Part shown: positions 1 to 64,000 of the stretch, one piece after another
Layout of the letters: every line of letters starts with the position of its first letter
How positions within the stretch are numbered: position 1 is the first letter of the stretch
NCBI RefSeq assembly: GCF_054482525.1
Contig: NZ_CM137006.1
Length of the DNA stretch: 64,000 nt
Reading direction: 5' to 3' (one strand)
Notes under the pieces: model-generated
Database searches by the model: none
Seen by the model: the letters and a program-made list of their open reading frames with translations, nothing else
What the model was told of the DNA's origin: nothing
Translations under genes and position numbers: made by a program

Positions 1-1
1 C

Positions 2-202
2 ATGCTGGATGACGATTCCACGTTACAAAAAGCCCGTACGAAATTCCTTCAGGCTTACGAAGGCAACATGATGGTGCGTGGCGAAGGTGATGATGTCTGG
101 TATCAACGGCTCTGGCGGCAATTAACACCAGAGACAATGGAGGCCATCGTTGAACAGTCGCAACGTTTCCTGTTACCGCTGTTTCGCTTTAATCAGTCAT
201 GA
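2..202 (+). CDS. recC: RecBCD exonuclease V subunit RecC, C-terminal fragment (5' end outside window)
   Basis: ORF runs in from the window edge; followed by ptrA-recB-recD as in E. coli; C-terminal sequence recognised. Confidence 0.8.
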   Translation: MLDDDSTLQKARTKFLQAYEGNMMVRGEGDDVWYQRLWRQLTPETMEAIVEQSQRFLLPLFRFNQS

Positions 203-377
203 GTGCTGTATAAAAATTGCGCAATATATCTGCTTGCTTTATGATGCGCACCAGTCACGGACTGATGGATATATAGACATAGGCTGACTCGTGCAGCACA
301 AGATTAAATTCTGGCAGATGATTTGCGTTAACCTGTTGAATCTGGCCAGAAAATAAAGTTGATTATGAGGTCCGTGA

Positions 378-3266
378 ATGCCCCGCAGCACTTGGTTCAA
401 AGCATTATTGTTGTTTGTTGCCCTTTGGGCACCCTTAAGTCAGGCAGAAACGGGATGGCAGCCGATTCAGGAAACCATCCGTAAAAGTGATAAAGATAAC
501 CGCCAGTATCAGGCTATACGTCTGGATAACGGTATGGTGGTCTTGCTGGTTTCTGATCCGCAGGCGGTTAAATCGCTCTCGGCGCTGGTGGTGCCCGTTG
601 GGTCGCTGGAAGATCCTGAGGCGTACCAGGGGCTGGCACATTACCTTGAACATATGAGTCTGATGGGGTCGAAAAAGTACCCGCAGGCTGACAGTCTGGC
701 CGAATATCTCAAAATGCACGGCGGGAGTCACAATGCCAGCACGGCACCGTATCGCACGGCTTTCTATCTGGAAGTTGAGAACGACGCCTTGCCCGGTGCG
801 GTAGACCGCCTGGCGGACGCTATTGCAGAACCCTTGCTCGACAAGAAATACGCCGAACGTGAGCGTAATGCAGTGAATGCCGAATTAACCATGGCGCGTA
901 CGCGTGATGGGATGCGCATGGCACAGGTCAGTGCAGAAACCATTAACCCGGCACATCCCGGTTCAAAGTTTTCTGGTGGTAACCTCGAAACTTTAAGCGA
1001 CAAACCCGGAAATCCGGTGCAGCAGGCGCTGAAAGATTTTCACGAGAAATATTACTCTGCCAATCTGATGAAGGCGGTTATTTACAGCATTAAACCGTTG
1101 CCGGAGTTGGCAAAAATGGCGGCGGACACCTTTGGTCGCGTGCCGAACAAAGAGAGCAAAAAACCGGAAATCACCGTGCCGGTAGTCACCGACGCGCAAA
1201 AGGGCATTATCATTCATTACGTCCCGGCGCTGCCGCGTAAAGTTCTGCGCGTTGAGTTTCGCATCGATAACAATTCAGCGAAGTTCCGTAGTAAAACGGA
1301 TGAATTGATTACCTATCTGATCGGTAATCGCAGCCCAGGTACACTTTCTGACTGGCTGCAAAAGCAGGGATTAGTTGAGGGCATTAGCGCCAATTCCGAT
1401 CCTATCGTCAACGGCAACAGCGGCGTATTAGCGATCTCTGCGTCTTTAACCGATAAAGGTCTGGCGAATCGCGATCAGGTTGTGGCGGCCATTTTTAGCT
1501 ACCTCAATCTGTTACGCGAAAAAGGGATTGATAAACAATACTTCGATGAACTGGCGAATGTGCTGGATATCGACTTTCGTTATCCGTCAATCACCCGTGA
1601 TATGGATTACGTCGAATGGCTGGCAGATACCATGATTCGCGTTCCTGTTGAGCATACGCTGGATGCAGTCAATATTGCCGATCGGTACGACGCTAAAGCA
1701 GTAAAAGAACGCCTGGCGATGATGACGCCGCAGAATGCGCGTATCTGGTATATCAGCCCGAAAGAGCCGCACAACAAAACGGCTTACTTTGTCGATGCGC
1801 CGTATCAGGTCGATAAAATTAGCGCACAAACTTTCGCTGACTGGCAGAAAAAAGCCGCCGACATTGCGCTCTCTTTGCCAGAGCTTAACCCCTATATTCC
1901 TGACGATTTCTCGCTGATTAAGTCAGAGAAGAAATATGACCATCCAGAGCTTATTGTTGATGAGTCGAATCTGCGTGTGGTCTATGCGCCAAGCCGTTAT
2001 TTTTCCAGCGAACCCAAAGCTGATGTCAGCCTGATTTTGCGTAATCCGAAAGCCATGGATAGCGCCCGCAATCAGGTGATGTTTGCGCTCAATGATTATC
2101 TCGCAGGGCTGGCGCTTGATCAGTTAAGCAACCAGGCGTCGGTTGGTGGCATAAGTTTTTCCACCAACGCTAACAACGGCCTTATGGTTAATGCCAATGG
2201 TTACACCCAGCGCCTGCCGCAGCTGTTCCAGGCATTGCTCGAGGGGTACTTTAGCTATACCGCTACGGAAGATCAGCTTGAGCAGGCGAAGTCCTGGTAT
2301 AACCAGATGATGGATTCCGCAGAAAAGGGCAAAGCGTTCGAGCAGGCGATTATGCCCGCGCAGATGCTCTCGCAAGTGCCGTACTTCTCGCGAGATGAAC
2401 GGCGCAAAATTTTGCCTTCAATCACTTTGAAAGAGGTGCTGGCCTATCGCGACGCCTTAAAATCAGGGGCTCGACCAGAGTTTATGGTTATTGGCAACAT
2501 GACCGAAGCCCAGGCAACAACGCTGGCACGCGATGTGCAAAAACAGTTGGGCGCTGATGGTTCGGAGTGGTGTCGTAACAAAGATGTCGTGGTCGATAAA
2601 AAACAATCTGTCATCTTTGAAAAAGCCGGTAACAGCACCGACTCCGCACTGGCAGCGGTATTTGTACCGACTGGCTACGATGAATACACCAGCTCAGCCT
2701 ATAGCTCTCTGTTGGGGCAGATCGTACAGCCGTGGTTCTACAATCAGTTGCGTACCGAAGAACAGTTGGGCTATGCCGTGTTTGCGTTTCCAATGAGCGT
2801 GGGGCGTCAGTGGGGCATGGGCTTCCTGTTGCAAAGCAATGATAAACAGCCTTCATTCTTGTGGGAGCGTTACAAGGCGTTTTTCCCAACCGCAGAGGCA
2901 AAATTGCGGACGATGAAGCCAGAAGAGTTTGCGCAAATCCAGCAGGCGGTAATAACCCAGATGCTGCAGGCACCGCAAACGCTCGGCGAAGAAGCATCGA
3001 AGTTAAGTAAAGATTTCGATCGCGGCAATATGCGCTTCGATTCGCGTGATAAAATCGTGGCCCAGATAAAACTGCTGACGCCGCAAAAACTTGCTGATTT
3101 CTTCCATCAGGCGGTGGTCGAGCCGCAAGGCATGGCTATTCTGTCGCAGATTTCCGGCAGCCAGAACGGGAAAGCCGAATATGTGCATCCTGAAGGCTGG
3201 AAAGTGTGGGAGAACGTCAGCGCGTTGCAGCAAACAATGCCCCTGATGAGTGAAAAGAATGAGTGA
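378..3266 (+). CDS. ptrA: Protease III (pitrilysin), periplasmic zinc metalloprotease
   Basis: 962 aa ORF; N-terminal signal peptide; HxxEH inverted zinc motif (HYLEH); position between recC and recB. Confidence 0.95.
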   Translation: MPRSTWFKALLLFVALWAPLSQAETGWQPIQETIRKSDKDNRQYQAIRLDNGMVVLLVSDPQAVKSLSALVVPVGSLEDPEAYQGLAHYLEHMSLMGSKKYPQADSLAEYLKMHGGSHNASTAPYRTAFYLEVENDALPGAVDRLADAIAEPLLDKKYAERERNAVNAELTMARTRDGMRMAQVSAETINPAHPGSKFSGGNLETLSDKPGNPVQQALKDFHEKYYSANLMKAVIYSIKPLPELAKMAADTFGRVPNKESKKPEITVPVVTDAQKGIIIHYVPALPRKVLRVEFRIDNNSAKFRSKTDELITYLIGNRSPGTLSDWLQKQGLVEGISANSDPIVNGNSGVLAISASLTDKGLANRDQVVAAIFSYLNLLREKGIDKQYFDELANVLDIDFRYPSITRDMDYVEWLADTMIRVPVEHTLDAVNIADRYDAKAVKERLAMMTPQNARIWYISPKEPHNKTAYFVDAPYQVDKISAQTFADWQKKAADIALSLPELNPYIPDDFSLIKSEKKYDHPELIVDESNLRVVYAPSRYFSSEPKADVSLILRNPKAMDSARNQVMFALNDYLAGLALDQLSNQASVGGISFSTNANNGLMVNANGYTQRLPQLFQALLEGYFSYTATEDQLEQAKSWYNQMMDSAEKGKAFEQAIMPAQMLSQVPYFSRDERRKILPSITLKEVLAYRDALKSGARPEFMVIGNMTEAQATTLARDVQKQLGADGSEWCRNKDVVVDKKQSVIFEKAGNSTDSALAAVFVPTGYDEYTSSAYSSLLGQIVQPWFYNQLRTEEQLGYAVFAFPMSVGRQWGMGFLLQSNDKQPSFLWERYKAFFPTAEAKLRTMKPEEFAQIQQAVITQMLQAPQTLGEEASKLSKDFDRGNMRFDSRDKIVAQIKLLTPQKLADFFHQAVVEPQGMAILSQISGSQNGKAEYVHPEGWKVWENVSALQQTMPLMSEKNE

Positions 3267-6200
3267 TGTCGCCGAGACATTAGATCCTTTGCGCTTGCCC
3301 TTACAGGGCGAGCGCCTGATTGAAGCCTCTGCCGGCACAGGCAAAACCTTTACGATTGCGGCGCTCTATTTGCGCCTGTTACTTGGACTAGGCGGTTCTG
3401 CCGCCTTTCCCCGCCCGCTGACCGTTGAAGAACTGCTGGTGGTCACCTTTACCGAGGCTGCCACGGCAGAATTGCGCGGTCGTATCCGTAGCAATATCCA
3501 CGAGTTGCGCATCGCCTGTCTGCGTGAAACCACCGACAATCCACTGTACGAACGCCTACTGGAAGAGATCGACGATAAAGCGCAAGCCGCGCAGTGGTTG
3601 TTGTTAGCCGAACGGCAGATGGATGAAGCGGCAGTCTTTACTATTCACGGTTTTTGCCAGCGCATGCTCAACCTGAATGCCTTTGAATCCGGCATGCTGT
3701 TTGAGCAGCAGCTGATTGAAGATGAGTCTCTGCTACGCTACCAGGCCTGCGCCGATTTCTGGCGTCGCTACTGCTACCCGCTGCCGCGTGAAATTGCCCA
3801 GGTCGTCTTTGAAACCTGGAAAGGACCGCAGGCGTTGCTGCGCGATATTAATCGTTATCTGCAAGGCGAAGCGCCGGTTATCAAAGCGCCGCCGCCCGAT
3901 GATGAAACGCTGGCTTCCCGCCACGCGCAAATTGTGGCGCGTATTGATACGGTAAAACAGCAGTGGCGCGACGCGGTGGGTGAACTGGATGCGCTGATCG
4001 AATCTTCTGGTATTGATCGACGCAAGTTTAACCGTAGCAATCAGGCTAAATGGATCGAGAAGATCAGCGCCTGGGCAGAAGAAGAGACCAACAGTTATCA
4101 GTTGCCAGAGTCGCTGGAAAAATTCTCTCAGCGTTTCTTAGAAGATCGCACGAAAGCCGGGGGGGAAACCCCGCGACATCCACTGTTTGAGGCGATCGAT
4201 CAACTGCTTGCAGAACCATTGTCGATCCGCGATCTGGTGATCACCCGCGCATTGGCTGAGATCCGCGAAACAGTAGCGCGTGAAAAACGCCGCCGTGGCG
4301 AATTGGGTTTTGATGACATGTTAAGTCGGCTCGATTCCGCGCTGCGTAGCGAAAGCGGCGAGGTGTTGGCAGCGGCGATCCGTACGCGATTCCCGGTGGC
4401 AATGATCGATGAATTTCAGGATACCGACCCCCAGCAGTACCGAATTTTTCGCCGTATCTGGCACCATCAGCCGGAAACCGCATTGTTGCTGATTGGCGAC
4501 CCGAAACAGGCCATTTATGCATTCCGGGGTGCGGATATCTTCACTTATATGAAGGCGCGTAGCGAAGTTCACGCCCACTACACTTTAGACACCAACTGGC
4601 GTTCCGCACCAGGAATGGTGAATAGTGTGAACAAGCTTTTCAGTCAGACTGATGACGCGTTCATGTTTCGCGAAATTCCTTTTATTCCAGTGAAATCAGC
4701 CGGGAAAAATCAGGCGTTACGTTTTGTCTTTAAAGGTGAAACGCAGCCTGCGATGAAAATGTGGCTGATGGAAGGCGAAAGCTGCGGCGTTGGCGACTAT
4801 CAAAGTACCATGGCGCAGGTATGTGCTGCGCAAATCCGCGACTGGCTACAAGCCGGACAGCGGGGCGAAGCGTTGCTGATGAACGGCGACGACGCGCGTC
4901 CGGTGCGTGCTTCGGACATCAGTGTGCTGGTGCGCAGCCGCCAGGAGGCCGCCCAGGTGCGCGACGCCTTAACGTTGCTGGAAATCCCTTCCGTTTACCT
5001 TTCGAACCGCGACAGTGTTTTTGAAACTCTGGAAGCGCAGGAAATGCTTTGGTTGTTGCAGGCGGTGATGACGCCCGAACGTGAGAACACCCTGCGTAGT
5101 GCGCTGGCAACGTCAATGATGGGGCTGAACGCGCTGGATATCGAAACGCTGAACAATGACGAACATGCGTGGGATGCGGTAGTCGAAGAGTTCGATGGTT
5201 ATCGGCAAATCTGGCGCAAACGTGGCGTTATGCCGATGCTGCGGGCGCTGATGTCGGCGCGTAACATTGCTGAAAACTTGCTGGCAACGGCAGGCGGTGA
5301 GCGGCGTCTTACCGATATCTTGCATATCAGCGAACTGCTACAAGAAGCCGGAACGCAGCTGGAAAGTGAACATGCGCTGGTACGCTGGTTATCGCAACAT
5401 ATCCTCGAGCCAGACAGTAATGCCTCCAGCCAACAAATGCGCCTCGAAAGTGATAAACATCTGGTGCAGATTGTCACGATCCATAAATCAAAAGGGCTGG
5501 AATATCCGCTGGTCTGGTTGCCATTTATTACCAATTTCCGCGTCCAGGATCAGGCGTTCTATCACGATCGCCACTCGTTTGAGGCTGTTCTGGATCTTAA
5601 TGCTGCGCCAGAAAGTGTCGATCTCGCGGAGGCCGAACGTCTGGCGGAAGATCTGCGTTTGCTTTACGTGGCGCTGACACGTTCGGTTTGGCATTGCAGT
5701 CTCGGCGTTGCACCGCTGGTGCGCCGTCGTGGCGATAAAAAAGGTGACACCGACGTCCACCAAAGTGCGCTCGGGCGTTTGCTGCAAAAAGGGGAACCGC
5801 AAGATGCGGCAGGGCTTCGCACCTGTATTGAAGCGTTATGCGATGATGATATTGCCTGGCAAACGGCACAAACGGGTGATAACCAGCCCTGGCAGGTTAA
5901 TGATGCTTTAACTGCAGAACTGAATGCGAGGACGCTACAACGATTGCCCGGCGATAACTGGCGTGTCACCAGCTACTCCGGTTTGCAGCAGCGTGGTCAC
6001 GGTATCGCTCAGGATCTGATGCCACGGCTGGATGTTGATGCCGCAGGCGTGGTCAGCGTCGTTGAAGAACCGACGTTAACACCGCATCAGTTCCCGCGCG
6101 GTGCGTCACCAGGGACATTCTTGCACAGTTTGTTTGAAGACCTCGATTTTACCCAGCCGGTTGACCCGAACTGGGTACAGGAAAAACTGGAACTCGGCGG

Positions 6201-6801
6201 CTTTGAATCGCAGTGGGAACCGGTGTTGACCGAGTGGATCACGGCTGTCCTCCAGGCACCTCTCAATGAAACGGGTGTTAGCCTGAGTCAGCTTTCCGAC
6301 CGCGATAAACAGGTGGAGATGGAGTTTTACCTGCCGATTAGTGAACCGCTCATCGCCAGCCAGCTTGATGCACTAATTCGCCAGTTTGATCCGCTATCCG
6401 CTGGCTGCCCGCCGCTGGAGTTCATGCAGGTACGCGGCATGTTAAAAGGCTTTATCGACCTGGTATTCCGCCACGAAGGGCGTTATTACCTGCTCGACTA
6501 TAAATCCAACTGGCTGGGTGAAGACAGTTCGGCTTACACCCAACAGGCTATGGCAGCGGCGATGCAGGCACACCGCTATGATCTGCAATATCAGCTTTAT
6601 ACCCTGGCGCTGCATCGTTATCTGCGCCATCGCATTGCTGATTACGACTATGATCGTCACTTTGGCGGCGTTATCTATCTGTTCCTGCGTGGCGTTGATA
6701 AAGAACATCCGCAACAAGGGATTTACACAATCCGACCCAACGCCAGGTTGATTGACCTGATGGATGAGATGTTTGCCGGTATGACCCTGGAGGAGGCGTA
6801 A
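3259..6801 (+). CDS. recB: RecBCD helicase/nuclease subunit RecB
   Basis: 1180 aa from ATG at 3259 (ORF track extends 3 codons upstream from a GTG); Walker A AGTGKT; overlaps ptrA stop by 8 nt and recD start by 1 nt. Confidence 0.95.
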
Positions 6802-8627
6802 TGAAATTGCAAAAGCAATTACTGGAAGCTGTGGAGCACAAACAGCTACGCCCGCTGGATGTGCAATTTGCCCTGACCGTGGCGGGAGATGAACATCCTG
6901 CCGTCACCCTCGCGGCGGCACTGTTAAGTCATGATGCCGGAGAGGGACACGTCTGTTTGCCGCTTTCACGACTGGAAAATAATGAGGTGTCGCATCCGCT
7001 GTTGGCGACCTGTGTCAGTGAAATCGGTGAGCTACAAAATTGGGAAGAATGCTTGCTGGCTTCACAAGCGGTCAGCCGGGGAGATGAACCAACGCCGATG
7101 ATCCTCTGTGGCGATCGTCTTTATTTGAATCGCATGTGGTGTAACGAGCGCACAGTGGCACGCTTTTTCAACGAAGTGAATCATGCCATTGAGGTTGATG
7201 AAGCTCTACTGGCGCAAACCCTGGACAAACTTTTTCCAGTAAGCGATGAAATTAACTGGCAAAAAGTTGCGGCGGCAGTGGCGCTGACGCGGCGGATCTC
7301 GGTGATTTCCGGCGGCCCTGGCACCGGTAAAACGACCACCGTAGCGAAGTTGCTGGCAGCGTTAATTCAAATGGCAGACGGCGAACGCTGCCGTATCCGT
7401 CTGGCTGCACCAACGGGTAAAGCTGCCGCGCGCTTAACCGAATCTCTCGGCAAGGCTTTGCGACAGTTACCGCTGACCGATGAACAAAAGAAACGCATTC
7501 CGGAAGATGCCAGCACTTTGCACCGATTGCTGGGTGCGCAGCCGGGTAGCCAGCGTTTACGTCATCATGCCGGTAACCCGCTGCATCTTGATGTGCTGGT
7601 GGTAGATGAAGCGTCAATGATCGATCTGCCTATGATGTCGAGACTGATCGACGCCTTGCCCGATCATGCGCGAGTGATCTTTCTCGGCGATCGTGATCAA
7701 CTGGCTTCGGTTGAGGCTGGGGCAGTGCTGGGCGATATCTGCGCTTATGCCAATGCCGGCTTTACCGCCGAGCGTGCCGGGCAGTTGAGCCGCCTGACGG
7801 GAACTCACGTTCCGGCAGGAACTGGCACAGAAGCGGCATCTTTGCGCGACAGTCTCTGCCTGCTGCAAAAAAGCTATCGTTTCGGCAGCGATTCTGGCAT
7901 TGGTCAGTTAGCTGCGGCGATCAACCGTGGTGATAAAACGGCAGTGAAAACCGTTTTTCAGCAGGATTTTTCTGATATCGAAAAACGGCTTTTACAGAGC
8001 GGCGAAGATTATATTGCGATGCTTGAGGAAGCTCTTGCGGGTTACGGACGTTATCTGGATCTGCTGCAAGCGCGTGCCGAGCCGGATTTAATCATTCAGG
8101 CGTTTAATGAGTACCAGCTTTTGTGCGCCCTGCGGGAAGGGCCGTTTGGCGTGGCCGGACTGAATGAGCGAATTGAGCAGTTTATGCAACAGAAGCGCAA
8201 AATTCATCGTCATCCGCACTCTCGTTGGTACGAAGGCCGACCGGTGATGATTGCCCGTAATGACAGCGCGCTTGGGTTGTTTAATGGCGATATCGGTATT
8301 GCGCTGGATCGCGGGCAGGGGACGCGCGTTTGGTTTGCGATGCCGGACGGCAATATTAAGTCTGTGCAACCGAGCCGCCTGCCGGAGCACGAAACGACGT
8401 GGGCGATGACGGTACATAAATCGCAGGGATCGGAGTTCGACCATGCGGCGTTGATTTTACCGAGCCAACGCACGCCGGTAGTAACGCGAGAGCTGGTTTA
8501 CACCGCGGTGACCCGCGCGCGTCGCCGTCTGTCGCTGTATGCCGATGAGCGCATATTAAGTGCGGCAATCGCCACGCGCACTGAGCGGCGCAGTGGTCTG
8601 GCGGCATTGTTTAGTTCGCGGGAATAA
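6801..8627 (+). CDS. recD: RecBCD helicase subunit RecD
   Basis: 608 aa; Walker [10 protein letters not shown]; start overlaps recB stop (TAATG). Confidence 0.95.
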
Positions 8628-8635
8628 ACGTAATT

Positions 8636-8676
8636 GCCTGATGCGACGCACGAGTGTTACGCATGTCGCATCCGGC
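8636..8676. repeat. REP unit between convergent recD and argA
   Basis: GCCTGATGCGACGCACGAGTGTTACGCATGTCGCATCCGGC. Confidence 0.55.
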
Positions 8677-8688
8677 GATTTTCATCGC

Positions 8689-10020
8689 TTACCCCAAATC
8701 CGCCATCAGCACTTTGGATTTACGCTGGTAGTTGTACAACTGCTTTTTGCTCTCGGGCAGTAAATCAATATCCACTGGGGTAAATCCACGTTCCTGGAAC
8801 CAGTGAATACTGCGCGTGGTCAGCACAAACAATTTGCTTAAGCCGCTCTGCTTCGCCTGAGCGGCAATGCGTTCCAGCAGAACCTCGCCCCGTGATGAAC
8901 TGCGGTAATCCGGGTGAACTGCCACACAGGCCATTTCCCCAATCTTCTCTTCCGGGAACGGATAGAGCGCGGCGCAGGCAATAGTCGTGTTATCGCGCTG
9001 AATAATGGTGAATTTGTCGATTTCCATCTCCAGCTGCTCGCGAGAACGGCGTACCAGAATACCTTGCTGCTCCAGCGGGCGAATCAACTCCAGAATACCG
9101 CCAATATCGTTGATTGTTGCGCGACGAATCTGCTCGGCGCTTTCCATCACAATCTGCGTACCGATACCGTCGCGTGAGAACAACTCTTGCAACAGCGCGC
9201 CATCTTCCTGATAACTGATTAAATGACAGCGACGCACGCCGCTGCGGCAGGCTTTCACTGCGCCACGCAAAAAGCGCACCGTACCGGAGTTGTAATCACC
9301 TTTCTCTTCCTGGGCTTCTACCCGCGCTTGCGCTTCGTTAGGGAAAAGTTCGGAGACAATATCACCGTCGTCATTAGTGACGCCCTGGGAAGAGCAAAAA
9401 CCAATCATCTTTTCAGCTTTCAGTTTGATGGCCAGTTGAGTGGCAATCTCTTCCGAGGTCAGATTAAAGCTCTCGCCAGTGACTGAAACAGCGACCGGCC
9501 CCATTAGCACTATTGCACCGCTGTCCAGTTGACGATGGATCGCGTCTTCATCAATCCGCCGGATACGCCCGCTATGGCAGTAATCCACGCCGTCATCGAC
9601 GCCCAGCGGCTGGGCAATAATAAAATTGCCACTGACGACGTTGATATGTGCGCCCTGCAGCGGCGTGTTATTGAGACTCATCGACAGGCGAGCAGTAATA
9701 TCCAGTTGCAATGTTCCCGCAGCCTGCTTCACCAGTTCCAGTGTTTTGGCGTCGGTCACACGTATATTCTTGTGATACAGCGGTTCGTGGTGATGCGCAG
9801 CCAGATTTGCGTCGATCTGCGGACGTGCGCCATAGACCACCACCAGACGGATGCCGAGGCTGTGCAACAACCCGATATCATTAACGATACTGGAGAAATT
9901 CTCATGCTCAATGGCTTCACCGCCGAGCATGATGACAAACGTTTTTCCCCGGTGGGTATTGATATAGGGAACCGAATGGCGGAATCCCTCGACCAGCTCG
10001 GTTTTACGTTCCTTTACCAC
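8689..10020 (-). CDS. argA: N-acetylglutamate synthase (arginine biosynthesis)
   Basis: 443 aa counted from a GTG start ([11 protein letters not shown]...); ORF track shows a longer in-frame extension that is probably not translated; amino-acid kinase-like N-terminal region plus GNAT C-terminal region. Confidence 0.92.
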
Positions 10021-10030
10021 GGCACACCCC

Positions 10031-10066
10031 TTTGCATGATTATTCGAAATTATTGTATTTTTATTC
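10031..10066 (-). promoter_or_regulatory. Putative ArgR operator (two ARG-box-like TGNAT...ATTC palindromes) just upstream of argA
   Basis: AT-rich palindromic sequence TGCATGATTATTCGAAATTATTGTAT resembling the ARG box consensus; read by eye. Confidence 0.3.
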
Positions 10067-10251
10067 TGTTTTTTCGCGGGGTGCAAGTGTAAATTTTATG
10101 CGAGAGCGACTTTTTTATCAGTAATGCCGTGAATATAAAAAGAATGTTTACCGTTTATTAGATGACAGATTATGCGTCTTTCGCTAAAGTTTCCGGTCAA
10201 ATTAGTCGTTTACTTGTTACACAGCTTAGATTTCTTTTACTCGGGAGAGGC

Positions 10252-11505
10252 ATGTCAGGATCCAACACTGCAATCAGCCGTCGTCGTTTACTGCAAGGCG
10301 CGGGTGCCATGTGGCTATTGAGCGTAAGTCAGGTCAGTCTGGCTGCGGTCAGCCAGGTCGTGGCGGTGCGCGTCTGGCCTGCGTCCAGCTACACCCGCGT
10401 GACGGTGGAATCAAATCGTCAGCTGAAATATAAGCAGTTCGCGTTGAGTAACCCGGAACGCGTGGTGGTGGATATCGAAGATGTAAACCTGAACTCGGTA
10501 CTCAAGGGGATGGCGGCACAAATTCGTGCAGACGACCCGTTCATCAAGTCGGCGCGCGTCGGGCAATTTGACCCGCAGACCGTACGCATGGTTTTTGAAT
10601 TAAAGCAAAACGTAAAACCGCAGCTGTTTGCCCTTGCGCCGGTCGCTGGGTTTAAAGAGCGTCTGGTGATGGACCTCTATCCGGCCAATGCACAGGATAT
10701 GCAGGACCCGCTGCTGGCGCTGCTGGAGGATTACAACAAAGGCGACCTCGAAAAGCAGGTGCCGCCAGCACAAAGTGGTCCACAACCGGGTAAAGCAGGG
10801 CGCGATCGTCCTATTGTCATTATGCTTGACCCTGGCCACGGTGGCGAAGACTCCGGTGCGGTGGGGAAATACAAAACGCGCGAAAAAGACGTGGTATTAC
10901 AAATAGCTCGCCGTCTGCGCTCTCTGATCGAGAAAGAGGGCAATATGAAGGTGTACATGACGCGCAATGAAGACATCTTCATTCCGTTGCAAGTGCGCGT
11001 AGCAAAAGCCCAGAAACAGCGTGCCGACCTGTTTGTCTCTATCCATGCCGACGCCTTTACCAGTCGCCAGCCGAGCGGTTCCTCAGTGTTTGCGCTCTCA
11101 ACCAAAGGCGCAACCAGTACTGCGGCAAAATATCTGGCACAAACCCAGAACGCCTCGGACTTGATTGGTGGCGTGAGCAAAAGCGGTGACCGCTATGTCG
11201 ACCACACCATGTTCGATATGGTGCAGTCGCTGACCATTGCCGACAGCCTGAAGTTTGGTAAAGCGGTGCTGAATAAGCTCGGTAAAATCAACAAGCTGCA
11301 TAAAAATCAGGTTGAACAGGCCGGGTTTGCCGTACTAAAGGCACCAGATATTCCCTCCATTCTGGTCGAAACGGCGTTTATCAGTAACGTTGAGGAAGAA
11401 CGTAAACTGAAAACGGCGACTTTCCAGCAGGAAGTTGCGGAGTCTATTCTTGCGGGGATTAAAGCGTATTTTGCCGATGGGGCGACGCTGGCGAGAAGGG
11501 GATGA
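10252..11505 (+). CDS. amiC: N-acetylmuramoyl-L-alanine amidase AmiC
   Basis: 417 aa from ATG at 10252 with GGGAGAGG Shine-Dalgarno; twin-arginine signal peptide ([11 protein letters not shown]); amidase_3 C-terminal domain. Confidence 0.9.
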
Positions 11506-11508
11506 TAA

Positions 11509-11536
11509 AAAGGCGCTGAATGGCGCTTTTTTTATG
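11509..11536 (+). terminator. Putative amiC terminator (A-run, GCGC stem, T7 run)
   Basis: aaaaaGGCGCtgaatgGCGCttttttt directly after amiC stop; stem is short. Confidence 0.4.
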
Positions 11537-11548
11537 GGAGACCAGAAA

Positions 11549-11571
11549 CAAAAAAACACCCGTTAGGGTGT
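11549..11571 (-). terminator. Putative terminator of the tRNA-fMet operon
   Basis: On the minus strand ACACCC-taac-GGGTGT hairpin followed by U7 run, immediately downstream of the last tRNA copy. Confidence 0.6.
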
Positions 11572-11579
11572 TCAATAAT

Positions 11580-11656
<77 letters not shown>

Positions 11657-11688
11657 TCACCGTACTGCTTTATTTCATCAAATTTGAT

Positions 11689-11765
<77 letters not shown>

Positions 11766-11798
11766 TCACCGTACTGCTTTACTTCATCAAATTTTAAT

Positions 11799-11875
<77 letters not shown>

Positions 11876-12083
11876 TCCGTGGATGCGCACTATACTCCGC
11901 TCGCGTTTTCATGCAACCTTTTTTTTACCCCGATCACGGATTCGGCATGATTTTGAACAAAAACAAATCACTAAAGCCTATTTTTTGTGCAAAATTTGCG
12001 TCAGGGAGAGGCTGCTCATTTCATTAAACGCGGCGGTTTGTTATCTTCGTTGCGCCTTATTTTTTAACCTGAAGAAGAGAACA

Positions 12084-13181
12084 ATGAAAGGACGTTGGGT
12101 AAAGTACCTTCTTATGGGCACGGTTGTGGCAATGCTTGCCGCCTGCTCTTCCAAACCAACCGATCGCGGACAGCAATATAAAGACGGGAAATTTACCCAG
12201 CCTTTCTCTCTGGTGAACCAGCCAGATGCCGTTGGCGCGCCGATTAACGCCGGTGATTTTGCCGAGCAAATTAACCATATCCGTAATTCGTCACCGCGTC
12301 TGTATGGCAACCAGAGTAATGTTTATAACGCGGTGCAAGAGTGGCTGCGCGCAGGCGGTGATACCCGCAATATGCGCCAGTTCGGCATTGATGCCTGGCA
12401 GATGGAAGGTGCCGACAACTATGGTAACGTGCAGTTTACAGGCTATTACACGCCGGTAATTCAGGCGCGCCATACCCGCCAGGGCGAGTTCCAGTATCCT
12501 ATTTACCGTATGCCGCCAAAACGTGGTCGTCTGCCGTCTCGTGCGGAGATCTACGCGGGGGCATTGAGCGATAAATACATCCTCGCTTACAGCAACTCCC
12601 TGATGGATAACTTCATTATGGATGTGCAGGGTAGCGGGTATATTGACTTTGGTGATGGCAGTCCGCTTAACTTTTTCAGCTATGCAGGGAAAAACGGTCA
12701 TGCATATCGCAGCATTGGTAAGGTGCTGATCGACCGTGGCGAAGTGAAAAAAGAAGATATGTCGATGCAGGCGATTCGTCACTGGGGCGAAACACACAGT
12801 GAAGCCGAGGTTCGCGAGCTGCTGGAACAGAACCCGTCTTTCGTCTTCTTTAAACCGCAATCTTTTGCACCGGTGAAAGGGGCAAGTGCGGTGCCGCTGG
12901 TTGGCCGTGCTTCTGTTGCCTCCGATCGTTCAATTATTCCGCCAGGTACTACCTTGCTGGCAGAAGTGCCGCTGCTGGATAATAACGGCAAATTTAACGG
13001 TCAGTACGAATTGCGTCTGATGGTGGCGCTGGATGTCGGTGGCGCAATCAAAGGCCAACACTTCGATATCTATCAAGGGATCGGGCCGGAAGCCGGGCAC
13101 CGCGCAGGTTGGTACAACCACTATGGACGTGTCTGGGTGCTGAAAACGGCTCCGGGCGCAGGTAACGTCTTTAGCGGCTGA
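12084..13181 (+). CDS. mltA: Membrane-bound lytic murein transglycosylase A (lipoprotein)
   Basis: 365 aa from ATG at 12084; lipobox LAACSS; ORF track extension upstream overlaps the tRNA genes and is spurious. Confidence 0.92.
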   Translation: MKGRWVKYLLMGTVVAMLAACSSKPTDRGQQYKDGKFTQPFSLVNQPDAVGAPINAGDFAEQINHIRNSSPRLYGNQSNVYNAVQEWLRAGGDTRNMRQFGIDAWQMEGADNYGNVQFTGYYTPVIQARHTRQGEFQYPIYRMPPKRGRLPSRAEIYAGALSDKYILAYSNSLMDNFIMDVQGSGYIDFGDGSPLNFFSYAGKNGHAYRSIGKVLIDRGEVKKEDMSMQAIRHWGETHSEAEVRELLEQNPSFVFFKPQSFAPVKGASAVPLVGRASVASDRSIIPPGTTLLAEVPLLDNNGKFNGQYELRLMVALDVGGAIKGQHFDIYQGIGPEAGHRAGWYNHYGRVWVLKTAPGAGNVFSG

Positions 13182-13216
13182 TGTGATATTCTGTATGCCG
13201 TTTTTACGGATACGAC

Positions 13217-13245
13217 AGGGTGAGGGATAACCTCGCCCTTTTTAT
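13217..13245 (+). terminator. Putative mltA intrinsic terminator
   Basis: AGGGTGAGG-gataa-CCTCGCCCT hairpin followed by T-run. Confidence 0.55.
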
Positions 13246-13256
13246 TCTGAGGTGCT

Positions 13257-14063
13257 ATGTCTGTGGTAATTAGTGATGCATGGCGTCAGCGTTTTGGTGG
13301 CACAGCGCGTCTGTATGGTGAAAAAGCGTTGCAACTGTTTGCTGACGCGCATATTTGTGTGGTCGGTATTGGCGGTGTCGGTTCCTGGGCGGCGGAAGCG
13401 CTGGCGCGCACAGGGATTGGCGCAATCACGCTTATCGATATGGATGATGTGTGCGTCACCAATACCAATCGGCAAATTCATGCCCTGCGCGATAACGTTG
13501 GGCTGGCAAAAGCGGAAGTTATGGCGGAGCGTATTCGCCAGATTAACCCGGAGTGCCGTGTAACGGTGGTGGATGATTTCGTGACGCCGGATAACGTAGC
13601 GCAGTATATGAGCGTGGGTTATTCGTACGTGATTGATGCCATTGATAGTGTACGGCCCAAAGCGGCGCTGATTGCTTATTGTCGGCGCAATAAAATTCCA
13701 CTGGTCACAACCGGTGGCGCGGGTGGGCAGATTGACCCGACGCAGATTCAGGTTACCGATCTGGCGAAAACGATTCAGGACCCGCTGGCGGCGAAGTTGC
13801 GTGAGCGCCTGAAAAGCGATTTTGGCATAGTGAAAAACAGTAAAGGTAAGCTCGGCGTGGATTGCGTGTTCTCTACCGAAGCATTGGTGTACCCGCAGTC
13901 AGACGGTACGGTGTGTGCTATGAAAGCCACGGCGGAAGGGCCGAAGCGGATGGATTGTGCATCTGGATTTGGCGCGGCGACGATGGTGACCGCCACCTTT
14001 GGTTTTGTTGCGGTTTCTCATGCGCTGAAGAAGATGATGGCGAAAGCGGCCCGTCAGGGGTAA
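13257..14063 (+). CDS. tcdA: tRNA threonylcarbamoyladenosine dehydratase (ThiF/MoeB-like E1 fold)
   Basis: 268 aa; nucleotide-binding GxGxxG (VGIGGVGSW); adjacent to csdAE. Confidence 0.9.
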   Translation: MSVVISDAWRQRFGGTARLYGEKALQLFADAHICVVGIGGVGSWAAEALARTGIGAITLIDMDDVCVTNTNRQIHALRDNVGLAKAEVMAERIRQINPECRVTVVDDFVTPDNVAQYMSVGYSYVIDAIDSVRPKAALIAYCRRNKIPLVTTGGAGGQIDPTQIQVTDLAKTIQDPLAAKLRERLKSDFGIVKNSKGKLGVDCVFSTEALVYPQSDGTVCAMKATAEGPKRMDCASGFGAATMVTATFGFVAVSHALKKMMAKAARQG

Positions 14064-14068
14064 ACAAT

Positions 14069-14104
14069 CAGGTCGGATGCGACGCGAACGTCTTATCCGA
14101 CCTG
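14069..14104. repeat. REP (repetitive extragenic palindrome) unit between convergent tcdA and csdE
   Basis: CAGGTCGGATGCGACGCGAACGTCTTATCCGACCTG palindrome. Confidence 0.6.
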
Positions 14105-14113
14105 GTTCTGTGC

Positions 14114-14557
14114 TTAAACCTGCTTCGCCACAGCGATAATCGCCTCGCTTAACGCATTCAACCCTTGGCTGCGTGAGGCGCTAAGCTGCGCACGCAATCC
14201 CAGCTCATCAAACAATGCCAGCGGCGACTGTGCCTGCAATTCGGCGGCGGTTTTCCCCTCAACGGCAGTCAACAACACCGCCAGCAGGCCGCGCACAATG
14301 CGCCCTTCGCTGTCGCCAAAGAAGTGCATTTTACCGTTTTCAGCCACGGTATATCCCAGCCAGACGCGGTTTTCGCATCCGGCAATCTCTTTAGCCTGCG
14401 CTTTTAACTCGTCTGGCAAAGCCGGAAGCTGTTTCCCCAGCATGATCAACTGGCGATATTTATCTTCCCATTGCGTCAACGGTGCGAAGGTATTGCGTAA
14501 CGTTTCTGCGGTTACGGTTGTGCCGAACGGATGTCCGGCGAATTGCGGGTTCGTCAT
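14114..14557 (-). CDS. csdE: Sulfur acceptor protein CsdE (SufE-like)
   Basis: 147 aa; SufE-family sequence; start overlaps csdA stop by 1 nt. Confidence 0.9.
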
Positions 14558-15762
14558 TAATCCACCAATAATTCCAGCGCGCGGTCAACGGCATTCACCA
14601 GCGCATCCACATCACTCTTTGTATTATATGGCGCAAAAGAGGCGCGCAGTGTGCCGGTTACGCCTAATTCTGCCAGTAGCGGCTGAGCGCAATGCTGCCC
14701 GGCCCGCAGGGCAATACCGTACTCCGCCAGCAGCGTCACCATATCGCTGTGATGAACGCCAGCAAAATCAAAGGCCAGCAGGCTGGAATCCTGGCAGCGA
14801 AATGAGCGGAAGCCAGGACGTTTTGCCAGCGCATCTTCCGCCAGCGTTGCTAAGCTACGGCTCCAGCTTTCGGCCTGGTTGATATCGTAATCTGCCAGCC
14901 ATTCCAGCGCCGCGCTTAATCCTATGACACCAGCGACATTTGGCGTTCCGGCTTCCAGTTTCCACGGCGCAGATTGAGTCGTGAAGCCGTCAAAACTCAC
15001 TTCGTGAATCATTTTGCCGCCACCCAGCCAGGGTGACATCGCTTCCAGCAGTTCTGATTTGCCATACAGCACGCCGATACCCGTCGGGCCATACAGTTTG
15101 TGACCAGAGAAAGCATAGAAATCAATATCCAGTTGCTGAACATCCGCAGGGAAATGCACCGCCCCCTGAGCACCATCAACCATCACCACCATCCCGGCTG
15201 AATGAGCAAAGGTAATCGCTCGTGCCAGACCCGGGCAACCGCCAGTCACGTTCGACATCTGACCCAACGCCAGAATCCGACTACGAGGAGTAATCAGTTC
15301 CGGCAACAAATCGACATCTGGCAACCGCTGCGCATTAAGCGGCAATTTCACCACTTTGGCTCCCGTTTGTTGGGCGACCATCAGCCAGGGGACAAGGTTG
15401 GCGTGGTGTTCTGCCACGCTGACAATAATCTCATCGCCCGGTTGCAGACGCGGACGCGCATAGCATTGTGCCACCATGTTGATGGATTCAGTGGTGCCGC
15501 GCGTCCAGACGATAGTTTTATCATCCGGTGCATTCAGTAATTGCGCCACTTTCTCTCGTGCAGCTTCATAACGCGCGGTCAGGCGTTGGGCTTCGGCAAA
15601 CTGGCTGCGATGGACGTTTCCGGCGCTCAGGCTGTAAAACTGTCGAGTGGCTTCAACCACGGCTTCAGGTTTAAGCGCGGTCGCGGCGCTGTCGAGATAG
15701 ACGCCCGCATCCTGAAGTGCGGGAAACTGGGCGCGAAACTGCGCGGGATTAAAAACGTTCAT
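14557..15762 (-). CDS. csdA: Cysteine desulfurase CsdA (PLP-dependent)
   Basis: 401 aa from ATG at 15762 with GAGGAG Shine-Dalgarno (ORF track extends 12 codons further); class V aminotransferase motifs. Confidence 0.92.
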
Positions 15763-15950
15763 GGTACTCCTCGGCTTGATGAACCGATCGTGACGCAAAA
15801 TTCACTTTGATACAAGGAGAGTGCTAACCATCAGAATTATCTGGATATCCTGGCGAAGCCGCGTAAGTAACATATGCTGAATAGTGTTAGGCGTTAATTT
15901 TAGCCTGTTAATCAATACTATTAAGATTTATTAATCGCTTTAAGGAGAAG

Positions 15951-16181
15951 ATGATGAAAAAGACTGCCGCAATTATTTCTGCCTGTATGCTGACTTTTGC
16001 CCTGAGCGCCTGTTCCGGTTCGAACTATGTGATGCACACCAATGACGGACGTACCATCGTCTCTGACGGCAAACCACAGACTGATAACGATACCGGTATG
16101 ATTTCGTATAAAGACGCTAATGGCAACAAACAGCAGATCAACCGTACTGACGTGAAAGAGATGGTCGAACTGGATCAGTAA
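15951..16181 (+). CDS. ygdI: Small DUF903-family lipoprotein
   Basis: 75-76 aa; signal peptide with lipobox LSAC; start may be the second ATG (15954). Confidence 0.8.
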
Positions 16182-16197
16182 TTCGCGATCGCAAGGT

Positions 16198-16403
16198 AAA
16201 AAAAAGCACCGCAATTAGGCGGTGCTACATTAATCACTATGGACAGACAGGGTAAATGTACAGGAAGTGAAAAAAGGTAGCTTTGCTACCATGGTCTGAA
16301 TCGCAGACCAATTGCAAACACAACAACACAACATCACAACCGTAAGCCAAAAGTTCACCAGAACACGCATTCCGATAAAACTTTTCGTTCCGGCTCAGGA
16401 AGT
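16198..16403 (-). ncRNA. gcvB: GcvB small regulatory RNA (Hfq-dependent, represses amino-acid/peptide transporters)
   Basis: 206-nt sequence recognised (5' ACTTCCTGAGCCGGAACGAAAAGTTTTATCGG... 3' GCACCGCCTAATTGCGGTGCTTTTTTTT on minus strand); G/U-rich target-binding regions; intrinsic terminator; divergent from gcvA. Confidence 0.9.
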
Positions 16404-16531
16404 GCCGCCACTATAGGTATTTGCTGGTAGAAGCTCAACGGACAATTTATAATGGCTCAGATTAAAAAAACTAATAGGTTACACAGTGTGATCTAATTGT
16501 TAAATTCATTTAACATCAAAGTTTAAAAGCC

Positions 16532-17449
16532 ATGTCTAAACGATTACCACCGCTAAATGCCTTACGAGTTTTTGATGCCGCAGCACGCCATTTAAGTTTC
16601 ACTCGCGCAGCAGAAGAGCTTTTTGTGACCCAGGCCGCAGTAAGTCATCAAATCAAGTCTCTTGAGGATTTTTTGGGGCTAAAACTGTTCCGCCGCCGTA
16701 ATCGTTCACTCCTGCTGACCGAGGAAGGGCAAAGCTATTTCCTCGATATCAAAGAGATATTTTCGCAATTAACCGAAGCGACGCGTAAACTCCAGGCCCG
16801 TAGCGCCAAGGGGGCGTTGACGGTCAGTTTACTCCCCAGTTTCGCCATTCATTGGTTGGTTCCGCGACTTTCCAGCTTTAATTCAGCTTATCCGGGAATT
16901 GACGTTCGAATCCAGGCGGTTGATCGTCAGGAAGATAAGCTGGCGGATGATGTTGATGTGGCGATATTTTATGGTCGGGGCAACTGGCCGGGGCTACGGG
17001 TGGAAAAACTGTACGCCGAATATTTATTGCCGGTGTGTTCGCCGCTACTGCTGACTGGCGAAAAACCCTTGAAGACCCCGGAAGATCTGGCTAAACATAC
17101 GTTATTACATGATGCGTCGCGCCGTGACTGGCAGACATATACCCGACAGTTGGGGTTAAATCATATCAACGTTCAGCAAGGGCCAATTTTTAGCCATAGC
17201 GCCATGGTGCTGCAAGCGGCTATCCACGGGCAGGGAGTGGCGCTGGCAAATAACGTGATGGCGCAATCTGAAATTGAGGCTGGACGTCTTGTTTGCCCGT
17301 TTAATGATGTACTGGTCAGTAAAAACGCTTTTTATCTGGTTTGTCATGACAGCCAGGCAGAACTGGGTAAAATAGCCGCCTTTCGCCAATGGATCCTGGC
17401 GAAAGCCGCTGCTGAACAAGAAAAATTCCGCTTTCGTTATGAACAATAA
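16532..17449 (+). CDS. gcvA: LysR-type regulator of the glycine cleavage system
   Basis: 305 aa; N-terminal LysR helix-turn-helix; divergent from gcvB. Confidence 0.95.
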   Translation: MSKRLPPLNALRVFDAAARHLSFTRAAEELFVTQAAVSHQIKSLEDFLGLKLFRRRNRSLLLTEEGQSYFLDIKEIFSQLTEATRKLQARSAKGALTVSLLPSFAIHWLVPRLSSFNSAYPGIDVRIQAVDRQEDKLADDVDVAIFYGRGNWPGLRVEKLYAEYLLPVCSPLLLTGEKPLKTPEDLAKHTLLHDASRRDWQTYTRQLGLNHINVQQGPIFSHSAMVLQAAIHGQGVALANNVMAQSEIEAGRLVCPFNDVLVSKNAFYLVCHDSQAELGKIAAFRQWILAKAAAEQEKFRFRYEQ

Positions 17450-17467
17450 TTTACGTAGGGTACGACC

Positions 17468-17863
17468 ATGACCAGCCGTTTTATGCTGATTTTCGCCGCC
17501 ATTAGCGGCTTCATTTTTGTGGCTCTGGGCGCTTTTGGCGCGCATGTGTTAAGTAAAACCATGGGGGCCGTTGAGATGGGCTGGATCCAGACCGGTCTCG
17601 AATATCAGGCGTTCCATACGCTGGCGATCTTAGGTCTGGCGGTGGCAATGCAGCGTCGCATCAGTATCTGGTTTTACTGGAGTAGCGTTTTCCTCGCGTT
17701 AGGCACGGTGCTGTTCAGCGGCAGCCTTTATTGCCTGGCGCTGTCCCATCTGCGTTTGTGGGCATTTGTCACACCGGTTGGCGGCGTGAGCTTCCTCGCG
17801 GGCTGGGCGTTAATGTTAGTTGGTGCTATCCGTTTAAAGCGCAAGGGCGTAAGTCATGAATAA
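17468..17863 (+). CDS. ygdD: DUF423 inner membrane protein
   Basis: 131 aa, 4 predicted TM helices; overlaps rlmM start by 8 nt. Confidence 0.85.
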
Positions 17864-18956
17864 GGTTGTATTGCTGTGCCGTCCGGGCTTTGAAAAAGAG
17901 TGCGCCGCAGAAATTACCGATAAAGCCGGCCAGCGGGAAATTTTCGGTTTTGCCCGCGTGAAAGAGAATGCGGGTTATGTCATTTATGAATGTTATCAAC
18001 CTGATGATGGCGATAAGTTAATCCGTGAGCTGCCGTTCAGTTCATTAATTTTTGCCCGCCAGTGGTTTGTGGTGGGGGAACTCCTGCAGCATTTGCCGCC
18101 AGAAGATCGTATTACTCCCATTGTCGGCATGTTACAGGGCGTAGTAGAGAAGGGCGGTGAACTGCGTGTTGAAGTTGCCGATACCAACGAAAGCAAAGAG
18201 TTGCTGAAATTCTGCCGTAAATTCACCGTGCCGCTACGCGCTGCCTTGCGCGATGCGGGTGTGCTGGCGAACTATGAAACGCCGAAGCGTCCGGTTGTGC
18301 ATGTATTCTTTATTGCACCAGGCTGCTGCTATACCGGTTACTCATACAGCAACAATAATTCGCCGTTCTATATGGGCATTCCGCGCCTGAAATTTCCGGC
18401 AGATGCGCCGAGTCGTTCCACGCTCAAACTGGAAGAGGCATTTCATGTGTTTATTCCTGCGGATGAGTGGGATGAACGCCTGGCGAACGGGATGTGGGCG
18501 GTGGATTTAGGCGCTTGCCCAGGCGGCTGGACCTACCAACTGGTGAAGCGCAACATGTGGGTTTATTCCGTCGACAACGGCCCGATGGCGCAAAGTCTGA
18601 TGGATACCGGACAGGTGACTTGGCTGCGGGAAGACGGTTTCAAATTCCGTCCGACACGCAGCAATATCTCCTGGATGGTATGCGATATGGTTGAAAAACC
18701 GGCGAAAGTTGCGGCATTGATGGCGCAGTGGCTGGTTAATGGCTGGTGTCGTGAAACCATTTTCAACCTCAAACTGCCGATGAAAAAACGCTACGAAGAA
18801 GTGTCACACAATCTGGCGTATATTCAGGCACAGCTTGATGAACATGGCATAAATGCTCAGATCCAGGCGCGGCAGTTGTATCACGATCGCGAAGAAGTGA
18901 CGGTGCACGTCCGCCGTATCTGGGCTGCGGTGGGTGGTCGTCGCGACGAGCGATAA
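17856..18956 (+). CDS. rlmM: 23S rRNA 2'-O-ribose C2498 methyltransferase
   Basis: 366 aa; position and sequence match. Confidence 0.9.
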
Positions 18957-18962
18957 CAGGCA

Positions 18963-18986
18963 AGGCCGGGGCGTCGTCTCCGGCCT
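18963..18986. terminator. Putative bidirectional terminator between convergent rlmM and fucR
   Basis: AGGCCGG-loop-CCGGCCT GC-rich hairpin between the two stop codons. Confidence 0.45.
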
Positions 18987-18999
18987 GCTACCCTTTCCG

Positions 19000-19731
19000 T
19001 CAGGCTGTTACCAAAGAAGTTGCAACCTGGCGCTCATCAGAAATAATGTGCGTTACCTCATCCAGATGCCCGATGCGGGCTTCCCCTGAACGATTAAATT
19101 TACTTTTATCAATCAATAACAACGATTGCGCGGCGCGTTTTAATAGCATTGATTTGTAATCAGCGTTGATGGCATTGGAGTCCCACAGTGCGCCGCTGCT
19201 ATCGATCCCTTCACAAGAAAAAATAAACAGATCGATTTCCAGCGATTTAAGTTGGGAAATCAGCGAGGGATTGACGTAACAGCCATATTTGCGCTCAAGT
19301 GTGCCACCGGAACTGATCAGTTGAATGCGTTCGCGTTTACCGAGTTCATGGCAAATCGGATGGCTATTGGTGAAGACCTGAATGTTGATGTCAGGCAACT
19401 GGCGTGCCAGATACCAGCAAGTTGAACTGGCGTCTAAGGCTATCACCATCCCTTCTTCAATCCACGCGAGCGCCTCGCGCGCGATATCTGCTTTATGCGC
19501 ATAATGGCTTTTCAGCCGGATGTGAAAGGGATCGCCACTGTCTTGATTTTGACGGTGGATATATTTAGCGCGTCCATGATTGCGCAGAATTTTACCCTGC
19601 GTCTGTAATTCATTGAGATCGCGACGAATGGTTTCTTTACTGACCTTTAGCTGTTCAGAGAGAGCTTCCGTGGTCAGGCTGGTATGGTTCAGCAGCAGGT
19701 CGACTATCGCTTGCTGGCGTGCCGCTTTCAT
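19000..19731 (-). CDS. fucR: DeoR-family L-fucose operon activator
   Basis: 243 aa from ATG at 19731; N-terminal HTH (DeoR); last gene of fuc cluster. Confidence 0.9.
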   Translation of the reverse strand: MKAARQQAIVDLLLNHTSLTTEALSEQLKVSKETIRRDLNELQTQGKILRNHGRAKYIHRQNQDSGDPFHIRLKSHYAHKADIAREALAWIEEGMVIALDASSTCWYLARQLPDINIQVFTNSHPICHELGKRERIQLISSGGTLERKYGCYVNPSLISQLKSLEIDLFIFSCEGIDSSGALWDSNAINADYKSMLLKRAAQSLLLIDKSKFNRSGEARIGHLDEVTHIISDERQVATSLVTA

Positions 19732-19788
19732 AATTTTCACCCCATCATTCGATAACCGCCCGCGTCATGCGGGCGTACCGGTATGAGA

Positions 19789-20211
19789 TTACGGTGTTAC
19801 CCCTTTTTTTAAAAGAATATTCCCGTACTTCGCTCGTTCGCCTGTGATAACGATCGCAAAGGCTTTTTGCGCCCGTTCATAAAACGCAAAACGATTGATG
19901 CGGATGATGTCAGGACAGGGGGCTTGTAGTGAAAGCGCATTACGATAACGTCGTTCTACTTCAGGATCGAGAGTGTCACCTTCTACCGCCGCCATCATCA
20001 CCAGCGGCGGGGCATAACTGTCCAGTTCAAATAACGGGATTATTGCCTGGAGCAAGTCGCTCACCAACAGGCCATCAGCGCGGATCACCTGCGGTCCCAT
20101 CGAATGGGCGGGAAAGTGAGCATCGGAAAAAATAATTTCATCTCCATGTCCCATCTCTGCCAGCACTTTCAATAGTTCGGGAGAAATTAACGGCGAAATT
20201 GTTTTCAGCAT
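19789..20211 (-). CDS. fucU: L-fucose mutarotase
   Basis: 140 aa; RbsD/FucU family; between fucK and fucR. Confidence 0.92.
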
Positions 20212-20212
20212 T

Positions 20213-21631
20213 TCACACTTCCTCTATAAATTCAGGTTCAGTTTGCGGGTAGAAATAACGGTACTGATAATGAATCTGTGCGCGGGCTTCTTCCGGGCTG
20301 TTAAATTCCCCTACGCCATACCAACCGAACAGCGCAGCTCCTGCGACGGTCGTTTCGGCGTCGTCGAGAACTTTTACCGGAATATCAAGCATATTGGCTT
20401 TAATCTGATTCCACAATGTGTTGCGACTTCCTCCACCGACTAACAATAATTCAGAGGCTTTAAAGTGCCCGATTTTTTCCAGCATCTGTAGATTGCGCTG
20501 TAATTGCGCAGTTAACCCTTCCAGCGCCGCGCGATAGAAATGCCCCCGCGTGGTATTAAGCGTCACTCCTTGCCAGCCAGCGTTCTGACACGACAATAAA
20601 TCACACTGCATTTTTACGCCATCCGCGCCAGGCGCGATCAGACGAGCTTCTTCAATCAACATTTGCCAGGGTGTTTCAGCCGTCCAGAACAGTTTTCTCA
20701 CCCATTCCAGCACGCCGGATGCCAGCCATTGCATACCTGGGTTATACAACCCTGCCTGGCTATCCAGTTCGCAGGTGGAACCGGCGTACTGACTTAACAG
20801 CGAAGTATCAACCTGGGCGCTACGGACCATTAAAATTTCCCATGTACCGGAAGAGAGCACGGGTTCATTTTGTTCGGCACCAGCGCCAAAAAGGGCGAAC
20901 TGGGTATCGTGACCTGCGGAAATCACCGGTATGCCAACGGGTAAGCCGAGCATTCCTGCGGCGCTGTTCTGTAACGTACCAATCTGTTCACCCGCTTCCA
21001 CCAGACGAGGGAAGAGTCGGCGTGGAATACCGGTGGCTTGTAAAATTTGCGGACTGAAATCGCGTTGCTGGATATCCAGCATCTGGCTGGTTCCGGCCAT
21101 CGTGATATCAGTAGTGAATTCGCCGGTTAAACGGTGGTTAATCAGCGACGAAATAAAGAGCCAGGCGTGCGCGCGTTCCAGCAGTTGTGGATGATTTTCT
21201 TTCAACCACACCAACTTATATAACGTATTGAAACTAAAGGCTCCGACTCCAGAAATAGCCTGCAACTGCTGTGCGGAGATCAACCGTTCAATATTGTCCA
21301 TTACCGCTGCTGTTCGCGGACATTTCCAGCTAATGATCGGATAGAGCAGATTGCCTTGCTTATCTACCAGAGCGCCATCCACACCAAAGGTGGTGACGGC
21401 GATACCGCGGATGTGGCATTCAGTCAGTTCACTATTGATTTGCCGACAGCAATCAGCAAAGCGTTGCAAAATGGCGTCTAAAGACCACTGGTGCCAGGTG
21501 GTGTTTTCCATCGCGATATCGCTGGCATTAGGCGTTGAGGCGCGGGCAACAATTTTTCCCTGCCGATTAACCGCGATGGCCCTGACATTGGTCGCGCCAC
21601 AGTCGAGTACCAGGATAACTTCTTGTTTCAT
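20213..21631 (-). CDS. fucK: L-fuculokinase (FGGY family)
   Basis: 472 aa from ATG at 21631 with AGGAG Shine-Dalgarno; ORF track extension to 21661 starts at TTG and is probably not used. Confidence 0.92.
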
Positions 21632-21648
21632 AATCGCTCCTGCAATAT

Positions 21649-21674
21649 AGCCGGATAACATTGCTTATCCGGCT
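21649..21674. repeat. REP-like perfect hairpin in fucI-fucK intergenic region
   Basis: AGCCGGATAA-cattgc-TTATCCGGCT; a second GC hairpin GCCCGGT...ACCGGGC lies at about 21695-21718. Confidence 0.55.
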
Positions 21675-21739
21675 AACCACTCTTGCTTGTTCAGGCCCGG
21701 TAGCCGGAGCGACCGGGCATCACATCAGGGAGTAATGTA

Positions 21740-23515
21740 TTAACGCTTGTACAACGGGCCGTAGTTCTGGCAAGCGCGGTAATCCTGGCCTTCAATATCC
21801 ATGCCGTGCGCGGCCCAGGCAGAAGGACGATACACTTTGGTCTCTTCAACGTTGTGCATACATACCGGGATACGCAGCATGGAGGCAAGAGTGATAAAGT
21901 CTGCGCCAACGTGGCCGATGGTCAGAACCCCGTGGTTAGCGCCCCAGTTCGCCATTACCGAGTACACATCCGTAAACGGCCCTTTACCGGTGAGGCGCGG
22001 TGCAAACCAGGTGGTTGGCCAGGTTGAGTTGGTGCGTTTGTTGAGGATGTCATGCACATCCTTCGGCAATTCCACGCTCCAGCCTTCCGCGATTTGCAGT
22101 ACCGGTCCCAGGCCTTTGATGATGTTGACTCGAGTCATAGTGAACGGGACGCCGCCTTCGGTAAGGAAGCGAGAAGAGTAACCGCCGCCACGGAAGTATT
22201 CGTGGATCGCCGGGCACCATTCGGTAGCGGCGAGGCAAGCGTCAGCCTCTTGCTGAGAGATTTCCCAGTGCGGCTTCATCGTCGGGTTACCTTCGCTGTC
22301 GCGTTGTTTACAGGAACCGTCCAGCGCAGCAGAACCGGAGTTGATCAAATGGATGATGCCGTGTTCTGCCAGTCCGTCCAGTTTATGCCCCGTTACACGC
22401 TCAATTGCTTCTGGTGACCAGTAGGTACGCACATCGGCAAATACCTGAGCGGTGCCGGTGAGCTGGTGACCCATTAGCATTGCCACGCCGTTAAGACTGT
22501 CGTTTTCGGTCGCCACGACAAAGGGTTCGCGCACGCCATTCCAGTCAAATGAACTGTTAAGGATCGCTTCGGCGGTGTCGCCATTGGGATATTGATCGGT
22601 CCAGTGACGTTGTCCCTGGAAGCCCGCAGCGATGGCGTTGTAGCCAAGTGATTCTTCCACGCGACCAATATCGGCCAGTTTGCTGTTGCCTTGCATCATG
22701 TCGCGGATACACATCGCCATCAGTAAACTTTCGCGCAGAACTGCGCGGCTTTGCTCGGCATTGCGTTGATACTGTTTGTTATTTTCATCTTCGCCATAGC
22801 GGAAGTTTTTATCAGCCCAGGCCAGCGCCATTTCCAGTTCGGCTTCGTCGTAAATCTTCTGATCGATACGGCGACGCAGTTCGGTCATATCCACCGCCTG
22901 GACTTTCATTCCCAGCCAGGATTCAAAGAAGTTGTGATCAACAATGGAACCGGCGATACCCATCGAAACGCCGCCCAGCGACAGATAGCTTTTACCTTTC
23001 ATACTGGCGACCGCCAAACCGGCGCGGGCAAAGCGCAGCAGTTTTTCTTCAACATCAGCAGGAATCGATGTGTCATCGGCATCCTGAACGTCATGACCGT
23101 AAATGGAGAATGCCGGGATGCCTTTCTGGCTGTGAGCTGCCAGAGCCGCAGCCAGGTAAACAGCGCCGGGGCGTTCAGTGCCGTTAAAGCCCCAAATGGC
23201 TTTCGGGCGGGTTGGATCCATGTCGATAGTTTCACTGCCATAGCACCAGCAAGGCGTTACCGTAATGGTGAGGCCTACATTCTGACTGCTGAATTTTTCT
23301 TCGCAAGCAGCGGCTTCAGCCATACCCGCGATACAGGTATCGGAAATGACACACTCGACGGCAGCTCCGCAGGCATGGCGCAGTTTCTCGGTCAGCAGTG
23401 CAGCCGTGGCTTTCGCCATATTCATTGTTTGTTCTTCAAGCGACTCACGAACACCCATGCGACGACCGTCAATAACCGGGCGGATACCAATTTTCGGTAA
23501 GCTGATTTTTTTCAT
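21740..23515 (-). CDS. fucI: L-fucose isomerase
   Basis: 591 aa; sequence and position. Confidence 0.95.
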
Positions 23516-23547
23516 TACTGATTCCTCACTTTATTCGGAAAATATGT

Positions 23548-24864
23548 TCAGTTAGTTGCCGTTTGAGAACGGAAACGGGCAAAGATAAAGATGACTGCGA
23601 AGCAGAGTGCCGGGATCAGTTCGGCAGTGGGGATGTTGCCCGCTGCGTCACTGACAAACCCCATGACCGGAGTGACAATACCGCCGCCAATAATGGTCAT
23701 AACGATGAAGGACGAACCGTATTTGGTGTCCTGGCCGAGATTTTTAATGCCCAGCGAGAAGATTGTTGGGTACTGAATCGACATAAAGGCACTGCATAAA
23801 GTCAGGGCTATTAAGCCCACATGACCGCCAGCGAAGGCTGAGATCAGGCACAGTGCCATAGCGATTAATGCGTAGGCGGCCAGGACTTTGTGTGGTGCGA
23901 AGCGACTGATGAGCCAGGTACCGGTGAAACGACCAATAAAGAAGCACACCATGGTTCCGGTTAAATAGTTAGCGGCAAAGCCTGCAGTCATACCTGGAAT
24001 TTCTTCTACAGCGTAGCGAATCAAATAGCTCCAGCAGGCCGTTTGTGCGCCGACATAGCAGAATTGCGCTAATACCGCCCAGCGCCAGTGACGAATACGC
24101 GCCAGACGAGAAAGCGATGCGGAGAACGATCCTTGTTTGGCGTCACTGTGATTATCACTCTGCAATGCCGGGAATTTCGTCAGCATGATCAGCAGGGCGA
24201 CCAGTAACACGATAGCCACGATGATCATATAAGGTGTCTGTACCGATAATACCAGGCTGTGTTTATACGCACTCAATTGCTCTGGAGACATTTTATCGAG
24301 AACGTCTTGCGATTGATGTGGCACGTTAGACAAAATAAGACTTTGCCCAAAGACAACCGCGATAATTGCGCCAAATGAGTTAAATGTTTGCGCAAGATTT
24401 AAGCGGAAGTGACCACTGCTTTCCGGCCCTAATACCGTAACAAAAGGGTTTGCGGCAGTTTCCAGACAACCTAATCCAGCTGCAATAATAAATAGGCCAA
24501 CTAAAAATAAGGTGTAGTTCATTATTTCTGCAGCGGGCCAGAATAATGCAGCGCCCAAGGCATATAAAAATAATCCGGTAATAATCCCTGCTTTATAACT
24601 GAGTTTTTTCATCAATATCCCAGCAGGGATTGGGATAATGAAATAACCAAAGTAAAAGGCCGATTGGATCAGGCCAGCCTGGAAATTTGTCAGCGTAAAA
24701 GCCTGCTGGAATTGAGGTAATAAAATGTCGTTAAGGTTATTGGCTACCGCCCAAAGAAAAAACAGTGAGCACAGCAGCGCGAATGGAATAATGTAACTTC
24801 TGCTTTGCCCTGCATCTTTATCTACCGCACGGTAACTCTGCGTTTGTATTGATGTGTTTCCCAT
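23548..24864 (-). CDS. fucP: L-fucose:H+ symporter (MFS)
   Basis: 438 aa, 12 TM helices; first gene of fucPIKUR. Confidence 0.95.
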   Translation of the reverse strand: MGNTSIQTQSYRAVDKDAGQSRSYIIPFALLCSLFFLWAVANNLNDILLPQFQQAFTLTNFQAGLIQSAFYFGYFIIPIPAGILMKKLSYKAGIITGLFLYALGAALFWPAAEIMNYTLFLVGLFIIAAGLGCLETAANPFVTVLGPESSGHFRLNLAQTFNSFGAIIAVVFGQSLILSNVPHQSQDVLDKMSPEQLSAYKHSLVLSVQTPYMIIVAIVLLVALLIMLTKFPALQSDNHSDAKQGSFSASLSRLARIRHWRWAVLAQFCYVGAQTACWSYLIRYAVEEIPGMTAGFAANYLTGTMVCFFIGRFTGTWLISRFAPHKVLAAYALIAMALCLISAFAGGHVGLIALTLCSAFMSIQYPTIFSLGIKNLGQDTKYGSSFIVMTIIGGGIVTPVMGFVSDAAGNIPTAELIPALCFAVIFIFARFRSQTATN

Positions 24865-25052
24865 AGCATCCTCTTAGGTTCAGAAGCTTAAGCACGTAAT
24901 CGGTTATGTTTTCAAAAGTGCAAAACCAGCGAGTTCGGGCTTCATATCAGTGAATATTTGCCTGTCAGAAATGAACTCATGGATTCATTTTCAAATAAAA
25001 AACGCTCTGTAATATGACGGCGGTCACACTTATTAGCTGGGAGGTGACTTTA

Positions 25053-25068
25053 TGTGACTACCATCACT
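25053..25068. promoter_or_regulatory. CRP-like site in fucPIKUR/fucAO divergent control region
   Basis: TGTGActaccaTCACt (TGTGA-N6-TCAC). Confidence 0.4.
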
Positions 25069-25410
25069 TTAATAATCGAAATTTCATGCCCGTTTCAGAA
25101 AATAAATCATAAAAAACACAAACCCGATGACCGTATTAATTGTTTGTGCCGAAAACGGGCATTTCTGGCGAGGGGGAATGGAAAAATGACCGTTTTGATA
25201 AATATTTTTAAGAGCGGTCATTTTTAATAGGGTTATAAAAAGAGAACTTGCAGTTATTTACTGTGATTAGTTGAACCAGGTCACAAAATATAAGCTTGTG
25301 AATTTCTTTCTGGTTAATCAGGAAGAAGATGGTGGGTAATTAAACGGCTAATTCAATAGTGTGAAAGGAACAACATTATTGCCCTGTTTTGAATCAGAGA
25401 GAGGTAGCTA

Positions 25411-26058
25411 ATGGAACGAAATAAACTTGCTCGTCAGATTATTGACACTTGCCTGGAAATGACCCGCCTGGGACTGAACCAGGGGACAGCGGGTAACGTC
25501 AGTGTACGTTATCAGGATGGGATGCTGATTACGCCTACAGGTATTCCATATGAAAAACTGACGGAGTCGCATATTGTCTTTATTGATGGCAACGGTAAAC
25601 ATGAGGAAGGAAAGCTCCCCTCAAGCGAATGGCGTTTCCATATGGCGGCCTATCAAAGCAGACCGGATGCCAACGCGGTTGTTCACAATCATGCCGTTCA
25701 TTGCACAGCAGTTTCCATTCTTAACCGACCGATCCCCGCTATTCACTACATGATTGCGGCGGCTGGCGGTAATTCTATTCCTTGCGCGCCTTATGCGACC
25801 TTTGGAACACGCGAACTTTCTGAACATGTTGCGCTGGCTCTCAAAAATCGTAAGGCAACTTTGTTACAACATCATGGGCTTATCGCTTGTGAGGTGAATC
25901 TGGAAAAAGCGTTATGGCTGGCGCATGAAGTTGAAGTGCTGGCGCAACTTTACCTGACGACCCTGGCGATTACGGACCCGGTGCCAGTGCTGAGCGATGA
26001 AGAGATTGCCGTAGTGCTGGAGAAATTCAAAACCTACGGGTTACGGATTGAAGAGTAA
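25411..26058 (+). CDS. fucA: L-fuculose-1-phosphate aldolase (class II)
   Basis: 215 aa; sequence recognised. Confidence 0.95.
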   Translation: MERNKLARQIIDTCLEMTRLGLNQGTAGNVSVRYQDGMLITPTGIPYEKLTESHIVFIDGNGKHEEGKLPSSEWRFHMAAYQSRPDANAVVHNHAVHCTAVSILNRPIPAIHYMIAAAGGNSIPCAPYATFGTRELSEHVALALKNRKATLLQHHGLIACEVNLEKALWLAHEVEVLAQLYLTTLAITDPVPVLSDEEIAVVLEKFKTYGLRIEE

Positions 26059-26085
26059 TTTCGTAAAGCAACAAGGAGAAGGATG

Positions 26086-27234
26086 ATGGCTAACAGAATG
26101 ATTCTGAACGAAACGGCATGGTTTGGTCGGGGCGCTGTTGGGGCTTTAACCGATGAAGTGAAACGCCGTGGTTATCAGAAGGCGCTGATCGTCACCGATA
26201 AAACGCTGGTGCAATGCGGCGTGGTGGCGAAAGTGACCGATAAGATGGATGCTGCAGGGCTGGCATGGGCGATTTACGACGGCGTAGTGCCCAACCCAAC
26301 AATTACTGTCGTCAAAGAAGGGCTCGGTGTATTCCAGAATAGCGGCGCGGATTACCTGATCGCTATTGGTGGTGGTTCTCCACAGGATACTTGTAAAGCG
26401 ATTGGCATTATCAGCAACAACCCGGAGTTTGCCGATGTGCGTAGCCTGGAAGGGCTTTCCCCGACCAATAAACCCAGTGTACCGATTCTGGCAATCCCCA
26501 CCACAGCAGGCACTGCGGCAGAAGTGACCATTAACTACGTGATCACTGACGAAGAGAAACGGCGCAAGTTTGTTTGCGTTGATCCGCATGATATCCCGCA
26601 GGTGGCGTTTATTGACGCTGACATGATGGATGGTATGCCTCCAGCGCTGAAAGCTGCGACGGGTGTCGATGCGCTCACTCATGCTATTGAGGGGTATATT
26701 ACCCGTGGCGCGTGGGCGCTAACCGATGCACTGCACATTAAAGCGATTGAAATCATTGCTGGGGCGCTGCGAGGATCGGTTGCTGGTGATAAGGATGCCG
26801 GAGAAGAAATGGCGCTCGGGCAGTATGTTGCGGGTATGGGCTTCTCGAATGTTGGGTTAGGGTTGGTGCATGGTATGGCGCATCCACTGGGCGCGTTTTA
26901 TAACACTCCACACGGTGTTGCGAACGCCATCCTGTTACCGCATGTCATGCGCTATAACGCTGACTTTACCGGTGAGAAGTACCGCGATATCGCGCGCGTT
27001 ATGGGCGTGAAAGTGGAAGGTATGAGCCTGGAAGAGGCGCGTAATGCCGCTGTTGAAGCGGTGTTTGCTCTCAACCGTGATGTCGGTATTCCGCCACATT
27101 TGCGTGATGTTGGTGTACGCAAGGAAGACATTCCGGCACTGGCGCAGGCGGCACTGGATGATGTTTGTACCGGTGGCAACCCGCGTGAAGCAACGCTTGA
27201 GGATATTGTAGAGCTTTACCATACCGCCTGGTAA
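26086..27234 (+). CDS. fucO: L-1,2-propanediol oxidoreductase / lactaldehyde reductase (iron-containing ADH)
   Basis: 382 aa from second ATG; Fe-ADH motifs (GGGSPQD). Confidence 0.95.
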   Translation: MANRMILNETAWFGRGAVGALTDEVKRRGYQKALIVTDKTLVQCGVVAKVTDKMDAAGLAWAIYDGVVPNPTITVVKEGLGVFQNSGADYLIAIGGGSPQDTCKAIGIISNNPEFADVRSLEGLSPTNKPSVPILAIPTTAGTAAEVTINYVITDEEKRRKFVCVDPHDIPQVAFIDADMMDGMPPALKAATGVDALTHAIEGYITRGAWALTDALHIKAIEIIAGALRGSVAGDKDAGEEMALGQYVAGMGFSNVGLGLVHGMAHPLGAFYNTPHGVANAILLPHVMRYNADFTGEKYRDIARVMGVKVEGMSLEEARNAAVEAVFALNRDVGIPPHLRDVGVRKEDIPALAQAALDDVCTGGNPREATLEDIVELYHTAW

Positions 27235-27252
27235 ATGCGCTGATGTGATAAT

Positions 27253-27285
27253 GCCGGATGCGACGCTAGCCGCGTCTTATCCGGC
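27253..27285. repeat. REP unit (part of a BIME) between convergent fucO and xni
   Basis: GCCGGATGCGACGCTAGCCGCGTCTTATCCGGC; a partial second unit follows at about 27323-27335. Confidence 0.6.
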
Positions 27286-27338
27286 ATATAAGTGCATTAA
27301 ATTCAATGTGCTGATAATCGTTTGCATCCGGCACGTCG

Positions 27339-29572
<2,234 letters not shown>

Positions 29573-29629
29573 AGGAAATACATCGCGTTAAAACGGAGGA
29601 AGCGCCGCCCGAAAGCGGCGCGAAAGGAC

Positions 29630-30919
29630 TTAGCTGAACAGAGAGTAGAAGATTGCGGAGATTGCAATCAGACCCATCACGACAACGAATACGTTGCTGA
29701 TGTGACCGCTGTACTTACGCATTGCCGGTACTTTCTGAATTGCGTACATCGGCATCAGGAACAGGATCATCGCGATGATTGGGCCGCCCAGGGTTTCAAT
29801 CATACCCAGGATGCTCGGGTTCAGGGTGGCAACAATCCAGGTCGTTACCAGCATGAACAGCGCAGTGATACGGTTCAGCTTGTTGATTTCGATAGACTTA
29901 CCTTTACCACGCAGAGATTTAATCACCATACCGTTGAAGCCTTCACGTGCGCCCAGGTAGTGGCCGAGGAAGGATTTGGTGATAGCGATAATCGCGATAA
30001 TCGGAGCCATCCACGCGATAACCGGTGCGTTAAAGTGGTTAGCCAGGTAAGACAGAATCGAGATGTTCTGCTCTTTAGCCGCAGCCAGGTCTGCCGGAGT
30101 CAGGCTCAGTACGCAGCTGAAGACGAAGAACATTACGGTCAGCACCATCATGATGTGTGCGAATGCCAGGATCTTCGAGCATTTCTGTTCTGCCATATCG
30201 CCGTACTCTTCACGCTTCGCAACGGCGAAAGAAGAGATGATCGGAGAGTGGTTGAACGAGAACACCATTACCGGAATTGCCAGCCACAGGGTCATCCACA
30301 GACCGTTTCCGGTTGCAGATGCAGTGTCCAGAGACAGCGTTTCCAGTGCTGCGCCGTTCCACTGCGGGATCAGGTACAGAGCCAGCAGCATCAGTACGCC
30401 AACAAACGGGAATACCAGAATACTCATCGCTTTAACGATCATCTGCTCACCGAAGCGAACGATGGTCATCATACCCACGATCAGGATCAGCGACAGAATC
30501 GCACGCGGCGGTGGCGTCATACCCAGCTGGTGAGACATGAAGCTTTCAACTGTATTGGTGATTGCCACGCTATAAACCAGCAGGATCGGGTAGATAGCGA
30601 AGAAGTAGAGCAGGGTAATCAGTTTACCTGCGCCAATACCAAAGTGTTCTTCTACAACCTCGGTGATGTCTTCGCCCGGGTTTTTACCAGACAGTACGAA
30701 GCGAGTCAGGCCGCGGTGAGCAAAAAACGTCATCGGGAACGCAAGGATAGCCATGATGATCAGCGGGATCATACCGCCAACACCAGCGTTGATTGGCAGG
30801 AACAGCACGCCCGCGCCGATTGCCGTGCCGTAAAGGCCCAGCATCCACATGGTGTCTGTCTTGCGCCAGGCACTACGAGAGTCTTTCGACGCAATCGTGC
30901 TGGTTTGAGTCGTTTCCAT
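29630..30919 (-). CDS. sdaC: Serine:H+ symporter (HAAAP family)
   Basis: 429 aa; polytopic membrane protein upstream of sdaB. Confidence 0.95.
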
Positions 30920-31428
30920 CTATTTCTCCTGGAGGAATGCAAATAATTCAGCTTTTAGCCAGTTCAGCCCGGGAAGGTGCCTGACCGTAAAAATGAAATC
31001 TGTCTATCGGCGATGGCTTAATCATTTACCGCCGTAATAATTTGAGGGCGGAAAGATACACACAAGTTATGTATCTATCAGTGATCTTGATCCCAAATAC
31101 AATAATCTACTTGGAAGATAGATTATCCCAACGCTTTACTCTGTAAATCAAAAGTAAAAGAGAATTTAAGGGCAATATTTGCCCATTAAACGACATCTGA
31201 CTTCTTCCGGGGCGCGCAATATATGTAGGTTGAACTGAAAAAATCAATACTTTTAGTTAATCATGGCGATAATTTCTTTTTCATAGCGATAAAATGTGGT
31301 TTATGAAAATAGGTAAACGTTTGCGTTACAACATAAATTGTATGACATATTAACTGTAATGATATTTATCGCGTGAGGGTGGTAAGAAACATTCATATAA
31401 CAAATGAAATAAATTGATGGGTATGTGA

Positions 31429-31465
31429 CCAAAAACGAGAAAACCCGGCAACAAACGTCACCGGG
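31429..31465 (-). terminator. Putative ppnN terminator
   Basis: On minus strand CCCGG-loop-CCGGG followed by U-rich run; weak stem. Confidence 0.35.
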
Positions 31466-31474
31466 GGAGGGAGA

Positions 31475-32839
31475 TTACGTGCAGATTTCGTAGCAAGGGA
31501 TGTAGGCTGAGCCTGGCAACTTCATACGATGCTGGGCAACAAAACCCTGTAGCAGGTCATCCATACGACGCATAATCTCTTTATCGCCGTTGATTTTATA
31601 AGGACCAAACTCTTCAATAGCGCGAATACCGACTTCTTTTACGTTACCCGCCACAATACCGGAAAACGCACGGCGCAGGTCAGCAGCCAGCACTTCAACG
31701 GGTTGATCCGGGTAAAGCTTCAGATTTGCCATATTCTCGTGAGACGGCTCAAACGGCATTTGCAAATCTGGCGCAATGCGCATTGACCAGTTAAAGCTGT
31801 AGGCATCGCCTGTGTCGCGGCGATTTTCTTTCACCAGCGGCATCGATTTTTTCATCTGACGAGCGACTTCAGCGGCGTCATCAATGATGATGCGGTAATG
31901 GCGGCGCGCGTTTTCACCCAACGTATGCACGACAAACTCGTCCAGTACGCGGAAGTAGTCGGCGCTCTCTTTCGGGCCGGTGAGGATCAAAGGTAAAACC
32001 TGATCTTTGTTGGCCGGGTTCATTAAAATTCCCAGCAAATACAGCAACTCTTCTGCCGTACCCACACCGCCAGGGAAGATAATGATACCGTGAGCGATAC
32101 GGACAAACGCTTCCAGACGTTTTTCGATATCTGGCATGATGATCAATTCGTTGACCAGCGGGTTAGGCGGTTCAGCGGCGATAATCGACGGCTCTGTCAT
32201 ACCAATAAAACGACTGTCTTTGTAACGCTGCTGTGCGTGTCCGACCGCAGCGCCTTTCATCGGCGCTTCCATCGCTCCCGGACCACAGCCGGTGCAGATA
32301 TTCAGCTCACGCAGGCCCAGCTGATTCCCGACGCGACGGGCATACAAATACTCGTTTTCGTTAATTGAGTGCCCGCCCCAGCAGACCACCATATTTGGCG
32401 CTTCACCGACATGCAGTGCGCGAGCGTTACGCAAGATGGAAAAGACCAGGTTAGTGATGTGGACGGAGTTGTCGAGATTCAGGTTGGGAAAACGAACGGT
32501 GTTATGGATTTGCCCGTAAACGAAGAGAATGTCACGCAGAACCGCGAACAAGTTGGCCTGCAAAGCGCGAATAATTCGCCCATCGACAAAAGCCTCTTCC
32601 GGGGGATTAATCAGTTCCAGCTTTACGCCGCGTTCACGGCGCAGGACGTTAATATCGAAATTTTCAAAACGAGACAGCAATTCTTTGCTGTTATCGGTTA
32701 AACTACCGGAGTTCAGTACGGCAAGTGAACAGTTGCGAAACAGTTGATAGAGGTCGCTGCTGGCGGTGCGTTTAAGCATATCCACTTCCAGCTGCGACAA
32801 CATATCCATGGAGCCAAGCGGGCTAATATGTGTAATCAA
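31475..32839 (-). CDS. ppnN: Pyrimidine/purine nucleotide 5'-monophosphate nucleosidase (LOG family, ppGpp-regulated)
   Basis: 454 aa; LOG-family motifs (GGGxGxxE-like [10 protein letters not shown]). Confidence 0.9.
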
Positions 32840-32950
32840 GAAAAACTCCTTATGGGACGAATATCGTCATTCCCTTTGATTACAATAGCCCTGCCTGATG
32901 ACCTTTCACAACCTTCTGCGTGAATCCAGCACGCAAAATTGAGAAAAAAT

Positions 32951-33799
32951 TTATTGCCGAACCAGTCTTGTGGTCGATGGGACAAAATCGCTATTACTGC
33001 GCCACGGGTTAATGTCCAGACCGCCACGACGGGTATAACGTGCGTAAACGCTCAATTTCTCTGGCTGGCAGAAGCGTAACAGGTCATTAAAGATGCGTTC
33101 CACGCACTGTTCGTGGAACTCGTTGTGATGACGGAAAGAAACCAGGTAACGCAGCAGTTTTTCTCTGTCAATTTGGCGTCCACGATACTGAATTTGGATC
33201 GATCCCCAATCTGGTTGATGGGTGATCAGGCAGTTTGATTTCAGCAGGTGGCTGACGAGCGTCTCTTCTACTACTTTTTCGCCACTGGTGGCATTCTCCA
33301 GATAGTCAGTAGTGAATTCATAGTTATCGATAGTGATATCCTGGTCATCAATGCAAGTGCCATTGAAATGACCTATCGGTTGGCCTTCCAGTTCATCAAG
33401 ACGATATAACGCCACGCTAACCTTACCCTGGGCGCAAGTGCTTAAGTCGCGCTCCAGCGTCTGGCGCACCTCATCCCAGTTATTAAAACGCGTCTGGTTA
33501 AAACTGTTGAGATAGAGCTTAAAACTCTTCGACTCAATCAGATTTGCGCTGGTGTAATCAAGTTCAACATGACCGACGGCGACCTGCGGCAAACCTTTCG
33601 CATTCAGCCAGGAAAGTTCATACAGCGTCCAGATATCCGTACCGTGAAAAGGCAGGTTATCCGCTTTCAGACCCAGCGGATCGCGATTCAGACTACGCGG
33701 AACGCCTTGCAGTAGGCTGGCGTCATAGGTATCCCGGTAATCGGTTGATTTTCCAAGAGTCAGGCCCGCAAGTGCCTGATGGTTTGCATAAGAAGACAT
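32951..33799 (-). CDS. queF: NADPH-dependent 7-cyano-7-deazaguanine (preQ0) reductase
   Basis: 282 aa; two-domain YqcD-type QueF. Confidence 0.92.
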
Positions 33800-33866
33800 G
33801 TTTCACCGTCATAAACCAGATAAACTAAACGACAAGTGTATCTGGTTTAAGTGAAGAGAGAAATTA

Positions 33867-34412
33867 GTGGACGATTTGACCGCACAAGCCCTGAAAGATT
33901 TTACTGCACGCTACTGCGATGCGTGGCATGAAGAGCATAAAAGCTGGCCGTTAAGTGAGGAACTGTACGGCGTTCCTTCACCGTGCATTATTTCAACCAC
34001 CGAAGATGCCGTATACTGGCAACCCCAGCCGTTTACCGGGGAACAAAATGTAAACGCGGTTGAACGCGCTTTTGATATTGTGATACAACCCACAATTCAT
34101 ACCTTTTATACGACTCAGTTTGCCGGGGATATGCATGCGCAGTTTGGCGATATCAAACTGACATTGCTACAAACCTGGAGTGAAGACGACTTCCGTCGGG
34201 TGCAGGAAAATCTGATTGGTCATCTGGTGACTCAGAAAAGGCTAAAATTGCCGCCCACGCTATTTATCGCGACGCTGGAAGAAGAGTTAGAGGTCATCTC
34301 GGTGTGTAATCTCTCCGGTGAAGTGTGTAAAGAGACGCTGGGAACACGTAAACGGGCGCATTTAGCCTCAAATCTTGCGGAATTCCTTAATCAACTTAAG
34401 CCTCTTCTGTAA
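33867..34412 (+). CDS. syd: SecY-interacting protein Syd
   Basis: 181 aa; sequence and position. Confidence 0.9.
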
Positions 34413-34431
34413 TCCAAATACCCCATCTGGT

Positions 34432-34449
34432 TGTGAGAGATCTCTTACA
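34432..34449. promoter_or_regulatory. UvrY (GacA-family) binding palindrome upstream of csrB
   Basis: Perfect 18-bp inverted repeat TGTGAGAGATCTCTTACA about 180 bp upstream of the csrB 5' end. Confidence 0.7.
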
Positions 34450-34619
34450 GACTCTGTAGGAGATCGCCAGGAAATAAGCGAATACTTAAAAAGATAAGAA
34501 TCGTTATTTTCATTTAAAATCAATATATTGCTTGTTAATCCTTAACTTTCATATGAAATTTTCCTTAAGGCATTGTCTGTAAGCGCCTTGTAAGACTTCG
34601 CGAAAAAGACGATTCTATC

Positions 34620-34988
34620 TTCGTCGACAGGGAGTCAGACAACGAAGTGAACATCAGGATGATGACACTTCTGAAGGACACACCAGGATGGTGTTTCAGG
34701 GAAAGGCTTCTGGATGAAGCGAAGAGGATGACGCAGGACGCGTTAAAGGACACCTCCAGGATGGAGAATGAGAACCGGTCAGGATGATTCGGTGGGTCAG
34801 GAAGGCCAGGGACACTTCAGGATGAAGTATCACATCGGGGTGGTGTGAGCAGGAAGCAATAGTTCAGGATGAACGATTGGCCGCAAGGCCAGAGGAAAAG
34901 TTGTCAAGGATGAGCAGGGAGCAACAAAAGTAGCTGGAATGCTGCGAAACGAACCGGGAGCACTGTGAATACAGTGCTCCCTTTTTTT
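34620..34988 (+). ncRNA. csrB: CsrB small RNA (CsrA-sequestering sRNA)
   Basis: About 369 nt with roughly 20 GGA-containing motifs (CAGGAUG/AGGA) in predicted loops; ends in GGGAGCACTGTGAATACAGTGCTCCC hairpin plus T7 terminator; 5' end approximate. Confidence 0.9.
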
Positions 34989-35033
34989 ATTCCTGCTATC
35001 CTTCGCGGCAGTTTTTCTTATTGAGGTTGCTTT

Positions 35034-35363
35034 ATGACCACTCATGACCGCGTTCGTCTCCAGTTGCAGGCGCTTGAAGCGTTACTGCGTGAACATCAGC
35101 ACTGGCGAAACGATGAACCCCAGCCGCATCAATTTAACAGTACCCAACCGTTCTTTATGGACACCATGGAACCACTGGAGTGGTTGCAGTGGGTGCTTAT
35201 TCCGCGAATGCACGATTTGTTAGATAACAACCAGCCGTTACCGGGCGCTTTTGCCGTTGCTCCCTATTATGAAATGGCGCTGGCGACGGACCATCCGCAA
35301 CGCGCGCTTATTCTGGCTGAGCTGGAAAAACTGGATGCTCTTTTTGCGGATGATGCGAGCTAA
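35034..35363 (+). CDS. yqcC: DUF446 protein
   Basis: 109 aa; 1-nt overlap with truC start. Confidence 0.85.
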   Translation: MTTHDRVRLQLQALEALLREHQHWRNDEPQPHQFNSTQPFFMDTMEPLEWLQWVLIPRMHDLLDNNQPLPGAFAVAPYYEMALATDHPQRALILAELEKLDALFADDAS

Positions 35364-36145
35364 TGCTGGAAATACTCTATCAGGATGAATGGCTGGTTGC
35401 GGTAAATAAACCCTCCGGCTGGCTGGTTCACCGCAGCTGGCTGGATCGCGACGAGAAAGTAGTGGTCATGCAAACCGTGCGTGACCAGATAGGACAGCAT
35501 GTTTTTACTGCTCATCGTCTGGACCGACCCACTTCTGGTGTGTTGTTGATGGGATTATCCAGCGAGGCCGGACGGCTGCTGGCACAACAGTTTGAACAGC
35601 ACCAAATCCAGAAACGTTACCATGCGATTGTGCGCGGCTGGTTGATGGAAGAAGCGGTGCTGGATTATCCACTGGTGGAAGAACTGGACAAAATCGCTGA
35701 TAAATTTGCCCGCGAAGATAAAGGCCCGCAGCCAGCAGTGACGCATTACCGCGGTCTGGCGACCGTAGAAATGCCGGTAGCGACCGGACGTTACCCGACC
35801 ACGCGCTACGGCCTGGTGGAACTGGAGCCGAAAACCGGACGCAAACATCAGCTTCGCCGACATCTTGCCCATTTGCGCCACCCGATTATTGGCGATAGCA
35901 AACATGGCGATTTACGCCAGAATCGCAGCGGTGCTGAACATTTTGGTCTTCAGCGGTTAATGCTGCATGCCAGTCAGTTGTCATTGACGCATCCTTTTAC
36001 TGGCGAGCCGCTGACTATTCACGCGGGCCTGGACGACACCTGGATGCAGGCGTTATCACAATTTGGCTGGCGCGGTCTGCTTCCTGAAAATGAAAGGGTT
36101 GAGTTCAGTGCGCCATCGGGTCAGGATGGAGAGATAAGTTCCTAA
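35363..36145 (+). CDS. truC: tRNA pseudouridine(65) synthase
   Basis: 260 aa; RluA-family motif (HRLDRPTSG). Confidence 0.92.
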
Positions 36146-36162
36146 TCCAGGGAGAAAACGGT

Positions 36163-36612
36163 ATGGCGGAAATTGGTATTTTTGTCGGCACCATGTACGG
36201 AAATTCGCTGTTAGTGGCGGAAGAAGCAGAAGCAATTCTGACCGCACAGGGCCACAAAGCAACGGTATTTGAAGATCCTGAATTAAGCGACTGGCTGCCC
36301 TATCAGGATAAGTATGTTCTGGTGGTTACGTCCACGACCGGGCAGGGCGACCTTCCTGATAGCATTGTGCCGCTCTTTCAGGGAATCAAAGATAGTCTGG
36401 GCTTCCAGCCGAATCTGCGTTATGGCGTGATTGCGCTCGGCGACAGCAGTTATGTGAATTTCTGCAATGGCGGCAAACAGTTCGATGCCTTGTTGCAGGA
36501 ACAGAGCGCTCAGCGGGTTGGCGAAATGCTGTTGATTGACGCCAGTGAGAACCCGGAACCGGAAACGGAATCAAATCCGTGGGTCGAACATTGGGGCACG
36601 CTGTTGTCCTGA
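36163..36612 (+). CDS. yqcA: Flavodoxin-like protein
   Basis: 149 aa; flavodoxin fold signature (TSTTGQG). Confidence 0.88.
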
Positions 36613-36665
36613 TATGTTCAGCGAGCGGTAAATGCCGTTTTAGCGGTGCTGAATCGAATCTTTTC

Positions 36666-36720
36666 AGGCAAATGCCAGTAAAAACTGCTTCATAGCGCGG
36701 ATTTTTACTGGCGTTTGCCT
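36666..36720. repeat. Long inverted repeat (19-bp arms, 17-bp spacer) downstream of yqcA and upstream of gudP
   Basis: AGGCAAATGCCAGTAAAAA...TTTTTACTGGCGTTTGCCT; one G-U wobble if RNA. Confidence 0.6.
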
Positions 36721-37046
36721 GGAGTCAAGCGATCCATTTCATACTCTTCTTTATTTCTTCGTTTTAACCCTTCCTTTCTTGTTTTTGTTTTCATTTCCGT
36801 GAAGTGGATTCCACCGTCCAGGGCTAATGCCAAAATCGGGCCTCATTGAACGCATTAATGTTGTGTTGTTGCACGGTGAGCCGCTATGGCGCGCTTTTTA
36901 TACTGCTATTGCCAGATATAAACACGCGCCGTATTCGGCGAACGACCTATAAAAACGGCAAAAAACACCCTACGTCACCTCTGATTTCCTGGCGATGTCG
37001 CAGTCCAGAGTGAGCGTGGCTAACGCGAATTTTCAGGAGTGCAACA

Positions 37047-38399
37047 ATGAGTTCTTTAAGTCAGGCTGCGAGCAGTGTGGAAAAACGCACGAATGCTCGT
37101 TACTGGATAGTGGTGATGTTGTTTATCGTCACATCCTTCAACTACGGCGACCGCGCTACGCTCTCTATCGCCGGTTCGGAAATGGCCAAAGATATCGGCC
37201 TTGATCCTGTGGGAATGGGCTATGTGTTCTCTGCTTTCTCATGGGCTTATGTTATCGGGCAGATCCCTGGTGGCTGGTTGCTGGACCGTTTTGGTTCAAA
37301 ACGCGTCTACTTCTGGTCGATCTTTATCTGGTCGATGTTTACCTTGCTGCAAGGCTTCGTCGATATTTTTAGTGGATTCGGCATTATCGTTGCCCTGTTT
37401 ACGCTGCGCTTCCTGGTCGGGCTTGCTGAAGCGCCATCTTTCCCCGGTAACAGTCGCATTGTAGCGGCCTGGTTTCCGGCGCAGGAAAGGGGAACGGCGG
37501 TGTCGATTTTTAACTCCGCTCAATACTTCGCAACGGTGATCTTCGCGCCGATTATGGGCTGGCTGACGCATGAAGTGGGCTGGTCACACGTCTTTTTCTT
37601 TATGGGCGGTCTGGGCATTGTCATCAGCTTTATCTGGTTGAAAGTCATCCACGAGCCAAATCAACATCCGGGTGTAAATCAGAAAGAGCTGGAGTACATC
37701 GCTGCGGGTGGCGCGCTGATCAATATGGATCAGCAAAACACCAAAGTTAAAGTACCGTTCAGCGTGAAGTGGGGGCAGATCAAACAGCTGCTCGGGTCAC
37801 GGATGATGATCGGCGTTTATATCGGTCAGTACTGTATCAACGCCCTGACTTACTTCTTTATTACCTGGTTCCCGGTTTATCTGGTGCAGGCGCGCGGGAT
37901 GTCGATTCTTAAAGCGGGCTTTGTGGCTTCCGTTCCGGCGGTTTGCGGTTTTATCGGCGGTGTGCTGGGTGGGATTATTTCCGACTGGCTGATGCGCCGC
38001 ACGGGATCGCTGAACATTGCGCGTAAAACACCGATCGTAATGGGCATGTTGCTGTCGATGGTGATGGTGTTCTGCAACTACGTCAACGTTGAGTGGATGA
38101 TCATCGGCTTTATGGCGCTGGCCTTCTTCGGTAAGGGCATCGGGGCGCTGGGTTGGGCAGTAATGGCAGATACCGCGCCAAAAGAGATCAGCGGTCTTTC
38201 CGGTGGCCTGTTCAACATGTTCGGTAACATTTCTGGCATCGTCACGCCAATCGCAATTGGTTATATCGTTGGCACGACTGGCTCCTTTAATGGGGCGCTG
38301 ATTTATGTTGGTGTTCATGCCTTAATCGCGGTACTGAGCTACCTGGTGCTGGTGGGCGATATCAAGCGTATCGAGCTGAAACCTGTCGCGGGGCAATAA
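37047..38399 (+). CDS. gudP: Glucarate/galactarate transporter (MFS)
   Basis: 450 aa, 12 TM; first gene of gudPXD. Confidence 0.93.
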
Positions 38400-38400
38400 G

Positions 38401-39741
38401 ATGACGACACAATCCAGTCCTGTTATTACTGATATGAAAGTCATTCCGGTCGCCGGGCACGATAGCATGTTGCTTAATATTGGTGGGGCGCATAACGCAT
38501 ATTTCACTCGCAATATTGTGGTACTCACCGATAACGCCGGGCATACCGGCATTGGTGAAGCGCCAGGCGGAGAGGTGATTTATCAGACGCTTGTCGATGC
38601 TATTCCGATGGTTCTGGGCCAGGAAGTTGCGCGCCTGAATAAAGTGGTCCAGCAGGTGCATAAAGGTAATCAGGCCGCCGATTTTGATACCTTCGGTAAA
38701 GGGGCCTGGACCTTTGAATTACGCGTTAACGCCGTGGCGGCGCTGGAAGCCGCCTTGCTTGACCTGCTAGGTAAGGCGCTGAATGTTCCGGTCTGCGAAC
38801 TGTTAGGGCCAGGTAAGCAACGCGAGGCTATTACCGTCCTCGGTTATCTGTTTTATATCGGTGATCGGACCAAAACCGATCTTCCTTATCTGGAAAATAC
38901 GCTGGGCAACCATGAGTGGTATCAGTTGCGCCATCAGAAAGCGATGAACAGCGAAGCCGTTGTGCGTCTGGCGGAAGCCTCACAGGATCGCTACGGCTTT
39001 AAAGATTTCAAACTTAAGGGCGGCGTGTTACCTGGCGAGCAAGAAATCGACACTGTTCGTGCATTGAAGAAACGCTTCCCGGATGCGCGGATTACCGTTG
39101 ATCCCAACGGTGCATGGCTGCTTGATGAAGCCATTTCTTTGTGCAAAGGGCTGAATGATGTTCTTACCTATGCCGAAGATCCATGCGGCGCAGAACAGGG
39201 CTTCTCCGGACGTGAAGTGATGGCGGAGTTTCGGCGGGCGACCGGCTTGCCCGTCGCGACTAACATGATCGCCACCAACTGGCGCGAAATGGGCCATGCG
39301 GTAATGCTCAATGCGGTGGATATTCCACTTGCCGATCCGCATTTCTGGACGCTTTCCGGTGCAGTCCGCGTGGCGCAGCTTTGCGACGACTGGGGGCTGA
39401 CCTGGGGCTGCCATTCCAATAACCACTTTGATATCTCTCTGGCGATGTTTACCCATGTGGGCGCGGCGGCACCGGGTAATCCCACCGCTATCGATACCCA
39501 CTGGATTTGGCAGGAGGGCGATTGTCGCCTGACCCGAAATCCGCTGGAGATTAAAAACGGAAAAATTGCCGTTCCTGATGCGCCCGGTCTGGGCGTGGAA
39601 CTGGACTGGGAACAGGTACAAAAGGCACATGAGGCCTATAAACGTCTGCCTGGCGGTGCGCGTAACGACGCAGGCCCGATGCAGTACCTGATCCCCGGCT
39701 GGACCTTTGACCGTAAACGTCCCGTTTTCGGCCGTCATTGA
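38401..39741 (+). CDS. gudX: Glucarate dehydratase-related protein (enolase superfamily paralog)
   Basis: 446 aa; paralog of downstream gudD. Confidence 0.92.
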
Positions 39742-39761
39742 TTCTGAAAAAGGACATAAAT

Positions 39762-41102
39762 ATGAGTTCTCAATTTACGACGCCTGTTGTTACTGAAATG
39801 CAGGTCATCCCGGTGGCGGGCCATGACAGTATGCTGATGAATCTGAGTGGTGCACACGCACCGTTCTTCACGCGTAATATTGTGATTATCAAAGATAATT
39901 CTGGTCACACCGGGGTAGGGGAAATTCCCGGCGGCGAGAAAATCCGTAAAACGCTGGAAGATGCGATTCCGCTAGTGGTGGGTAAAACGCTGGGTGAATA
40001 CAAAAACGTTCTGACGCTGGTGCGTAATACATTTGCCGATCGTGATGCCGGCGGGCGCGGTTTGCAGACATTTGATTTGCGGACCACTATTCATGTGGTT
40101 ACCGGGATAGAAGCGGCAATGCTGGATCTGCTGGGGCAGCATCTGGGGGTTAACGTGGCATCCCTGCTGGGCGATGGTCAACAGCGTAGCGAAGTCGAAA
40201 TGCTCGGTTATCTGTTCTTCGTCGGTAATCGCAAAGCCACACCGCTGCCGTATCAAAGCCAGCCGGATGATAAATGTGACTGGTATCGCCTGCGTCACGA
40301 AGAAGCGATGACGCCGGATGCGGTGGTGCGCCTGGCGGAAGCGGCATATGAAAAATATGGCTTCAACGATTTCAAACTGAAGGGCGGTGTACTGGCCGGG
40401 GAAGAAGAAGCAGAATCTATTGTGGCACTGGCGCAACGCTTCCCACAGGCGCGTATTACCCTCGATCCTAACGGTGCCTGGTCGCTGAACGAAGCGATTA
40501 AAATTGGTAAATACCTGAAAGGTTCGCTGGCTTATGCAGAAGATCCGTGTGGTGCGGAGCAAGGTTTCTCCGGGCGTGAAGTGATGGCAGAGTTCCGTCG
40601 CGCAACTGGCCTGCCGACCGCAACCAATATGATCGCCACCGACTGGCGGCAGATGGGCCATACGCTCTCCCTGCAATCCGTTGATATCCCGCTGGCGGAT
40701 CCGCATTTCTGGACGATGCAAGGTTCGGTACGTGTGGCGCAAATGTGCCATGAATTTGGCCTGACCTGGGGTTCACACTCTAACAACCACTTCGATATTT
40801 CCCTGGCGATGTTTACCCATGTAGCCGCTGCTGCACCGGGTAAAATTACTGCTATTGATACGCACTGGATCTGGCAGGAAGGCAATCAGCGTCTGACCAA
40901 AGAACCGTTTGAGATCAAAGGCGGGCTGGTTCAGGTGCCGCAAAAACCAGGATTGGGCGTAGAAATCGATATGGATCAGGTGATGAAAGCCCACGAGCTG
41001 TATCAGAAACATGGGCTTGGCGCGCGTGACGATGCGATGGGAATGCAGTACCTGATTCCTGGCTGGACGTTCGATAACAAGCGTCCGTGCATGGTGCGTT
41101 AA
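39762..41102 (+). CDS. gudD: D-glucarate dehydratase (enolase superfamily)
   Basis: 446 aa from ATG at 39762 ([14 protein letters not shown]...); ORF track extension upstream overlaps gudX stop. Confidence 0.93.
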
Positions 41103-41115
41103 GACAGAAAACCAA

Positions 41116-41140
41116 AACCGGCTCTGTCAGGAGCCGGTTT
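41116..41140 (+). terminator. Putative gudD terminator
   Basis: AACCGGCTC-tgtcag-GAGCCGGTT 9-bp hairpin with short T-run. Confidence 0.5.
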
Positions 41141-41164
41141 GAGTCTGATGCCAAACGCAAAATT

Positions 41165-41192
41165 GCCTGTTGCGCTACGTATCAGGCCTACA
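41165..41192. repeat. REP unit
   Basis: GCCTGTTGCGCTACGTATCAGGCCTACA. Confidence 0.55.
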
Positions 41193-41228
41193 TTATTTTT
41201 TTAATTCATTGAATTTAATTGGTGTTTA

Positions 41229-41260
41229 TGCCGAATAAGGCGTTAACGCCGCATCCGGCA
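41229..41260. repeat. REP unit
   Basis: TGCCGAATAAGGCGTTAACGCCGCATCCGGCA. Confidence 0.55.
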
Positions 41261-41334
41261 TAAACACAGGCACCTTGTCACCAGTCTGAAACCAGCGTCA
41301 TAAAAAGCCGATTGCTACTCGGCAAGACGGTCCA

Positions 41335-44091
41335 TTACCCTAGAATTTTGCTGGCTTCGCGCGCTACATTATCCATCTCGTCCAACAGTTCCAGCAGCTC
41401 CGGCTCCAAATCTTCTTCTTTAGTACCGCTACGTAGCTGTTGTTCGATCAGTTGGCAGAGATTCTTCATACGCGGCACACCGCTATAGCCGCAACTGCCA
41501 TGCAGTTTATGAATCAAATCAACCAGGCCTTCCGGGTTTTCTCCAACCAGCTGTTCCTCAACTTTGTTGCGAACTTCAGGCAGGAAATCGAGTAACATTT
41601 GCAGCATATCGCGCGCTAAATCGGTTTTTCCTGCTGCCTGGCGTAGTGCCAGTTGCCAGTCGAGGGTCGCATTCGGGTTCACCACAATTTCGTTGACTTC
41701 GGGCGTCACGACGCGAGAGGAAATACCGCTGCCAGGCTTGTAGCGCAACAGCAAATTATGCAATCGCTCTTCTTCAATCGGTTTCGCCAGATAATCGCTC
41801 ATCCCTGCGCCAAGCAGCTTCTCTTTTTGCCCGGCCATTGCATGCGCCGTTACCGCGATAACTGGCGTTTGTTGCTGATGGGGGAGCTGGTGGATGAGTT
41901 CGCAGGCCCGAATGCCGTCCATGTCCGGCATTTGAATATCCATTAAGATCAAATCGAACGGCATCTGTTTCGCCCGTTCAACCGCCTGATGCCCGCTATC
42001 GCAAAGTTCCACATGTTGCACCATATCTTCCAGCAATGCGCCGATAAGTTTCAGGTTAGCGGGGTTGTCATCAACCGCCATGACTGTCATTGCCAGCTTA
42101 CTTTCATCGGTTACAGGCAAAAGCGTGTTTTGTTTGTGATGACAAAATTCCGTCAGGGCAGGTAACAGGCGCGTAGGTGTTAATGGTTTCAGCAGACACG
42201 CGCCGATACCATCTTGCTTAAGTTTTTCAGCATTGACTTGTGCATGGCAAGGAAGTGCCAGCATGAGAAAATCGGTCATCGATACCGCTTTCGCTAATCG
42301 CTCATGTTGCATTGTTAGCGGCTCGCGGAAGGTCACCGCAATGCCTAATAACATCATGTCGTAATGCGCGGGAGGCAGCGCGGAGAACGTTGGGCTATAA
42401 ACCACTTCCAGCGGCGTTTCACTTAAAATATCCAGCGTGCATTGCGCTGCTGCGGAGTTTGGTTCGACATAGGCCAGGCGCTTGCCGGCGAGGCACTGGG
42501 TGGATGGCCCTTCGATAATAATGTTCGGGTTCAGATCGAGATTAATGTGGAACCAGAAAGTTGAACCGCGATTCGGCTGGCTATGGAACGAAATATCGCC
42601 GCCCATTTCATTAACCAGTTTTTGTGTAATCACCAGCCCCAGCCCGGTGCCACCATGACGGCGGGAAATACTGGCATCAGCCTGTCGGAAGGCCTGGAAT
42701 AAGCGCGATTGATCGCGTTCAGGAATACCAATGCCGGTATCCCGAATCTGCACTTCAATCTGAACTTTGGTATTACTCAGCGCACGTTTTTCTACCAGAA
42801 TATCAATGTTGCCATTCTCGGTGAATTTAATTGCATTCCCTACCAGGTTAGTGATGATTTGCTGTAATCGCAGTGGGTCGCCAATTACGTTATCGGGCAC
42901 GTCGCTCTTAATATTGAGCGTCAGTTCCAGCCCTTTATCGTGAGAAGAATGTGCCAGCAGGGTAACTACTTCATCCAGCGTGCTGCGTAGTGGGAATGGA
43001 ATACTTTCCAGAATCAGCTTACCTGCTTCCAGTTTCGAGAAGTCGAGAACATCATTAATAATTGCCAGCAAATTATTTGCCGAACGTTCAATCGTATTCA
43101 GGTGATCGCGCTGCGTTGGTGTTAATTCTGTTTTCAGCGTCAGGCGGGTAAAGCCAATAACACCATTCAGTGGTGTACGCAGCTCGTGTGACATATTTGC
43201 CAAAAACTCGGATTTAATACGCGCCGCTTCCTGGGCGCGCTTTTTCGCCAGATCCAACTCAACGTTCTGAATTTCCATCTGCTCCAGCGTTTCACGCAGA
43301 TCGGACGTCGCCTGGTCGATATTGTGCTGCATCTCTTCGTGATAAGCAGCCAGCGACATTGCCATCGAGTTGATACCGTTTTTCAGCATATCCAGCTCGC
43401 CGAGCATAAATCCTTCCACCCGGCTGTCGAGTTGCCCGCGACGGATGCGGTCGACGGTATTCACCATATTGCGAATCGGACCGGTTACATCGCGCATTAA
43501 GCGCCAGCCAAAAATAAGCGCAATACCGATACAAAACAGCATCATCACGCTGGAAATAAAGATCTCTTTATATTGCTGCAAGCGAACCGATTTAAGATCC
43601 AGCTCAAGCGCAATATATCCCAACATATTTTGACTATTTTTGGCATCGCTACTGGGCGATTCGTCGGGGGAGTAACTCTCAGAAATAATCGGCGTGCGGA
43701 GGATCATAATATCGCCGTCACGAGTGACAGTGAGCTGGCGAGGAAACGGCACGTTGCTGCCGAGCTGCATTGATGAGGGATCAAGATGAAAATTGGAGGT
43801 GACAAAGAGTCGGTTATTTTCATCATAAACCGAAATCGCGCGAACAATATCGGAATGGCGACGATGCAGTACGCTTATTAACTGACCGATAGATTCGCGA
43901 TTTTGCAGGCTCATGCCATATTCAGTAGAAACTGCAAGCGGCTCAATAATGCTGGCACCGGCATCTTCCAGTTGACGCTGCAAGTCGTTATAGCGATGCA
44001 CAACGAAAAAGATACTCAGCAATAAACCAATAAGGACGGTCGGTGCCAGGATCAGAATCATCATGCGTGCGCGCAGGCTGTAGTTGGTCAT
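41335..44091 (-). CDS. barA: Hybrid sensor histidine kinase BarA (partner of UvrY)
   Basis: 918 aa; two N-terminal TM segments, HAMP, HisKA H-box (SHELRTPLN), HATPase, receiver and HPt domains. Confidence 0.95.
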
Positions 44092-44147
44092 GGAGTTCCG
44101 TTATGGGACAATTAAGGTCACACTGTTAAATTGAGAAAGTCTCGCCA

Positions 44148-45449
44148 ATGGCGCAATTCTACTCTGCAAAACGACGCACGACGACGCGTCAGATCATAAC
44201 TGTTTCAGTCAACGACCTCGACTCTTTTGGTCAGGGCGTGGCACGACATAACGGCAAAGCGTTATTTATTCCTGGATTACTGCCACAGGAAAACGCGGAA
44301 GTTACTGTTACTGAAGATAAAAAACAGTACGCCCGCGCTAAAGTCGTGCGCCGGTTAAGCGATAGCCCGGAACGCGAAACGCCACGCTGCCCTCATTTTG
44401 GCGTATGCGGTGGCTGTCAGCAACAACACGCCAGCGTGGATTTACAGCAGCGAAGCAAAAGTGCGGCACTCGCCCGATTAATGAAACACGAAGTCTCTGA
44501 AGTGATCGCCGATGTTCCCTGGGGCTATCGCCGTCGCGCGCGTTTAAGTCTGAACTACTTACCGAAAACACAGCAACTTCAGATGGGGTTTCGCAAAGCG
44601 GGCTCCAGTGACATTGTCGACGTTAAACAATGCCCCATTTTAGTGCCCCAACTTGAAGCATTGCTGCCCAAAGTCAGGGCATGCCTGGGCAGCTTACAAG
44701 CTATGCGCCATCTTGGTCATGTTGAACTGGTACAGGCAACCAGCGGCACGCTGATGATTTTGCGCCATACCGCACCGCTAAGTTCGGCAGATCGCGAAAA
44801 ACTGGAACGCTTTTCGCATTCTGAAGGCCTGGATCTGTATCTCGCCCCCGATAGTGAGATACTCGAAACCGTCTCTGGTGAGATGCCCTGGTATGACTCA
44901 AACGGGTTGCGCTTAACTTTTAGCCCGCGCGATTTTATTCAGGTCAATGCGGGTGTGAACCAAAAAATGGTAGCGCGTGCGTTGGAATGGCTGGATGTAC
45001 AACCTGAAGATCGCGTACTGGATCTGTTCTGCGGTATGGGCAACTTTACACTGCCATTGGCGACACAAGCTGCCAGTGTGGTGGGTGTAGAAGGCGTTCC
45101 GGCGCTGGTGGAAAAAGGCCAGCAGAATGCGCGTCTTAATGGCTTACACAATGTGACGTTTTATCACGAAAATCTTGAAGAAGATGTCACAAAGCAGCCG
45201 TGGGCGAAAAACGGCTTCGATAAAGTGTTGCTGGACCCGGCGCGAGCAGGTGCCGCAGGTGTTATGCAGCAAATTATAAAACTGGAACCTATTCGTATAG
45301 TTTATGTATCCTGTAACCCTGCAACGCTGGCTCGGGATAGCGAAGCGTTATTAAAAGCAGGATATACCATTGCGCGACTGGCGATGCTGGATATGTTCCC
45401 ACACACGGGACATCTGGAATCGATGGTACTTTTCTCGCGCGTTAAATAG
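44148..45449 (+). CDS. rlmD: 23S rRNA m5U1939 methyltransferase (Fe-S, TRAM domain)
   Basis: 433 aa; Cys cluster [11 protein letters not shown]; SAM-MTase C-terminus. Confidence 0.93.
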
Positions 45450-45496
45450 TTACGATTTGCCGATTTCGGCAGGTCTGGTCCCTAAAGGAGAGGACG

Positions 45497-47731
45497 ATGG
45501 TTGCGGTAAGAAGTGCACATATCAATAAGGCTGGTGAATTTGATCCGGAAAAATGGATCGCAAGTCTGGGTATTACCAGCCAGAAGTCGTGTGAGTGCTT
45601 AGCCGAAACCTGGGCGTATTGTCTGCAACAGACGCAGGGGCATCCGGATGCCAGTCTGTTATTGTGGCGTGGTGTTGAGATGGTGGAGATCCTCTCGACA
45701 TTAAGTATGGACATTGACACGCTGCGGGCGGCGCTGTTGTTCCCTCTGGCCGATGCCAACGTAGTCAGCGAAGATGTGCTGCGTGAGAGCGTCGGTAAGT
45801 CGGTCGTTAACCTTATTCACGGCGTGCGTGATATGGCGGCGATCCGCCAGCTGAAAGCGACGCATACCGATTCTGTTTCCTCCGAACAGGTCGATAACGT
45901 TCGCCGGATGTTATTGGCGATGGTCGATGATTTTCGCTGCGTGGTCATCAAACTGGCAGAGCGTATTGCTCATCTGCGCGAAGTAAAAGATGCGCCGGAA
46001 GATGAACGTGTACTGGCGGCAAAAGAGTGCACCAATATCTACGCGCCGTTGGCGAACCGTCTTGGGATTGGGCAACTGAAATGGGAGCTGGAAGATTACT
46101 GCTTCCGTTATCTCCACCCGACCGAATACAAACGCATCGCAAAACTGCTGCATGAACGCCGTCTCGACCGCGAACACTATATCGAAGAGTTTGTCGGCCA
46201 TCTGCGCGCTGAGATGAAAGCTGAAGGCGTTAAAGCTGAAGTGTATGGTCGACCGAAACACATCTACAGCATCTGGCGCAAAATGCAGAAAAAGAACCTC
46301 GCCTTCGATGAGCTGTTTGATGTGCGTGCGGTACGTATTGTCGCCGAGCGTTTACAGGATTGTTATGCCGCACTGGGGATAGTGCACACTCACTATCGCC
46401 ACCTGCCGGATGAGTTTGACGATTACGTCGCTAACCCGAAACCAAACGGTTATCAGTCTATTCATACCGTGGTTCTGGGACCGGGTGGAAAAACCGTTGA
46501 GATCCAAATCCGCACTAAACAGATGCATGAAGATGCAGAGTTGGGTGTTGCTGCGCACTGGAAATATAAAGAGGGCGCGGCAGCTGGCGGCGCACGTTCG
46601 GGACATGAAGACCGGATTGCCTGGCTGCGTAAACTGATTGCGTGGCAGGAAGAGATGGCTGATTCCGGCGAAATGCTCGACGAAGTACGTAGCCAGGTCT
46701 TTGACGACCGGGTGTACGTCTTTACGCCGAAAGGTGATGTCGTTGATTTGCCTGCGGGATCAACACCGCTGGACTTCGCTTACCACATCCACAGTGATGT
46801 CGGACACCGCTGCATCGGGGCAAAAATTGGCGGGCGCATTGTGCCGTTCACCTACCAGCTGCAGATGGGCGACCAGATTGAAATTATCACCCAGAAACAG
46901 CCGAACCCCAGCCGTGACTGGTTAAACCCAAACCTCGGTTACGTCACAACCAGCCGTGGGCGTTCGAAAATTCACGCCTGGTTCCGTAAACAGGACCGTG
47001 ACAAAAACGTTCTGGCTGGGCGGCAAATCCTTGACGACGAGCTGGAACATCTGGGGATCAGCCTGAAAGAAGCAGAAAAACATCTGCTGCCGCGTTACAA
47101 CTTCAATGATGTCGACGAGTTGCTGGCGGCGATTGGTGGCGGGGATATCCGTCTCAATCAGATGGTGAACTTCCTGCAATCGCAATTTAATAAGCCGAGT
47201 GCCGAAGAGCAGGACGCCGCCGCGCTGAAGCAACTTCAGCAAAAAAGCTACACGCCGCAAAACCGCAGTAAAGATAACGGTCGAGTGGTAGTAGAAGGTG
47301 TCGGTAACCTGATGCACCACATCGCGCGCTGCTGCCAGCCGATCCCTGGAGATGAGATTGTCGGCTTCATTACCCAGGGACGCGGTATTTCAGTACACCG
47401 CGCCGATTGCGAACAACTGGCGGAACTGCGCTCCCATGCGCCAGAACGTATTGTTGATGCGGTATGGGGCGAGAGCTACTCCGCCGGATATTCGCTGGTG
47501 GTCCGCGTGGTGGCTAATGATCGTAGTGGGTTGTTACGTGATATCACGACCATTCTCGCCAATGAGCAAGTGAACGTGCTTGGCGTTGCCAGCCGTAGCG
47601 ATACCAAACAGCAACTGGCGACCATCGACATGACCATTGAGATTTACAACCTGCAAGTGCTGGGCCGCGTGCTGGGTAAACTCAACCAGGTGCCGGATGT
47701 TATCGACGCGCGTCGGTTGCACGGGAGTTAG
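45497..47731 (+). CDS. relA: GTP pyrophosphokinase, (p)ppGpp synthetase I
   Basis: 744 aa; sequence recognised. Confidence 0.95.
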   Translation: MVAVRSAHINKAGEFDPEKWIASLGITSQKSCECLAETWAYCLQQTQGHPDASLLLWRGVEMVEILSTLSMDIDTLRAALLFPLADANVVSEDVLRESVGKSVVNLIHGVRDMAAIRQLKATHTDSVSSEQVDNVRRMLLAMVDDFRCVVIKLAERIAHLREVKDAPEDERVLAAKECTNIYAPLANRLGIGQLKWELEDYCFRYLHPTEYKRIAKLLHERRLDREHYIEEFVGHLRAEMKAEGVKAEVYGRPKHIYSIWRKMQKKNLAFDELFDVRAVRIVAERLQDCYAALGIVHTHYRHLPDEFDDYVANPKPNGYQSIHTVVLGPGGKTVEIQIRTKQMHEDAELGVAAHWKYKEGAAAGGARSGHEDRIAWLRKLIAWQEEMADSGEMLDEVRSQVFDDRVYVFTPKGDVVDLPAGSTPLDFAYHIHSDVGHRCIGAKIGGRIVPFTYQLQMGDQIEIITQKQPNPSRDWLNPNLGYVTTSRGRSKIHAWFRKQDRDKNVLAGRQILDDELEHLGISLKEAEKHLLPRYNFNDVDELLAAIGGGDIRLNQMVNFLQSQFNKPSAEEQDAAALKQLQQKSYTPQNRSKDNGRVVVEGVGNLMHHIARCCQPIPGDEIVGFITQGRGISVHRADCEQLAELRSHAPERIVDAVWGESYSAGYSLVVRVVANDRSGLLRDITTILANEQVNVLGVASRSDTKQQLATIDMTIEIYNLQVLGRVLGKLNQVPDVIDARRLHGS

Positions 47732-47740
47732 TCTTACATA

Positions 47741-47781
47741 GCTGGATATGGCGTCAGCCGTATCCAGCGATATCTTTTACT
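47741..47781 (+). terminator. Putative relA-distal hairpin / terminator
   Basis: GCTGGATA-12 nt loop-TATCCAGC followed by U-rich GATATCTTTT. Confidence 0.4.
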
Positions 47782-47826
47782 CGAAGGTATTACACCTGAC
47801 AGACCCGCAATTTTCAGGACAATTCA

Positions 47827-48618
47827 ATGAATCAAATCGACCGTTTGCTCACTATTATGCAGCGCCTGCGCGATCCGGAAAACGGCTGCCCGTGGGATAA
47901 AGAGCAGACATTTGCCACCATTGCGCCTTACACCCTTGAAGAAACCTACGAAGTGCTGGACGCCATTGCCCGTGAAGATTTTGACGATCTGCGCGGTGAA
48001 CTCGGCGATCTGCTGTTCCAGGTGGTGTTTTACGCACAAATGGCCCAGGAAGAAGGGCGCTTTGACTTTAATGATATTTGCGCCGCGATCAGCGATAAAT
48101 TAGAACGTCGCCATCCGCATGTTTTTGCTGACAGTTCTGCCGAAAACAGTAGTGAAGTGCTTGCCCGTTGGGAGCAAATCAAAACCGAAGAGCGCGCGCA
48201 GAAAGCGCAGCATTCGGTGCTGGACGATATTCCTCGTAGTTTACCGGCTTTAATGCGTGCGCAAAAAATCCAGAAACGTTGCGCCAACGTTGGTTTTGAC
48301 TGGACGACGCTTGGCCCGGTAGTCGATAAAGTCTACGAAGAGATCGATGAGGTGATGTACGAAGCGCGGCAGGCTGTTGTCGACCAGGCTAAACTGGAGG
48401 AGGAAATGGGTGACCTGCTGTTTGCCACAGTCAATCTGGCTCGTCATTTAGGGACAAAAGCGGAAATCGCATTGCAAAAAGCGAACGAAAAATTCGAGCG
48501 TCGTTTTCGCGAAGTGGAGCGTATTGTTGCCGCGCGTGGACTGGAAATGACAGGTGTTGACCCCGAAACAATGGAAGAAGTCTGGCAACAGGTAAAACGG
48601 CAGGAAATTGATCTCTAA
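47827..48618 (+). CDS. mazG: Nucleoside triphosphate pyrophosphohydrolase MazG
   Basis: 263 aa; tandem MazG domains; immediately follows relA with no mazEF between. Confidence 0.93.
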   Translation: MNQIDRLLTIMQRLRDPENGCPWDKEQTFATIAPYTLEETYEVLDAIAREDFDDLRGELGDLLFQVVFYAQMAQEEGRFDFNDICAAISDKLERRHPHVFADSSAENSSEVLARWEQIKTEERAQKAQHSVLDDIPRSLPALMRAQKIQKRCANVGFDWTTLGPVVDKVYEEIDEVMYEARQAVVDQAKLEEEMGDLLFATVNLARHLGTKAEIALQKANEKFERRFREVERIVAARGLEMTGVDPETMEEVWQQVKRQEIDL

Positions 48619-48630
48619 GGGAATTACGCG

Positions 48631-48674
48631 GTCAAGCGCCATTTGTGTCATTTTTTAAATGACAAGCGCTTGAT
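48631..48674. repeat. Compound inverted repeat 13 nt after mazG stop
   Basis: GTCAAGCGC..TGTCATT-ttttt-AATGACA..GCGCTTGAT; no following U-tract. Confidence 0.5.
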
Positions 48675-48830
48675 TTGCGTCAAAAACATTTACCCCAAAG
48701 GGGCTATTTTCTCACTCCTGATTTCAATAGTGCGCTGGCGAAGAGGAGGGATAATGAAAGTTTGTGGCACAGGTCATGTTCGGGTATACTGCTTTCCCGT
48801 CCTGGTTATTCCATCGTCTTTTCAACCTAA

Positions 48831-50483
<1,653 letters not shown>

Positions 50484-50554
50484 GAAAAAAGTTAGAACGG
50501 CAACGCGTACCCTGGGTACGCGTTGTTTGTCTGGAGTTTCAGTTTAACTAGTGA

Positions 50555-51868
<1,314 letters not shown>

Positions 51869-51887
51869 GTCTGACTTTATCTGATTT

Positions 51888-51918
51888 AAAAATGCCAGCC
51901 TTCGGGCTGGCATTTTTT
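51888..51918. terminator. Bidirectional intrinsic terminator between convergent eno and ygcG
   Basis: AAAAATGCCAGCC-ttcg-GGCTGGCATTTTTT: perfect stem flanked by A-run and T-run. Confidence 0.8.
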
Positions 51919-51927
51919 ATGGTTGAG

Positions 51928-52800
51928 TTACCAGCGACCGGACGCGCCGCCACCGCCAGAAGAACCGCCACCACCGCTAAATCCGCCGCCACTTGAGCCG
52001 CCACCGGAACCGCTGTTGTCTGAATGATAACTTCTACCAGATGCTTTTTTCTGAAGTACACATAAACAGGTAAAGACCATAATGGTGGTGAAAGTAAAAA
52101 AGAAGAAAAATACAGCAATGGAAAAAGTTTTATCGGAGAACAGGAATAAATCTAAAAGATAGATTGCTGAAATACAGACACTGCTTTTACATGCGCGACA
52201 AAAATTACTGCCTTGATGAAAAAACCAGAAAGGGAAGAACATCACTGCAAATACCCAAAAAATAGCAAAGTAGTAATGATCGCTGGAAGACGCTGATTCA
52301 CTTTCTGAAGGATTAGCCGAATATTGGTGTTGTGAAGTGAGTTGGTTATTCAAAGCGATTATAGCTAACTCTAATCCCTTAGCTAATTTTTGTTGTTTAA
52401 ATGCGGGTATCATGTTGCTACGGATGATATCTCCAGCCAGAGCATCGGTTACCTTTTCTTCCAGCCCATAACCTACCTGGATGCGGACAGTGCGATCCGA
52501 CCAGGCAACAATGATCAGTATCCCATCATTGCGTTTGGCATCTCCTAAACGCCAATTGTTAAAAACCCTTGTAGCATATTGTTCAATTGTCTCGTCTTTG
52601 GTTGTGGGAATAATTAATACAGCAATTTGTACTTGGGTATTATTGAAAATAGATTCTAACTTGTACGTCAGTTCTTTCTTTTCTTGTGAGTTTAAGCTAC
52701 TCGTAAGATCCGTAACTTGTTGCTGTAATTGTGGGACAATAGTTGGTTGGGCTGCAACAAAGGAACACACGAATGTGAATATTAGTATGAAATAGCGCAT
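51928..52800 (-). CDS. ygcG: TPM-domain membrane protein with Gly/Ser-rich C-terminal tail
   Basis: 290 aa from ATG at 52800; signal peptide, TPM domain, TM helix, [16 protein letters not shown] tail; ORF track extension upstream probably spurious. Confidence 0.8.
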
Positions 52801-53093
52801 TATAAATGTCTCATTAAATCTGGATAAATAAATTGACGGCGGCATCGGTAATTTGAGATTCGTTATAATTAAAAACGAACACAGAAAAAATAAGTATAAT
52901 TTTGGTGAATGTTTTTGACATGATTAAATCCCTTTACTTTATTTATTTCTGACATAATACGTTACCCCCTTTTATTATTAACGATCTGTTTCTCATTTTT
53001 CTTTAAACCTGCCTGTAACAGAATGTTAATAAGACATGATTGTTGTGGCAGGATCTGCAATAATTAACAATTATCCACTTCACAGAGAATGCT

Positions 53094-53765
53094 ATGCAGT
53101 ACCCGATTAACGAGATGTTCCAGACCCTGCAAGGTGAGGGTTACTTTACCGGCGTCCCCGCCATTTTTATTCGTTTACAGGGATGCCCGGTTGGCTGTGC
53201 CTGGTGCGACACCAAACACACCTGGGAAAAGCTTGAGGATCGGGAAGTTTCCCTTTTCAGCATTCTGGGTAAAACGAAAGAGAGTGATAAGTGGGGAGCA
53301 GCAAGCAGTGAAGACTTACTCGCAGTCATCGGTCGTCAGGGATACACCGCGCGTCACGTGGTGATTACGGGTGGTGAACCTTGTATTCATGATTTGCTGC
53401 CACTGACTGACCTGCTCGAAAAGAACGGTTTCAGTTGTCAGATAGAAACCAGCGGTACTCATGAAGTGCGTTGTACGCCGAATACCTGGGTCACCGTGTC
53501 GCCAAAGCTAAATATGCGTGGTGGTTATGAAGTATTGTCGCAAGCCCTGGAGCGAGCTAACGAAATTAAACACCCAGTTGGACGTGTACGTGATATCGAA
53601 GCACTGGATGAATTGCTTGCGACGCTGACCGATGATAAACCGCGAGTCATTGCACTGCAGCCGATTAGCCAAAAGGATGATGCCACACGTTTGTGCATTG
53701 AAACTTGCATTGCGCGTAACTGGCGTTTGTCGATGCAAACACATAAATATTTAAATATTGCCTGA
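53094..53765 (+). CDS. queE: 7-carboxy-7-deazaguanine synthase (radical SAM)
   Basis: 223 aa; CxxxCxxC-type cluster motif CPVGCAWC. Confidence 0.92.
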   Translation: MQYPINEMFQTLQGEGYFTGVPAIFIRLQGCPVGCAWCDTKHTWEKLEDREVSLFSILGKTKESDKWGAASSEDLLAVIGRQGYTARHVVITGGEPCIHDLLPLTDLLEKNGFSCQIETSGTHEVRCTPNTWVTVSPKLNMRGGYEVLSQALERANEIKHPVGRVRDIEALDELLATLTDDKPRVIALQPISQKDDATRLCIETCIARNWRLSMQTHKYLNIA

Positions 53766-54039
53766 TTACACATTTATATGCGTTATAAATGGGTGGAACC
53801 TGTAAAGACTTCCACTCATTTATATTTTTTGTCGCCTCTGAAAACTCATCCATTTTGCCCATTCCGGACTAATCATTGTCATTCTCTACAAATTCTGTGG
53901 CGTTAATTTTTCTCTGGGGTGAAAATTATTGCGGTAAAGTTTGGTAGATTTTAGTCGGTATAGGATTACTTTAAATATTTAGCTTTTCAATCAATGAATT
54001 AAGTGCTCTTTAACATAATGGATGTGTTGTTTGTGTGAT

Positions 54040-54104
54040 ACTGTAAAGTTGGTAGATTGTGACTGGCTTAAAAAATCATTAATTAATAATAGGTTATGTT
54101 TAGA
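54040..54104 (+). promoter_or_regulatory. AT-rich CRISPR leader
   Basis: TTAATTAATAATAGGTTATGTTTAGA immediately precedes the first repeat. Confidence 0.5.
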
Positions 54105-54255
54105 GAGTTCCCCGCGCGAGCGGGGATAAACCGAAAACCACGACCTGGCGATCGGCGTGCTGGATGAGTTTCCCGCGCGAGCGGGGATAAACCGGATAGG
54201 TGTTACACATATGACCAGGCACTGGCGAGTTCCCCGCGTCAGCGGGGATAACCAT
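54105..54255 (+). CRISPR. Minimal type I-E CRISPR array: 3 repeats (last degenerate), 2 spacers of 32 bp
   Basis: Repeats GAGTTCCCCGCGCGAGCGGGGATAAACCG (54105-54133), GAGTTTCCCGCGCGAGCGGGGATAAACCG (54166-54194), degenerate GAGTTCCCCGCGTCAGCGGGGATAACC.. (54227-54255); spacers 54134-54165 and 54195-54226. Confidence 0.85.
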
Positions 54256-54268
54256 TCAGGTATGTTCA

Positions 54269-54292
54269 GGCCGGGCAGTTTCCCGCCCGGCC
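54269..54292. terminator. GC-rich hairpin between CRISPR array and ygcE stop
   Basis: GGCCGGGC-agtttccc-GCCCGGCC; no clear U-tract on either strand. Confidence 0.35.
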
Positions 54293-54300
54293 TTCCTCAC

Positions 54301-55779
54301 TTACGCATTCGACCAGCTCTGGATCGAATCTTCATTCCCCAGCTCACCATGCATCACTTCATACGATTTTTTCAGGATCACATCAGTGTGCTTGGTTAGG
54401 TCTTTGAAAATGCCTTTATTCATCGCGTCGTAGCGTTTGGCATTGCTCTCAACAGGCATAAAGATATCTTTCACGCGAACCATTTTGTCGACAGCCGTTG
54501 CGTAATCCGGGTATAGCCCCAGACCTACCGCCGTATTAATCGCTGCCCCCAGACTTGCACAACCATTAATGGCGTTACGGCGTGCCGGAAGGTTGAACAC
54601 GTCGGCAAAAATCTGCATAAACAGATCGCTGTTCGAACCGCCGCCAGTAATGATCACATGCTTTGCAAAGTGATTCATTTCATTACACATATTGTCGTAA
54701 TTGTTCTTCAGCGTCAGCGCCACGCTTTCCAGTATCGAACGATATATCCATGCGTAATCCATGCTGGAATCAAAGCCGATCATAATCCCGCGTTTGTACG
54801 GTTCCCACGGATTGGTCAGCCAGTCCAGCACCGTCATCAGCCCATTACAGCCAGGTGGCACACTAGAGGCTTTCTTGTTGAGTAAATCTTCCGGTGAAAG
54901 ATCCTGCGCCCTGGCATCCTGAATTAACGACTCGCCTAACATGTCGCGTAGCCAGCTCACCGTCCACATGCCTTTGCGAATACCGTAACCTTCATACAGC
55001 AAGGTTTGCGGAATAGAAGACATAATCGGCCAGTACGCTACCGGATCTTTCGGCAGTGCTTTACCGTTCATCATCAGCGCGATGTAGGTGCCAAGAGAAA
55101 TCACCGCCGTTTCATCATCCAGTAATCCGGCTCCCAGAGCTTCTACCGGTTTATCACTGGTGGTACAAACAACCGGCAGCCCTGCTGGGAAATGTGTCGC
55201 CAGCGCGGCTTGAGGAGTGATATGCCCAAGAACAGTGCCCGGCATTTGCACATCAAACAGCATATGACGGGGGATATTAAACTTCTCCATGACTGCGGCA
55301 TCTTCACTCCATGCCCAGGTCTTATAATCCACCGGCCACTGACCAAAATAGTTGGCGATATTATCTTTAAACTCGCCGGTTAAGCGATGCGTCAGATAAC
55401 CTGAAAAAGAGGTGACATAGGCCACGTCAGGATTCGTATGTTCGTAAGGGCGTGTAACGCGTGCATCCTGCCAGCTGATCAACGGTGCAGCTGGCGTGCC
55501 ATCGGCTTTCAATAACGCACGGCAGCAACGGATGGATCCCAGACCAATACCGACAATATCGTCTTTATTCCCGGCAAACTGACTCATCAAATCGTGACCG
55601 GCAAAACATAATGATGCCCATAAATCGTCGTCAGGATGTTCTGCAGTATCGGCATCTGGCGTGTGCATCGGCTGTAATAAGCCTTTGCCTTCGCAAACCA
55701 CGTTACCTTCCAGATCGTACATCACCACTTTTGTGCTCTGACTTCCGCCATCAATCCCTATGATGTATTTTTTCGACAT
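54301..55779 (-). CDS. ygcE: FGGY-family carbohydrate kinase (glycerol kinase-like)
   Basis: 492 aa; FGGY N- and C-terminal domains; 26 nt after yqcE stop. Confidence 0.88.
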   Translation of the reverse strand: MSKKYIIGIDGGSQSTKVVMYDLEGNVVCEGKGLLQPMHTPDADTAEHPDDDLWASLCFAGHDLMSQFAGNKDDIVGIGLGSIRCCRALLKADGTPAAPLISWQDARVTRPYEHTNPDVAYVTSFSGYLTHRLTGEFKDNIANYFGQWPVDYKTWAWSEDAAVMEKFNIPRHMLFDVQMPGTVLGHITPQAALATHFPAGLPVVCTTSDKPVEALGAGLLDDETAVISLGTYIALMMNGKALPKDPVAYWPIMSSIPQTLLYEGYGIRKGMWTVSWLRDMLGESLIQDARAQDLSPEDLLNKKASSVPPGCNGLMTVLDWLTNPWEPYKRGIMIGFDSSMDYAWIYRSILESVALTLKNNYDNMCNEMNHFAKHVIITGGGSNSDLFMQIFADVFNLPARRNAINGCASLGAAINTAVGLGLYPDYATAVDKMVRVKDIFMPVESNAKRYDAMNKGIFKDLTKHTDVILKKSYEVMHGELGNEDSIQSWSNA

Positions 55780-55805
55780 GATTTTTCTCCTGTAATTTTC
55801 TGGAC

Positions 55806-57083
55806 TTACTTGCTGCTAGCCATAGCAGGGGCGCTATCAGCAGTACGAATTTTTTGGAACAGCAAAAAGGTAAAGACGATCACCATGGCAAGCGCCGCCA
55901 TGCCCATCAGCCACATATTGCGGTAGGCTTCTGCTGCGGGCAGGGTGTCTTGCCAGTGGCCGATAATTGGGTAAACGAAGACATCCGGCAGGAATCCAAT
56001 CACCGAACAAATACCTACCGTGGTGCCCATAATGTAAGACGGTGTTCTCGCTTCGCCAGGGCAGGCCCAGTACAGCCCGCGTGAGGCGTAACAGGTGAAT
56101 CCCAGAAGTAAAATCAGACCAATCCCCATCGCGACCGATTGCGGGTTAGAGTTCGTGATGAGCAGGGCAGTTAACGCCAGCAGGCCGAGTACGGAAAGGA
56201 TTTGGATCACGCGGGTAGGGGATTTCACTTTGCTGTAAGTGGTGATAATGCCGCCAAGCGGACCGCACAGTGCGCGGAAGATTTTGTTGATCACAATCCC
56301 CATGTAGCTCGCCGCCACCAGCGACATACCGTACATTTCGGTCAGATAGTTGGTGGAGTAACTCAGAATGGCGTAGATGGTGAAGACACCAAAAATCACC
56401 ATGCTGCAATACCAGGTGGTGCTGATGCGCAAAACGGCCAGGATGTCGCTAAGCTGGAATGACTGTTTTTCTTCGTTATTGGTATTGCGTAGGTTGTTGT
56501 TATCGCTAACAAAAAACCAACACAAAATGCCCAGCAGAATGTAAACCACACTGTAGATGATAATGACCGTTTTCAGGCTGGCGCTGTCATCCGGTGCAAA
56601 GCGAGAAAAGACCCACATGGTAAACACCGCCAGCGACATTACACCGACGCCGCGCAGCCCTTCCATCCAGCCCATAATTTTCCCTTGCTCGCTATGATCG
56701 CCCAGCAACGATGCGGCTTTAATCGACACCGACCACAGCATTAAAATCGTCGTTATCGCAAAGGCGACCTGAATACAGAGCATTACCCACAGCGGTGGAT
56801 ATGTTGCCATTAACAGACCCAGTAATCCGGTAATGATCATCGCGGAAGTAATCATTTTGCGGTGTGAAAATTTATCGGCAATAACGCCGCTGGGGGCATA
56901 AAGAATAATAGCCGCAATACCAAAGGTACTCATTATTAAACCTATCTCGGTATTGCTGAATCCCATAAATTTTGCCATGGGAATTTGATAAATATAACGT
57001 AAATAAGCCAGGTCGAAACTAACGCCGCCGCTAAAACTAATTATCGCGAGGGTTATCCAACGGCGATATGAGTTGTGTTGCAT
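55806..57083 (-). CDS. yqcE: MFS transporter
   Basis: 425 aa; 12 TM; first gene of yqcE-ygcE. Confidence 0.88.
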   Translation of the reverse strand: MQHNSYRRWITLAIISFSGGVSFDLAYLRYIYQIPMAKFMGFSNTEIGLIMSTFGIAAIILYAPSGVIADKFSHRKMITSAMIITGLLGLLMATYPPLWVMLCIQVAFAITTILMLWSVSIKAASLLGDHSEQGKIMGWMEGLRGVGVMSLAVFTMWVFSRFAPDDSASLKTVIIIYSVVYILLGILCWFFVSDNNNLRNTNNEEKQSFQLSDILAVLRISTTWYCSMVIFGVFTIYAILSYSTNYLTEMYGMSLVAASYMGIVINKIFRALCGPLGGIITTYSKVKSPTRVIQILSVLGLLALTALLITNSNPQSVAMGIGLILLLGFTCYASRGLYWACPGEARTPSYIMGTTVGICSVIGFLPDVFVYPIIGHWQDTLPAAEAYRNMWLMGMAALAMVIVFTFLLFQKIRTADSAPAMASSK

Positions 57084-57107
57084 ATCGTATTCCCATTTGT
57101 AATAGAC

Positions 57108-57155
57108 AAAAAAAAGAGAAAAGTAAGCCGCCCTTTCAGGTGGATTACTTTTCTC
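57108..57155 (-). terminator. Leader intrinsic terminator about 25 nt upstream of yqcE start (putative attenuator)
   Basis: On minus strand GAGAAAAGTAA-18 nt loop-TTACTTTTCTC (perfect 11 bp) followed by T8 run. Confidence 0.6.
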
Positions 57156-57204
57156 AGGTCTCTAGTAATTGCAATAAGAAATAACATGGAAAGCAGAGGT
57201 GTTG

Positions 57205-57220
57205 TGTGAGAGTAATCACG
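57205..57220. promoter_or_regulatory. CRP-like site, yqcE-proximal
   Basis: TGTGAgagtaaTCACg. Confidence 0.5.
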
Positions 57221-57261
57221 CTTCTGCTTTTTAAAATTATTTGACAATTCGAATATCACAC

Positions 57262-57277
57262 TGTGATTACGATCACA
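57262..57277. promoter_or_regulatory. CRP consensus site, ygcW-proximal
   Basis: TGTGAttacgaTCACA: both half-sites perfect with 6-bp spacer. Confidence 0.6.
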
Positions 57278-57331
57278 TTAGCGATTATGCCCTTATGATA
57301 AAAATTATCTCCAGTTACCAGAGATAATGAG

Positions 57332-57377
57332 AAAGGTAACTTCCCTCTCGCGGGGGAAGTTACCTTTCTTTTTTTTT
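57332..57377 (+). terminator. Leader intrinsic terminator about 25 nt upstream of ygcW start (putative attenuator)
   Basis: AAAGGTAACTTCCC-tctcgcgg-GGGAAGTTACCTTT (perfect 14 bp) followed by CTTTTTTTTT; upstream AGTTACC (57313-57319) can pair with GGTAACT (57335-57341) as an alternative antiterminator. Confidence 0.6.
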
Positions 57378-57401
57378 GCCTTACGGAAATTGGAGCTAAC
57401 T

Positions 57402-58187
57402 ATGTCAATCGAATCTCTCAATGCGTTCTCAATGGATTTTTTCTCCCTGAAAGGTAAAACCGCAATTGTTACCGGCGGGAATAGCGGTTTAGGCCAGGCA
57501 TTTGCCATGGCGCTGGCCAAAGCAGGCGCAAATATCTTTATTCCAAGCTTCGTTAAAGATAACGGCGAAACAAAGGGAATGATTGAAAAACAGGGTGTTG
57601 AAGTTGATTTTATGCAGGTGGATATCACCGCAAAAGGCGCGCCGCAGAAGATAATCGCCGCCTGTTGCGAACGTTTCGGTACCGTCGATATTCTGGTTAA
57701 CAATGCCGGTATTTGTAAGCTGAATAAGGTGCTGGACTTCGGTCGTGCCGACTGGGATCCAATGATTGATGTGAACCTGACCGCCGCATTCGAGTTAAGC
57801 TATGAAGCTGCAAAAATTATGATCCCGCAGAAAAGCGGTAAAATCATTAATATCTGTTCATTGTTCTCTTACTTAGGTGGACAATGGTCACCTGCTTATT
57901 CTGCCACTAAACATGCTCTTGCCGTATTCACCAAAGCCTATTGCGATGAATTAGGTCAATATAATATTCAGGTGAATGGTATTGCTCCGGGATATTACGC
58001 TACCGATATCACTCTGGCGACCCGTAGTAATCCAGAAACTAACCAGCGCGTTCTTGATCATATTCCGGCAAACCGTTGGGGCGATACTCAGGATTTAATG
58101 GGCGCAGCCGTATTCCTCGCAAGTCCGGCATCGAATTATGTCAACGGACATTTATTAGTGGTTGATGGCGGTTATTTAGTGCGCTAA
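57402..58187 (+). CDS. ygcW: Short-chain dehydrogenase/reductase (SDR)
   Basis: 261 aa from ATG at 57402; TGGNSGLG Rossmann motif and YxxxK catalytic pair; ORF track extension upstream spans the leader terminator and is spurious. Confidence 0.88.
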   Translation: MSIESLNAFSMDFFSLKGKTAIVTGGNSGLGQAFAMALAKAGANIFIPSFVKDNGETKGMIEKQGVEVDFMQVDITAKGAPQKIIAACCERFGTVDILVNNAGICKLNKVLDFGRADWDPMIDVNLTAAFELSYEAAKIMIPQKSGKIINICSLFSYLGGQWSPAYSATKHALAVFTKAYCDELGQYNIQVNGIAPGYYATDITLATRSNPETNQRVLDHIPANRWGDTQDLMGAAVFLASPASNYVNGHLLVVDGGYLVR

Positions 58188-58256
58188 TCCATAACGGTGG
58201 TTTCTGTTTTCTCTTATTAATGATTATTCCATTTTTATTATCAGGAAGGAATTACT

Positions 58257-59711
58257 ATGTCTTTATCTCGCGCAGCGATTGTCGACCAGCTAAAGGAAAT
58301 TGTTGGTGCAGATCGCGTAATTACCGATGAAACAGTATTAAAGAAAAACAGTATTGACCGTTTTCGTAAATTTCCGGATATTCATGGTATTTATACTTTG
58401 CCGATTCCGGCAGCGGTCGTAAAACTCGGTTCCACAGAACAAGTCTCCCGTGTGCTGAATTTTATGAATGCGCACAAAATTAACGGTGTGCCGCGTACCG
58501 GCGCTTCCGCCACTGAAGGTGGGCTGGAAACCGTTGTGGAAAACTCGGTGGTGCTCGACGGCTCCGCCATGAATCAAATCATTAATATTGATATTGAGAA
58601 TATGCAGGCCACGGCGCAATGTGGCGTTCCGCTGGAAGTGCTGGAAAACGCGTTGCGTGAAAAAGGTTACACCACGGGGCATTCTCCGCAGTCAAAGCCG
58701 CTGGCGCAGATGGGCGGCCTGGTAGCAACCCGCAGTATCGGGCAGTTCTCCACACTCTACGGCGCAATCGAAGATATGGTCGTTGGTCTGGAAGCAGTAT
58801 TGGCTGATGGCACCGTGACACGCATTAAAAACGTGCCACGTCGCGCGGCTGGCCCGGACATTCGTCACATCATCATCGGCAACGAAGGTGCATTGTGCTA
58901 TATCACTGAAGTAACAGTGAAAATCTTTAAATTCACCCCAGAAAACAACCTCTTCTACGGCTATATCCTGGAAGACATGAAAACCGGCTTCAACATCCTG
59001 CGTGAAATCATGGTGGAAGGGTATCGTCCGTCGATCGCTCGTTTGTATGACGCTGAAGATGGCACCCAACACTTCACCCATTTTGCCGATGGTAAATGTG
59101 TGCTGATCTTTATGGCTGAAGGTAACCCTCGCATTGCGAAGGCGACAGGCGAAGGGATTGCTGAAATCGTGGCACGTTACCCGCAATGCCAGCGAGTGGA
59201 CAGCAAGCTGATCGAAACCTGGTTTAATCACCTGAACTGGGGGCCGGATAAAGTGGCCGCTGAACGTGTGCAGATCCTCAAAACCGGCAACATGGGCTTT
59301 ACCACCGAAGTGTCCGGCTGCTGGAGCTGCATCCACGAAATCTACGAAAGCGTTATTAACCGTATTCGTACCGAGTTCCCGCACGCCGACGACATCACCA
59401 TGCTGGGCGGTCACTCCTCTCACAGCTACCAGAACGGCACCAACATGTACTTCGTTTACGACTACAACGTTGTTGACTGTAAGCCGGAAGAGGAAATCGA
59501 CAAGTACCACAATCCGCTCAACAAAATCATCTGCGAAGAAACCATTCGCCTCGGCGGTTCGATGGTGCACCACCACGGTATTGGTAAACATCGCGTTCAC
59601 TGGAGCAAACTGGAACACGGCAGCGCGTGGACGTTGCTGGAAGGTCTGAAAAAACAGTTCGATCCTAACGGCATTATGAATACGGGTACTATCTATCCGA
59701 TTGAAAAATAA
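58257..59711 (+). CDS. ygcU: FAD-linked oxidase (GlcD / alkyl-DHAP-synthase-like)
   Basis: 484 aa; FAD-binding PCMH-type domain. Confidence 0.88.
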   Translation: MSLSRAAIVDQLKEIVGADRVITDETVLKKNSIDRFRKFPDIHGIYTLPIPAAVVKLGSTEQVSRVLNFMNAHKINGVPRTGASATEGGLETVVENSVVLDGSAMNQIINIDIENMQATAQCGVPLEVLENALREKGYTTGHSPQSKPLAQMGGLVATRSIGQFSTLYGAIEDMVVGLEAVLADGTVTRIKNVPRRAAGPDIRHIIIGNEGALCYITEVTVKIFKFTPENNLFYGYILEDMKTGFNILREIMVEGYRPSIARLYDAEDGTQHFTHFADGKCVLIFMAEGNPRIAKATGEGIAEIVARYPQCQRVDSKLIETWFNHLNWGPDKVAAERVQILKTGNMGFTTEVSGCWSCIHEIYESVINRIRTEFPHADDITMLGGHSSHSYQNGTNMYFVYDYNVVDCKPEEEIDKYHNPLNKIICEETIRLGGSMVHHHGIGKHRVHWSKLEHGSAWTLLEGLKKQFDPNGIMNTGTIYPIEK

Positions 59712-59751
59712 TATGTCAGGCAGCGTTCCGCTATGAGGGGCGTTGCCTTTT

Positions 59752-59781
59752 CGGCTTCTCAGGCGAGAAGCCGTTCTTATT
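59752..59781 (+). terminator. Hairpin with weak U-tract between ygcU and ygcS
   Basis: CGGCTTCTC-aggc-GAGAAGCCG followed by TTCTTATT; a second imperfect hairpin lies at 59719-59747. Confidence 0.4.
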
Positions 59782-59803
59782 ACCGGACAATGAAGGGGTA
59801 AAA

Positions 59804-61141
59804 ATGAACACTTCACCGGTGCGAATGGATGATTTACCGCTTAACCGTTTTCACTGCCGCATTGCTGCGCTCACTTTCGGCGCGCACCTGACCGACGGTT
59901 ATGTTCTCGGCGTCATTGGTTACGCCATTATTCAGCTTACACCCGCCATGCAACTGACGCCGTTTATGGCGGGAATGATTGGCGGCTCGGCGCTACTTGG
60001 CCTGTTTATCGGTAGCCTGGTTTTGGGGTGGATCTCCGACCATATTGGTCGGCAAAAAATCTTCACCTTCAGCTTTTTGCTGATTACGCTCGCTTCGTTC
60101 TTACAATTTTTTGCCACCACGCCAGAGCATCTTATTGGACTGCGCATTTTGATCGGCATTGGTCTGGGAGGCGATTACTCAGTAGGTCACACTTTGCTGG
60201 CTGAATTTTCTCCGCGCCGCCATCGCGGTATTTTGCTGGGCGCATTCAGCGTGGTGTGGACCGTAGGCTATGTGCTGGCAAGTATTGCCGGACATCACTT
60301 TATTAGCGAAAGCCCGGAGGCCTGGCGCTGGCTGCTGGCATCGGCAGCTCTGCCCGCATTGTTGATTACGTTATTACGCTGGGGAACGCCAGAATCGCCA
60401 CGCTGGCTACTGCGCCAGGGGCGTTTTGCAGAAGCTCACGCTATCGTGCATCGCTATTTTGGTCCCCATGTTTTACTGGGCGATGAAGTGGCAACGGCGA
60501 CCCATAAACACATCAAAACCTTGTTCTCTTCGCGCTACTGGCGGCGCACAGCGTTTAACAGCGTCTTCTTTGTCTGCCTCGTAATCCCATGGTTTGTGAT
60601 TTATACCTGGCTGCCAACTATCGCCCAAACTATTGGTCTGGAAGATGCGCTGACCGCTAGCCTGATGCTTAATGCGTTGTTAATTGTGGGCGCGCTGCTG
60701 GGATTAGTTCTGACGCACCTGCTGGCACATCGCAAGTTTTTGCTGGGAAGTTTTTTGCTGCTGGCGGCAACGCTGGTAGTAATGGCCTGTTTGCCTTCCG
60801 GCAGTTCATTAACGCTGCTGCTTTTTGTTCTCTTCAGCACCACCATTTCGGCAGTCAGTAATCTGGTGGGCATTTTGCCTGCGGAAAGTTTTCCTACTGA
60901 CATTCGCTCGCTGGGCGTCGGTTTTGCCACCGCCATGAGTCGGTTGGGCGCGGCAGTAAGTACGGGCCTGCTGCCGTGGGTGCTGGCGCAGTGGGGAATG
61001 CAAGTCACCTTATTGCTCCTGGCGGCAGTGTTGTTGGTTGGTTTTGTCGTGACCTGGCTATGGGCACCAGAAACCAAAGCACTCCCGCTGGTGGCGGCGG
61101 GAAATGTTGGAGGTGCGAATGAACATTCTGTTAGCGTTTAA
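59804..61141 (+). CDS. ygcS: MFS transporter
   Basis: 445 aa; 12 TM; overlaps ygcR start by 23 nt. Confidence 0.88.
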   Translation: MNTSPVRMDDLPLNRFHCRIAALTFGAHLTDGYVLGVIGYAIIQLTPAMQLTPFMAGMIGGSALLGLFIGSLVLGWISDHIGRQKIFTFSFLLITLASFLQFFATTPEHLIGLRILIGIGLGGDYSVGHTLLAEFSPRRHRGILLGAFSVVWTVGYVLASIAGHHFISESPEAWRWLLASAALPALLITLLRWGTPESPRWLLRQGRFAEAHAIVHRYFGPHVLLGDEVATATHKHIKTLFSSRYWRRTAFNSVFFVCLVIPWFVIYTWLPTIAQTIGLEDALTASLMLNALLIVGALLGLVLTHLLAHRKFLLGSFLLLAATLVVMACLPSGSSLTLLLFVLFSTTISAVSNLVGILPAESFPTDIRSLGVGFATAMSRLGAAVSTGLLPWVLAQWGMQVTLLLLAAVLLVGFVVTWLWAPETKALPLVAAGNVGGANEHSVSV

Positions 61142-61898
61142 AGCCGAACCGGATGCCGGAATGCTGGCGGAAAAAGAGTGGCAGGCGGCGGCTCAGGGTA
61201 ATAGCGGACCGGATGTTTCGCTTCTGCGAAGTTTACTCGGTGCTGATGAACAGGCTGCCGCCGCGCTGCTGTTGACGCAGAGAAAAAACGGTACGTCGAT
61301 GTCTTTAACCGCGTTGAGCATGGGGGATGAACGGGCGTTGCACTGGCTGCGCTATCTCATGGCTCTTGGGTTTGAGGAAGCTGTATTACTGGAGACGGCG
61401 GCAGATCTGCGCTTTGCGCCGGAATTTGTCGCTCGCCATATTGCCGAATGGCAGCGTCAGAATCCGCTGGATCTGATAATTACCGGCTGCCAAAGCAGCG
61501 AAGGGCAGAATGGGCAAACGCCATTTTTGCTGGCGGAAATGCTGGGCTGGCCCTGCTTCACCCAGGTGGAGCGTTTTACTCTCGAAGCGCCGTTTATCAC
61601 CCTCGAACAGCGTACTGAAAACGGGCTGCGCTGTTGCCGGGTTCGCTTGCCTGCGGTGATTGCCGTGCGTCAGTGCGGTGAAGTGGCCTTGCCAGTACCG
61701 GGAATGCGCCAGCGAATGGCGGCGGGGAAAGCAGAAATTATCCGTAAAACTGTTGCTGCCGAATTGCCAGCGATGCTGTGTCTGCAACTGGCAAGAGCAG
61801 AGCAACAACGCGGAGCGACGCTGATTGATGGGCAAACGGTAGCAGAAAAAGCGCAAAAGCTATGGCAGGACTATTTACGTCAAAGGATGCAGCCATGA
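61119..61898 (+). CDS. ygcR: Electron transfer flavoprotein beta-subunit-like (FixA-like)
   Basis: 259 aa from ATG at 61119 with GGAGGTG Shine-Dalgarno; ETF-beta family. Confidence 0.85.
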   Translation: MNILLAFKAEPDAGMLAEKEWQAAAQGNSGPDVSLLRSLLGADEQAAAALLLTQRKNGTSMSLTALSMGDERALHWLRYLMALGFEEAVLLETAADLRFAPEFVARHIAEWQRQNPLDLIITGCQSSEGQNGQTPFLLAEMLGWPCFTQVERFTLEAPFITLEQRTENGLRCCRVRLPAVIAVRQCGEVALPVPGMRQRMAAGKAEIIRKTVAAELPAMLCLQLARAEQQRGATLIDGQTVAEKAQKLWQDYLRQRMQP

Positions 61899-62755
61899 AT
61901 ATCGCAATTGTGACAATAAATCAGGAGAATGCCGCAATAGCGAGCTGGCAGGCGGCGCAGGATTTCAGCGGTTGTACCCTGGCGCACTGGAAGATTGAAC
62001 CTCAGCCCGCTGTGGCGGAACAGGTGCTGGATGCGCTGGTGGAACAGTGGCAGCGAACGCCTGCGGACGTTGTTCTCTTTCCGCCGGGAACGTTTGGCGA
62101 TGAACTGTCGACCCGGCTGGCCTGGCGTTTACATGGTGCAAGCATCTGCCAGGTGACTTCGTTAGATATTTCAACCGTAAGCGTGCGCAAATCCCACTGG
62201 GGAAATGCGCTAACGGCGACGCTGCAAACAGAAAAACGCCCGCTATGCCTTTCCCTTGCCCGCCAGGCGGGAGCAGTGAAAAACGCCACGTTGCCCTCTG
62301 GTATGCAGCAACTGAACATTGTCCCAGGTGCGCTTCCCGACTGGCTGGTTAGCATAGAAAACCTGAAAAATGTTACCCGCGACTCATTAGCTGAAGCCAG
62401 ACGGGTGCTGGTGGTGGGGCAGGGCGGAGAGGCAGATAACCAGGAAATCGCTATGCTGGCAGAAAAGCTGGGAGCCGAAGTGGGCTACAGTCGGGCGCGA
62501 GTAATGAACGGTGGTGTTGATGCCGAAAAAGTGATTGGTATTTCCGGACATTTGCTGGCACCTGAGGTGTGTATTGTTGTTGGCGCTTCCGGCGCAGCAG
62601 CATTAATGGCGGGCGTACGCAATAGCAAGTTTGTGGTGGCGATTAATCATGACGCCAGCGCGGCGGTATTTTCACAGGCAGATGTTGGCGTGGTTGATGA
62701 CTGGAAAGCGGTGCTGGAGGCACTGGTGACAACCATTCACGCAGATTGCCAATAA
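61895..62755 (+). CDS. ygcQ: Electron transfer flavoprotein alpha-subunit-like (FixB-like)
   Basis: 286 aa from ATG at 61895 (ATGA overlap with ygcR stop); ETF-alpha FAD-binding C-terminal domain. Confidence 0.85.
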   Translation: MNIAIVTINQENAAIASWQAAQDFSGCTLAHWKIEPQPAVAEQVLDALVEQWQRTPADVVLFPPGTFGDELSTRLAWRLHGASICQVTSLDISTVSVRKSHWGNALTATLQTEKRPLCLSLARQAGAVKNATLPSGMQQLNIVPGALPDWLVSIENLKNVTRDSLAEARRVLVVGQGGEADNQEIAMLAEKLGAEVGYSRARVMNGGVDAEKVIGISGHLLAPEVCIVVGASGAAALMAGVRNSKFVVAINHDASAAVFSQADVGVVDDWKAVLEALVTTIHADCQ

Positions 62756-62803
62756 CTTGCTGCCGGATGATCCTGCCTACGGTTCTGGCCTGGGGACTTG
62801 TAA

Positions 62804-62836
62804 GCCTGATAAGACGCGTCAAGCGTCGCATCAGGC
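62804..62836. repeat. REP unit within a BIME between convergent ygcQ and ygcP
   Basis: GCCTGATAAGACGCGTCAAGCGTCGCATCAGGC; flanking partial units at about 62761-62782 and 62845-62871. Confidence 0.6.
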
Positions 62837-62901
62837 GCTGAATGTCGGATGTGGCGTGCAGCCTACAAATCACACAAATTCAATTCGTTACGATTATCCC
62901 G

Positions 62902-63477
62902 TCAAAGCAATTTTTTCGCTAGCGTCCAGACCCCGGTATTTGTGGTGGAAAGCGCCACGACACCTGCGTTAATCGCATTACGCGCATCTTCTTCATCGCA
63001 CACCAGCCCGCCGGCAATCAGCGGTTGGCGGATTTTCTCCGTCACCCAGCCCAGCACTTTAGGCATACAGCCTGGCAGGATCTCAATACAATCCGGATTC
63101 GATTGCGCAACTTGCTTATCAATGTTGTGAAACGAAATCGAATCAACAATAAACAGGCGATGAATACAGAAAAAACCTTCCGCTCTTGCCGCTTTCAACA
63201 TTGAGGCTTTGGTACTGATAATGCCGTCCGCCTCAGTCACCAGTTTCAAAAACTGAATCACCACTTCTTTATTTGACGCGCCTTCCAGCAAATCAACATG
63301 AATAAAAGCATATTTTCCGGCATTTTTAATCTTTTTAACGATTTGACTAATGGTGCAGATATTGCCGTACAACACGGAAATAAACTGGCATTCAGAGTCG
63401 ATTGCCAGTTGCAGGCTGGCATTATCTTTAACGGCAGCAATCACCGGATTCTGGCGGAGCAGGTGTAAGAGGGGCAT
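62902..63477 (-). CDS. ygcP: GlpP-family (glycerol-3-phosphate-responsive-type) transcription antiterminator
   Basis: 191 aa; shares GlpP signature blocks (DLLEG, DGIISTK, DCIEILPG, IAGGL, GVVALSTT) with B. subtilis GlpP as recalled. Confidence 0.85.
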   Translation of the reverse strand: MPLLHLLRQNPVIAAVKDNASLQLAIDSECQFISVLYGNICTISQIVKKIKNAGKYAFIHVDLLEGASNKEVVIQFLKLVTEADGIISTKASMLKAARAEGFFCIHRLFIVDSISFHNIDKQVAQSNPDCIEILPGCMPKVLGWVTEKIRQPLIAGGLVCDEEDARNAINAGVVALSTTNTGVWTLAKKLL

Positions 63478-63493
63478 AAATTATCCTTATTAT

Positions 63494-63754
63494 TTATCCA
63501 AAGCGGTAGGTGATGCCGAATCCGGAAGGCGGATAGTGCCACTGTTGTAGCGTTTTTTCATCGCACAGCAAACGGCAGGTGCCGCACTCCAGACAATTAC
63601 GATAATCAACGTGAAAATCACCTTCCGGTGTGAGCGAAAAAAGACCAGCCGGACAAGCGTTAATCAACTGTTGTGCCGTCTGGCGCTCAACGGAGTCAGC
63701 CGGAACAATGTGCGGCGCATCGGCAACGCGCCAGAGATTACGGGCTACAGACAT
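63494..63754 (-). CDS. ygcO: Ferredoxin-like protein (FixX-like)
   Basis: 86 aa from ATG at 63752-63754; Cys motif CLECGTCRLLC; ORF track extension upstream overlaps ygcN 3' end. Confidence 0.8.
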   Translation of the reverse strand: MSVARNLWRVADAPHIVPADSVERQTAQQLINACPAGLFSLTPEGDFHVDYRNCLECGTCRLLCDEKTLQQWHYPPSGFGITYRFG

Positions 63755-64000
63755 CGCAGACTCCTGATAACATCGCCCGCCAGATGCCACAGGCCGTGAC
63801 GACGTAAATGACGCCAGAATAACTGGCGCAGCGGTGGAACAGGTTTATCACCCTGATCCCATAAATCGCGGGAAATATCCTGCATTAACGCAGGCCACGC
63901 ACGGTACCATCCAGGGCGTTGCAAAAGCGCCGGAACATGCTGATAACGTTGTAGAACATCCCATAGCAGGCTGCGCTCGACGTTGTGATGATAAAGCGCA
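63745..64000 (-). CDS. ygcN: FAD-dependent oxidoreductase (FixC / ETF-QO-like), C-terminal fragment; 5' end outside window
   Basis: Open frame on minus strand from window edge to TAG at 63745-63747 (...LWDQGDKPVPPLRQLFWRHLRRHGLWHLAGDVIRSLRCL); not in ORF track because no start codon lies in the window; overlaps ygcO start by 10 nt. Confidence 0.6.
   Translation of the reverse strand, partial: ALYHHNVERSLLWDVLQRYQHVPALLQRPGWYRAWPALMQDISRDLWDQGDKPVPPLRQLFWRHLRRHGLWHLAGDVIRSLRCL

Follow-up and report, generated by a model that had tools for sequence, protein, structure and literature searches.

Short unidirectional overlaps, in which a gene starts within or against the stop codon of its upstream neighbour, are a well-described feature of prokaryotic operons. 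Huber et al. (2019, 2023) have catalogued them in Escherichia coli K-12 and in 1,695 species, and the three most frequent spacing classes are -4 (ATGA), -1 (TAATG or TGATG) and -8. Translational coupling has been shown by experiment in E. coli pairs at -8, -4 and -1, and it drops steeply with distance. Native coupled pairs include hyfHI, astDB, ydbH/ynbE, menDH (these four at -4), trpBA and rplKA, which belong to the same spacing class as most junctions considered here and likewise have Shine-Dalgarno sequences that are intragenic and differ in strength. However, bioBF, the fifth native E. coli pair tested at -4, is not coupled, and spacing alone is thus no proof of coupling.

The closest described relatives of the main locus treated here are the recBCD operons. 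In operons with the order recC-recB-recD, for example in Pseudomonas syringae Lz4W, overlaps are found both at the recB start and between recB and recD, and the median spacing across prokaryotes is -4 for RecC to RecB (n = 258) as well as for RecB to RecD (n = 318). The Enterobacteriaceae differ in that ptrA, an unrelated gene encoding a periplasmic protease, overlaps the recB start, and in Serratia ptrA is likewise found upstream of recB and recD. In E. coli K-12, recC has been described as a separate operon and ptrA-recB-recD as polycistronic (PMC12342828). The same study reported control of RecB by Hfq through the ptrA-recB mRNA: deletion of a 36-nt Hfq-binding site doubled RecB translation efficiency, from 7.9 to 16.3 proteins per mRNA, and the recB ribosome-binding site was placed by the authors within ptrA (PMC12342828). 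RecB itself is scarce, a figure of 33-93 copies per cell being quoted second-hand.

Overlapping gene pairs in the window

The stretch analysed in its entirety (hereafter the window; 64,000 nt of contig NZ_CM137006.1, RefSeq assembly GCF_054482525.1) is an E. coli chromosome segment running from recC', through ptrA-recB-recD, to ygcN'. It is collinear with positions 4125983-4189982 of NZ_CP151009.1 and differs from them at 4 of its 64,000 nt, and this near-identity allows the PGAP annotation to be carried over one to one. Overlaps were scored with RefSeq starts, and the junctions were read straight from the window sequence. There are eight overlapping unidirectional pairs, defined as neighbours on the same strand in which the downstream start lies at or before the upstream stop. 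A preliminary description of this DNA had listed seven of them, each with an overlap length that proved exact, but had missed the 10-nt ygcN/ygcO overlap; it had also assigned the whole set to positions 3250-6810, an interval that holds only the two junctions of recB. Two pairs abutting at +1, fucK/fucU and gudP/gudX, had gone unlisted as well.

In window order, the eight spacings (-8, -1, -1, -8, -1, -23, -4 and -10) are identical to those in the published K-12 table (Huber et al., 2023). Every pair is already tabulated, the observation is already known, and the strain simply repeats the K-12 architecture. Nor is the window enriched relative to E. coli itself, since eight of its 35 same-strand CDS pairs are spaced at -8 to +6 nt when 8.3 would be expected (P(X≥8) = 0.61) from the published genome-wide figure of 707 such pairs in 2,987 (23.7%). 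These junctions are thus very probably of the ordinary operon kind, the commonest in E. coli, with the downstream start in or against the upstream stop, which places the downstream initiation region within the upstream reading frame. As textbook operon architecture they are of little importance overall. How far each downstream gene relies on upstream translation would vary by junction.

The ptrA/recB junction

ptrA (positions 378-3266, + strand), which encodes pitrilysin, runs from ATG to a single TGA and is the first cistron of ptrA-recB-recD; recC adjoins it from upstream at a distance of 175 nt. The statement of the preliminary description that ptrA is carried on the transcript of recBD agrees with the literature. 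The recB CDS (3259-6801, + strand) starts at the ATG at 3259, while the TGA of ptrA occupies 3264-3266, so that the two genes share 8 nt, ATGAGTGA (3259-3266, + strand).

Start assignment bears directly on whether such overlaps are real. It could be argued that some are annotation artefacts, the true downstream start lying elsewhere and the overlap being absent or different, and in the case of recB the longest open reading frame does begin further upstream, at an in-frame GTG at 3250 (the position from which the earlier interval had been counted). This GTG was rejected as a start because it is missing in most genera, being confined to Escherichia, the majority of Citrobacter and one of the two Salmonella loci, whereas the ATG is universal: in a survey of 80 Enterobacteriaceae species it was invariant (80/80). 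In the same 80 species, the ptrA to recB spacing is -4 in 45, -8 in 31, -20 in two, +2 in one and +413 in one. The overlap is therefore kept in 78 of 80 species, and the -8 form of E. coli is a minority.

Shine-Dalgarno pairing upstream of recB is almost nil, at -2.5 kcal/mol in the window and a median of -3.0 kcal/mol across the 80 species. Where the overlap has been lost it reaches -5.8 and -5.9 kcal/mol, although this concerns two species only and the group with a -4 spacing already has a median of -5.0 kcal/mol. With so little pairing, recB would probably be translated mainly, and inefficiently, by ribosomes that come over from ptrA, which would fit the very low level of RecB.

The counterpart of the 36-nt Hfq-binding region lies in the ptrA 5' untranslated region (328-363, + strand), as one match with 3 mismatches when none is expected by chance. 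The locus is the same as that studied in K-12 (PMC12342828), the evidence here being confined to sequence, namely a weak Shine-Dalgarno and a conserved overlap. Taken together, these features raise the possibility, which we hold tentatively and at somewhat less than even probability, that recB lacks a functional ribosome-binding site of its own and would be translated, inefficiently and exclusively, by ribosomes coming straight off ptrA. The inserted protease gene would then act as translational gatekeeper of RecB, having taken over a role that falls to recC in other bacteria, and obligatory coupling between ptrA and recB would, as part of this same tentative reading, be the route by which RecB copy number is set through Hfq binding to the ptrA leader. 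Such a role is consistent with the weak Shine-Dalgarno (median -3.0), with the overlap in 78/80 species and with the ancestral -4 junction between RecC and RecB. The effect of Hfq could also run via features of the mRNA other than ptrA translation.

The recB/recD junction

recB and recD meet in a TAATG (6799-6803, + strand), nucleotide 6801 being common to both genes. The recD CDS extends from 6801 to 8627 on the + strand, its RecD_N domain beginning at residue 12, and its start is preceded by a strong Shine-Dalgarno, GGAGGAGG (6789-6796, + strand; -12.1 kcal/mol), located within the last codons of recB. This organization is conserved: in the 79 loci of the survey that include this junction, the overlap is found in 79/79 species, at -4 in 70 and at -1, the form of E. 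coli, in a minority of nine. A strong Shine-Dalgarno is present in all 79 (median -9.8 kcal/mol), and the overlapping start is ATG, or GTG in three. In many recD orthologues another ATG follows 6 nt downstream, which might be taken to favour an annotation artefact; however, the recD alternatives still lie at spacings of +2 to +5. With such a Shine-Dalgarno recD could probably also initiate by itself, and its abutting on recB probably ties RecD synthesis to that of RecB within the RecBCD enzyme.

Conservation also bears on the simplest alternative, which is that gene packing and the turnover of stop and start codons have produced the overlaps as neutral side effects, with independent initiation and no functional coupling. 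Good internal Shine-Dalgarno sequences such as those of recD, ygcR and ygcO are what this account would predict, and RecB is still produced in P. syringae when recC is disrupted. Nevertheless, overlap has been kept at both junctions of recB (78/80 and 79/79) despite a shifting geometry (-8, -4 and -20 at the first, -1 and -4 at the second), as if selection had acted on the adjacency of the genes and not on the sequence, and neither recB nor truC has a usable Shine-Dalgarno from which to initiate independently.

The other junctions

csdA and csdE meet in a TAATG (14555-14559, - strand), with nucleotide 14557 common to both. The annotated csdE start is the only usable one, since a start at the next candidate, +78, would truncate the SufE domain. 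ygdD and rlmM share 8 nt by direct reading (17856-17863, + strand), and residue 1 of RlmM aligns to position 1 of the RlmM_FDX profile; the sole alternative start, a TTG at +15, would therefore truncate this Pfam domain. The third TAATG joins yqcC and truC (35361-35365, + strand; nucleotide 35363 is shared), and truC has no other start candidate in its open reading frame up to +90. Its Shine-Dalgarno is weak (-3.3 kcal/mol), and truC would, like recB, probably be translated mainly and inefficiently by ribosomes coming from the upstream gene.

In the ygc cluster, the overlap of ygcS with ygcR measures 23 nt (61119-61141, + strand), the ygcR ATG at 61119 following a GGAGG (-10.6 kcal/mol) from which self-initiation is probably also possible. 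ygcR and ygcQ, whose products are homologues of the beta and alpha subunits of electron transfer flavoprotein (ETF), overlap by 4 nt, ATGA (61895-61898, + strand). The 10-nt overlap of ygcN and ygcO (63745-63754, - strand) also stands at -10 in the published table (Huber et al., 2023). In the supplement of an INRI-seq study, the peaks given near the genes considered here appear to mark other initiation sites, not the annotated starts.

Other in-frame candidate starts do exist for ygcR (at spacings of -38, -35, -29 and +19) and ygcQ (-37 and +11), which speaks for an annotation artefact. Yet the ygcR ATG has a strong GGAGG in front of it, and for recD, csdE, rlmM and truC the open reading frame offers no start further upstream than the annotated one, with downstream alternatives absent or cutting conserved domains. 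In view of this, and of the universal recB ATG, it is most improbable that some of the overlaps arise from misplaced starts. Start reassignment, which had been named in advance as the result that would undo the overlaps, has not displaced them.

Possible coupling by spacing, reinitiation or RNA unfolding

A spacing at which coupling of the termination-reinitiation type works efficiently (about -8 to +6/+10 nt) is found at ptrA/recB, recB/recD, csdA/csdE, ygdD/rlmM, yqcC/truC and ygcR/ygcQ. ygcS/ygcR (-23) and ygcN/ygcO (-10) lie outside it, and 23 nt falls among the overlap lengths at which engineered constructs no longer showed coupling. The coupling of four of the five native -4 pairs tested in E. 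coli argues against purely neutral overlaps. On the other hand, depletion of the ribosome recycling factor leaves the ratios of downstream to upstream ribosome density unchanged, overlapping pairs included (Saito et al.), which favours de novo initiation. On balance we regard it as rather unlikely that packing and codon turnover explain the overlaps by themselves.

Coupling could also work by RNA unfolding. In the mechanism favoured by Saito et al. for coupled E. coli pairs, and documented in classic cases, the downstream ribosome-binding site is buried in a structure which opens only when a ribosome translates the upstream gene. In the predicted ygcR fold the GGAGG is indeed partly paired. 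However, 100-nt folds around seven junctions did not exceed shuffled sequences in stability (z between -1.5 and +0.65), short-window prediction from single sequences being a weak test, and in the predicted recB fold neither the AUG nor the purine-rich stretch is paired. RNA unfolding thus finds no support in these folds, which are no stronger than shuffles, and we consider it an improbable basis for coupling at these junctions.

Complexes and stoichiometry

The overlaps had originally been read as consistent with stoichiometric co-expression, an idea that makes sense only for products that form a complex. It fits RecB/RecD, CsdA/CsdE, whose complex has been solved (PDB 4LW4), and YgcR/YgcQ, which are complex-forming by homology only; among the window pairs, Huber et al. 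scored only recB/recD as a complex. It does not extend to ptrA/recB, ygdD/rlmM or ygcS/ygcR: PtrA is a protease of the periplasm that has no relation to RecB, YgdD a membrane protein, RlmM an rRNA methyltransferase and YgcS a transporter. For yqcC/truC there is no documented complex.

Closely spaced E. coli pairs are 4.5-fold enriched for complex subunits, which speaks against neutrality, but about 70% of them encode no complex, which speaks for it. In published medians at the level of orthologous groups (COGs) across prokaryotes, as far as these were accessible, complex-forming pairs of the ETF beta/alpha and CsdA/SufE types are usually non-overlapping (+11 and +9, respectively). This again favours a neutral origin, and it implies that overlap is not required for matched expression. 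Overlap alone is likewise no proof of equal protein amounts; in the part of one proteome data set consulted (Mori 2021), the CsdE:CsdA molar ratio is about 2.5:1 with the corrected values and about 1.0 with the uncorrected ones. A matched output would plausibly be of benefit only to RecB/RecD, CsdA/CsdE, YgcR/YgcQ and YgcN/YgcO, while in the remaining pairs the overlap is more likely to have come from tight operon packing.

Implications for RecBCD dosage

Where the junctions may matter is in the control of RecBCD, whose dosage is tightly limited and physiologically important. Translation of recB by ribosomes fed from ptrA would explain how RecB output can be set from an Hfq site in the ptrA leader. 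If RecB synthesis does depend on ptrA translation, this would account mechanistically for the published effect of Hfq and would give a reason why the ptrA-recB overlap has been kept across the Enterobacteriaceae. Deletions or insertions in ptrA or recB could then change the levels of RecB or RecD where they disturb the final codons of the gene upstream.

Gene content of the window

The window is collinear over its whole length with NZ_CP151009.1 (4125983-4189982), with 4 mismatches, and the RefSeq annotation of that genome is therefore valid base for base. The order is recC', ptrA-recB-recD, argA, amiC, three tandem tRNA-Met genes (11580-11875, minus strand), mltA, tcdA and csdE-csdA; then gcvA-ygdD-rlmM, the fuc genes, sdaCB, queF, syd, yqcC-truC-yqcA and the gud genes; and finally barA, rlmD-relA-mazG, pyrG-eno ... 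ygcW-ygcU-ygcS-ygcR-ygcQ and ygcP-ygcO-ygcN'. Two small RNAs are encoded, GcvB (16198-16403, minus), which is divergent from gcvA, and CsrB (34632-34991, plus), which lies within the 621-nt gap between syd and yqcC. A frameshifted pseudogene called by PGAP (52814-52955, minus) is found 13 nt upstream of ygcG. The mazEF toxin-antitoxin genes, which lie between relA and mazG in K-12, are missing from the junction (47732-47826) between relA (45497-47731) and mazG (47827-48618), which is likewise uninterrupted in 1,006 of 5,425 complete E. coli genomes and split in the remainder. A 4-kb query around recB, covering ptrA, recB and recD, found matches in 5,425 of 5,426 complete E. coli genomes.

Overlapping junctions and start codons

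Every same-strand junction in the window was extracted and read from the sequence. The seven overlaps listed in the preliminary description are all correct as sized: ptrA/recB (8 nt, 3259-3266, ATGAGTGA), recB/recD (1 nt, 6801, TAATG), csdA/csdE (1 nt, 14557, minus strand, TAATG), ygdD/rlmM (8 nt, 17856-17863), yqcC/truC (1 nt, 35363, TAATG), ygcS/ygcR (23 nt, 61119-61141) and ygcR/ygcQ (4 nt, 61895-61898, ATGA). That list omitted ygcN/ygcO, which overlap by 10 nt (63745-63754, minus), as well as fucK/fucU (20211-20213, minus) and gudP/gudX (38399-38401, plus), which are separated by a single nucleotide, a gap in the range held to be efficient for coupling (Huber et al. 2023). The octamer ATGAGTGA is present twice on the plus strand, 13 nt apart: the first copy (3246-3253) encodes Met-Ser-Glu near the PtrA C-terminus and the second (3259-3266) provides the recB start and the ptrA stop.

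Reassignment of start codons, which could move the starts away from the overlaps, was tested using a RecB scan with one genome per species, which yielded 80 Enterobacteriaceae loci (68-98% identity) whose junctions were anchored by tblastn. The interval first reported, 3250-6810, brackets recB alone and begins at the GTG opening the longest ORF, the annotated ATG being at 3259. This ATG is found in 80/80 species, and the in-frame GTG upstream of it is confined to Escherichia, most Citrobacter and one of the two Salmonella loci, so GTG 3250 was rejected as the recB start. Wherever the locus extends across the recB/recD junction (79 loci), the recD start overlaps. Neither recD, csdE, rlmM nor truC has a start candidate in the ORF upstream of its annotated ATG. 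Downstream, none was found within 90 nt for truC, and the next csdE candidate (+78) was rejected because the SufE domain would be cut into; the alignment of the RlmM ferredoxin-like domain pairs residue 1 with profile position 1. The ygcR and ygcQ starts are the least certain, because further in-frame candidates exist; the annotated ygcR ATG is preceded by a strong GGAGG (-10.6 kcal/mol).

Frequency of close spacing

In E. coli, 707 of 2,987 unidirectional pairs (24%) are spaced at -8 to +6 nt (negative values being overlaps), the classes ranking -4 > -1 > -8 in frequency (Huber et al. 2023). The window has 35 same-strand CDS pairs, of which 8 lie in this range, against 8.3 expected (P(X>=8) = 0.61); close spacing here is not unusual and is typical of the genome. 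Each window pair is present with identical spacing in the K-12 supplementary table of Huber et al. (2023), where only recB/recD is flagged as encoding a complex. The observation, confirmed here, had thus already been published in full; being known and typical of the genome, the feature is of little interest in itself.

Proposed stoichiometric co-expression

The overlaps had been taken as consistent with stoichiometric co-expression, a proposal that would hold for a minority of them. RecB/RecD is a reasonable case, as are CsdA/CsdE, whose complex has been solved (4LW4), and YgcR/YgcQ, homologues of ETF beta/alpha; the proposal does not fit ptrA/recB, ygdD/rlmM or ygcS/ygcR. YgcN/YgcO, which resemble FixC/FixX, are a reasonable case too, FixC->FixX-type pairs having a median spacing of -3.3 nt in published cross-species data. 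YqcC (35034-35363, plus) matches Pfam DUF446, described there as 'tRNA pseudouridine synthase C', which suggests that yqcC may be linked, functionally or physically, to truC; the two genes overlap at the yqcC stop and truC start. In one proteome source the molar ratio of CsdE to CsdA is ~2.5 with the profiling correction and ~1.0 without it.

Several published findings bear on the proposal. Median spacings in the same cross-species data are +11 for ETF beta->alpha pairs (n=1,661) and +9 for CsdA->SufE-type pairs; ~70% of closely spaced E. coli pairs do not encode a complex (Huber et al. 2023); one tested -4 pair was uncoupled (Huber et al. 2019); coupling in engineered constructs was lost at -25 (2025 review), which casts doubt on ygcS/ygcR (-23); and P. 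syringae still produces RecB when recC is disrupted. Overlap is therefore neither necessary nor sufficient for stoichiometric co-expression.

Possible coupling at the recB and recD starts

The first interpretation is supported in part, translational coupling being plausible. The field is divided on how coupling operates where it occurs, by facilitated de novo initiation or by re-initiation: termination-reinitiation is favoured by Huber et al. (2019, 2023) and opposed by Saito et al., who see no effect of RRF depletion, and a 2025 review leaves both modes open. Predicted 100-nt folds at seven junctions did not exceed shuffled sequence in stability (z -1.5 to +0.65) and the AUG region is unpaired in the recB fold, so that the predictions lend no support to a ribosome-binding site locked until upstream ribosomes open it.

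Shine-Dalgarno (SD) strength in the window, calculated as the pairing energy with the 3' end of 16S rRNA in kcal/mol, is -2.5 (recB), -3.3 (truC), -4.9 (csdE), -5.2 (rlmM), -5.4 (ygcQ), -6.9 (ygcO), -10.6 (ygcR) and -12.1 (recD), the functional cut-off of Huber et al. (2019) being -3.5 kcal/mol. Across the 80 species the recB SD has a median of -3.0 and is weaker than -3.5 in 61%; for recD the median is -9.8, with every species at -3.5 or stronger. The strong internal SD at the abutting recD start should yield efficient initiation, coupled or independent, which would keep RecD from limiting the enzyme.

ptrA/recB spacing is -4 (ATGA) in 45 of the 80 species, -8 in 31, -20 in two, +2 in one and +413 in one, and recB/recD spacing is -4 in 70 of 79 and -1 in nine, so that the E. 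coli forms (-8 and -1) are in the minority across Enterobacteriaceae. The PtrA tail is one residue shorter in lineages with the -4 spacing. Overlap is kept in 78/80 and 79/79 species, respectively, although its geometry was altered several times, which is the best argument here for selection on juxtaposition rather than on a particular sequence. Only Intestinirhabdus alba (scan locus L019), with a 413-nt spacer ~413 nt upstream of locus position 6001, and Enterobacteriaceae bacterium RIT714 (L067), with a spacing of +2 near locus position 6001, lack the ptrA/recB overlap. In E. coli E69 (L074; CP089930.1, complete chromosome; 4872-6869) the RecB match stops at residue 666, the end of the extracted locus, which could reflect a recB interruption or the limit of that locus.

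In line with this, RecC->RecB (n=258) and RecB->RecD (n=318) pairs both have a median of -4 (q1 -4, q3 -1) in the published COG-pair table, and a description of P. syringae recCBD speaks of 'three overlapping reading frames'; both junctions of the ancestral operon were therefore overlapping. Enterobacteriaceae have ptrA, regarded in the literature as an insertion, between recC and recB, and it is likewise upstream of recB and recD in Serratia. The recB start thus overlaps the ptrA stop in this family, whereas recC holds that upstream place in other bacteria.

Because of its near-absent SD and conserved overlap, recB would probably depend for its translation on ribosomes finishing ptrA, and be translated inefficiently. 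This would be consistent with the <10 RecBCD molecules per cell and ~8 proteins per mRNA reported for E. coli (PMC12342828); a second-hand figure is 33-93 RecB per cell. Deletion of the Hfq site in the ptrA leader, whose counterpart is at 328-363 in the window, doubles RecB translation efficiency (PMC12342828), and ptrA-dependent recB translation would be a simple reading of this effect. What is mildly new is comparative only: across Enterobacteriaceae the overlap at the recB start has been kept though the upstream partner is ptrA and not recC, and recB lacks an SD of its own. Together, these two features make obligatory ptrA->recB coupling a candidate, and testable, explanation of the published Hfq effect.

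Follow-up and report, generated by a model that had tools for sequence, protein, structure and literature searches.

The argA upstream region that we analysed in a 64,000-nucleotide stretch of DNA (hereafter the window) is a canonical, textbook feature of Escherichia coli, which has been annotated and characterised already and is not new. The best explanation of the sequence, to which we give a probability of about 0.93, is the canonical argA control region with a GTG-initiated 443-aa ArgA and an ArgR-repressed sigma-70 promoter. In what follows, the start codon and the operator are read directly from the letters and from their conservation, while the promoter is placed by its spacing to the operator, and ArgR binding and repression are taken from the literature.

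The window derives from an E. coli chromosome, and positions 10021-10160, to which the preliminary description referred, correspond to the region upstream of argA, on the minus strand (argA-sense sequence ...ACACTTGCACCCCGCGAAAAAACAGAATAAAAATACAATAATTTCGAATAATCATGCAAAGGGGTGTGCCGTGGTAAAGGAACGTAAAACC...). A 401-nt query around this region was 100% identical to strain PCN033 and was present in 5425 of the 5426 complete E. coli genomes, with the annotation argA/amiC. The gene order is recD (plus strand, 6801-8627), argA on the minus strand and amiC on the plus strand, divergent from argA, the whole being in the orientation opposite to that of K-12. The argA product is a bacterial N-acetylglutamate synthase (NAGS): full-length equivalog matches were obtained with NF003641 (754.9 bits, cut-off 344) and TIGR01890 (654 bits, cut-off 202.85), the domain architecture is AA_kinase (PF00696) plus GNAT (PF00583), and comparison with the NAGS structure PDB 2r8v gave E = 1.7e-90. 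The features of the control region are collected in Table 1.

Table 1. Features of the argA gene and its control region, in window coordinates.
Feature	Positions	Strand	Basis and remarks
argA CDS (N-acetylglutamate synthase)	8689..10020	-	ORF list and RefSeq K-12/PCN033; 443 aa plus stop (8689-8691)
argA initiation codon GTG	10018..10020	-	RefSeq annotation, conservation in 81 sequences, PMC8674398
Shine-Dalgarno AAGGGG	10027..10032	-	Sequence, K-12 alignment, SD:anti-SD -8.2 kcal/mol; AAGAGG in K-12
Gene-proximal ARG box TTCGAATAATCATGCAAA	10031..10048	-	3 mismatches to consensus; matrix score 13.3, rank 3
Inter-box spacer AAT, 3 bp	10049..10051	-	3-bp spacer in all 81 sequences; likely transcription start about here
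Promoter-side ARG box ACAGAATAAAAATACAAT	10052..10069	-	2 mismatches to consensus; matrix score 15.6, rank 2; holds the putative -10
Putative -10 element	10057..10063	-	TAAAAA (10063-10058, 17-nt spacer) or AAAAAT (10062-10057, 18-nt spacer)
Putative -35 hexamer TTGCAC	10081..10086	-	TTGCNN conservation; about 99% column conservation; first three bases are the TTG of the 465-aa ORF
A/T tract AAATTT	10090..10095	-	80-99% conserved at -75 to -70, just upstream of the -35 hexamer

In the mechanical ORF list argA appears as a maximal frame (8689..10086) which, as the preliminary description had pointed out, needs a TTG start to yield its 465 residues; the GTG start of the 443-aa protein had been preferred there. 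This preference is borne out. GTG is the argA start in RefSeq for both K-12 MG1655 (b2818, 2949242-2950573, 1332 nt) and PCN033, and it has been given as the native initiation codon in the literature (PMC8674398). We then compared the argA loci of 80 Enterobacterales species (89-99% protein identity), which together with the window made a set of 81 sequences. The homologous start position was occupied by GTG in 62 of these and by ATG in the other 19; three Erwinia-type loci begin GTG-AAG, one Val codon shorter, and so still start with GTG.

The competing possibility is that the 465-aa protein initiated at TTG (10086-10084) is the true ArgA, or an additional isoform. Both the window and the species representative of E. 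coli have an open frame between TTG and GTG, and a promoter-like sequence located further upstream (CTGATA-N17-TAAAAT, discussed below) could in principle give an mRNA containing the TTG. Against this, 68 of the 81 sequences had an in-frame stop in the 66 nt that precede the start codon (62 of them in the last 30 nt), and the spacing between boxes and start codon ranged from 49 to 53 nt, with frame-shifting indels whose length is not a multiple of 3. By this comparison the open frame is largely confined to E. coli and a few relatives. Codon periodicity begins only downstream of GTG: nucleotide diversity at codon positions 1, 2 and 3 was 0.048, 0.050 and 0.289 over codons 2-10 after GTG, while the same measure in the 66 nt between TTG and GTG gave 0.293, 0.223 and 0.183, without a coding signature. 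Pairing with the anti-Shine-Dalgarno sequence distinguished the two codons as well, the predicted duplex amounting to -8.2 kcal/mol for the 20 nt before GTG and to +1.6 kcal/mol, that is, no pairing, before TTG.

The protein comparisons point the same way. Positions 3-441 of NF003641 (441 positions) match residues 25-464 of the 465-aa ORF, which puts position 1 of the profile on residue 23, the GTG codon, and homology to the solved Neisseria NAGS structure starts at residue 31 of the long form, 8 residues after GTG. The 22 extra residues have no counterpart in the family profiles or in the solved homologue, and on these alignments the N-terminus of ArgA coincides with that of the family, in the 443-aa and not the 465-aa form; direct N-terminal protein data for ArgA were not found in the literature. 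Taken with the use of GTG by RefSeq and in the literature, and with the position of the TTG in a conserved -35-like hexamer (see below), these data make a 465-aa ArgA extremely unlikely. The TTG form is an artefact of the ORF caller, a by-product of an accidentally open frame.

Translation from GTG would be served by the AAGGGG Shine-Dalgarno sequence that had been noted earlier and that is indeed present at 10032-10027, separated from the start codon by the 6-nt spacer TGTGCC; the resulting peptide begins M/V-VKERK. A GAGGG/AGGG block is conserved at this position in the alignment, and the first 2 nt of the Shine-Dalgarno sequence overlap the gene-proximal ARG box. The 19 species with an ATG start belong to Enterobacter, Lelliottia, Klebsiella, Raoultella and Salmonella enterica subsp. 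arizonae (loci L017-L019, L021, L023-L025, L027-L032, L035, L038, L039, L046, L051 and L054 of our set), GTG being used in the others. GTG has been termed an inefficient codon for ArgA that limits its translation, and ArgA has been cited as a member of the 'polyamine modulon' (PMC8674398). The start codon may tune ArgA translation by lineage.

The second element of the control region is the operator. The preliminary description had placed ARG-box-like palindromes within about 50 bp upstream of the start codon, and two 18-bp boxes were found there, together spanning -49 to -11 from GTG. With the consensus WNTGAATWWWWATTCANW and up to 3 mismatches, 15 sites were detected in 64 kb against 8.2 expected, and the promoter-side box was the only 2-mismatch site in the window. 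An ArgR matrix was then used, a symmetrised 18-bp matrix derived from 18 boxes of nine other K-12 operators (carA, argF, artJ, artP, argG, argR, argD, argE/CBH and argI), from which argA was left out so that no circularity arises. The argA boxes took ranks 2 and 3 among the approximately 64,000 positions of the window, their scores lying within the range of the training boxes (8.6-22.9). Taken singly the boxes were not significant, as 24.5% of random first-order Markov 64-kb sequences reached 15.6. The tandem score of 28.9 was the maximum of the window and was reached by none of 400 random 64-kb sequences (mean 11.7, SD 3.0, maximum 22.1).

The best single matrix match in the window was AGGGCATTATCATTCATT (1201-1218, score 16.5), which has no phased partner; single-box matches are therefore uninformative. 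A tandem ARG-like pair, TTTTCATTTAAAATCAAT-AT-ATTGCTTGTTAATCCTTA, was also observed at 34507-34544, with a 2-bp spacer and a score of 22.7 (12.0 + 10.7), about the maximum of the 400 random 64-kb sequences. It lies in A/T-rich DNA adjoining syd and could be either a chance occurrence in such DNA or a weak ArgR site.

Conservation of the argA pair was examined in the same 81 sequences. The tandem boxes were present in all 80 other species, with scores of 24-33, always with the 3-bp spacer and at -49 to -53 relative to the start codon. The core GAATAAAAATACA of the promoter-side box and the motif CGAATAA were conserved at about 99%, while the adjacent non-coding DNA, the promoter spacer and the sequence further upstream were variable. 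The argA pair thus has the motif match, the 2-3 bp spacing (about 21 bp centre to centre, which puts both boxes on one face of the helix) and the conservation of an Enterobacterales ArgR operator.

Could these boxes be no more than A/T-rich promoter DNA with a chance likeness to the consensus? The frequency with which random 64-kb sequences reach the single-box scores would allow it, and so would the imperfection of the palindromes: a search of 10000-10270 (6-nt seed for an exact inverted repeat) returned no direct or inverted repeat, the ARG boxes being palindromes too imperfect to be detected by self-complementarity. A chance resemblance is nevertheless at odds with a tandem score, at the exact 3-bp spacer, that no random sequence attained, with a pair kept in all the other species while the flanking DNA diverges, with its position before the first gene of arginine biosynthesis, and with in vivo occupancy that depends on argR at this very place (PMC8282354). 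This explanation is effectively refuted already.

The span that had been outlined earlier, 10021-10160, holds up only in part. Both boxes lie within it, at 10031-10069, but the remainder, 10070-10160, contains only a weak ARG-like half-site, CGTGAATATAAAAAGAAT (10128-10145), 59 bp upstream of the operator, which is not conserved and whose score of 6.2 is below those of all 18 training boxes. This half-site is probably why the span had been extended to 10160.

The argA (b2818) control region of K-12 is the same locus. In an alignment of 276 nt, to which the window contributed 271 nt, mean column identity was 98%, and in K-12 the boxes and their 3-bp spacer are placed alike, argA starts with GTG and amiC diverges from it. 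The K-12 boxes, again at -49 and -28, scored 15.3 and 13.3. Three single-base differences between the window and K-12 concern regulatory elements, namely position 17 of the first box (A in the window, C in K-12), the Shine-Dalgarno sequence (AAGGGG in the window, AAGAGG in K-12) and the promoter spacer (C in the window, T in K-12); none of them alters the reading.

A putative sigma-70 promoter can be placed relative to the operator. The motif TTGCNN preceded the first box by exactly 11 nt, without gaps, in 79 of the 81 sequences. In the window this hexamer, TTGCAC, has 3/6 matches to the -35 consensus, and a promoter built on it was not called by a consensus scan. Both candidate -10 elements sit inside the promoter-side ARG box, and the AAATTT tract is possibly UP-element-like. 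From the conserved hexamer and the fixed spacing we infer that transcription most likely starts around 10050 (10052-10049, in the inter-box spacer), which would give a leader of about 30 nt. A short leader with operator overlap, as had been proposed in the preliminary description, is the best-supported reading. The TTG with which the long ORF begins belongs to the putative -35 hexamer and would lie outside the mRNA on this reading. As another -10 candidate we considered TACAAT (10057-10052), which was rejected: it has 5/6 matches, but its spacer from TTGCAC would be 23 nt, only TACA is conserved and the K-12 sequence is TACACT.

A mapped main transcription start of argA was not found in the literature that we reached, including the supplements of Kim 2012, Ettwiller 2016 and Mendoza-Vargas 2009. 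The last of these supplements lists a start obtained by 454 sequencing as 'New antisense; intragenic region', at argA +469 (about 9550 in the window).

The consensus scan called a single promoter-like site on the minus strand, CTGATA-N17-TAAAAT (10121-10093), with 9/12 matches. If this were the main argA promoter, transcription would start around 10086, the leader would measure about 66 nt and ArgR, bound to boxes now downstream of the start, would act as a roadblock and not by excluding polymerase. Its TAAAAT overlaps the partly conserved A/T tract, for which an UP-like element serving the TTGCAC promoter is an equally good explanation. CTGATA and its surroundings showed 20-60% column identity, while TTGCAC and its distance from the first box hardly vary. 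Moreover, overlap of the boxes with the promoter is the arrangement described for highly repressible arg genes, and boxes lying downstream are reported as unusual (PMC6640053). We consider it improbable that the main argA promoter is located there. A weaker version combines this site with the long ORF: a minor upstream promoter (CTGATA-N17-TAAAAT, start around 10086) would give a longer, ArgR-roadblocked transcript and, from the TTG, a little of a lineage-specific 465-aa ArgA isoform. This we regard as highly unlikely.

The rest of the argA-amiC spacer was also inspected. An Rfam scan of 9500-12500 (E <= 1) returned only three tRNAs and one sub-threshold sRNA match, and no family in the spacer, hence no riboswitch or leader RNA family there; the RefSeq annotation of K-12 has no small ORF in it. 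A 12-nt block at 10145-10156 (plus strand TGTTTACCGTTT; argA-sense AAACGGTAAACA) is 90-99% conserved across Enterobacterales in variable surroundings. The annotated start of amiC is some 100 nt downstream of it, and the block may be an amiC promoter or a regulator site. amiC has been reported in the literature as CpxR-activated; we considered the GGTAAACA block (10145-10156) as a CpxR box, but the spacing of the pentamers does not fit GTAAA-N5-6-GTAAA.

Several frames of the ORF list on the amiC side also differ from the annotation. amiC itself is over-extended, beginning at ATG 10162 (447 aa) in the list, compared with 1254 nt (417 aa) from ATG 10253 in RefSeq, and it is the latter ATG that directly precedes the twin-arginine signal. 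Further on, three identical tRNA genes (11583-11875, minus strand, 61.4 bits each) correspond to the initiator tRNA-Met cluster annotated downstream of amiC in K-12 (metW, metV) and in PCN033. The peptide PDLNRRPSGYEPDELPGCSTPR recurs in the plus-strand ORFs that cover them (11620-11820, 11802-13181 and 11839-12027). These ORFs are either spurious or too long; the one beginning at 11802 probably over-extends the next gene.

The published data on ArgR agree with an operator at this position. Occupancy measured by IPOD-HR at the ArgR sites upstream of argA was weaker in arginine-poor medium and was gone in an argR deletion (PMC8282354), and the argA promoter has been described as ArgR-repressed and modelled with mutually exclusive binding of RNA polymerase and ArgR (PMC3658269). 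In the canonical ArgR operator a single hexamer binds two 18-bp boxes that are 3 bp apart, and the DNA is bent (PMC6640053, PMC4381063, PMC6245113). In geometry, carAB P2 of E. coli is the closest to argA, with two 18-bp boxes, a 3-bp spacer and, as in argA, a start 49 nt before the start codon; one ArgR hexamer binds there, and ArgR and RNA polymerase exclude each other (PMC6245113). The carAB P2 boxes partially overlap the -35 element and transcription from the upstream promoter P1 reads through them (PMC6245113), whereas at argA it seems to be the -10 element, the start of transcription and the leader that the boxes span, and the gene has no established tandem promoter. The operators of argF/argI, argECBH, argD, argG and argR share the motif and the 2-3-bp phasing with argA, but are situated 62-128 nt before their start codons, whereas that of argA abuts the Shine-Dalgarno sequence.

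The model that best accounts for this arrangement is as follows. A sigma-70 promoter would use TTGCAC (10086-10081) as its -35 element and TAAAAA or AAAAAT (10063-10057), inside the first ARG box, as its -10 element, with transcription starting around 10050, and the message is translated from GTG (10020-10018) by means of AAGGGG into the 443-aa N-acetylglutamate synthase. One arginine-loaded ArgR hexamer would occupy both boxes (10069-10052 and 10048-10031), covering roughly -19 to +20 of the promoter and ending 2 nt into the Shine-Dalgarno sequence. In this position ArgR would exclude RNA polymerase, and argA would be repressed when arginine is plentiful. Within this model we infer which -10 element is used, where transcription starts, how long the leader is and that polymerase is sterically excluded at the argA promoter.

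Beyond correct annotation these results have little significance: the 465-aa ORF is not to be used, and the residue numbering of ArgA, for instance in the feedback-resistant Y19C (PMC8674398), presupposes the GTG start. For ArgR matrix scans the locus offers a clean positive control, the phased pair being significant in 64 kb and the single boxes not. The 'alternative start' of the long ORF, being the putative -35 element of the gene's own promoter, is a warning for ORF-extension heuristics. Finally, the variation between GTG and ATG among genera, together with the published claim of a weak GTG, may interest metabolic engineers.

What the first reader, a model, noticed from the sequence alone, without database searches (positions are those of the whole stretch)
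24865..25410. fucPIKUR / fucAO divergent control region
The 546-bp AT-rich region has a CRP-like site (25053-25068) and a TGTGA...TCACA pair with an atypical 14-bp spacing (25262-25285). The latter is not a standard CRP site and could be a FucR operator or a coincidence. FucR binding sites are not recognisable to me by eye.
Basis: partly seen in the sequence, partly recalled or inferred. Interest (0 to 1): 0.25.

Follow-up and report, generated by a model that had tools for sequence, protein, structure and literature searches.

The report
Known E. coli fucose-regulon control region

Summary
Window 24865-25410 is the 546-bp fucP/fucA intergenic region of E. coli, 100% identical to strain PCN033 and differing from K-12 at 15 positions.

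- **25053-25068** is the published CRP site OCrp1. It scores 14.0 bits and both half-sites are kept in 47/47 orthologous regions from Escherichia to Photorhabdus.
- **25262-25285** is not a unit.
  - Its TCACA (25281-85) is the right half of the published, mutationally validated CRP site OCrp2 (25267-25288). The true partner is gtTGA at the normal 6-bp spacing (15.2 bits; 46-47/47 conserved).
  - Its TGTGA (25262-66) is kept in only 2/47 orthologues. The mutant that abolished PfucAO left it untouched. It fits neither the CRP PWM (-0.6 bits) nor the FucR PWM.
- **FucR operators** are five conserved AAACGGkCAT boxes at 25081-25226. Two of them are the published OFucR2 and OFucR3.

My only additions are comparative. 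Site spacings are rigid within a fucP-side module and a fucA-side module, and the two are joined by a variable hinge. A conserved -10-like hexamer also sits 11 bp upstream of the published one.

Verdict: real feature, already known, low interest.

The parts
23548..24864 (-). fucP coding sequence (L-fucose:H+ symporter), first gene of fucPIKUR
   Evidence: ORF list; RefSeq annotation of identical DNA
24920..24930 (-). Predicted SrsR box gCtGgTTTTGC in the fucP 5' leader. Zhang et al. found no effect of SrsR on fucAO.
   Evidence: Sequence from the gSELEX table of PMC9181523, mapped onto; PMC11011485
24979..24979 (-). Inferred fucPIKUR transcription start (T on the minus strand). It would put OCrp0 at -41.5 and OCrp1 at -81.5.
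   Evidence: Inference only. It rests on the conserved block 24985-25002, the -10-like GAAAAT (reverse complement of 24987-24992, 31/47), and a figure legend that places a 'T' start inside the corresponding stretch.
25010..25031 (.). OCrp0, CRP site taaTaTGAcggcggTCACActt, proximal site of the fucPIKUR promoter. It is also the site that activates the IS5 fusion promoter in K-12.
   Evidence: PMC11894529; PWM 16.0 bits, rank 2 in the window; TCACA 47/47 and TATGA 38/47
25037..25040 (.). Position of the K-12 IS5 target CTAG. Here it reads CTGG.
   Evidence: Alignments; PMC11894529
25050..25071 (.). OCrp1, CRP site ttaTGTGActaccaTCACTtta.
   Evidence: 14.0 bits; 47/47; PMC11894529 and PMC11011485
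25081..25099 (-). FucR-type box B1 (tctgAAACGGGCATgaaat), untested. Presumably one of the 'putative OR0/OR1'.
   Evidence: PWM 15.3 bits; core kept in 41/47; always 28.5 bp from OCrp1
25110..25120 (+). Unexplained conserved element TAAAAaaCACA (TAAAAcCCACAg in most genera), 29 bp from B1
   Evidence: A canonical CGGTCAT box sits at this position only in Photorhabdus.
25122..25140 (-). FucR-type box B2 (attaatACGGTCATcgggt), untested
   Evidence: PWM 13.3 bits; 46/47; 29 bp from B3 in 33/34 taxa
25149..25167 (+). FucR box B3 = published OFucR2 (CCGAAAACGGGCATT; K-12 has CGGTCAT)
   Evidence: PMC11011485: mutation gives about 30% loss. PWM 18.2 bits; 46/47; SNP seen
25181..25199 (-). FucR-type box B4 (atcAAAACGGTCATttttc). 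It is the best-scoring box and forms an inverted pair with B5. The published work does not name it.
   Evidence: PWM 21.9 bits; 44/47; 29-30 bp from B5. Deletion V6 (from -206 = 25205) removes it with only about 30% loss.
25208..25226 (+). FucR box B5 = published OFucR3 (TTAAGAGCGGTCATT), essential for fucose induction of PfucAO
   Evidence: PMC11011485: more than 50-fold loss. PWM 16.6 bits; 35/47
25262..25266 (+).
   Evidence: 2/47 orthologues; -0.6 bits in the CRP register; left intact in the OCrp2 mutant that abolished promoter activity
25267..25288 (.). OCrp2, CRP site ttagtTGAaccaggTCACAaaa, essential for PfucAO.
   Evidence: PMC11011485: 14-fold and 350-fold loss. PWM 15.2 bits, rank 4; 46-47/47
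25325..25330 (+). Conserved -10-like hexamer GAAGAT (GATGAT in most genera): an alternative -10 for PfucAO
   Evidence: nAnnAT kept in 40/47; ungapped alignment from OCrp2. No experimental support.
25338..25348 (+). Published PfucAO -10 (aATtAa, 25338-43) and 5'RACE start C (25348, -63 from ATG)
   Evidence: PMC11011485, mapped
25357..25378 (.). OCrp3, CRP site tagTGTGAaaggaacaACAtta in the fucA leader. Accessory site (about 30% effect), specific to Escherichia.
   Evidence: PMC11011485; PWM 11.7 bits; 3-4/47
25411..26058 (+). fucA coding sequence (L-fuculose-phosphate aldolase), first gene of fucAO
19000..19731 (-). fucR, the DeoR-family activator that reads the boxes
   Evidence: ORF; Pfam HTH_DeoR 6.6e-23 and DeoRC 1.6e-45

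Best explanation
The interval is the divergent control region of the E. coli L-fucose regulon, a published system. It carries two activator-dependent sigma-70 promoters, four CRP sites and at least five FucR boxes.

- The first motif is OCrp1, the distal CRP site of the fucPIKUR promoter.
- The second 'pair' is not a functional unit. Its TCACA is the right half of OCrp2, which has the ordinary 6-bp spacer and a degenerate left half (gtTGA). Its TGTGA is a chance pentamer 3 bp upstream of that left half.

**Mechanism, steps shown in the literature**
- Fuculose-1-phosphate-activated FucR acts through OFucR3 (B5), with a minor contribution from OFucR2 (B3).
- CRP-cAMP at OCrp2 is indispensable both with and without inducer. 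FucR cannot activate without it.
- OCrp3 adds about 30%.
- OCrp0 is a functional CRP site.

**Mechanism, steps inferred here**
- OCrp2 acts as a class I site, at -70.5 from the 5'RACE start.
- The fucPIKUR promoter is a class II / tandem-CRP promoter, with OCrp0 at about -41.5 and OCrp1 at about -81.5.
- B1, B2 and B4 are further FucR boxes.
- FucR and CRP sites sit at fixed distances within each promoter's module. This fits stereospecific FucR-assisted CRP binding.
For: **Identity.** The DNA is 100% identical to E. coli PCN033, with fucP and fucA annotated on either side. It aligns to K-12 at 551/566 positions with no gaps.

**Published site sequences map exactly.**
- OCrp0: 25010-31
- OCrp2: 25267-88
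- OCrp3: 25357-78
- OFucR2: 25149-63
- OFucR3: 25208-22
- fucA transcription start: 25348

**Published function (PMC11011485).**
- The OCrp2 mutant ttagtctaaccaggcgctgaaa lost 14-fold (glycerol) and 350-fold (fucose) activity while leaving TGTGA 25262-66 intact.
- OFucR3 mutant: more than 50-fold loss.
- OFucR2 mutant: about 30% loss.
- OCrp3 mutant: about 30% loss.

**In vitro binding.** Genomic SELEX lists fucA and fucP among CRP targets (PMC3105977).

**CRP PWM.**
- The four sites score 16.0, 14.0, 15.2 and 11.7 bits, ranking 2, 6, 4 and 9 of about 64,000 window positions.
- Four sites of 10 bits or more never occurred in 5,000 shuffles of the region.

**Phylogenetic footprint in 47 fucP<>fucA regions.**
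- OCrp1 half-sites: 47/47.
- OCrp2 TGA / TCACA: 46/47 and 47/47.
- Mean identity is 0.92 inside CRP0-2 half-sites and FucR boxes, against 0.51 in the rest of the region.

**FucR boxes.** Five boxes score 13.3-21.9 bits in 25081-25226. They match the DAP-seq-derived consensus quoted. FucR is a DeoR-family protein.

**Spacings across 34 taxa.**

| Interval | Distance (bp) |
|---|---|
| OCrp0-OCrp1 | 39-40 |
| OCrp1-B1 | 28.5 in all |
| B1-B2 | 41-42 |
| B2-B3 | 29 |
| B3-B4 | 24-52 |
| B4-B5 | 29-30 |
| B5-OCrp2 | 58.5-59.5 |
Against: - OCrp1's function at the fucPIKUR promoter rests on papers I could not open (Podolny 1999, Zhang 2010). I have it only second-hand.
- The fucP transcription start and the class II geometry are inferred, not read from data.
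- The FucR PWM was trained on these same orthologous regions, so its scores here are partly circular.
- B4 is the best-scoring and a well-conserved box, yet deletion V6 removes it with only about 30% loss. Its role is therefore unknown, and my first idea that it is an essential partner of B5 is contradicted.
- The published -35 letters ('TTGtgA' at -96..-91) do not match the sequence at those coordinates, which reads TAATCA.
- The published -10 is less conserved than a hexamer 11 bp upstream. The exact position of OCrp2 relative to the start is therefore not secure.
Confidence: 0.92

Rival explanations
1. The TGTGA-N14-TCACA inverted repeat (25262-25285) is a genuine operator bound as a unit, by FucR or by another dimeric regulator with widely spaced half-sites.
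For: - It is an exact 5+5 inverted repeat, and the only one at this spacing in 64 kb (0.06 expected).
- It lies between the FucR boxes and the fucAO promoter.
- TGTGA pentamers are enriched in the region: 4 in 546 bp, against 52 in 64 kb.
Against: - The left arm is kept in only 2/47 orthologues. It varies even within Escherichia: TTTGA in a second E. coli lineage and CGTGA in E. albertii.
- With a free spacer the expectation is 1.9 pairs per window, and 4 are observed.
- No FucR-PWM hit of 8 bits or more falls there.
- The published OCrp2 mutant left the left arm intact, and the promoter still lost 14- to 350-fold activity.
- The right arm is fully explained by OCrp2.
Confidence: 0.03
2. The upstream TGTGA forms a second, overlapping CRP site (TGTGAttagttGAACC, centred 8 bp upstream of OCrp2). 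This would give Escherichia an auxiliary or alternative CRP register.
For: - The left half is a perfect match, the spacer to GAACC is 6 bp, and the site is present in K-12 and this strain.
- OCrp3 shows that Escherichia-specific accessory CRP sites do exist in this region.
Against: - The PWM score is -0.6 bits, rank 912, because the right half GAACC matches TCACA at only 2 of 5 positions.
- It is not conserved (2/47).
- It could not sustain any activity when OCrp2 was mutated.
Confidence: 0.04
3. The parts are the same but the fucAO promoter geometry differs. The functional -10 is the conserved hexamer GAAGAT/GATGAT (25325-30) and transcription starts near 25337-25339. OCrp2 then sits at the canonical class I position, -59.5 to -61.5. 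The 5'RACE end at 25348 would be a processed or secondary 5' end.
For: - nAnnAT is kept in 40/47 orthologues, against 6-16/47 for the published -10 registers.
- The distance from OCrp2 to the hexamer is ungapped in all Enterobacteriaceae and Yersinia.
- The RACE method used relies on template switching and does not select triphosphate ends (method named; the limitation is my own knowledge).
- The published -35 letters do not fit the stated coordinates.
Against: - A single clean 5'RACE end at 25348 was reported.
- -70.5 is also a workable class I position (own knowledge; for example malT).
- The stretch TTAATC-17 bp-TAATTA fits the published coordinates and is moderately conserved.
- The consensus promoter scan finds neither candidate.
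Confidence: 0.25

Closest known systems
The E. coli K-12 fucPIKUR/fucAO intergenic region as described by Zhang et al. 2024 (PMC11011485) and Zhou et al. 2025 (PMC11894529)
   Same: It is the same locus, also 546 bp. All four CRP sites, OFucR3, the -10 and the transcription start are identical in sequence.
   Different: - There are 15 substitutions.
- One lies in OFucR2 (CGGTCAT in K-12, CGGGCAT here, which is the commoner form among orthologues).
- Two change the IS5 target CTAG to CTGG.
- One lies in the spacer upstream of the published -35 position.
- The published description names two validated and two putative FucR operators. The comparative data show five conserved boxes.
Class I / class II / tandem-CRP (class III) CRP-dependent promoters (lac, galP1, and synthetic tandem-site promoters; own knowledge of the Busby-Ebright classification)
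   Same: The sites are 22 bp with a TGTGA-N6-TCACA core. OCrp2 lies upstream of the -35 region, as a class I site does. OCrp0 and OCrp1 are 40 bp apart, with the proximal site abutting the promoter, as in a class II plus upstream-site arrangement.
   Different: CRP alone gives only basal activity. A second, pathway-specific activator (FucR) bound further upstream is needed for induction.
The malEp/malKp divergent control region (MalT boxes plus several CRP sites forming one nucleoprotein complex; own knowledge)
   Same: It is also a long AT-rich divergent spacer with several CRP sites and several short asymmetric activator boxes at fixed spacings, and both promoters depend on the two proteins together.
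   Different: - The specific activator belongs to a different family (MalT against DeoR-type FucR).
- Here the two promoters' modules are joined by a hinge of variable length (24-52 bp).
- The fucA side works without the fucP side (deletion V5), so a single shared complex is not required.
DeoR-family operators (DeoR, GlpR, AgaR; own knowledge)
   Same: The regulator has HTH_DeoR and DeoRC domains. There are several operator copies spread over more than 100 bp, which suggests an oligomeric regulator.
   Different: - FucR is an activator, and its inducer switches binding on. Most DeoR-family proteins are repressors released by their inducer.
- The boxes are about 10-bp asymmetric elements arranged as inverted pairs 29 bp apart, not compact palindromes.

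Membership tests
   TGTGActaccaTCACT matches 9/10 with a 6-bp spacer.
   It scores 14.0 bits against a training range of 10.2-18.0, and ranks 6 of about 64,000 positions. The matrix was built from sites recalled from memory.
   TGTGA is kept in 47/47 and TCAC[T/C] in 47/47, and the spacer is variable.
   The evidence is second-hand. describe the site as important for fucPIK, citing Podolny 1999, which is not held. Genomic SELEX lists fucP and fucA as targets.
CRP-cAMP binding site (applied to the 14-bp-spaced pair 25262-25285) | 6-bp spacer between half-sites | tested here: not met
   The spacer is 14 bp. The 6-bp register from the same TGTGA scores -0.6 bits.
   gtTGA-N6-TCACA scores 15.2 bits, rank 4, and is kept in 46-47/47. 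Function comes from the literature: 14- to 350-fold loss on mutation.
FucR (DeoR-family) operator (applied to 25262-25285) | Match to the FucR box ...AAACGG[T/G]CAT... | tested here: not met
   No hit of 8 bits or more falls in 25240-25300. The nearest resemblance, ACTGTGAT against ACGGTCAT, is not conserved.
FucR (DeoR-family) operator (applied to boxes B1-B5, 25081-25226) | Match to the DAP-seq-derived FucR consensus quoted in PMC11011485 | tested here: met
   The five boxes score 13.3-21.9 bits. The consensus is ntnaAAaCGGtCAtttntn, against the published ..AAAACGGT(G)CAT(A)T.
FucR (DeoR-family) operator (applied to boxes B1-B5, 25081-25226) | Conserved wherever the fucP<>fucA arrangement occurs | tested here: met
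   Cores are kept in 41, 46, 46, 44 and 35 of 47 regions, and the spacings are fixed.
FucR (DeoR-family) operator (applied to boxes B1-B5, 25081-25226) | Mutation abolishes FucR-dependent induction, or FucR binds in vitro | tested here: inconclusive
   From the literature, the B5 mutant lost more than 50-fold and the B3 mutant about 30%. B4 is removed in deletion V6 with only about 30% loss. B1 and B2 are dispensable for PfucAO (V5) and have not been tested at PfucPIKUR.
FucR (DeoR-family) operator (applied to boxes B1-B5, 25081-25226) | Cognate regulator of the DeoR family encoded in the regulon | tested here: met
   fucR lies at 19000-19731 and has HTH_DeoR and DeoRC domains.

The most novel reading that the evidence does not exclude
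**Architecture.** The control region is built from two stereospecific FucR-CRP modules.
- fucP side: OCrp0-40-OCrp1-28.5-B1-41-B2-29-B3.
- fucA side: B4-29-B5-59-OCrp2.
- Each module has been held rigid from Escherichia to Yersinia. A hinge of free length (24-52 bp) joins them.

**Consequences, if true.**
- FucR boxes work as inverted pairs 29 bp apart.
- OFucR2 (B3) belongs structurally to the fucPIKUR module. This would explain its minor effect on PfucAO.
- Three conserved boxes remain untested: B1, B2 and the best-scoring B4. They would set the sensitivity of the regulon or drive fucPIKUR, rather than set maximal fucAO output.
Probability: 0.45. Interest if true: 0.3.

Novelty: already known. 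Interest (0 to 1): 0.12.

Why it matters
**For a genome scan, little.** This is a textbook sugar-regulon control region, and its CRP and FucR sites have been mapped and mutated (2024-2025 papers).

**What the check does.**
- It corrects one misreading. A 'non-standard 14-bp CRP-like palindrome' is a degenerate but ordinary CRP site plus a chance pentamer.
- It shows how quickly such questions are settled by aligning orthologous spacers.

**Two small leads for specialists.**
- Three conserved FucR-type boxes have never been tested, and site spacings are rigid within each promoter's module.
- The conserved hexamer disagrees with the published -10 of PfucAO. This affects which class of CRP activation applies.

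Tried and rejected
- **Papers not held.** Podolny 1999 (PMC94201), Zhang 2010 (PMC2838058), Chen 1989 (PMC210477), Zheng 2004 (PMC528793) and Tan 2001 (PMC311042) could not be opened. The original evidence for OCrp0/OCrp1 at the fucPIK promoter, the fucP transcription start and the first predictions of OCrp2/3 was therefore not read first-hand.
- **Literature searches.** Searches for FucR binding-site or DAP-seq literature found nothing beyond the two Saier-lab papers.
- **Promoter and terminator scan.** The consensus scan found nothing in 24800-25480. This fits activator-dependent promoters but gave no help on promoter geometry.
- **Rfam.** Rfam at E<=1 found no RNA family in 24700-25550.
- **First FucR matrix.** It was cut from alignment columns and was mis-registered: B1 was off by one and B4 was lost to gap columns. 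It was replaced by an iteratively refined matrix on unaligned sequences.
- **First CRP matrix.** Four training sites were typed out of register. This was corrected.
- **'B4 is the essential partner of B5 at PfucAO'.** Rejected. The published deletion V6 starts at -206 (25205), lacks B3 and B4, and keeps about 70% of induced activity.
- **'The conserved element at B1+29 is a FucR box'.** Not supported in Enterobacteriaceae, where it scores -20 to +2 bits. A canonical box sits there only in Photorhabdus.
- **Natural IS insertions.** At most 3 of 5,425 genomes have a split match. This was not pursued.
Full report
**1. What the interval is**

- ORFs flank the interval divergently: a 438-aa ORF on the minus strand ending at 24864, and 215-aa and 383-aa ORFs on the plus strand from 25411.
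- A 1.1-kb query across the interval is 100% identical to E. coli PCN033. It matches 5,425 of 5,426 complete E. coli genomes, with fucP and fucA annotated on either side.
- The 546-bp spacer aligns to K-12 MG1655 without gaps and with 15 substitutions.
- It is 36.8% G+C.

**2. Check of the two motifs**

- For the standard CRP core with at most 1 mismatch, the window has 6 matches against 1.85 expected.
- The 14-bp pair is unique at that exact spacing (0.06 expected).
- The spacing was chosen after the fact. Allowing any spacer from 0 to 30 bp, the window has 4 such pairs against 1.9 +/- 1.4 expected. On statistics alone the pair is unremarkable.

**3. What is published**

Two recent papers dissect this spacer in K-12: Zhang et al. 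2024 (PMC11011485) and Zhou et al. 2025 (PMC11894529). Their sites map onto the window as follows.

| Element | Published sequence or position | Window coordinates |
|---|---|---|
| OCrp0 | taaTaTGAcggcggTCACActt | 25010-25031 |
| IS5 target | CTAG at -374..-371 | 25037-25040 |
| OFucR2 | CCGAAAACGGTCATT | 25149-25163 |
| OFucR3 | TTAAGAGCGGTCATT | 25208-25222 |
| OCrp2 | ttagtTGAaccaggTCACAaaa | 25267-25288 |
| fucA 5'RACE start | C at -63 | 25348 |
| -10 | -73..-68 | 25338-25343 |
| OCrp3 | tagTGTGAaaggaacaACAtta | 25357-25378 |

Functional data:
- Mutating OCrp2 to ttagtctaaccaggcgctgaaa lowers PfucAO 14-fold in glycerol and 350-fold in fucose.
- The OCrp3 mutant loses about 30%.
- The OFucR2 mutant loses about 30%, in fucose only.
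- The OFucR3 mutant loses more than 50-fold, in fucose only.

Other published points:
- OCrp0 is essential for the IS5-generated fusion promoter.
- Genomic SELEX independently lists fucA and fucP as CRP targets (PMC3105977).
- The FucR operators of the fucPIKUR promoter (OR0, OR1) are described only as 'putative'.

**4.

CRP matrix:
- I built it from 17 classical CRP sites recalled from memory. All of them score 10.2-18.0 bits.
- It gives 16.0 (OCrp0), 14.0 (OCrp1), 15.2 (OCrp2) and 11.7 bits (OCrp3). These rank 2, 6, 4 and 9 among about 64,000 window positions.
- Four sites of 10 bits or more never occurred in 5,000 shuffles of the spacer.

FucR matrix:
- It was refined on the orthologous spacers. 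It is therefore partly circular for this window, which contributes one of 47 sequences.
- It finds five boxes here and nothing of 8 bits or more between 25240 and 25300.
- The boxes are B1 25081-99 (-) 15.3 bits, B2 25122-40 (-) 13.3, B3 25149-67 (+) 18.2, B4 25181-99 (-) 21.9 and B5 25208-26 (+) 16.6.
- B3 and B5 are the published OFucR2 and OFucR3.
- The consensus aAAaCGGtCAt matches the DAP-seq motif quoted.
- The regulator gene fucR (19000-19731, minus strand) encodes a DeoR-family protein.

**5. Phylogenetic footprint**

A genome scan with FucA returned 80 loci. Forty-six of them have a divergent fucP at 419-665 bp. They range from Escherichia, Salmonella, Citrobacter, Klebsiella, Raoultella, Kluyvera, Enterobacter and Kosakonia to Hafnia, Rahnella, Yersinia and Photorhabdus.

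In the 47-sequence alignment, mean identity to the window is 0.92 in the CRP0-2 half-sites and FucR boxes and 0.51 elsewhere.

| Element | Kept in |
|---|---|
| OCrp1 TGTGA | 47/47 |
| OCrp1 TCAC[T/C] | 47/47 |
| OCrp0 TCACA | 47/47 |
| OCrp2 nnTGA | 46/47 |
| OCrp2 TCACA | 47/47 |
| OCrp3 half-sites | 3-4/47 |
| Box cores B1-B5 | 41, 46, 46, 44, 35 of 47 |

- The spacers inside OCrp0 and OCrp1 drift freely.
- OCrp3 is Escherichia-specific, which fits its small effect.

This settles the second motif. The right arm is conserved because it is half of OCrp2. The left arm is not under constraint.

**6. Architecture (my inference)**

Spacings were measured in the 34 taxa that show the full pattern.

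| Interval | Distance (bp) |
|---|---|
| OCrp0-OCrp1 | 39-40 |
| OCrp1-B1 | 28.5 in all 34 |
| B1-B2 | 41-42 |
| B2-B3 | 29 (33/34) |
| B3-B4 | 24-52 |
| B4-B5 | 29-30 |
| B5-OCrp2 | 58.5-59.5 |
| OCrp2 to fucA ATG | variable |

- The spacer therefore looks like two rigid modules, one per promoter, joined by a hinge between B3 and B4.
- B2/B3 and B4/B5 are inverted pairs with 29 bp between core centres.
- Published deletions agree that the fucA side is autonomous. V5 (from -270 = 25141) lacks OCrp0, OCrp1, B1 and B2 and keeps full activity.
- The deletions also contradict my first idea that B4 is indispensable. V6 (from -206 = 25205) lacks B3 and B4 and loses only about 30%.
- B4's strong conservation is therefore unexplained by the available assays. 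It may matter at limiting FucR or for fucPIKUR.
- A further conserved element, TAAAAcCCACAg (25110-25120), lies exactly 29 bp from B1. A canonical CGGTCAT box sits there only in Photorhabdus. I leave it unexplained.

**7. Promoters**

fucP side:
- There is a conserved block at 24985-25002 containing GAAAAT on the fucP strand.
- The 2025 paper states that the fucP start is a 'T' inside the stretch corresponding to 24941-25040.
- It also reports that a Fuc+ suppressor is a 1-bp insertion at -146, which is position 25010 at the edge of OCrp0.
- Together these fit a start at 24979, with OCrp0 at -41.5 and OCrp1 at -81.5. This is inference. I could not open the primary papers.

fucA side:
- The published start (25348) puts OCrp2 at -70.5.
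- Two things do not fit. The published -35 letters 'TTGtgA' are not what lies at -96..-91, which reads TAATCA in both strains; TTGTGA is at -115..-110.
- The best-conserved -10-like hexamer is GAAGAT/GATGAT at 25325-30. There nAnnAT is kept in 40/47, against 6-16/47 for the published -10 registers. That hexamer would put OCrp2 near -60.5.
- I rate this alternative at about 0.25. It needs primary-end mapping.

**8. Mechanism**

Shown in the literature:
- CRP at OCrp2 is required for any PfucAO activity.
- FucR with its inducer acts through OFucR3, and slightly through OFucR2, and it cannot act without OCrp2.
- The authors propose that FucR helps CRP occupy its site.

Inferred here:
- The invariant FucR-CRP distances on both sides support a stereospecific contact or bend rather than a loose recruitment effect.
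- The fucPIKUR promoter uses the same logic, with two CRP sites and boxes B1-B3.

**9. Comparison and verdict**

- This is not a relative of a known system; it is the known system.
- It works like other CRP plus specific-activator sugar promoters. The closest analogue is the malE/malK divergent region.
- Its activator is unusual for the DeoR family, because the inducer switches binding on.
- Novelty: already known. Interest: low (0.12).
The second is a mis-parse of a normal CRP site, and the FucR suggestion is not supported.

Noticed in passing
window 25037-25040: The K-12 IS5 insertion hot spot CTAG, whose occupation creates the propanediol-positive fusion promoter, reads CTGG in this strain, in an O157:H7 strain and in strain A29. 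The K-12 adaptive route may not be available at the same position in most E. coli. A TTAG remains 4 bp upstream.
   Followed up: partly
window 24940-25140, compared with the E. coli genome collection: About 410 of 5,426 complete E. coli genomes have no match to the fucP-proximal half of the spacer. In the rows inspected (STEC316 and a strain B derivative) the 1.1-kb query hits only a fucA-like gene at 82-83% identity. Part of the species seems to lack the classical fuc locus.
   Followed up: partly
L082 (E. coli C311) 1880-3359: This strain has a deletion that removes fucP, part of fucI and the spacer up to the left edge of OCrp1. A fucI pseudogene is left next to an intact FucR-box/OCrp2/fucAO side.
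   Followed up: partly
window 25325-25343: The conserved -10-like hexamer GAAGAT/GATGAT (40/47 orthologues) lies 11 bp upstream of the published PfucAO -10. The published -35 letters (TTGtgA) do not match the sequence at the published coordinates, which reads TAATCA.
   Followed up: partly
window 25110-25120: A conserved element TAAAAaaCACA (TAAAAcCCACAg in most genera) lies between FucR boxes B1 and B2, exactly 29 bp from B1. It is not a FucR box by PWM except in Photorhabdus. Its function is unknown.
   Followed up: partly
window 25159: OFucR2 reads CGGGCAT here and in the other Escherichia representatives, but CGGTCAT in K-12. Both forms are common among orthologues.
   Followed up: yes
window 57202-57223 and 57259-57280: Two strong CRP-like sites lie 57 bp apart in the yqcE/ygcW/ygcU area. 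One has a perfect TGTGA-N6-TCACA core (16.1 bits, the best score in the window); the other scores 14.6 bits. Another strong site lies at 34076-34097 (15.6 bits).
   Followed up: no
window 56558-56576 and 58349-58367: FucR-matrix hits of 16.6 and 16.9 bits lie outside the fuc locus, in the yqcE-ygcU region. They are probably chance matches to a short motif. Their conservation was not checked.
   Followed up: no
loci L032-L039, L043-L045, L047, L049, L051-L053, L055-L064, L066-L068 and L071: Many Enterobacterales (Citrobacter, Atlantibacter, Buttiauxella, Enterobacter and others) carry a FucA homologue at 82-88% identity with no divergent fucP upstream. This is a second genomic context for the aldolase.
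   Followed up: no

Follow-up and report, generated by a model that had tools for sequence, protein, structure and literature searches.

The ppnN-sdaC spacer of Escherichia coli very probably combines the 3' end of ppnN with a composite sdaCB control region

The long AT-rich spacer that separates ppnN (ygdH) from sdaC on the E. coli chromosome very probably combines the 3' end of ppnN with a composite control region for the sdaCB operon, which encodes a serine/H+ symporter and L-serine deaminase II. The length and AT-richness of the spacer can be attributed to the stacking of a terminator, at least five inputs from regulators, a promoter or two, and a long leader, and since these stacked elements suffice, no separate gene is required. 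The inputs extend beyond the CRP and Lrp named in a first-pass annotation of the same DNA, and include PurR, YieP, and ArcZ, plus the ppnN terminator. The sdaCB operon sets the rate at which E. coli takes up and burns serine, which bears on growth on peptides, on survival at glucose exhaustion, and on one-carbon and purine supply; with the inputs described here, one operon would integrate carbon (CRP), amino acids (Lrp), purines (PurR), an orphan regulator (YieP), and oxygen/stationary phase (ArcZ). The region is largely already known and the finding is an ordinary one: a long AT-rich gap near two gaps that bear small RNAs appears to hold no hidden gene, and the comparative results are of specialist interest.

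Results and Discussion

The spacer and its boundaries

The spacer (30920–31474 of the window, by which we mean the whole 64,000-nucleotide stretch of DNA that was analysed) comprises 555 bp, from the sdaC start codon (ATG 30919–30917, minus strand) to the ppnN stop codon. The genes queF (32951–33799), ppnN/ygdH (31475–32839), sdaC (29630–30919), and sdaB (28205–29572) are all on the minus strand, and syd is on the plus strand. Because ppnN and sdaC, which flank the spacer, are co-oriented, the spacer must contain the end of ppnN and all of the control of sdaCB. Its earlier description as a region upstream of sdaC is correct in that it precedes sdaC, but the first ~36 bases (31439–31474) form the 3' end of the ppnN transcript.

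The G+C content of the spacer is 0.371, lower than that of the four flanking genes (0.519) or of the whole window (0.510), in agreement with the AT-rich character originally noted. The length is unusual, as had been remarked, with the spacer being the second longest of ~42 gene-to-gene gaps in the surrounding 50 kb; the longest neighbouring gap (621 bp) contains csrB and another (350 bp) contains gcvB, which made the initial suspicion of a hidden RNA reasonable. No ORF of 60 or more residues lies within the gap, again as first reported, the longest internal ORFs being of 46, 43, 34, 34, and 25 residues; a 63-residue TTG ORF on the plus strand (30793–30984) starts antisense within sdaC and covers the first 65 bases of the spacer. 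Since chance predicts such an absence of ORFs in DNA of 37% G+C, it is of little informative value. The several short inverted repeats that had been observed are present, including the palindromes of the terminator, the PurR operator, and the CRP site, and a CCGCC/GGCGG palindrome; most of the inverted repeats in the spacer are identifiable sites.

Within E. coli the region is near-universal. A 755-bp query spanning the gap finds a match in 5,425 of 5,426 complete genomes (100% identity in a urinary isolate, 98.3% in K-12), and in 5,420 of the 5,426 at least 80% of the query is matched at 95–100% identity. In one genome (NZ_CP195448.1), the match is restricted to query positions 320–755, the ppnN-proximal part, which suggests a rearrangement or insertion disrupting the sdaC-proximal half of the spacer.

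For comparison across the Enterobacteriaceae we used 76 loci, namely those with both ppnN and sdaC on the fetched DNA, and a spacer alignment of 73 non-Escherichia loci together with the window. The adjacency of ppnN and sdaC is kept in all 76 loci, with a gap of 436–648 bp. A conservation profile of this kind, proposed in the first-pass annotation as a check, reveals conserved blocks, the strongest of which is the CRP site with its associated −10 element.

The ppnN terminator and the YieP/PurR module

Transcription of ppnN stops at an intrinsic terminator, as both the sequence and published term-seq data show. The 3' untranslated end of ppnN (31439–31474, minus strand) carries a hairpin (CCCGGTGACGTTTGTTGCCGGG, 31444–31465) and, after it, UUUUC; the transcript ends at 31439. 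In a terminator scan, the hairpin has the features of a rho-independent terminator, with a 9-pair stem that includes 6 G-C pairs and is followed by TTTTCTCGTT. The term-seq data assign to ygdH a 'primary' 3' end at K-12 position 2927709, equivalent to 31439 in the window (PMC7815308, supplement).

Downstream of the terminator lies a module with two sites that bind YieP and a single operator that binds PurR, the binding of both having been published. YieP site 1 (31391–31405, minus strand; ATTTGTTATATGAAT) and YieP site 2 (31336–31350, minus strand; ATATGTCATACAATT) exactly match sequences for which ChIP-exo, gel shift, and reporter scramble data have been reported (PMC8282354). The second site sits within an inverted repeat, I1 (31333–31369), and is covered by the rich-medium-specific occupancy peak upstream of sdaC that was assigned to YieP (PMC8282354). 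The first is poorly conserved outside Escherichia, and the ppnN-proximal third of the spacer, in which it lies, is not conserved.

The PurR operator (31311–31326; ACGCAAACGTTTACCT on the sdaC strand) corresponds to a ChIP-chip motif (PMC3159470, Table 1) that was assigned, at the same position, to sdaC-sdaB in a study stating that PurR regulates serine transport directly; in K-12 the bound region (2,925,514–2,926,070) had a log2 enrichment of 2.08 with adenine and 0.83 without it (PMC3159470). The box, AGGTAAACGTTTGCGT, has 2 mismatches to the palindrome ACGNAAACGTTTGCNT, and is the only match to ACGCAAACGTTTGCGT in the 64-kb window with up to 3 mismatches allowed. One base of the box is different in the K-12 allele, and 61 of the 76 loci have the PurR-like core AAnCGnTT. 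The box and YieP site 2, which together span 31311–31350, are 10 bp apart, and the box lies beneath the peak seen only in rich medium (PMC8282354). In the same work, an Lrp site was called the sole annotated site of the region, and the pull-down lysate had been pre-passed over a purR-promoter bait (PMC8282354); because of that prior passage, a contribution of PurR to the rich-medium peak could have been missed. The net transcriptional effect of the YieP/PurR module is only partly known.

A distal promoter defined by up-mutations

Further towards sdaC, a distal sigma-70-type promoter (31218–31247, minus strand) would drive sdaC without cAMP-CRP. It consists of a −35 hexamer TTGATT (31242–31247), an 18-bp spacer, a −10 hexamer TATATT (31218–31223), and a G+C-rich discriminator, scores 9/12 in our promoter scan, and would place the start of transcription near 31211, giving a leader of ~290 nt. 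Promoter-like hexamer pairs occur at chance level in this AT-rich DNA (2 found, 2.3 expected), and outside Escherichia and Salmonella the distal −35 hexamer can no longer be recognised. According to PMC10882989, no sdaC promoter had been experimentally verified, and the annotated one is a computational prediction. The same study describes PsdaC* up-mutations, selected in a cya mutant, comprising insertions of +A (K-12 2927924) and +ATT (K-12 2927928) that permit growth on serine and raise reporter output (PMC10882989). Because every length difference between K-12 and the window lies upstream of 31412, these positions transfer exactly to the window, where they fall at 31224 (+A) and 31220 (+ATT), in or adjoining the distal −10 box, a hot spot for mutation. 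The +ATT insertion converts TATATT to TATAAT; the +A insertion at 31224 produces no obvious improvement of the hexamer. The distal promoter is thereby shown to exist as a mutable promoter, and we infer that it is also active in the wild type.

Other promoter readings were considered. Two sigma-70 readings, TTAATG-N16-TAAATT in a conserved block (see below) and TTGATT-18-GATAAT (31151–31122), are inseparable from chance in AT-rich DNA. A sigma-54 reading of TGGTAGCCTTCGCGCC, which we rejected by eye, fits GG-N10-GC in other genera, with a poor −12 element and, in E. coli, a spacing that is off by one.

The CRP site, a predicted proximal promoter, and Lrp

The strongest conservation block of the spacer (31110–31025) consists of a CRP palindrome followed by ATGTATCTTTCCGCCC. 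The CRP site (31077–31098; ATTTGGGATCAAGATCACTGAT) has its core at 31080–31095, centred at 31087.5, and this core (TGGGATCAAGATCACT) matches TGTGA-N6-TCACA at 8 of 10 core positions. A scan for such cores alone performs at chance level across the window (26 found, 26 expected), and the site is convincing only because of its phylogenetic invariance, a CRP-like 15-nt core (regular expression T[GT]N[GC]ATCNN[GC]ATCAC) being present in 75 of the 76 loci. Control of sdaC by CRP (PMC10882989, PMC7213987) and by CRP and Lrp (PMC10882989, PMC2689187, PMC2965739) has been published, so that the initial proposal of multiple regulatory inputs, CRP and Lrp among them, is borne out.

A candidate proximal −10 element, TATCTT (31053–31058, minus strand), has its first base 29.5 bp from the centre of the CRP site. 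Of the 76 loci, 75 share exactly this distance; the hexamer itself reads TATCTT in 67, TACATT in 5, and TATCGT in 3. In class II CRP-dependent promoters, CRP is centred at −41.5, and a distance of 29.5 bp would place CRP at exactly this position if the start falls 7 nt past the hexamer. The predicted proximal start is thus near 31046, with a leader of ~127 nt; the sequence predicted around +1, CCGCCC, is rich in pyrimidines, unlike a typical start site. The CRP site and TATCTT together may constitute an ancestral class II promoter that would account for the reported CRP dependence. From geometry and conservation we infer a two-promoter model, of which the proximal start is the most provisional part: the CRP-dependent proximal promoter would be ancestral, and the distal one CRP-independent, weak, and recruited by mutation when cAMP is lacking.

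The proximal −10 element lies inside an inverted repeat, I2 (31051–31079; GATAGATACA...TGTATCTTTC), which lies next to the CRP site and is conserved as GATACAT-N9-11-ATGTATC. This repeat looks like an operator placed over the core promoter.

Lrp also binds AT-rich DNA upstream of sdaC, as found by ChIP (PMC2689187). The candidate site proposed here, directly upstream of the CRP site (31098–31112, minus strand; AAGTAGATTATTGTA), is highly conserved and is the only match in the region, albeit a weak one, to the Lrp consensus YAGHAWATTWTDCTR with up to 3 mismatches. We rejected the consensus scan as a means of locating sites, as it performs at chance level over the window (77 found, 81 expected). 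A genomic SELEX screen with the nucleoid protein Dan also recovered the sdaC spacer.

Fixed spacing and conserved blocks

In 56 of the 61 loci that carry AAnCGnTT, the PurR core lies 231–233 bp upstream of the CRP site (31095–31326 in the window), whereas the flanks are looser, with 117–144 bp between the −10 element and the ATG and a total spacer of 436–648 bp. Much of the sequence separating PurR box and CRP site is variable, and in Klebsiella the distance is held by compensating indels. Such fixed spacing would fit a phased nucleoprotein complex, for which Lrp is the obvious candidate.

Within the variable interval, a block reading ATGnTAGCCTTCGCGCCCrTAAAT (aligned to 31163–31200) is near-invariant in most non-Escherichia Enterobacteriaceae (loci L006–L082). 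In Escherichia, a hairpin specific to this genus (GGGCAA-ATA-TTGCCC, inverted repeat I3; 31170–31184, minus strand) replaces the TAGCCTTCGCGCC of other genera. It is conceivable, though on balance doubtful, that the 231–233 bp scaffold, the ATGnTAGCC... block, and the GATACAT...ATGTATC repeat represent one or more functional cis-elements that have yet to be described. If so, either an undescribed regulator or a phased Lrp complex would control serine catabolism throughout the family, and Escherichia would have been rewired.

The leader RNA and ArcZ

The sdaC leader, at least 127 nt in length, would comprise a 5' stem-loop, an A-rich tract, a covarying helix, and a ribosome-binding site that, according to published work, is occluded by ArcZ. 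The G+C-rich stem-loop (CCGCC-N13-GGCGG; 31029–31051, minus strand) lies at the 5' end of the predicted proximal transcript and is present in minimum-free-energy folds of the E. coli sequence. By eye, the 3' arm varies among other genera (GGCGG, GGGCG, GGGC, CGG) but can still pair with the invariant 5' arm once the register is shifted; because of these register shifts, the stem-loop cannot be scored by column covariation.

The leader helix (about 30942–30988, minus strand) pairs GTCAGG with CCTGAC in most genera, is weak in E. coli, where only TCAG:CTGA is present and is one register off, and is missing in the Klebsiella clade. When its six pairs are counted on alignment A1, 72% of cells are paired, compared with 58% in shuffled alignments (0 of 500 reach this value) and 23–40% when the helix is slid; the slid control somewhat favours the helix because the helix was derived from the same sequences. 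The covariation score is 0.341 versus 0.191, with double changes at all six pairs. Taken whole, the E. coli leader is not more stable than its shuffles (z = 0.38 for 147 nt, −1.72 for 312 nt), and RNAalifold on 51 leaders yielded almost no consensus structure, with just a 3-pair anti-Shine-Dalgarno stem.

The ArcZ pairing site (30921–30932, minus strand; CCAGGAGAAATA) spans positions −13 to −2 of sdaC, over the Shine-Dalgarno sequence. GGAG is invariant in the 51-sequence alignment, and CAGGAGA is present in most loci. We judged the pairing to ArcZ by eye, and sdaC belongs to the founding ArcZ targets. A sequence complementary to the ArcZ seed is found at the published position, with pairing at −13 to −2 of sdaC having been described (PMC11331407, citing Papenfort 2009) and over-expression of ArcZ having lowered sdaC mRNA in E. 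coli (PMC7213987). The arrangement is that of ArcZ targets controlled at the ribosome-binding site, STM3216 and sdaC, in which seed pairing at −13 to −2 masks the Shine-Dalgarno sequence and the leader carries an A-rich tract further upstream; in this comparison we found no difference.

One promoter or two

The main alternative to the two-promoter model is that all sdaC transcription starts from the distal promoter, at ~31211, with a leader of ~290 nt in which the CRP site itself is transcribed, at about +123; CRP would then serve, for example, as a roadblock, in DNA architecture, or in a role like that of a nucleoid protein. Three observations are in its favour. The distal −10 box, by virtue of the up-mutations, is the only experimentally supported promoter element of the region; the 312-nt E. 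coli leader folds somewhat better than its shuffles (z = −1.72, with 3 of 100 shuffles as good); and the indel-free 231–233 bp spacing from PurR to CRP could mean a single higher-order complex. However, CRP is reported to be an activator of sdaC, and we know of no mechanism by which CRP could activate from a site at +123. The up-mutations, moreover, come from a cya strain, a background expected to silence a CRP-dependent promoter and to favour recruitment of one independent of CRP. The distal −35 hexamer is unconserved beyond Escherichia and Salmonella, whereas the geometry of the CRP site and TATCTT is invariant. We therefore regard a single promoter as unlikely, and retain the model with a proximal CRP-dependent and a distal CRP-independent start.

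Short ORFs and small RNAs

The first-pass annotation also raised the possibility of a leader peptide or an unannotated small RNA; both are unsupported rather than disproved. In the first case, a translated short ORF in the leader, either one of 29 codons from 31196 or one of 25 codons from 31025, both beginning with ATG on the sdaC strand, would control sdaC. An AAGAAG sequence resembling a Shine-Dalgarno precedes the ATG at 31196, itself ~15 nt past the inferred distal start; in other genera the aligned codon is ATG or GTG and ...AFAP... comes after it, some of the changes being synonymous, such that the conserved block can be read as M-(V/L/I)-A-F-A-P. Neither E. coli ORF is conserved outside Escherichia, however: the 25-codon ORF is absent there, its ATG being replaced by ATT, and the 29-codon ORF is reduced to 10–13 codons in many genera. 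Among 29 distinct near-consensus variants of the conserved block, substitutions number 19, 18, and 16 at codon positions 1, 2, and 3, respectively, and Klebsiella has a frame-shifting 1-nt deletion with the downstream AAAT kept as DNA. The upstream Shine-Dalgarno sequence is missing in most genera, no terminator/antiterminator pair follows the ORF, and the Weaver 2019 ribosome-profiling preprint contains no mention of the locus. We rejected the upstream-ORF reading of the block on the codon-position statistics and the Klebsiella frame shift. The lack of a third-position excess, together with that frame shift and the mostly missing Shine-Dalgarno sequence, argues that the block behaves as a DNA or RNA signal and not as coding sequence, and we consider control of sdaC by a leader peptide very unlikely.

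Least probable of all is a small RNA, whether free-standing or derived from the 5' leader: although csrB and gcvB occupy long gaps nearby, the spacer is partly conserved, and the hairpin at 31170–31184, ~25 nt past the inferred distal start, precedes a U-rich stretch, that hairpin is Escherichia-specific with a tail broken by A residues, no Rfam family is found in the spacer (30000–32500 searched at an E-value of up to 10, and the whole window at the gathering score) with a library that does detect CsrB and GcvB elsewhere in the window, the ppnN terminator is the sole terminator-like site in our scan, past 31439 the term-seq tables give no further 3' end until the sdaC ORF (PMC7815308), the curated K-12 record has no annotation in the spacer, and conservation is highest at the CRP site and −10 element, that is, at DNA signals.

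Relation to known regulatory systems

The composite control region proposed here has counterparts in several known systems. With class II CRP promoters such as galP1 and melR, sdaC shares a CRP palindrome 29.5 bp from the −10 element, the lack of a good −35 hexamer, and reported CRP-dependent expression. In sdaC, the −41.5 position is predicted from the spacing, a CRP-independent promoter ~165 bp upstream also feeds the E. coli operon, and, as a further difference, a conserved inverted repeat fills the interval from −35 to −10. Promoters for amino-acid catabolism and transport under Lrp and CRP control (such as gltBDF, dadAX, and tdcABC) likewise have a long AT-rich region, a combination of global and specific regulators, and a conserved spacing of sites reminiscent of a nucleoprotein complex; to this, sdaC adds PurR and YieP, which would tie serine catabolism to purine supply. 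In most PurR targets the operator lies over the core promoter, whereas that of sdaC sits further upstream, ~107 bp before the inferred distal start and ~272 bp before the predicted proximal one. In common with the PurR regulon operators of purC, purMN, glyA, and other genes are the 16-bp palindrome ACGCAAACGTTTNCNT and in vivo binding that is enhanced by adenine (PMC3159470).

Other features of the window

Two further 3' ends in the sdaCB operon are recorded in the term-seq tables (PMC7815308). A strong one, at K-12 2929551 (window ~29597, minus strand), lies 25 nt upstream of sdaB, after the hairpin GCGCCGCTTTCGGGCGGCGC, and hence inside the operon; the other is ORF-internal, at sdaC +121 (K-12 2928350; window ~30798, minus strand).

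Elsewhere, CsrB gives a full-length Rfam match of 383 bits at 34632–34991 (plus strand), in the yqcC-syd gap; csrB has no feature in the RefSeq (PGAP) record of the identical strain and is annotated in the curated K-12 record. GcvB gives a full-length match of 199 bits at 16198–16403 (minus strand), adjoining gcvA. Three tandem tRNA genes lie at 11583–11875 (tRNA-Met in the annotation of the matching strain). In that annotation, the fucA-fucI stretch (~19070–25280) contains a LacI-family regulator, an FGGY-family kinase, and a three-gene sugar ABC transporter, with no fucP annotated, and a CRISPR repeat array and an IS200C transposase gene are annotated at ~55450–56030 and ~52700–53150.

Follow-up and report, generated by a model that had tools for sequence, protein, structure and literature searches.

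The stretch of DNA analyzed here (the window; 64,000 nucleotides from contig NZ_CM137006.1 of RefSeq assembly GCF_054482525.1) contains a csrB small RNA gene at 34623–34991 on the plus strand, with syd (33867–34412) as its upstream and yqcC (35034–35363) as its downstream neighbor. The CsrB model of Rfam (RF00018) matches 34632–34991 on this strand, scoring 382.9 bits (gathering score, 71; E = 2e-111). The match spans the entire model (positions 1–356 of 356), and no non-canonical pairs were flagged. The 369-nt csrB gene of Escherichia coli K-12 MG1655 (b4408) maps to 34623–34991 with two substitutions, and position 34623 is therefore taken as the csrB start site. An earlier note on this DNA, made from the letters alone, had already recognized csrB here, and the Rfam search that it proposed agrees. 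The 3' end that it gave (34988) corresponds to the final T of the T-run in the terminator, but the K-12 mapping and the Rfam match both end at 34991. The intrinsic terminator itself (34956–34988, plus strand) was called by a terminator scan and corresponds to the last helix of the Rfam model; it consists of an 11-bp stem, a 4-nt loop, and a run of seven T residues. No open reading frames of at least 80 amino acids were found between 34412 and 35034.

The csrB gene carries 22 GGA triplets, compared with 12.4 expected from base composition, and the earlier estimate of roughly 20 was close to this count. Its antisense strand has only two, and the next-highest number among the other 369-nt stretches of the window is 14. 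When these triplets were located relative to predicted loops, another check that had been proposed, the Rfam consensus structure had 11 hairpins with GGA in the loop, and the minimum-energy fold placed nine triplets in hairpin loops, eight in single-stranded regions, and five in stems. Taken together, the locus shows a full-length match above the gathering threshold, many GGA triplets, and an untranslated RNA with an intrinsic terminator at its end. In K-12, the CsrB RNA acts as a sponge for the protein CsrA (PMC7652899). The RNA encoded in this window differs from the K-12 RNA at 2 of 369 positions and, by extension from it, would also be expected to sequester CsrA (PMC7652899).

The 661-bp csrB locus is 100% identical to that of many complete E. 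coli genomes, and a match was found in 5,425 of the 5,426 complete E. coli genomes compared, always between syd and yqcC. Based on this identity and distribution, the window is assigned to an E. coli chromosome. A few records in the genome collection are odd: one genome has no match to the locus, 22 genomes have less than 80% coverage, and one match sits on a record labelled as a plasmid. These records possibly represent mislabelled replicons, deletions, or insertions.

Upstream of csrB, an 18-bp imperfect inverted repeat, TGTGAGAGATCTCTTACA, is located at 34432–34449 (no strand assigned), and its center (34440/34441) is at −183/−182 relative to the csrB start. This 18-mer is letter for letter the UvrY site of E. 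coli csrB, which was mapped by ChIP-exo and DNase I footprinting and has the same center of −183/−182 (Zere et al., 2015; PMC4682653). In that study the repeat was termed "nearly perfect," it formed the center of the upstream UvrY ChIP-exo peak, and it was protected from DNase I by phosphorylated UvrY (UvrY-P) (PMC4682653). Given that the K-12 sequence is identical, UvrY-P is predicted to bind the box in this window as well (PMC4682653). The earlier note had interpreted the repeat as the known UvrY/GacA-type box at about 180 bp from the transcription start site, which is borne out by the measured center, and the comparison with published ChIP-exo footprints that it suggested retrieved the exact 18-mer (PMC4682653). 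The sequence and coordinates that it gave for the repeat are also correct, but the palindrome is not perfect, as 8 of 9 pairs are complementary and G4 stands opposite T15. Relative to TGTAAGN6CTTACA, 11 of the 12 specified positions match, and a G replaces the A at position 4. Palindromy was rejected as evidence for the site, as the window contains ten 18-mers that pair at 8 or more of 9 positions, compared with 7.3 ± 2.3 in shuffled sequences. The site is instead regarded as real because it is identical to the published footprint and is conserved across species.

A third UvrY-type half-site, TGTAGGAGATCGCC (34455–34468, plus strand), forms a direct repeat of the left arm of the box and begins 5 bp past the inverted repeat. 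Its assignment draws on conservation and on the description of an extra partial site, TGTAGGAGA, 5 bp downstream of the csrB repeat in both E. coli and Salmonella (PMC4682653); in the window, TGTAGGAGA is found at 34455–34463. The 46 bp spanning the box and the third half-site are identical in 4,415 of the 5,426 E. coli genomes, and in one sampled E. coli variant of these 46 bp the change falls outside the box.

Loci from other species were collected by scanning species-representative genomes with the BarA protein and retaining 10-kb flanks, which yielded 71 loci. When the csrB of the window was used as the query, the gene turned up 3' of barA in Pantoea stewartii and in 33 species of Enterobacteriaceae. 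Together with the promoter of the window, 36 promoters of these 34 species were compared (37 in all). In each of these species the box lies upstream of csrB, with its center between −180 and −186, and the 18-mer is identical to that of the window in 28 of the 37 promoters.

The asymmetry of the box is also shared among these promoters. The G..T mismatch at positions 4 and 15 (34435 and 34446) is kept in 31 of the 37. Four promoters, representing three species (loci L025, L046, L031, and L048), have the flipped pair A..C, which turns the box of L025 and L046 into its exact reverse complement. Only two promoters have paired bases (A..T) at positions 4 and 15, each of which is mismatched elsewhere, and none of the 37 boxes is a perfect palindrome. 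Plain inheritance may account for this conserved asymmetry, or it may reflect a preference for unequal half-sites. The box of the urine isolate E. coli A1.S1.18 (locus L004) is TGTGAGATAT-TCTTACA, in which one base is substituted and 1 bp is deleted at the center of the repeat; this change would be expected to weaken UvrY binding, or it may be a sequencing error.

The inverted repeat begins 20 nt past the syd stop codon, and as plus-strand RNA all nine of its positions could pair, with G4/U15 as a wobble. These features would suit a hairpin or terminator at the 3' end of the syd mRNA, in which case the repeat would not be a site for protein binding. However, a palindrome with no loop is unable to fold as drawn, and the A..C flip at positions 4 and 15 in L025, L046, L031, and L048 would break the pair in the plus-strand RNA. 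The distance from the repeat to the csrB promoter is also conserved within a few bp, and UvrY-P footprints the DNA directly (PMC4682653). A syd terminator was ruled out on the basis of this footprint, the absence of a T-run after the repeat, and the absence of a call there in the terminator scan. An RNA hairpin of syd is thus a highly improbable explanation of the repeat, and binding of UvrY-P remains the preferred one.

Between the box and csrB, an IHF-like core, AATCAATATATTG (34518–34530, plus strand; −105 to −93), matches the consensus WATCAANNNNTTR exactly. It lies between the activator site and the promoter, and its position is conserved across species. A putative IHF site was previously placed between the two UvrY cross-linking zones of csrB, and 34518–34530 falls inside that interval (PMC4682653); we infer the exact core from its match to the consensus. 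The core is not strictly fixed, with E. coli U15A having AAACAA for AATCAA. Relative to K-12, the 210-bp region upstream of csrB in the window has four differences (34524, 34527, 34531, and 34540), none of which is in the box. All four cluster in or just past the IHF-like core, and two are in its free NNNN positions.

A sigma-70 consensus scan of 34300–35100 returned no promoters at threshold; conservation and the K-12 start site were therefore used to assign the promoter. The putative −35 element is TTGTAA (−35 to −30), which extends into the conserved TTGTAAGAC (34588–34596, plus strand). The putative −10 region, GATTCTAT (34611–34618, plus strand), includes the hexamer GATTCT (−12 to −7), and the spacing between the two hexamers is 17 bp, which together with the K-12 start site points to TTGTAA as the −35. 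The result of the scan is as expected for a weak, activator-dependent promoter. Farther upstream, about 70 bp from the csrB start, there is a palindrome, AACTTTCATATGAAATTT (34544–34561; core TTTCATATGAAA), that is kept in Escherichia, Citrobacter, Pluralibacter, Pseudocitrobacter, and several other genera, although not in all. A string search of the literature for this palindrome returned unrelated primer sequences only, and we know of no factor that acts at TTTCATATGAAA.

The sequence that overlaps the −35 element, CTTGTAAGAC (34587–34596), contains TGTAAGA, the half-site that makes up the right arm in the UvrY box. The conserved stretch is longer than the −35 hexamer in the majority of promoters, with 21 of the 37 matching all nine bases of TTGTAAGAC. 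This extension might be related to the downstream UvrY cross-link of csrB (PMC4682653). UvrY cross-links both at the distant repeat and near the −35, where the second ChIP-exo signal covers −56 to +25 (PMC4682653). One reading of these observations is that UvrY also binds the half-site overlapping the −35 (TGTAAGAC, 34589–34596) and that IHF loops the two UvrY-bound sites together. However, the in vitro DNase I footprint is found only at the distant site (PMC4682653), and the cross-link near the promoter could arise indirectly through the loop. Moreover, conservation of a −35 element is expected anyway, and csrC has the same downstream cross-link even though TGTAAG is absent near the −35 of the K-12 csrC promoter. 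A second UvrY-bound site joined to the first by IHF is therefore considered unlikely, and the case for a half-site at −35 as a general feature is weak. The preferred reading places UvrY-P at the distant box, probably with the adjacent third half-site.

The layout of these elements is almost constant among the 37 promoters. Measured from the start of the box, the third half-site is offset by 23 bp in 33 promoters and by 22 bp in the other four. The best-scoring match to the IHF consensus is at 85 or 86 bp in 30 promoters and at 84–86 bp in 32; in four Citrobacter and Enterobacter promoters, this match is found 71 bp past the box start rather than at 85–86 bp. The −35 block lies at 154–158 bp overall (155–157 bp in 30 of 37), and the −10 block, which is conserved in nearly all 37, lies at 178–180 bp in 32. 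The spacers between the blocks diverge freely, and the NNNN positions of the IHF core vary. These patterns argue for constraint on the geometry of the upstream complex across the family. In an uncultured Enterobacteriaceae MAG (L031, 15981–17040), two tandem csrB copies are present between yqcC and syd, and each copy has its own upstream box at about −182/−183.

The gene for the hybrid sensor kinase BarA (918 amino acids) is located at 41335–44091 on the minus strand, as indicated by the open reading frame and the NCBIfam model NF008318, and RefSeq has barA at the same place. The BarA equivalog model NF008318 matches residues 1–917 with 1623.9 bits against a cut-off of 890, which upholds the identification in the earlier note, and the next-best model (LetS) reaches 498 against a cut-off of 1650. 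The gene is 6.3 kb from the 3' end of csrB and on the opposite strand, with yqcC, truC, yqcA, and gudPXD intervening.

Among the species compared, the distance between barA and csrB ranges from 1.7 to 9.5 kb, and the differences mainly reflect the presence or absence of the gud operon. With only yqcA, truC, and yqcC in between, E. albertii and strain RIT691 have the shortest distance (1.7 kb), and the longest is found in Pantoea stewartii. In 12 more distant loci, an Rfam scan of the 10-kb flanks found no CsrB near barA. Five of these loci are from Erwiniaceae (Erwinia, Mixta, [Erwinia] mediterraneensis, and two Pantoea), and tblastn searches detected the gud genes, yqcA, and in two cases truC or yqcC up to the end of the flank. 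In these five, csrB is probably located just past the 10-kb flank, so that the Rfam miss does not represent absence. In Yersinia, Rahnella, Rouxiella, Edwardsiella, Moritella, and Alcanivorax, csrB, yqcC, truC, and yqcA are all missing within 10 kb of barA. The first four represent Yersiniaceae and Hafniaceae (four species), with BarA proteins that are 62–64% identical; the last two are more distant genera.

The earlier note viewed the proximity of barA and csrB as genomic linkage of a signaling input and its small RNA output. As a description this is true, but it has no functional weight, given the variable distance, the genera in which csrB is missing near barA, and the unlinked positions of uvrY and csrC. 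On the K-12 map, barA and csrB are at 2.915–2.924 Mb, uvrY is at 1.995 Mb (about 0.92 Mb away), and csrC is at 4.051 Mb (about 1.1 Mb away). The closeness itself could in principle have been selected, with the sensor and the RNA output forming a co-inherited or co-localized module. The location of csrB less than 10 kb past the 3' end of barA in P. stewartii and 33 species of Enterobacteriaceae, the gene order kept up to the flank end in the five Erwiniaceae loci, and the short interval in E. albertii and RIT691 all point in this direction. However, the observed range of distances indicates that tight proximity was not kept, and the six genera above lack csrB and its neighbors near barA. The two genes are on opposite strands with unrelated genes between them, BarA works only through the diffusible UvrY encoded far away, and the equally UvrY-dependent csrC is also distant. 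Selection for closeness is therefore judged quite improbable. Because the diffusible UvrY is encoded far off and csrC is also unlinked, the barA-csrB neighborhood looks like inherited gene order in part of Enterobacterales rather than a functional module.

Several other features of the window were noted. Beyond barA, relA (45497–47731) is followed by a 95-bp interval (47732–47826) and then by mazG (47827–48618). The mazEF toxin-antitoxin pair, which lies between relA and mazG in K-12, is absent here, as in strain CFSAN018748. A GcvB small RNA gene (16198–16403, minus strand; 199 bits) was found by Rfam, and three tandem tRNA genes (11583–11875, minus strand) match the Rfam tRNA model with 61.4 bits each; their position corresponds to that of two annotated tRNA-Met genes in strain CFSAN018748.

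The best explanation for the whole is, almost certainly, an E. coli csrB locus that is activated by BarA and UvrY-P from a distant box with the help of IHF and that produces a CsrA-sequestering RNA; none of the results speaks against this identification. In the proposed sequence of events, the membrane sensor kinase BarA, whose gene is 6.3 kb from csrB on the other strand, would phosphorylate the response regulator UvrY. UvrY-P would then bind TGTGAGAGATCTCTTACA, the center of which is 183 bp upstream of the start site, and probably also the third half-site. IHF, bound in the interval from the box to the weak sigma-70 promoter, would bend the DNA, such that the distant UvrY complex could activate RNA polymerase. 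The resulting 369-nt untranslated RNA, with about half of its 22 GGA triplets in small hairpin loops, would bind and sequester CsrA dimers and thereby relieve the control that CsrA exerts on its mRNA targets. The individual steps (UvrY-P binding, dependence on BarA and IHF, and CsrA sequestration) are taken from experiments on K-12 (PMC4682653; PMC7652899), which shares the box exactly and differs only slightly in the rest of the sequence. In those experiments, UvrY binding at csrB in vivo drops about 35-fold without barA, and csrB expression drops about 10-fold in IHF mutants (PMC4682653). Repositioning of the distant complex by IHF, as at narG, was also proposed for csrB (PMC4682653). Activation from a distance, which the earlier note had deduced from the spacing, was thus already shown by this IHF requirement and the narG analogy, and the note was also right to call the locus known biology; the elements that it listed have all been mapped experimentally in K-12.

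In a defined system with RNA polymerase, UvrY-P, and IHF, csrB transcription was absent (PMC4682653), which implies that at least one further factor takes part in the activation step. A more speculative proposal is that the csrB control region represents a nucleoprotein assembly of fixed geometry with five blocks: the inverted repeat, the third half-site at +23, the IHF core at +85/86, the −35 resembling a UvrY half-site at about +156, and the −10 at about +179. In this proposal, the palindrome at about −70, conserved in part of these species, could be the site of the factor missing in vitro, and UvrY could need unequal half-sites. We regard this combination as doubtful.

The closest known system is K-12 csrB (b4408), which has the same neighbors (syd and yqcC), an identical box, third half-site, and box-to-start distance, and two substitutions in the RNA. 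The window differs from it by the four single-nucleotide changes in the upstream spacer, and no functional difference is in sight. The orthologous csrB in another genus, that of Salmonella enterica (regulated by SirA and IHF), has the same 18-mer with its center at −182/−181, the same extra half-site, and an IHF site between the box and the promoter (PMC4682653). E. coli csrC encodes a second CsrA-sequestering small RNA and is likewise activated by UvrY-P from a distant site, within a cross-linked zone at −223 to −143 (PMC4682653). It differs from csrB in that its repeat, TGTGAGACATTGCCGATA, is less symmetric, its activation is independent of IHF, and it lies about 1.1 Mb from barA. At the narG promoter, NarL binds at −190, IHF at −125, and Fnr at −41, and the analogy to csrB has been drawn (PMC4682653). 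In this analogy, both promoters have a FixJ/NarL-family regulator roughly 190 bp upstream that is brought in by an IHF bend; narG requires Fnr at −41 as a co-activator. IHF also binds the rsmZ promoter (PMC4682653).

GacA boxes with the consensus TGTAAGN6CTTACA are found at rsmY and rsmZ of Pseudomonas and at the csrB genes of Vibrio, where a FixJ/NarL-family regulator also drives the output of small RNAs that sequester CsrA or RsmA. These small RNAs belong to other RNA families, and their boxes are at other positions. To our knowledge, linkage of these genes to a sensor gene is not known.

As a textbook case in which a two-component system drives a small RNA that sequesters a protein, the csrB locus is already known biology. 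The added value of the present analysis is comparative and concerns promoter spacing across species and the gene order of barA and csrB. The neighborhood of these two genes does not represent a general design principle. The conserved promoter layout extends an observation made in E. coli and Salmonella to the whole family, and the nearly fixed spacing across Enterobacteriaceae supports the view that activation from −183 depends on strict geometry.

Follow-up and report, generated by a model that had tools for sequence, protein, structure and literature searches.

What is the unusually long inverted repeat that lies between yqcA and the gudP promoter, and does it act as DNA, as RNA or not at all? 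The DNA that we analysed, a stretch of 64 kb hereafter called the window, is E. coli K-12-like, and in it csrB (34632-34991, + strand, identified by an Rfam match) is followed on the + strand by yqcC, truC, yqcA (36163-36612), an intergenic region of 434 bp, gudP (37047-38399) and gudX. This yqcA-gudP layout, with both genes on the same strand, agrees with the K-12 annotation (window position x corresponds to MG1655 2,959,147 - x, minus strand), and an earlier note on this DNA, which had placed yqcA upstream and gudPXD downstream of the repeat, had the context right. Neither K-12 record holds an annotated feature in the yqcA-gudP intergenic region. At 34956-35031, on the minus strand, weak Rfam matches cover the csrB terminator region (CsrB 3' part, 22.6 bits; Pseudomonas P31, 21.1 bits), and these probably reflect the palindromic csrB terminator only. 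For comparison, 80 Enterobacteriaceae loci were collected via YqcA, 65 of which could be anchored on the gudP promoter. The synteny of yqcA and gudP is widespread among these loci, and the length of the intergenic region is bimodal.

The earlier note had reported a 19-bp inverted repeat with a 17-bp spacer at 36666-36720. We found that the repeat is real and one base wider on each side (36665-36721). The left arm, which we call distal box U1 (36665-36684, CAGGCAAATGCCAGTAAAAA), contains the core GGCAAATGCC plus an A-tract; the right arm, box U2 (36702-36721, TTTTTACTGGCGTTTGCCTG), is an inverted copy of U1 and reads CAGGCAAACGCCAGTAAA on the minus strand; and both enclose a 17-nt loop (36685-36701, CTGCTTCATAGCGCGGA) at the place where other genera carry a small GC stem. 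With 20 nt each, the arms form 19 Watson-Crick pairs and one T:G mismatch, and the palindrome measures 57 bp overall. In any yqcA read-through transcript (+ strand), the full hairpin would span 36662-36724 with 27 pairs, G-U included. Folded as RNA, the + strand of the repeat reaches -40.3 kcal/mol (z = -8.8), which none of 200 shuffles equalled, and the - strand -31.7 kcal/mol (z = -7.8). Among the close-range inverted repeats of the whole window, this one is listed first, and 100 shuffles of the window gave no 20-mer inverted match even at up to 3 mismatches.

A palindrome in intergenic DNA, inside a block that is present in some genera and absent from others, might belong to a dispersed repeat family (REP/BIME, ERIC, Box C or a MITE remnant), and a REP-like element was one of the options raised in the earlier note. 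Like REP and BIME sequences, the repeat lies between genes as an imperfect palindrome and might stabilise the mRNA upstream of it, but it differs from them in being single-copy and in having an AT-rich centre. No second copy at up to 3 mismatches was found elsewhere in the window, and a query of 76 nt detected the repeat in 5425 of 5426 complete E. coli genomes at 5449 places (median one, maximum two per genome), carrying no annotation in any of the genomes matched. The search for recurrence elsewhere in the genome therefore returned a single-copy sequence in these 5425 genomes, which refutes the REP-like reading. Furthermore, the arms have no similarity to the GC-rich REP consensus (GCCGGATGCGRCG...), and the block that contains them sits at fixed spacing inside a conserved regulatory region, so that membership in a dispersed family retains hardly any probability at all. 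The window does hold REP-like palindromes of the GCCGGATGCG.. type (41222-41267, 14066-14107 and 27251-27287), which are GC-rich and unrelated to the yqcA-gudP repeat. Another inverted repeat of the window, perfect over 16 bp (AGAAAGGTAACTTCCC / GGGAAGTTACCTTTCT) and with a spacer of 8 nt, lies at 57330-57369, and a second repeat, of 17 nt, is found nearby at 57116-57155.

The core gudP promoter is found on the + strand at 36869-36904, with TTGCAC at 36869-36874, a gap of 24 nt and a TATACT -10 at 36899-36904. This arrangement (GCACGGTGA, then the TATACT -10) is common to 65/65 anchored loci, and TATACT is the only sigma-70-like -10 that is conserved in all of them. The proximal D box (36820-36837, + strand, AGGGCTAATGCCAAAATC), which served as our reference motif copy, likewise occurs in 65/65 loci, at offset -51 from the GCACGG anchor. 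With the alignment anchored on TTGCAC, the layout TTGCAC-N24-TAT(A/G)CT is common to gudP, garP and cdaR, and the box stands at equal distance upstream of TTGCAC in gudP (GGGCTAATGCCAAAATC) and garP (GTGCATATGCTCAAAAT). The modules of box, TTGCAC, 24 nt and TAT(A/G)CT extend over 36820-36904 of the window for gudP, 20260-20345 of locus L082 for garP and 3394-3445 of locus L084 for cdaR, and all three promoters are without a good -35. From these alignments, we propose the series TGKGC-W4-GCC-N2-AAAC, TTGCAC, 24 nt, TAT(A/G)CT as a candidate definition of a CdaR-dependent promoter.

Are the arms of the repeat copies of this box? A position weight matrix was trained solely on 30 distinct gudP D boxes from non-Escherichia genera (consensus TGGGCTTATGCCATAAAC), weights the A-tract heavily, and was used to scan both strands of the window (127,966 positions). 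The E. coli D box ranked first with 12.1 bits, and the left arm of the repeat took ranks 2 and 3 (10.2 bits on the - strand, 9.6 bits on the + strand). The right arm came at rank 12 on the minus strand (7.5 bits, empirical p ~9e-5), a score that is not independent evidence because this arm is an inverted copy of the left one. Applied to the gar intergenic regions, the same matrix gave best matches of 12.7 bits in E. coli, 11.3 in Salmonella, 15.5 in Klebsiella, 26.5 in Superficieibacter, 14.4 in Kosakonia and 16.7 in Enterobacter, and it gave 9.3 bits upstream of cdaR, each of the gar and cdaR matches being at or beyond p ~2e-5 (~99 kb, both strands). Since a matrix trained on gudP also finds the gar and cdaR regions, the motif tracks the known CdaR regulon, and the match is specific to gud, gar and cdaR. 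The comparison of the garP, garD and gudP regions that the earlier note had suggested is thus positive, with a shared box in the gar regions of six genera, upstream of cdaR and in 65/65 gudP loci. A plain k-mer comparison of the gud and gar regions had missed this box, which TTGCAC anchoring together with the matrix revealed.

The box has a GGC-W4-GCC core flanked by 2-3 variable bases and an A-tract. In ~113 kb scanned, U1 and U2 form the only inward-facing pair of matches of at least 4 bits lying 30-60 bp apart. Their cores are 43 bp apart, that is about four helical turns, and relative to the inferred start of gudP the pair lies at about -246 to -190. The D-box matrix does not recover the promoter-proximal TTGCAC elements of gudP and of E. 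coli garP, so the analogy of the repeat to the D/P box pair is partly by eye. A second CdaR-dependent promoter, driven from the distal module via CATACT at 36740-36745, was considered as a remote possibility and set aside, the spacings being 3-5 bp too short and the -10 poor. The LexA, TyrR, PurR, FadR and CRP consensus sequences, compared by eye, were also rejected, their half-site spacing not fitting the repeat.

A paper from 2020 states that the DNA site of CdaR is not determined, and it reports that related PucR-type activators bind inverted repeats of 17-24 bp and that GabR binds two inverted repeats as an octamer (PMC7652997). A computational SdaR motif was published as a figure by Rodionov et al. 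in 2010. Our literature search found no CdaR ChIP, SELEX or DAP data, and the biosensor papers that it returned give no CdaR site. CdaR belongs to the same regulator group as GabR of C. glutamicum and AdeR and PutR of B. subtilis, which bind their 17-24-bp inverted repeats upstream of the promoters that they activate; like those operators, the gud/gar box has a palindromic core and comes in pairs ~42-43 bp apart. Unlike them (-87 to -23), the gud pair is located at about -246 to -190, its arms are split by 17 nt of unrelated sequence, and CdaR binding to it is a prediction. A parallel also comes from the garP/garD region of E. coli, in which an inverted pair with the same core motif (GTGCATATGCT-N31-AGCATTTGCAC) is spaced ~42 bp apart, to be compared with AGGCAAATGCC-N33-GGCGTTTGCCT in the gud repeat. 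However, the garP/garD pair stands directly at the promoters, with one box overlapping the TTGCAC that lies 24 nt from the -10, and it has an AT-rich spacer without a stem and arms of ~11 nt instead of 20.

We then asked how this distal sequence has evolved. In the loci L009-L081, a distal block of ~140 bp shows presence/absence variation among genera: it occurs in ~26 of the 65 anchored loci, while ~39 keep the core gud promoter without it. Where present, its elements come in the order ACTGAATCG.., GGCAAATGCC, A-tract, variable centre, usually a T-tract, ACNGGCRTTTTCA and then GGGTCAAGCGACC, and in Escherichia the block takes the form of the palindrome seen in E. coli. Throughout the 260-bp upstream region, spacings vary by no more than 1 bp, whereas the stretches between boxes turn over. 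Salmonella arizonae and diarizonae have a block centre 8-10 bp shorter. U1 matches of at least 5.9 bits lie at a fixed distance of -205 to -207 from the promoter anchor in ~24 of the 26 block-bearing loci, covering at least 10 genera. U1 is conserved also in genera whose opposite arm is not complementary, and its conservation therefore exceeds what pairing requires. On the contrary, U2 passes the threshold nowhere outside Escherichia, and within this genus in half (3 of 6) of the representatives. The conservation in other Enterobacteriaceae, to which the earlier note had pointed as a test, hence holds for U1 within the block-bearing loci but neither for the block as a whole nor for the full U2, which is confined to Escherichia.

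The right arm indicates how this difference may have arisen. At this site, the outgroups read ...GGCRTTTTCATAGG and Escherichia reads GGCGTTTGCCTGGAG; aligned as GGCRTTTTCATAGGG against GGCGTTTGCCTGGAG, they differ by four substitutions within 8 nt, three of which create complementarity to the left arm, and the same cluster separates TTTTCATAGGG (outgroup) from TTTGCCTGGAG (Escherichia). This looks like quasi-palindrome correction by template switching. Within Escherichia, the left arm is the most conserved part and is invariant in the four E. coli strains compared. In the loop and the right arm, ACTGG has become ATTGG, CCTGG has become CCTCG and one lineage has four changes, all of them uncompensated, and 5 of 20 positions vary in the right arm versus 2 of 20 in the left, a difference that is not statistically meaningful. 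Among the transitions in the Escherichia stem, three yielded G-U on the + strand and two on the - strand, a split that shows no strand bias and is uninformative, and in one lineage the hairpin has drifted to -30 kcal/mol. Judging from these alignments, the left box is the old conserved part and the length of the repeat an Escherichia-specific elaboration.

In any yqcA read-through RNA, the palindrome would be transcribed as well. The earlier note had remarked that the repeat lacks a canonical U-tract and is not a typical terminator, and indeed a consensus terminator scan reported nothing there on either strand in E. coli. The full E. coli stem is followed by GAGUCAAGCG, with no U-tract after it, and the hairpin that is available at the U5 tract is a 4-bp inner stem of -3.9 kcal/mol, which is insignificant (z = -0.3). 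In other genera, the centre is more terminator-like. A stable small central hairpin is found in ~12 of the 26 block-bearing loci with a stem that differs by genus (CCCTTTC/GAAAGGG, CCGC/GCGG, ACCGCT/AGTGGT, CCCTC/GAGGG, CCCTGC/GCAGGG), T5-7 follows directly after the centre in ~17 of the 26, and an A-tract precedes the centre in nearly all. The centres of Citrobacter, Superficieibacter, Raoultella and Salmonella, made of A4-5, a GC stem of 4-7 bp and T5-7, thus resemble bidirectional intrinsic terminators; unlike those, E. coli has a GC stem of only 4 bp with an 8-nt loop, and its palindrome runs 13-15 bp past the A and T tracts. The architecture of stable inner stem plus T5-7 is missing from Phytobacter, some Kosakonia, Silvania and the UBA genomes, and Phytobacter and Kosakonia carry A-rich sequence in place of the T-tract. 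The outer helix is 69% paired across the 26 sequences versus 32-46% with the partner slid. The covariation score was matched by 5 of 500 shuffles, with most of the signal coming from one stem position (40-72), which covaries across genera as AU 7, CG 7 and UA 3.

Searches against RNA families were negative. An Rfam 15 scan of the E. coli region gave a snoRNA as the only overlap with the repeat, at chance level (25.5 bits against a gathering score of 90, E = 4.7), and a scan of seven other genera found no match at the repeat, the sole family detected being CsrB, upstream. We also looked at the sequence that directly follows yqcA, where the earlier note had seen a first loose hairpin (36616-36653) as its possible terminator. 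This hairpin is marginal: it folds at -14.7 kcal/mol (z = -1.8), a value that 9 of 200 shuffles equalled, and it lacks conservation among the Escherichia sequences. We found no support for its proposed role as yqcA terminator. Immediately past yqcA, Escherichia has a single terminator-like feature, a small AU-rich hairpin followed by TCTTTTC (36636-36666, + strand), which a stem/T-tract scan detected in 5 of 6 Escherichia representatives and the consensus terminator scan does not call; with its neighbour, it folds at ~-9 kcal/mol. By comparing the first ~40 nt past the yqcA stop in L007-L081 with 36613-36660 of the window, we observed that most genera have a GC-rich hairpin (CCCTCCC...GGGAGGG) straight after the stop, in many cases with no good T-tract behind it. 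This hairpin was lost from the E. coli clade, and E. albertii (L014), which has no gudP at the locus, keeps a similar one. Just downstream of the repeat hairpin, on the + strand, lies a pyrimidine-rich tract of 63 nt (36738-36800; T 38, C 15, A 6, G 4) with a sequence that varies among genera and a length that is constant; Rho might load there onto yqcA read-through transcripts. There is no yqcA or gudP entry in the supplementary text consulted for one E. coli Term-seq study, and in the literature that we could consult we found no 3'-end or RNase III data for the repeat site. A divergent small RNA starting from a weak minus-strand TTGACT-16-AAAAAT that overlaps the right arm was also considered and rejected, this sequence not being conserved as a promoter across loci.

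Taking these observations together, we favour, at a little short of an even chance, that the repeat is a DNA-level element, namely an extra distal CdaR operator made of two inward-facing regulon boxes. The operator proposed in the earlier note, with CdaR as an example, is therefore the best supported of its suggestions, both arms matching the regulon box, but it is not the core activator site. Given that the D box is found in 65/65 loci while the distal block is found in ~26/65 and a full U2 in Escherichia only, the repeat is at most an accessory site, the core being located ~155-200 bp downstream. According to this proposal, CdaR, a PucR-type activator, would bind both at the distal pair and, ~155 bp downstream, at the proximal D box and TTGCAC, and the distal module would tune the activation of gudPXD through cooperative binding or looping. 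U1 would be the ancestral box, and 3-4 substitutions would have turned the right arm of Escherichia from a half-match into a full inverted copy, hence the unusual length of the repeat. AraC O2, LacI O3 and GalR OE/OI are distal auxiliary operators that act by looping. Like them, the gud repeat is an extra site 100-200 bp from the main one, at fixed spacing and dispensable for basic regulation; unlike them, it would serve an activator, and looping at gud is only a proposal. The operator reading is weakened by the fact that the distal block was dispensable in evolution, and a pure protein-site model predicts neither the covarying stem position nor the covarying inner stem with its T-tract.

In a rival reading, the palindrome would be an RNA element of the yqcC-truC-yqcA transcript whose ancestor was an intrinsic and partly bidirectional terminator that preceded the gud control region. 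The E. coli version would then be a very stable 3'-end stem-loop that blocks 3' exonucleases after a later, possibly Rho-dependent, termination in the pyrimidine-rich tract; alternatively, the hairpin might pause or insulate read-through transcription, or be a substrate for RNase III. The very stable + strand fold, whose sole mismatch is U-G on that strand, the genus-specific central hairpins between A- and T-tracts, the covarying stem position, the preferential pairing of the outer helix, the lack of the GC-rich post-yqcA hairpin in Escherichia, and the 63-nt tract downstream all argue for such an element. Nevertheless, polymerase positioned at U5 leaves only a 4-bp hairpin to form, the full stem has no U-tract behind it, the inner stem is missing in several genera, Phytobacter and Kosakonia are A-rich at the T-tract, and the left arm is conserved even without a complementary partner. 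Also, the transitions to G-U within Escherichia are not biased to one strand, one lineage has weakened to -30 kcal/mol, no Rfam family matches, and the part of the Term-seq supplement that we consulted lists neither gene. The structured RNA of the earlier note keeps some plausibility, the hairpin being very stable and the centre terminator-like in other genera, but the hairpin at the U-tract is insignificant in E. coli and pairing is not visibly maintained within Escherichia, and we regard a primary RNA role as possible though doubtful. A small RNA gene or a cis-acting leader RNA of gudP could likewise be suspected from the strong structure, the conserved ACTGAATCG..GGCAAATGCC flank and the T-tract of at least 6 in some genera. 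However, we found no conserved promoter-like site on either strand that is placed to drive such a transcript and no Rfam match, and the hairpin is outside the gudP leader because the only conserved -10 (36899-36904) lies ~180 bp downstream of it, which makes this proposal very improbable.

The palindrome might also be neutral. In that case, a partial inverted match would have stood beside the old box U1 and a decayed hairpin, a template switch in the Escherichia ancestor would have completed it, and the extended repeat would now be slowly decaying. This would fit with the clustering of four substitutions in 8 nt, three of them giving perfect complementarity to the left arm, with a right arm that varies more than the left and shows no compensatory changes, and with the absence of the whole block from most genera. 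On the other hand, the near-universal presence of the repeat in E. coli, with at least 99% identity over 76 nt in 4320 genomes, speaks for its maintenance, even though such identity is typical of E. coli intergenic DNA, and the new right arm completes a full regulon box at exactly the 42-43-bp spacing of other box pairs. We therefore consider a purely neutral origin and persistence unlikely. The operator and RNA readings are not mutually exclusive. The sequence that would bind CdaR also folds into a very stable hairpin in yqcA read-through RNA and may have a second role at that level. In a dual use of this kind, which we judge decidedly unlikely in its full form, the DNA would be a second CdaR module that forms a loop with the proximal one, at a distance of 155 bp, and determines the uninduced expression of gudPXD or how far it can be induced, while the RNA would end or stabilise the constitutive yqcA transcript and insulate the gud promoter. 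CdaR occupancy and upstream transcription might then affect each other, for instance with CdaR as a roadblock, or else the formation of a hairpin or cruciform might displace CdaR.

CdaR is widely used as a biosensor for glucarate and glycerate, and TGKGC-W4-GCC-N2-AAAC offers a concrete candidate box for it. Together with the promoter layout and the distal two-box module, this box would aid the design of minimal or tunable CdaR-responsive promoters and would explain why long native fragments (~500 bp) are usually cloned. Beyond this, the locus, which is otherwise ordinary regulatory DNA, provides a clean and small example of how a clustered mutation that looks templated has lengthened a palindrome.

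Finally, both arms of the repeat are bordered by conserved boxes of another kind. Next to the left arm, a Cra/FruR-like box (36648-36663, + strand, GCTGAATCGAATCTTT) agrees with the published Cra motif gcTGAAtCGaTTCAgc (PMC5888115) in 12 of its 16 positions, among them the entire left half. Most block-bearing loci conserve the box, at fixed spacing, as ACTGAATCG(T/A)GTTAGC. This suggests a putative Cra site upstream of gudP at 36648-36663, although the main text of the Cra ChIP-exo paper (PMC5888115) mentions neither gud nor yqc. Next to the right arm, the box at 36722-36735 (GAGTCAAGCGATCC in E. coli, GGTCAAGCGACC in other genera) has the form GGTC-N4-GACC and resembles the palindromes of the GntR family. 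Its TCAAG.GA is invariant in all 26 aligned sequences, and the GTCAAG box is always 147-148 bp upstream of the GCACGG anchor. A further conserved box (TTTTCATTTCCGTGAA, 36788-36803), with a half-site spacing unlike that of CRP, is found exactly 83 bp upstream of the same anchor in many genera.
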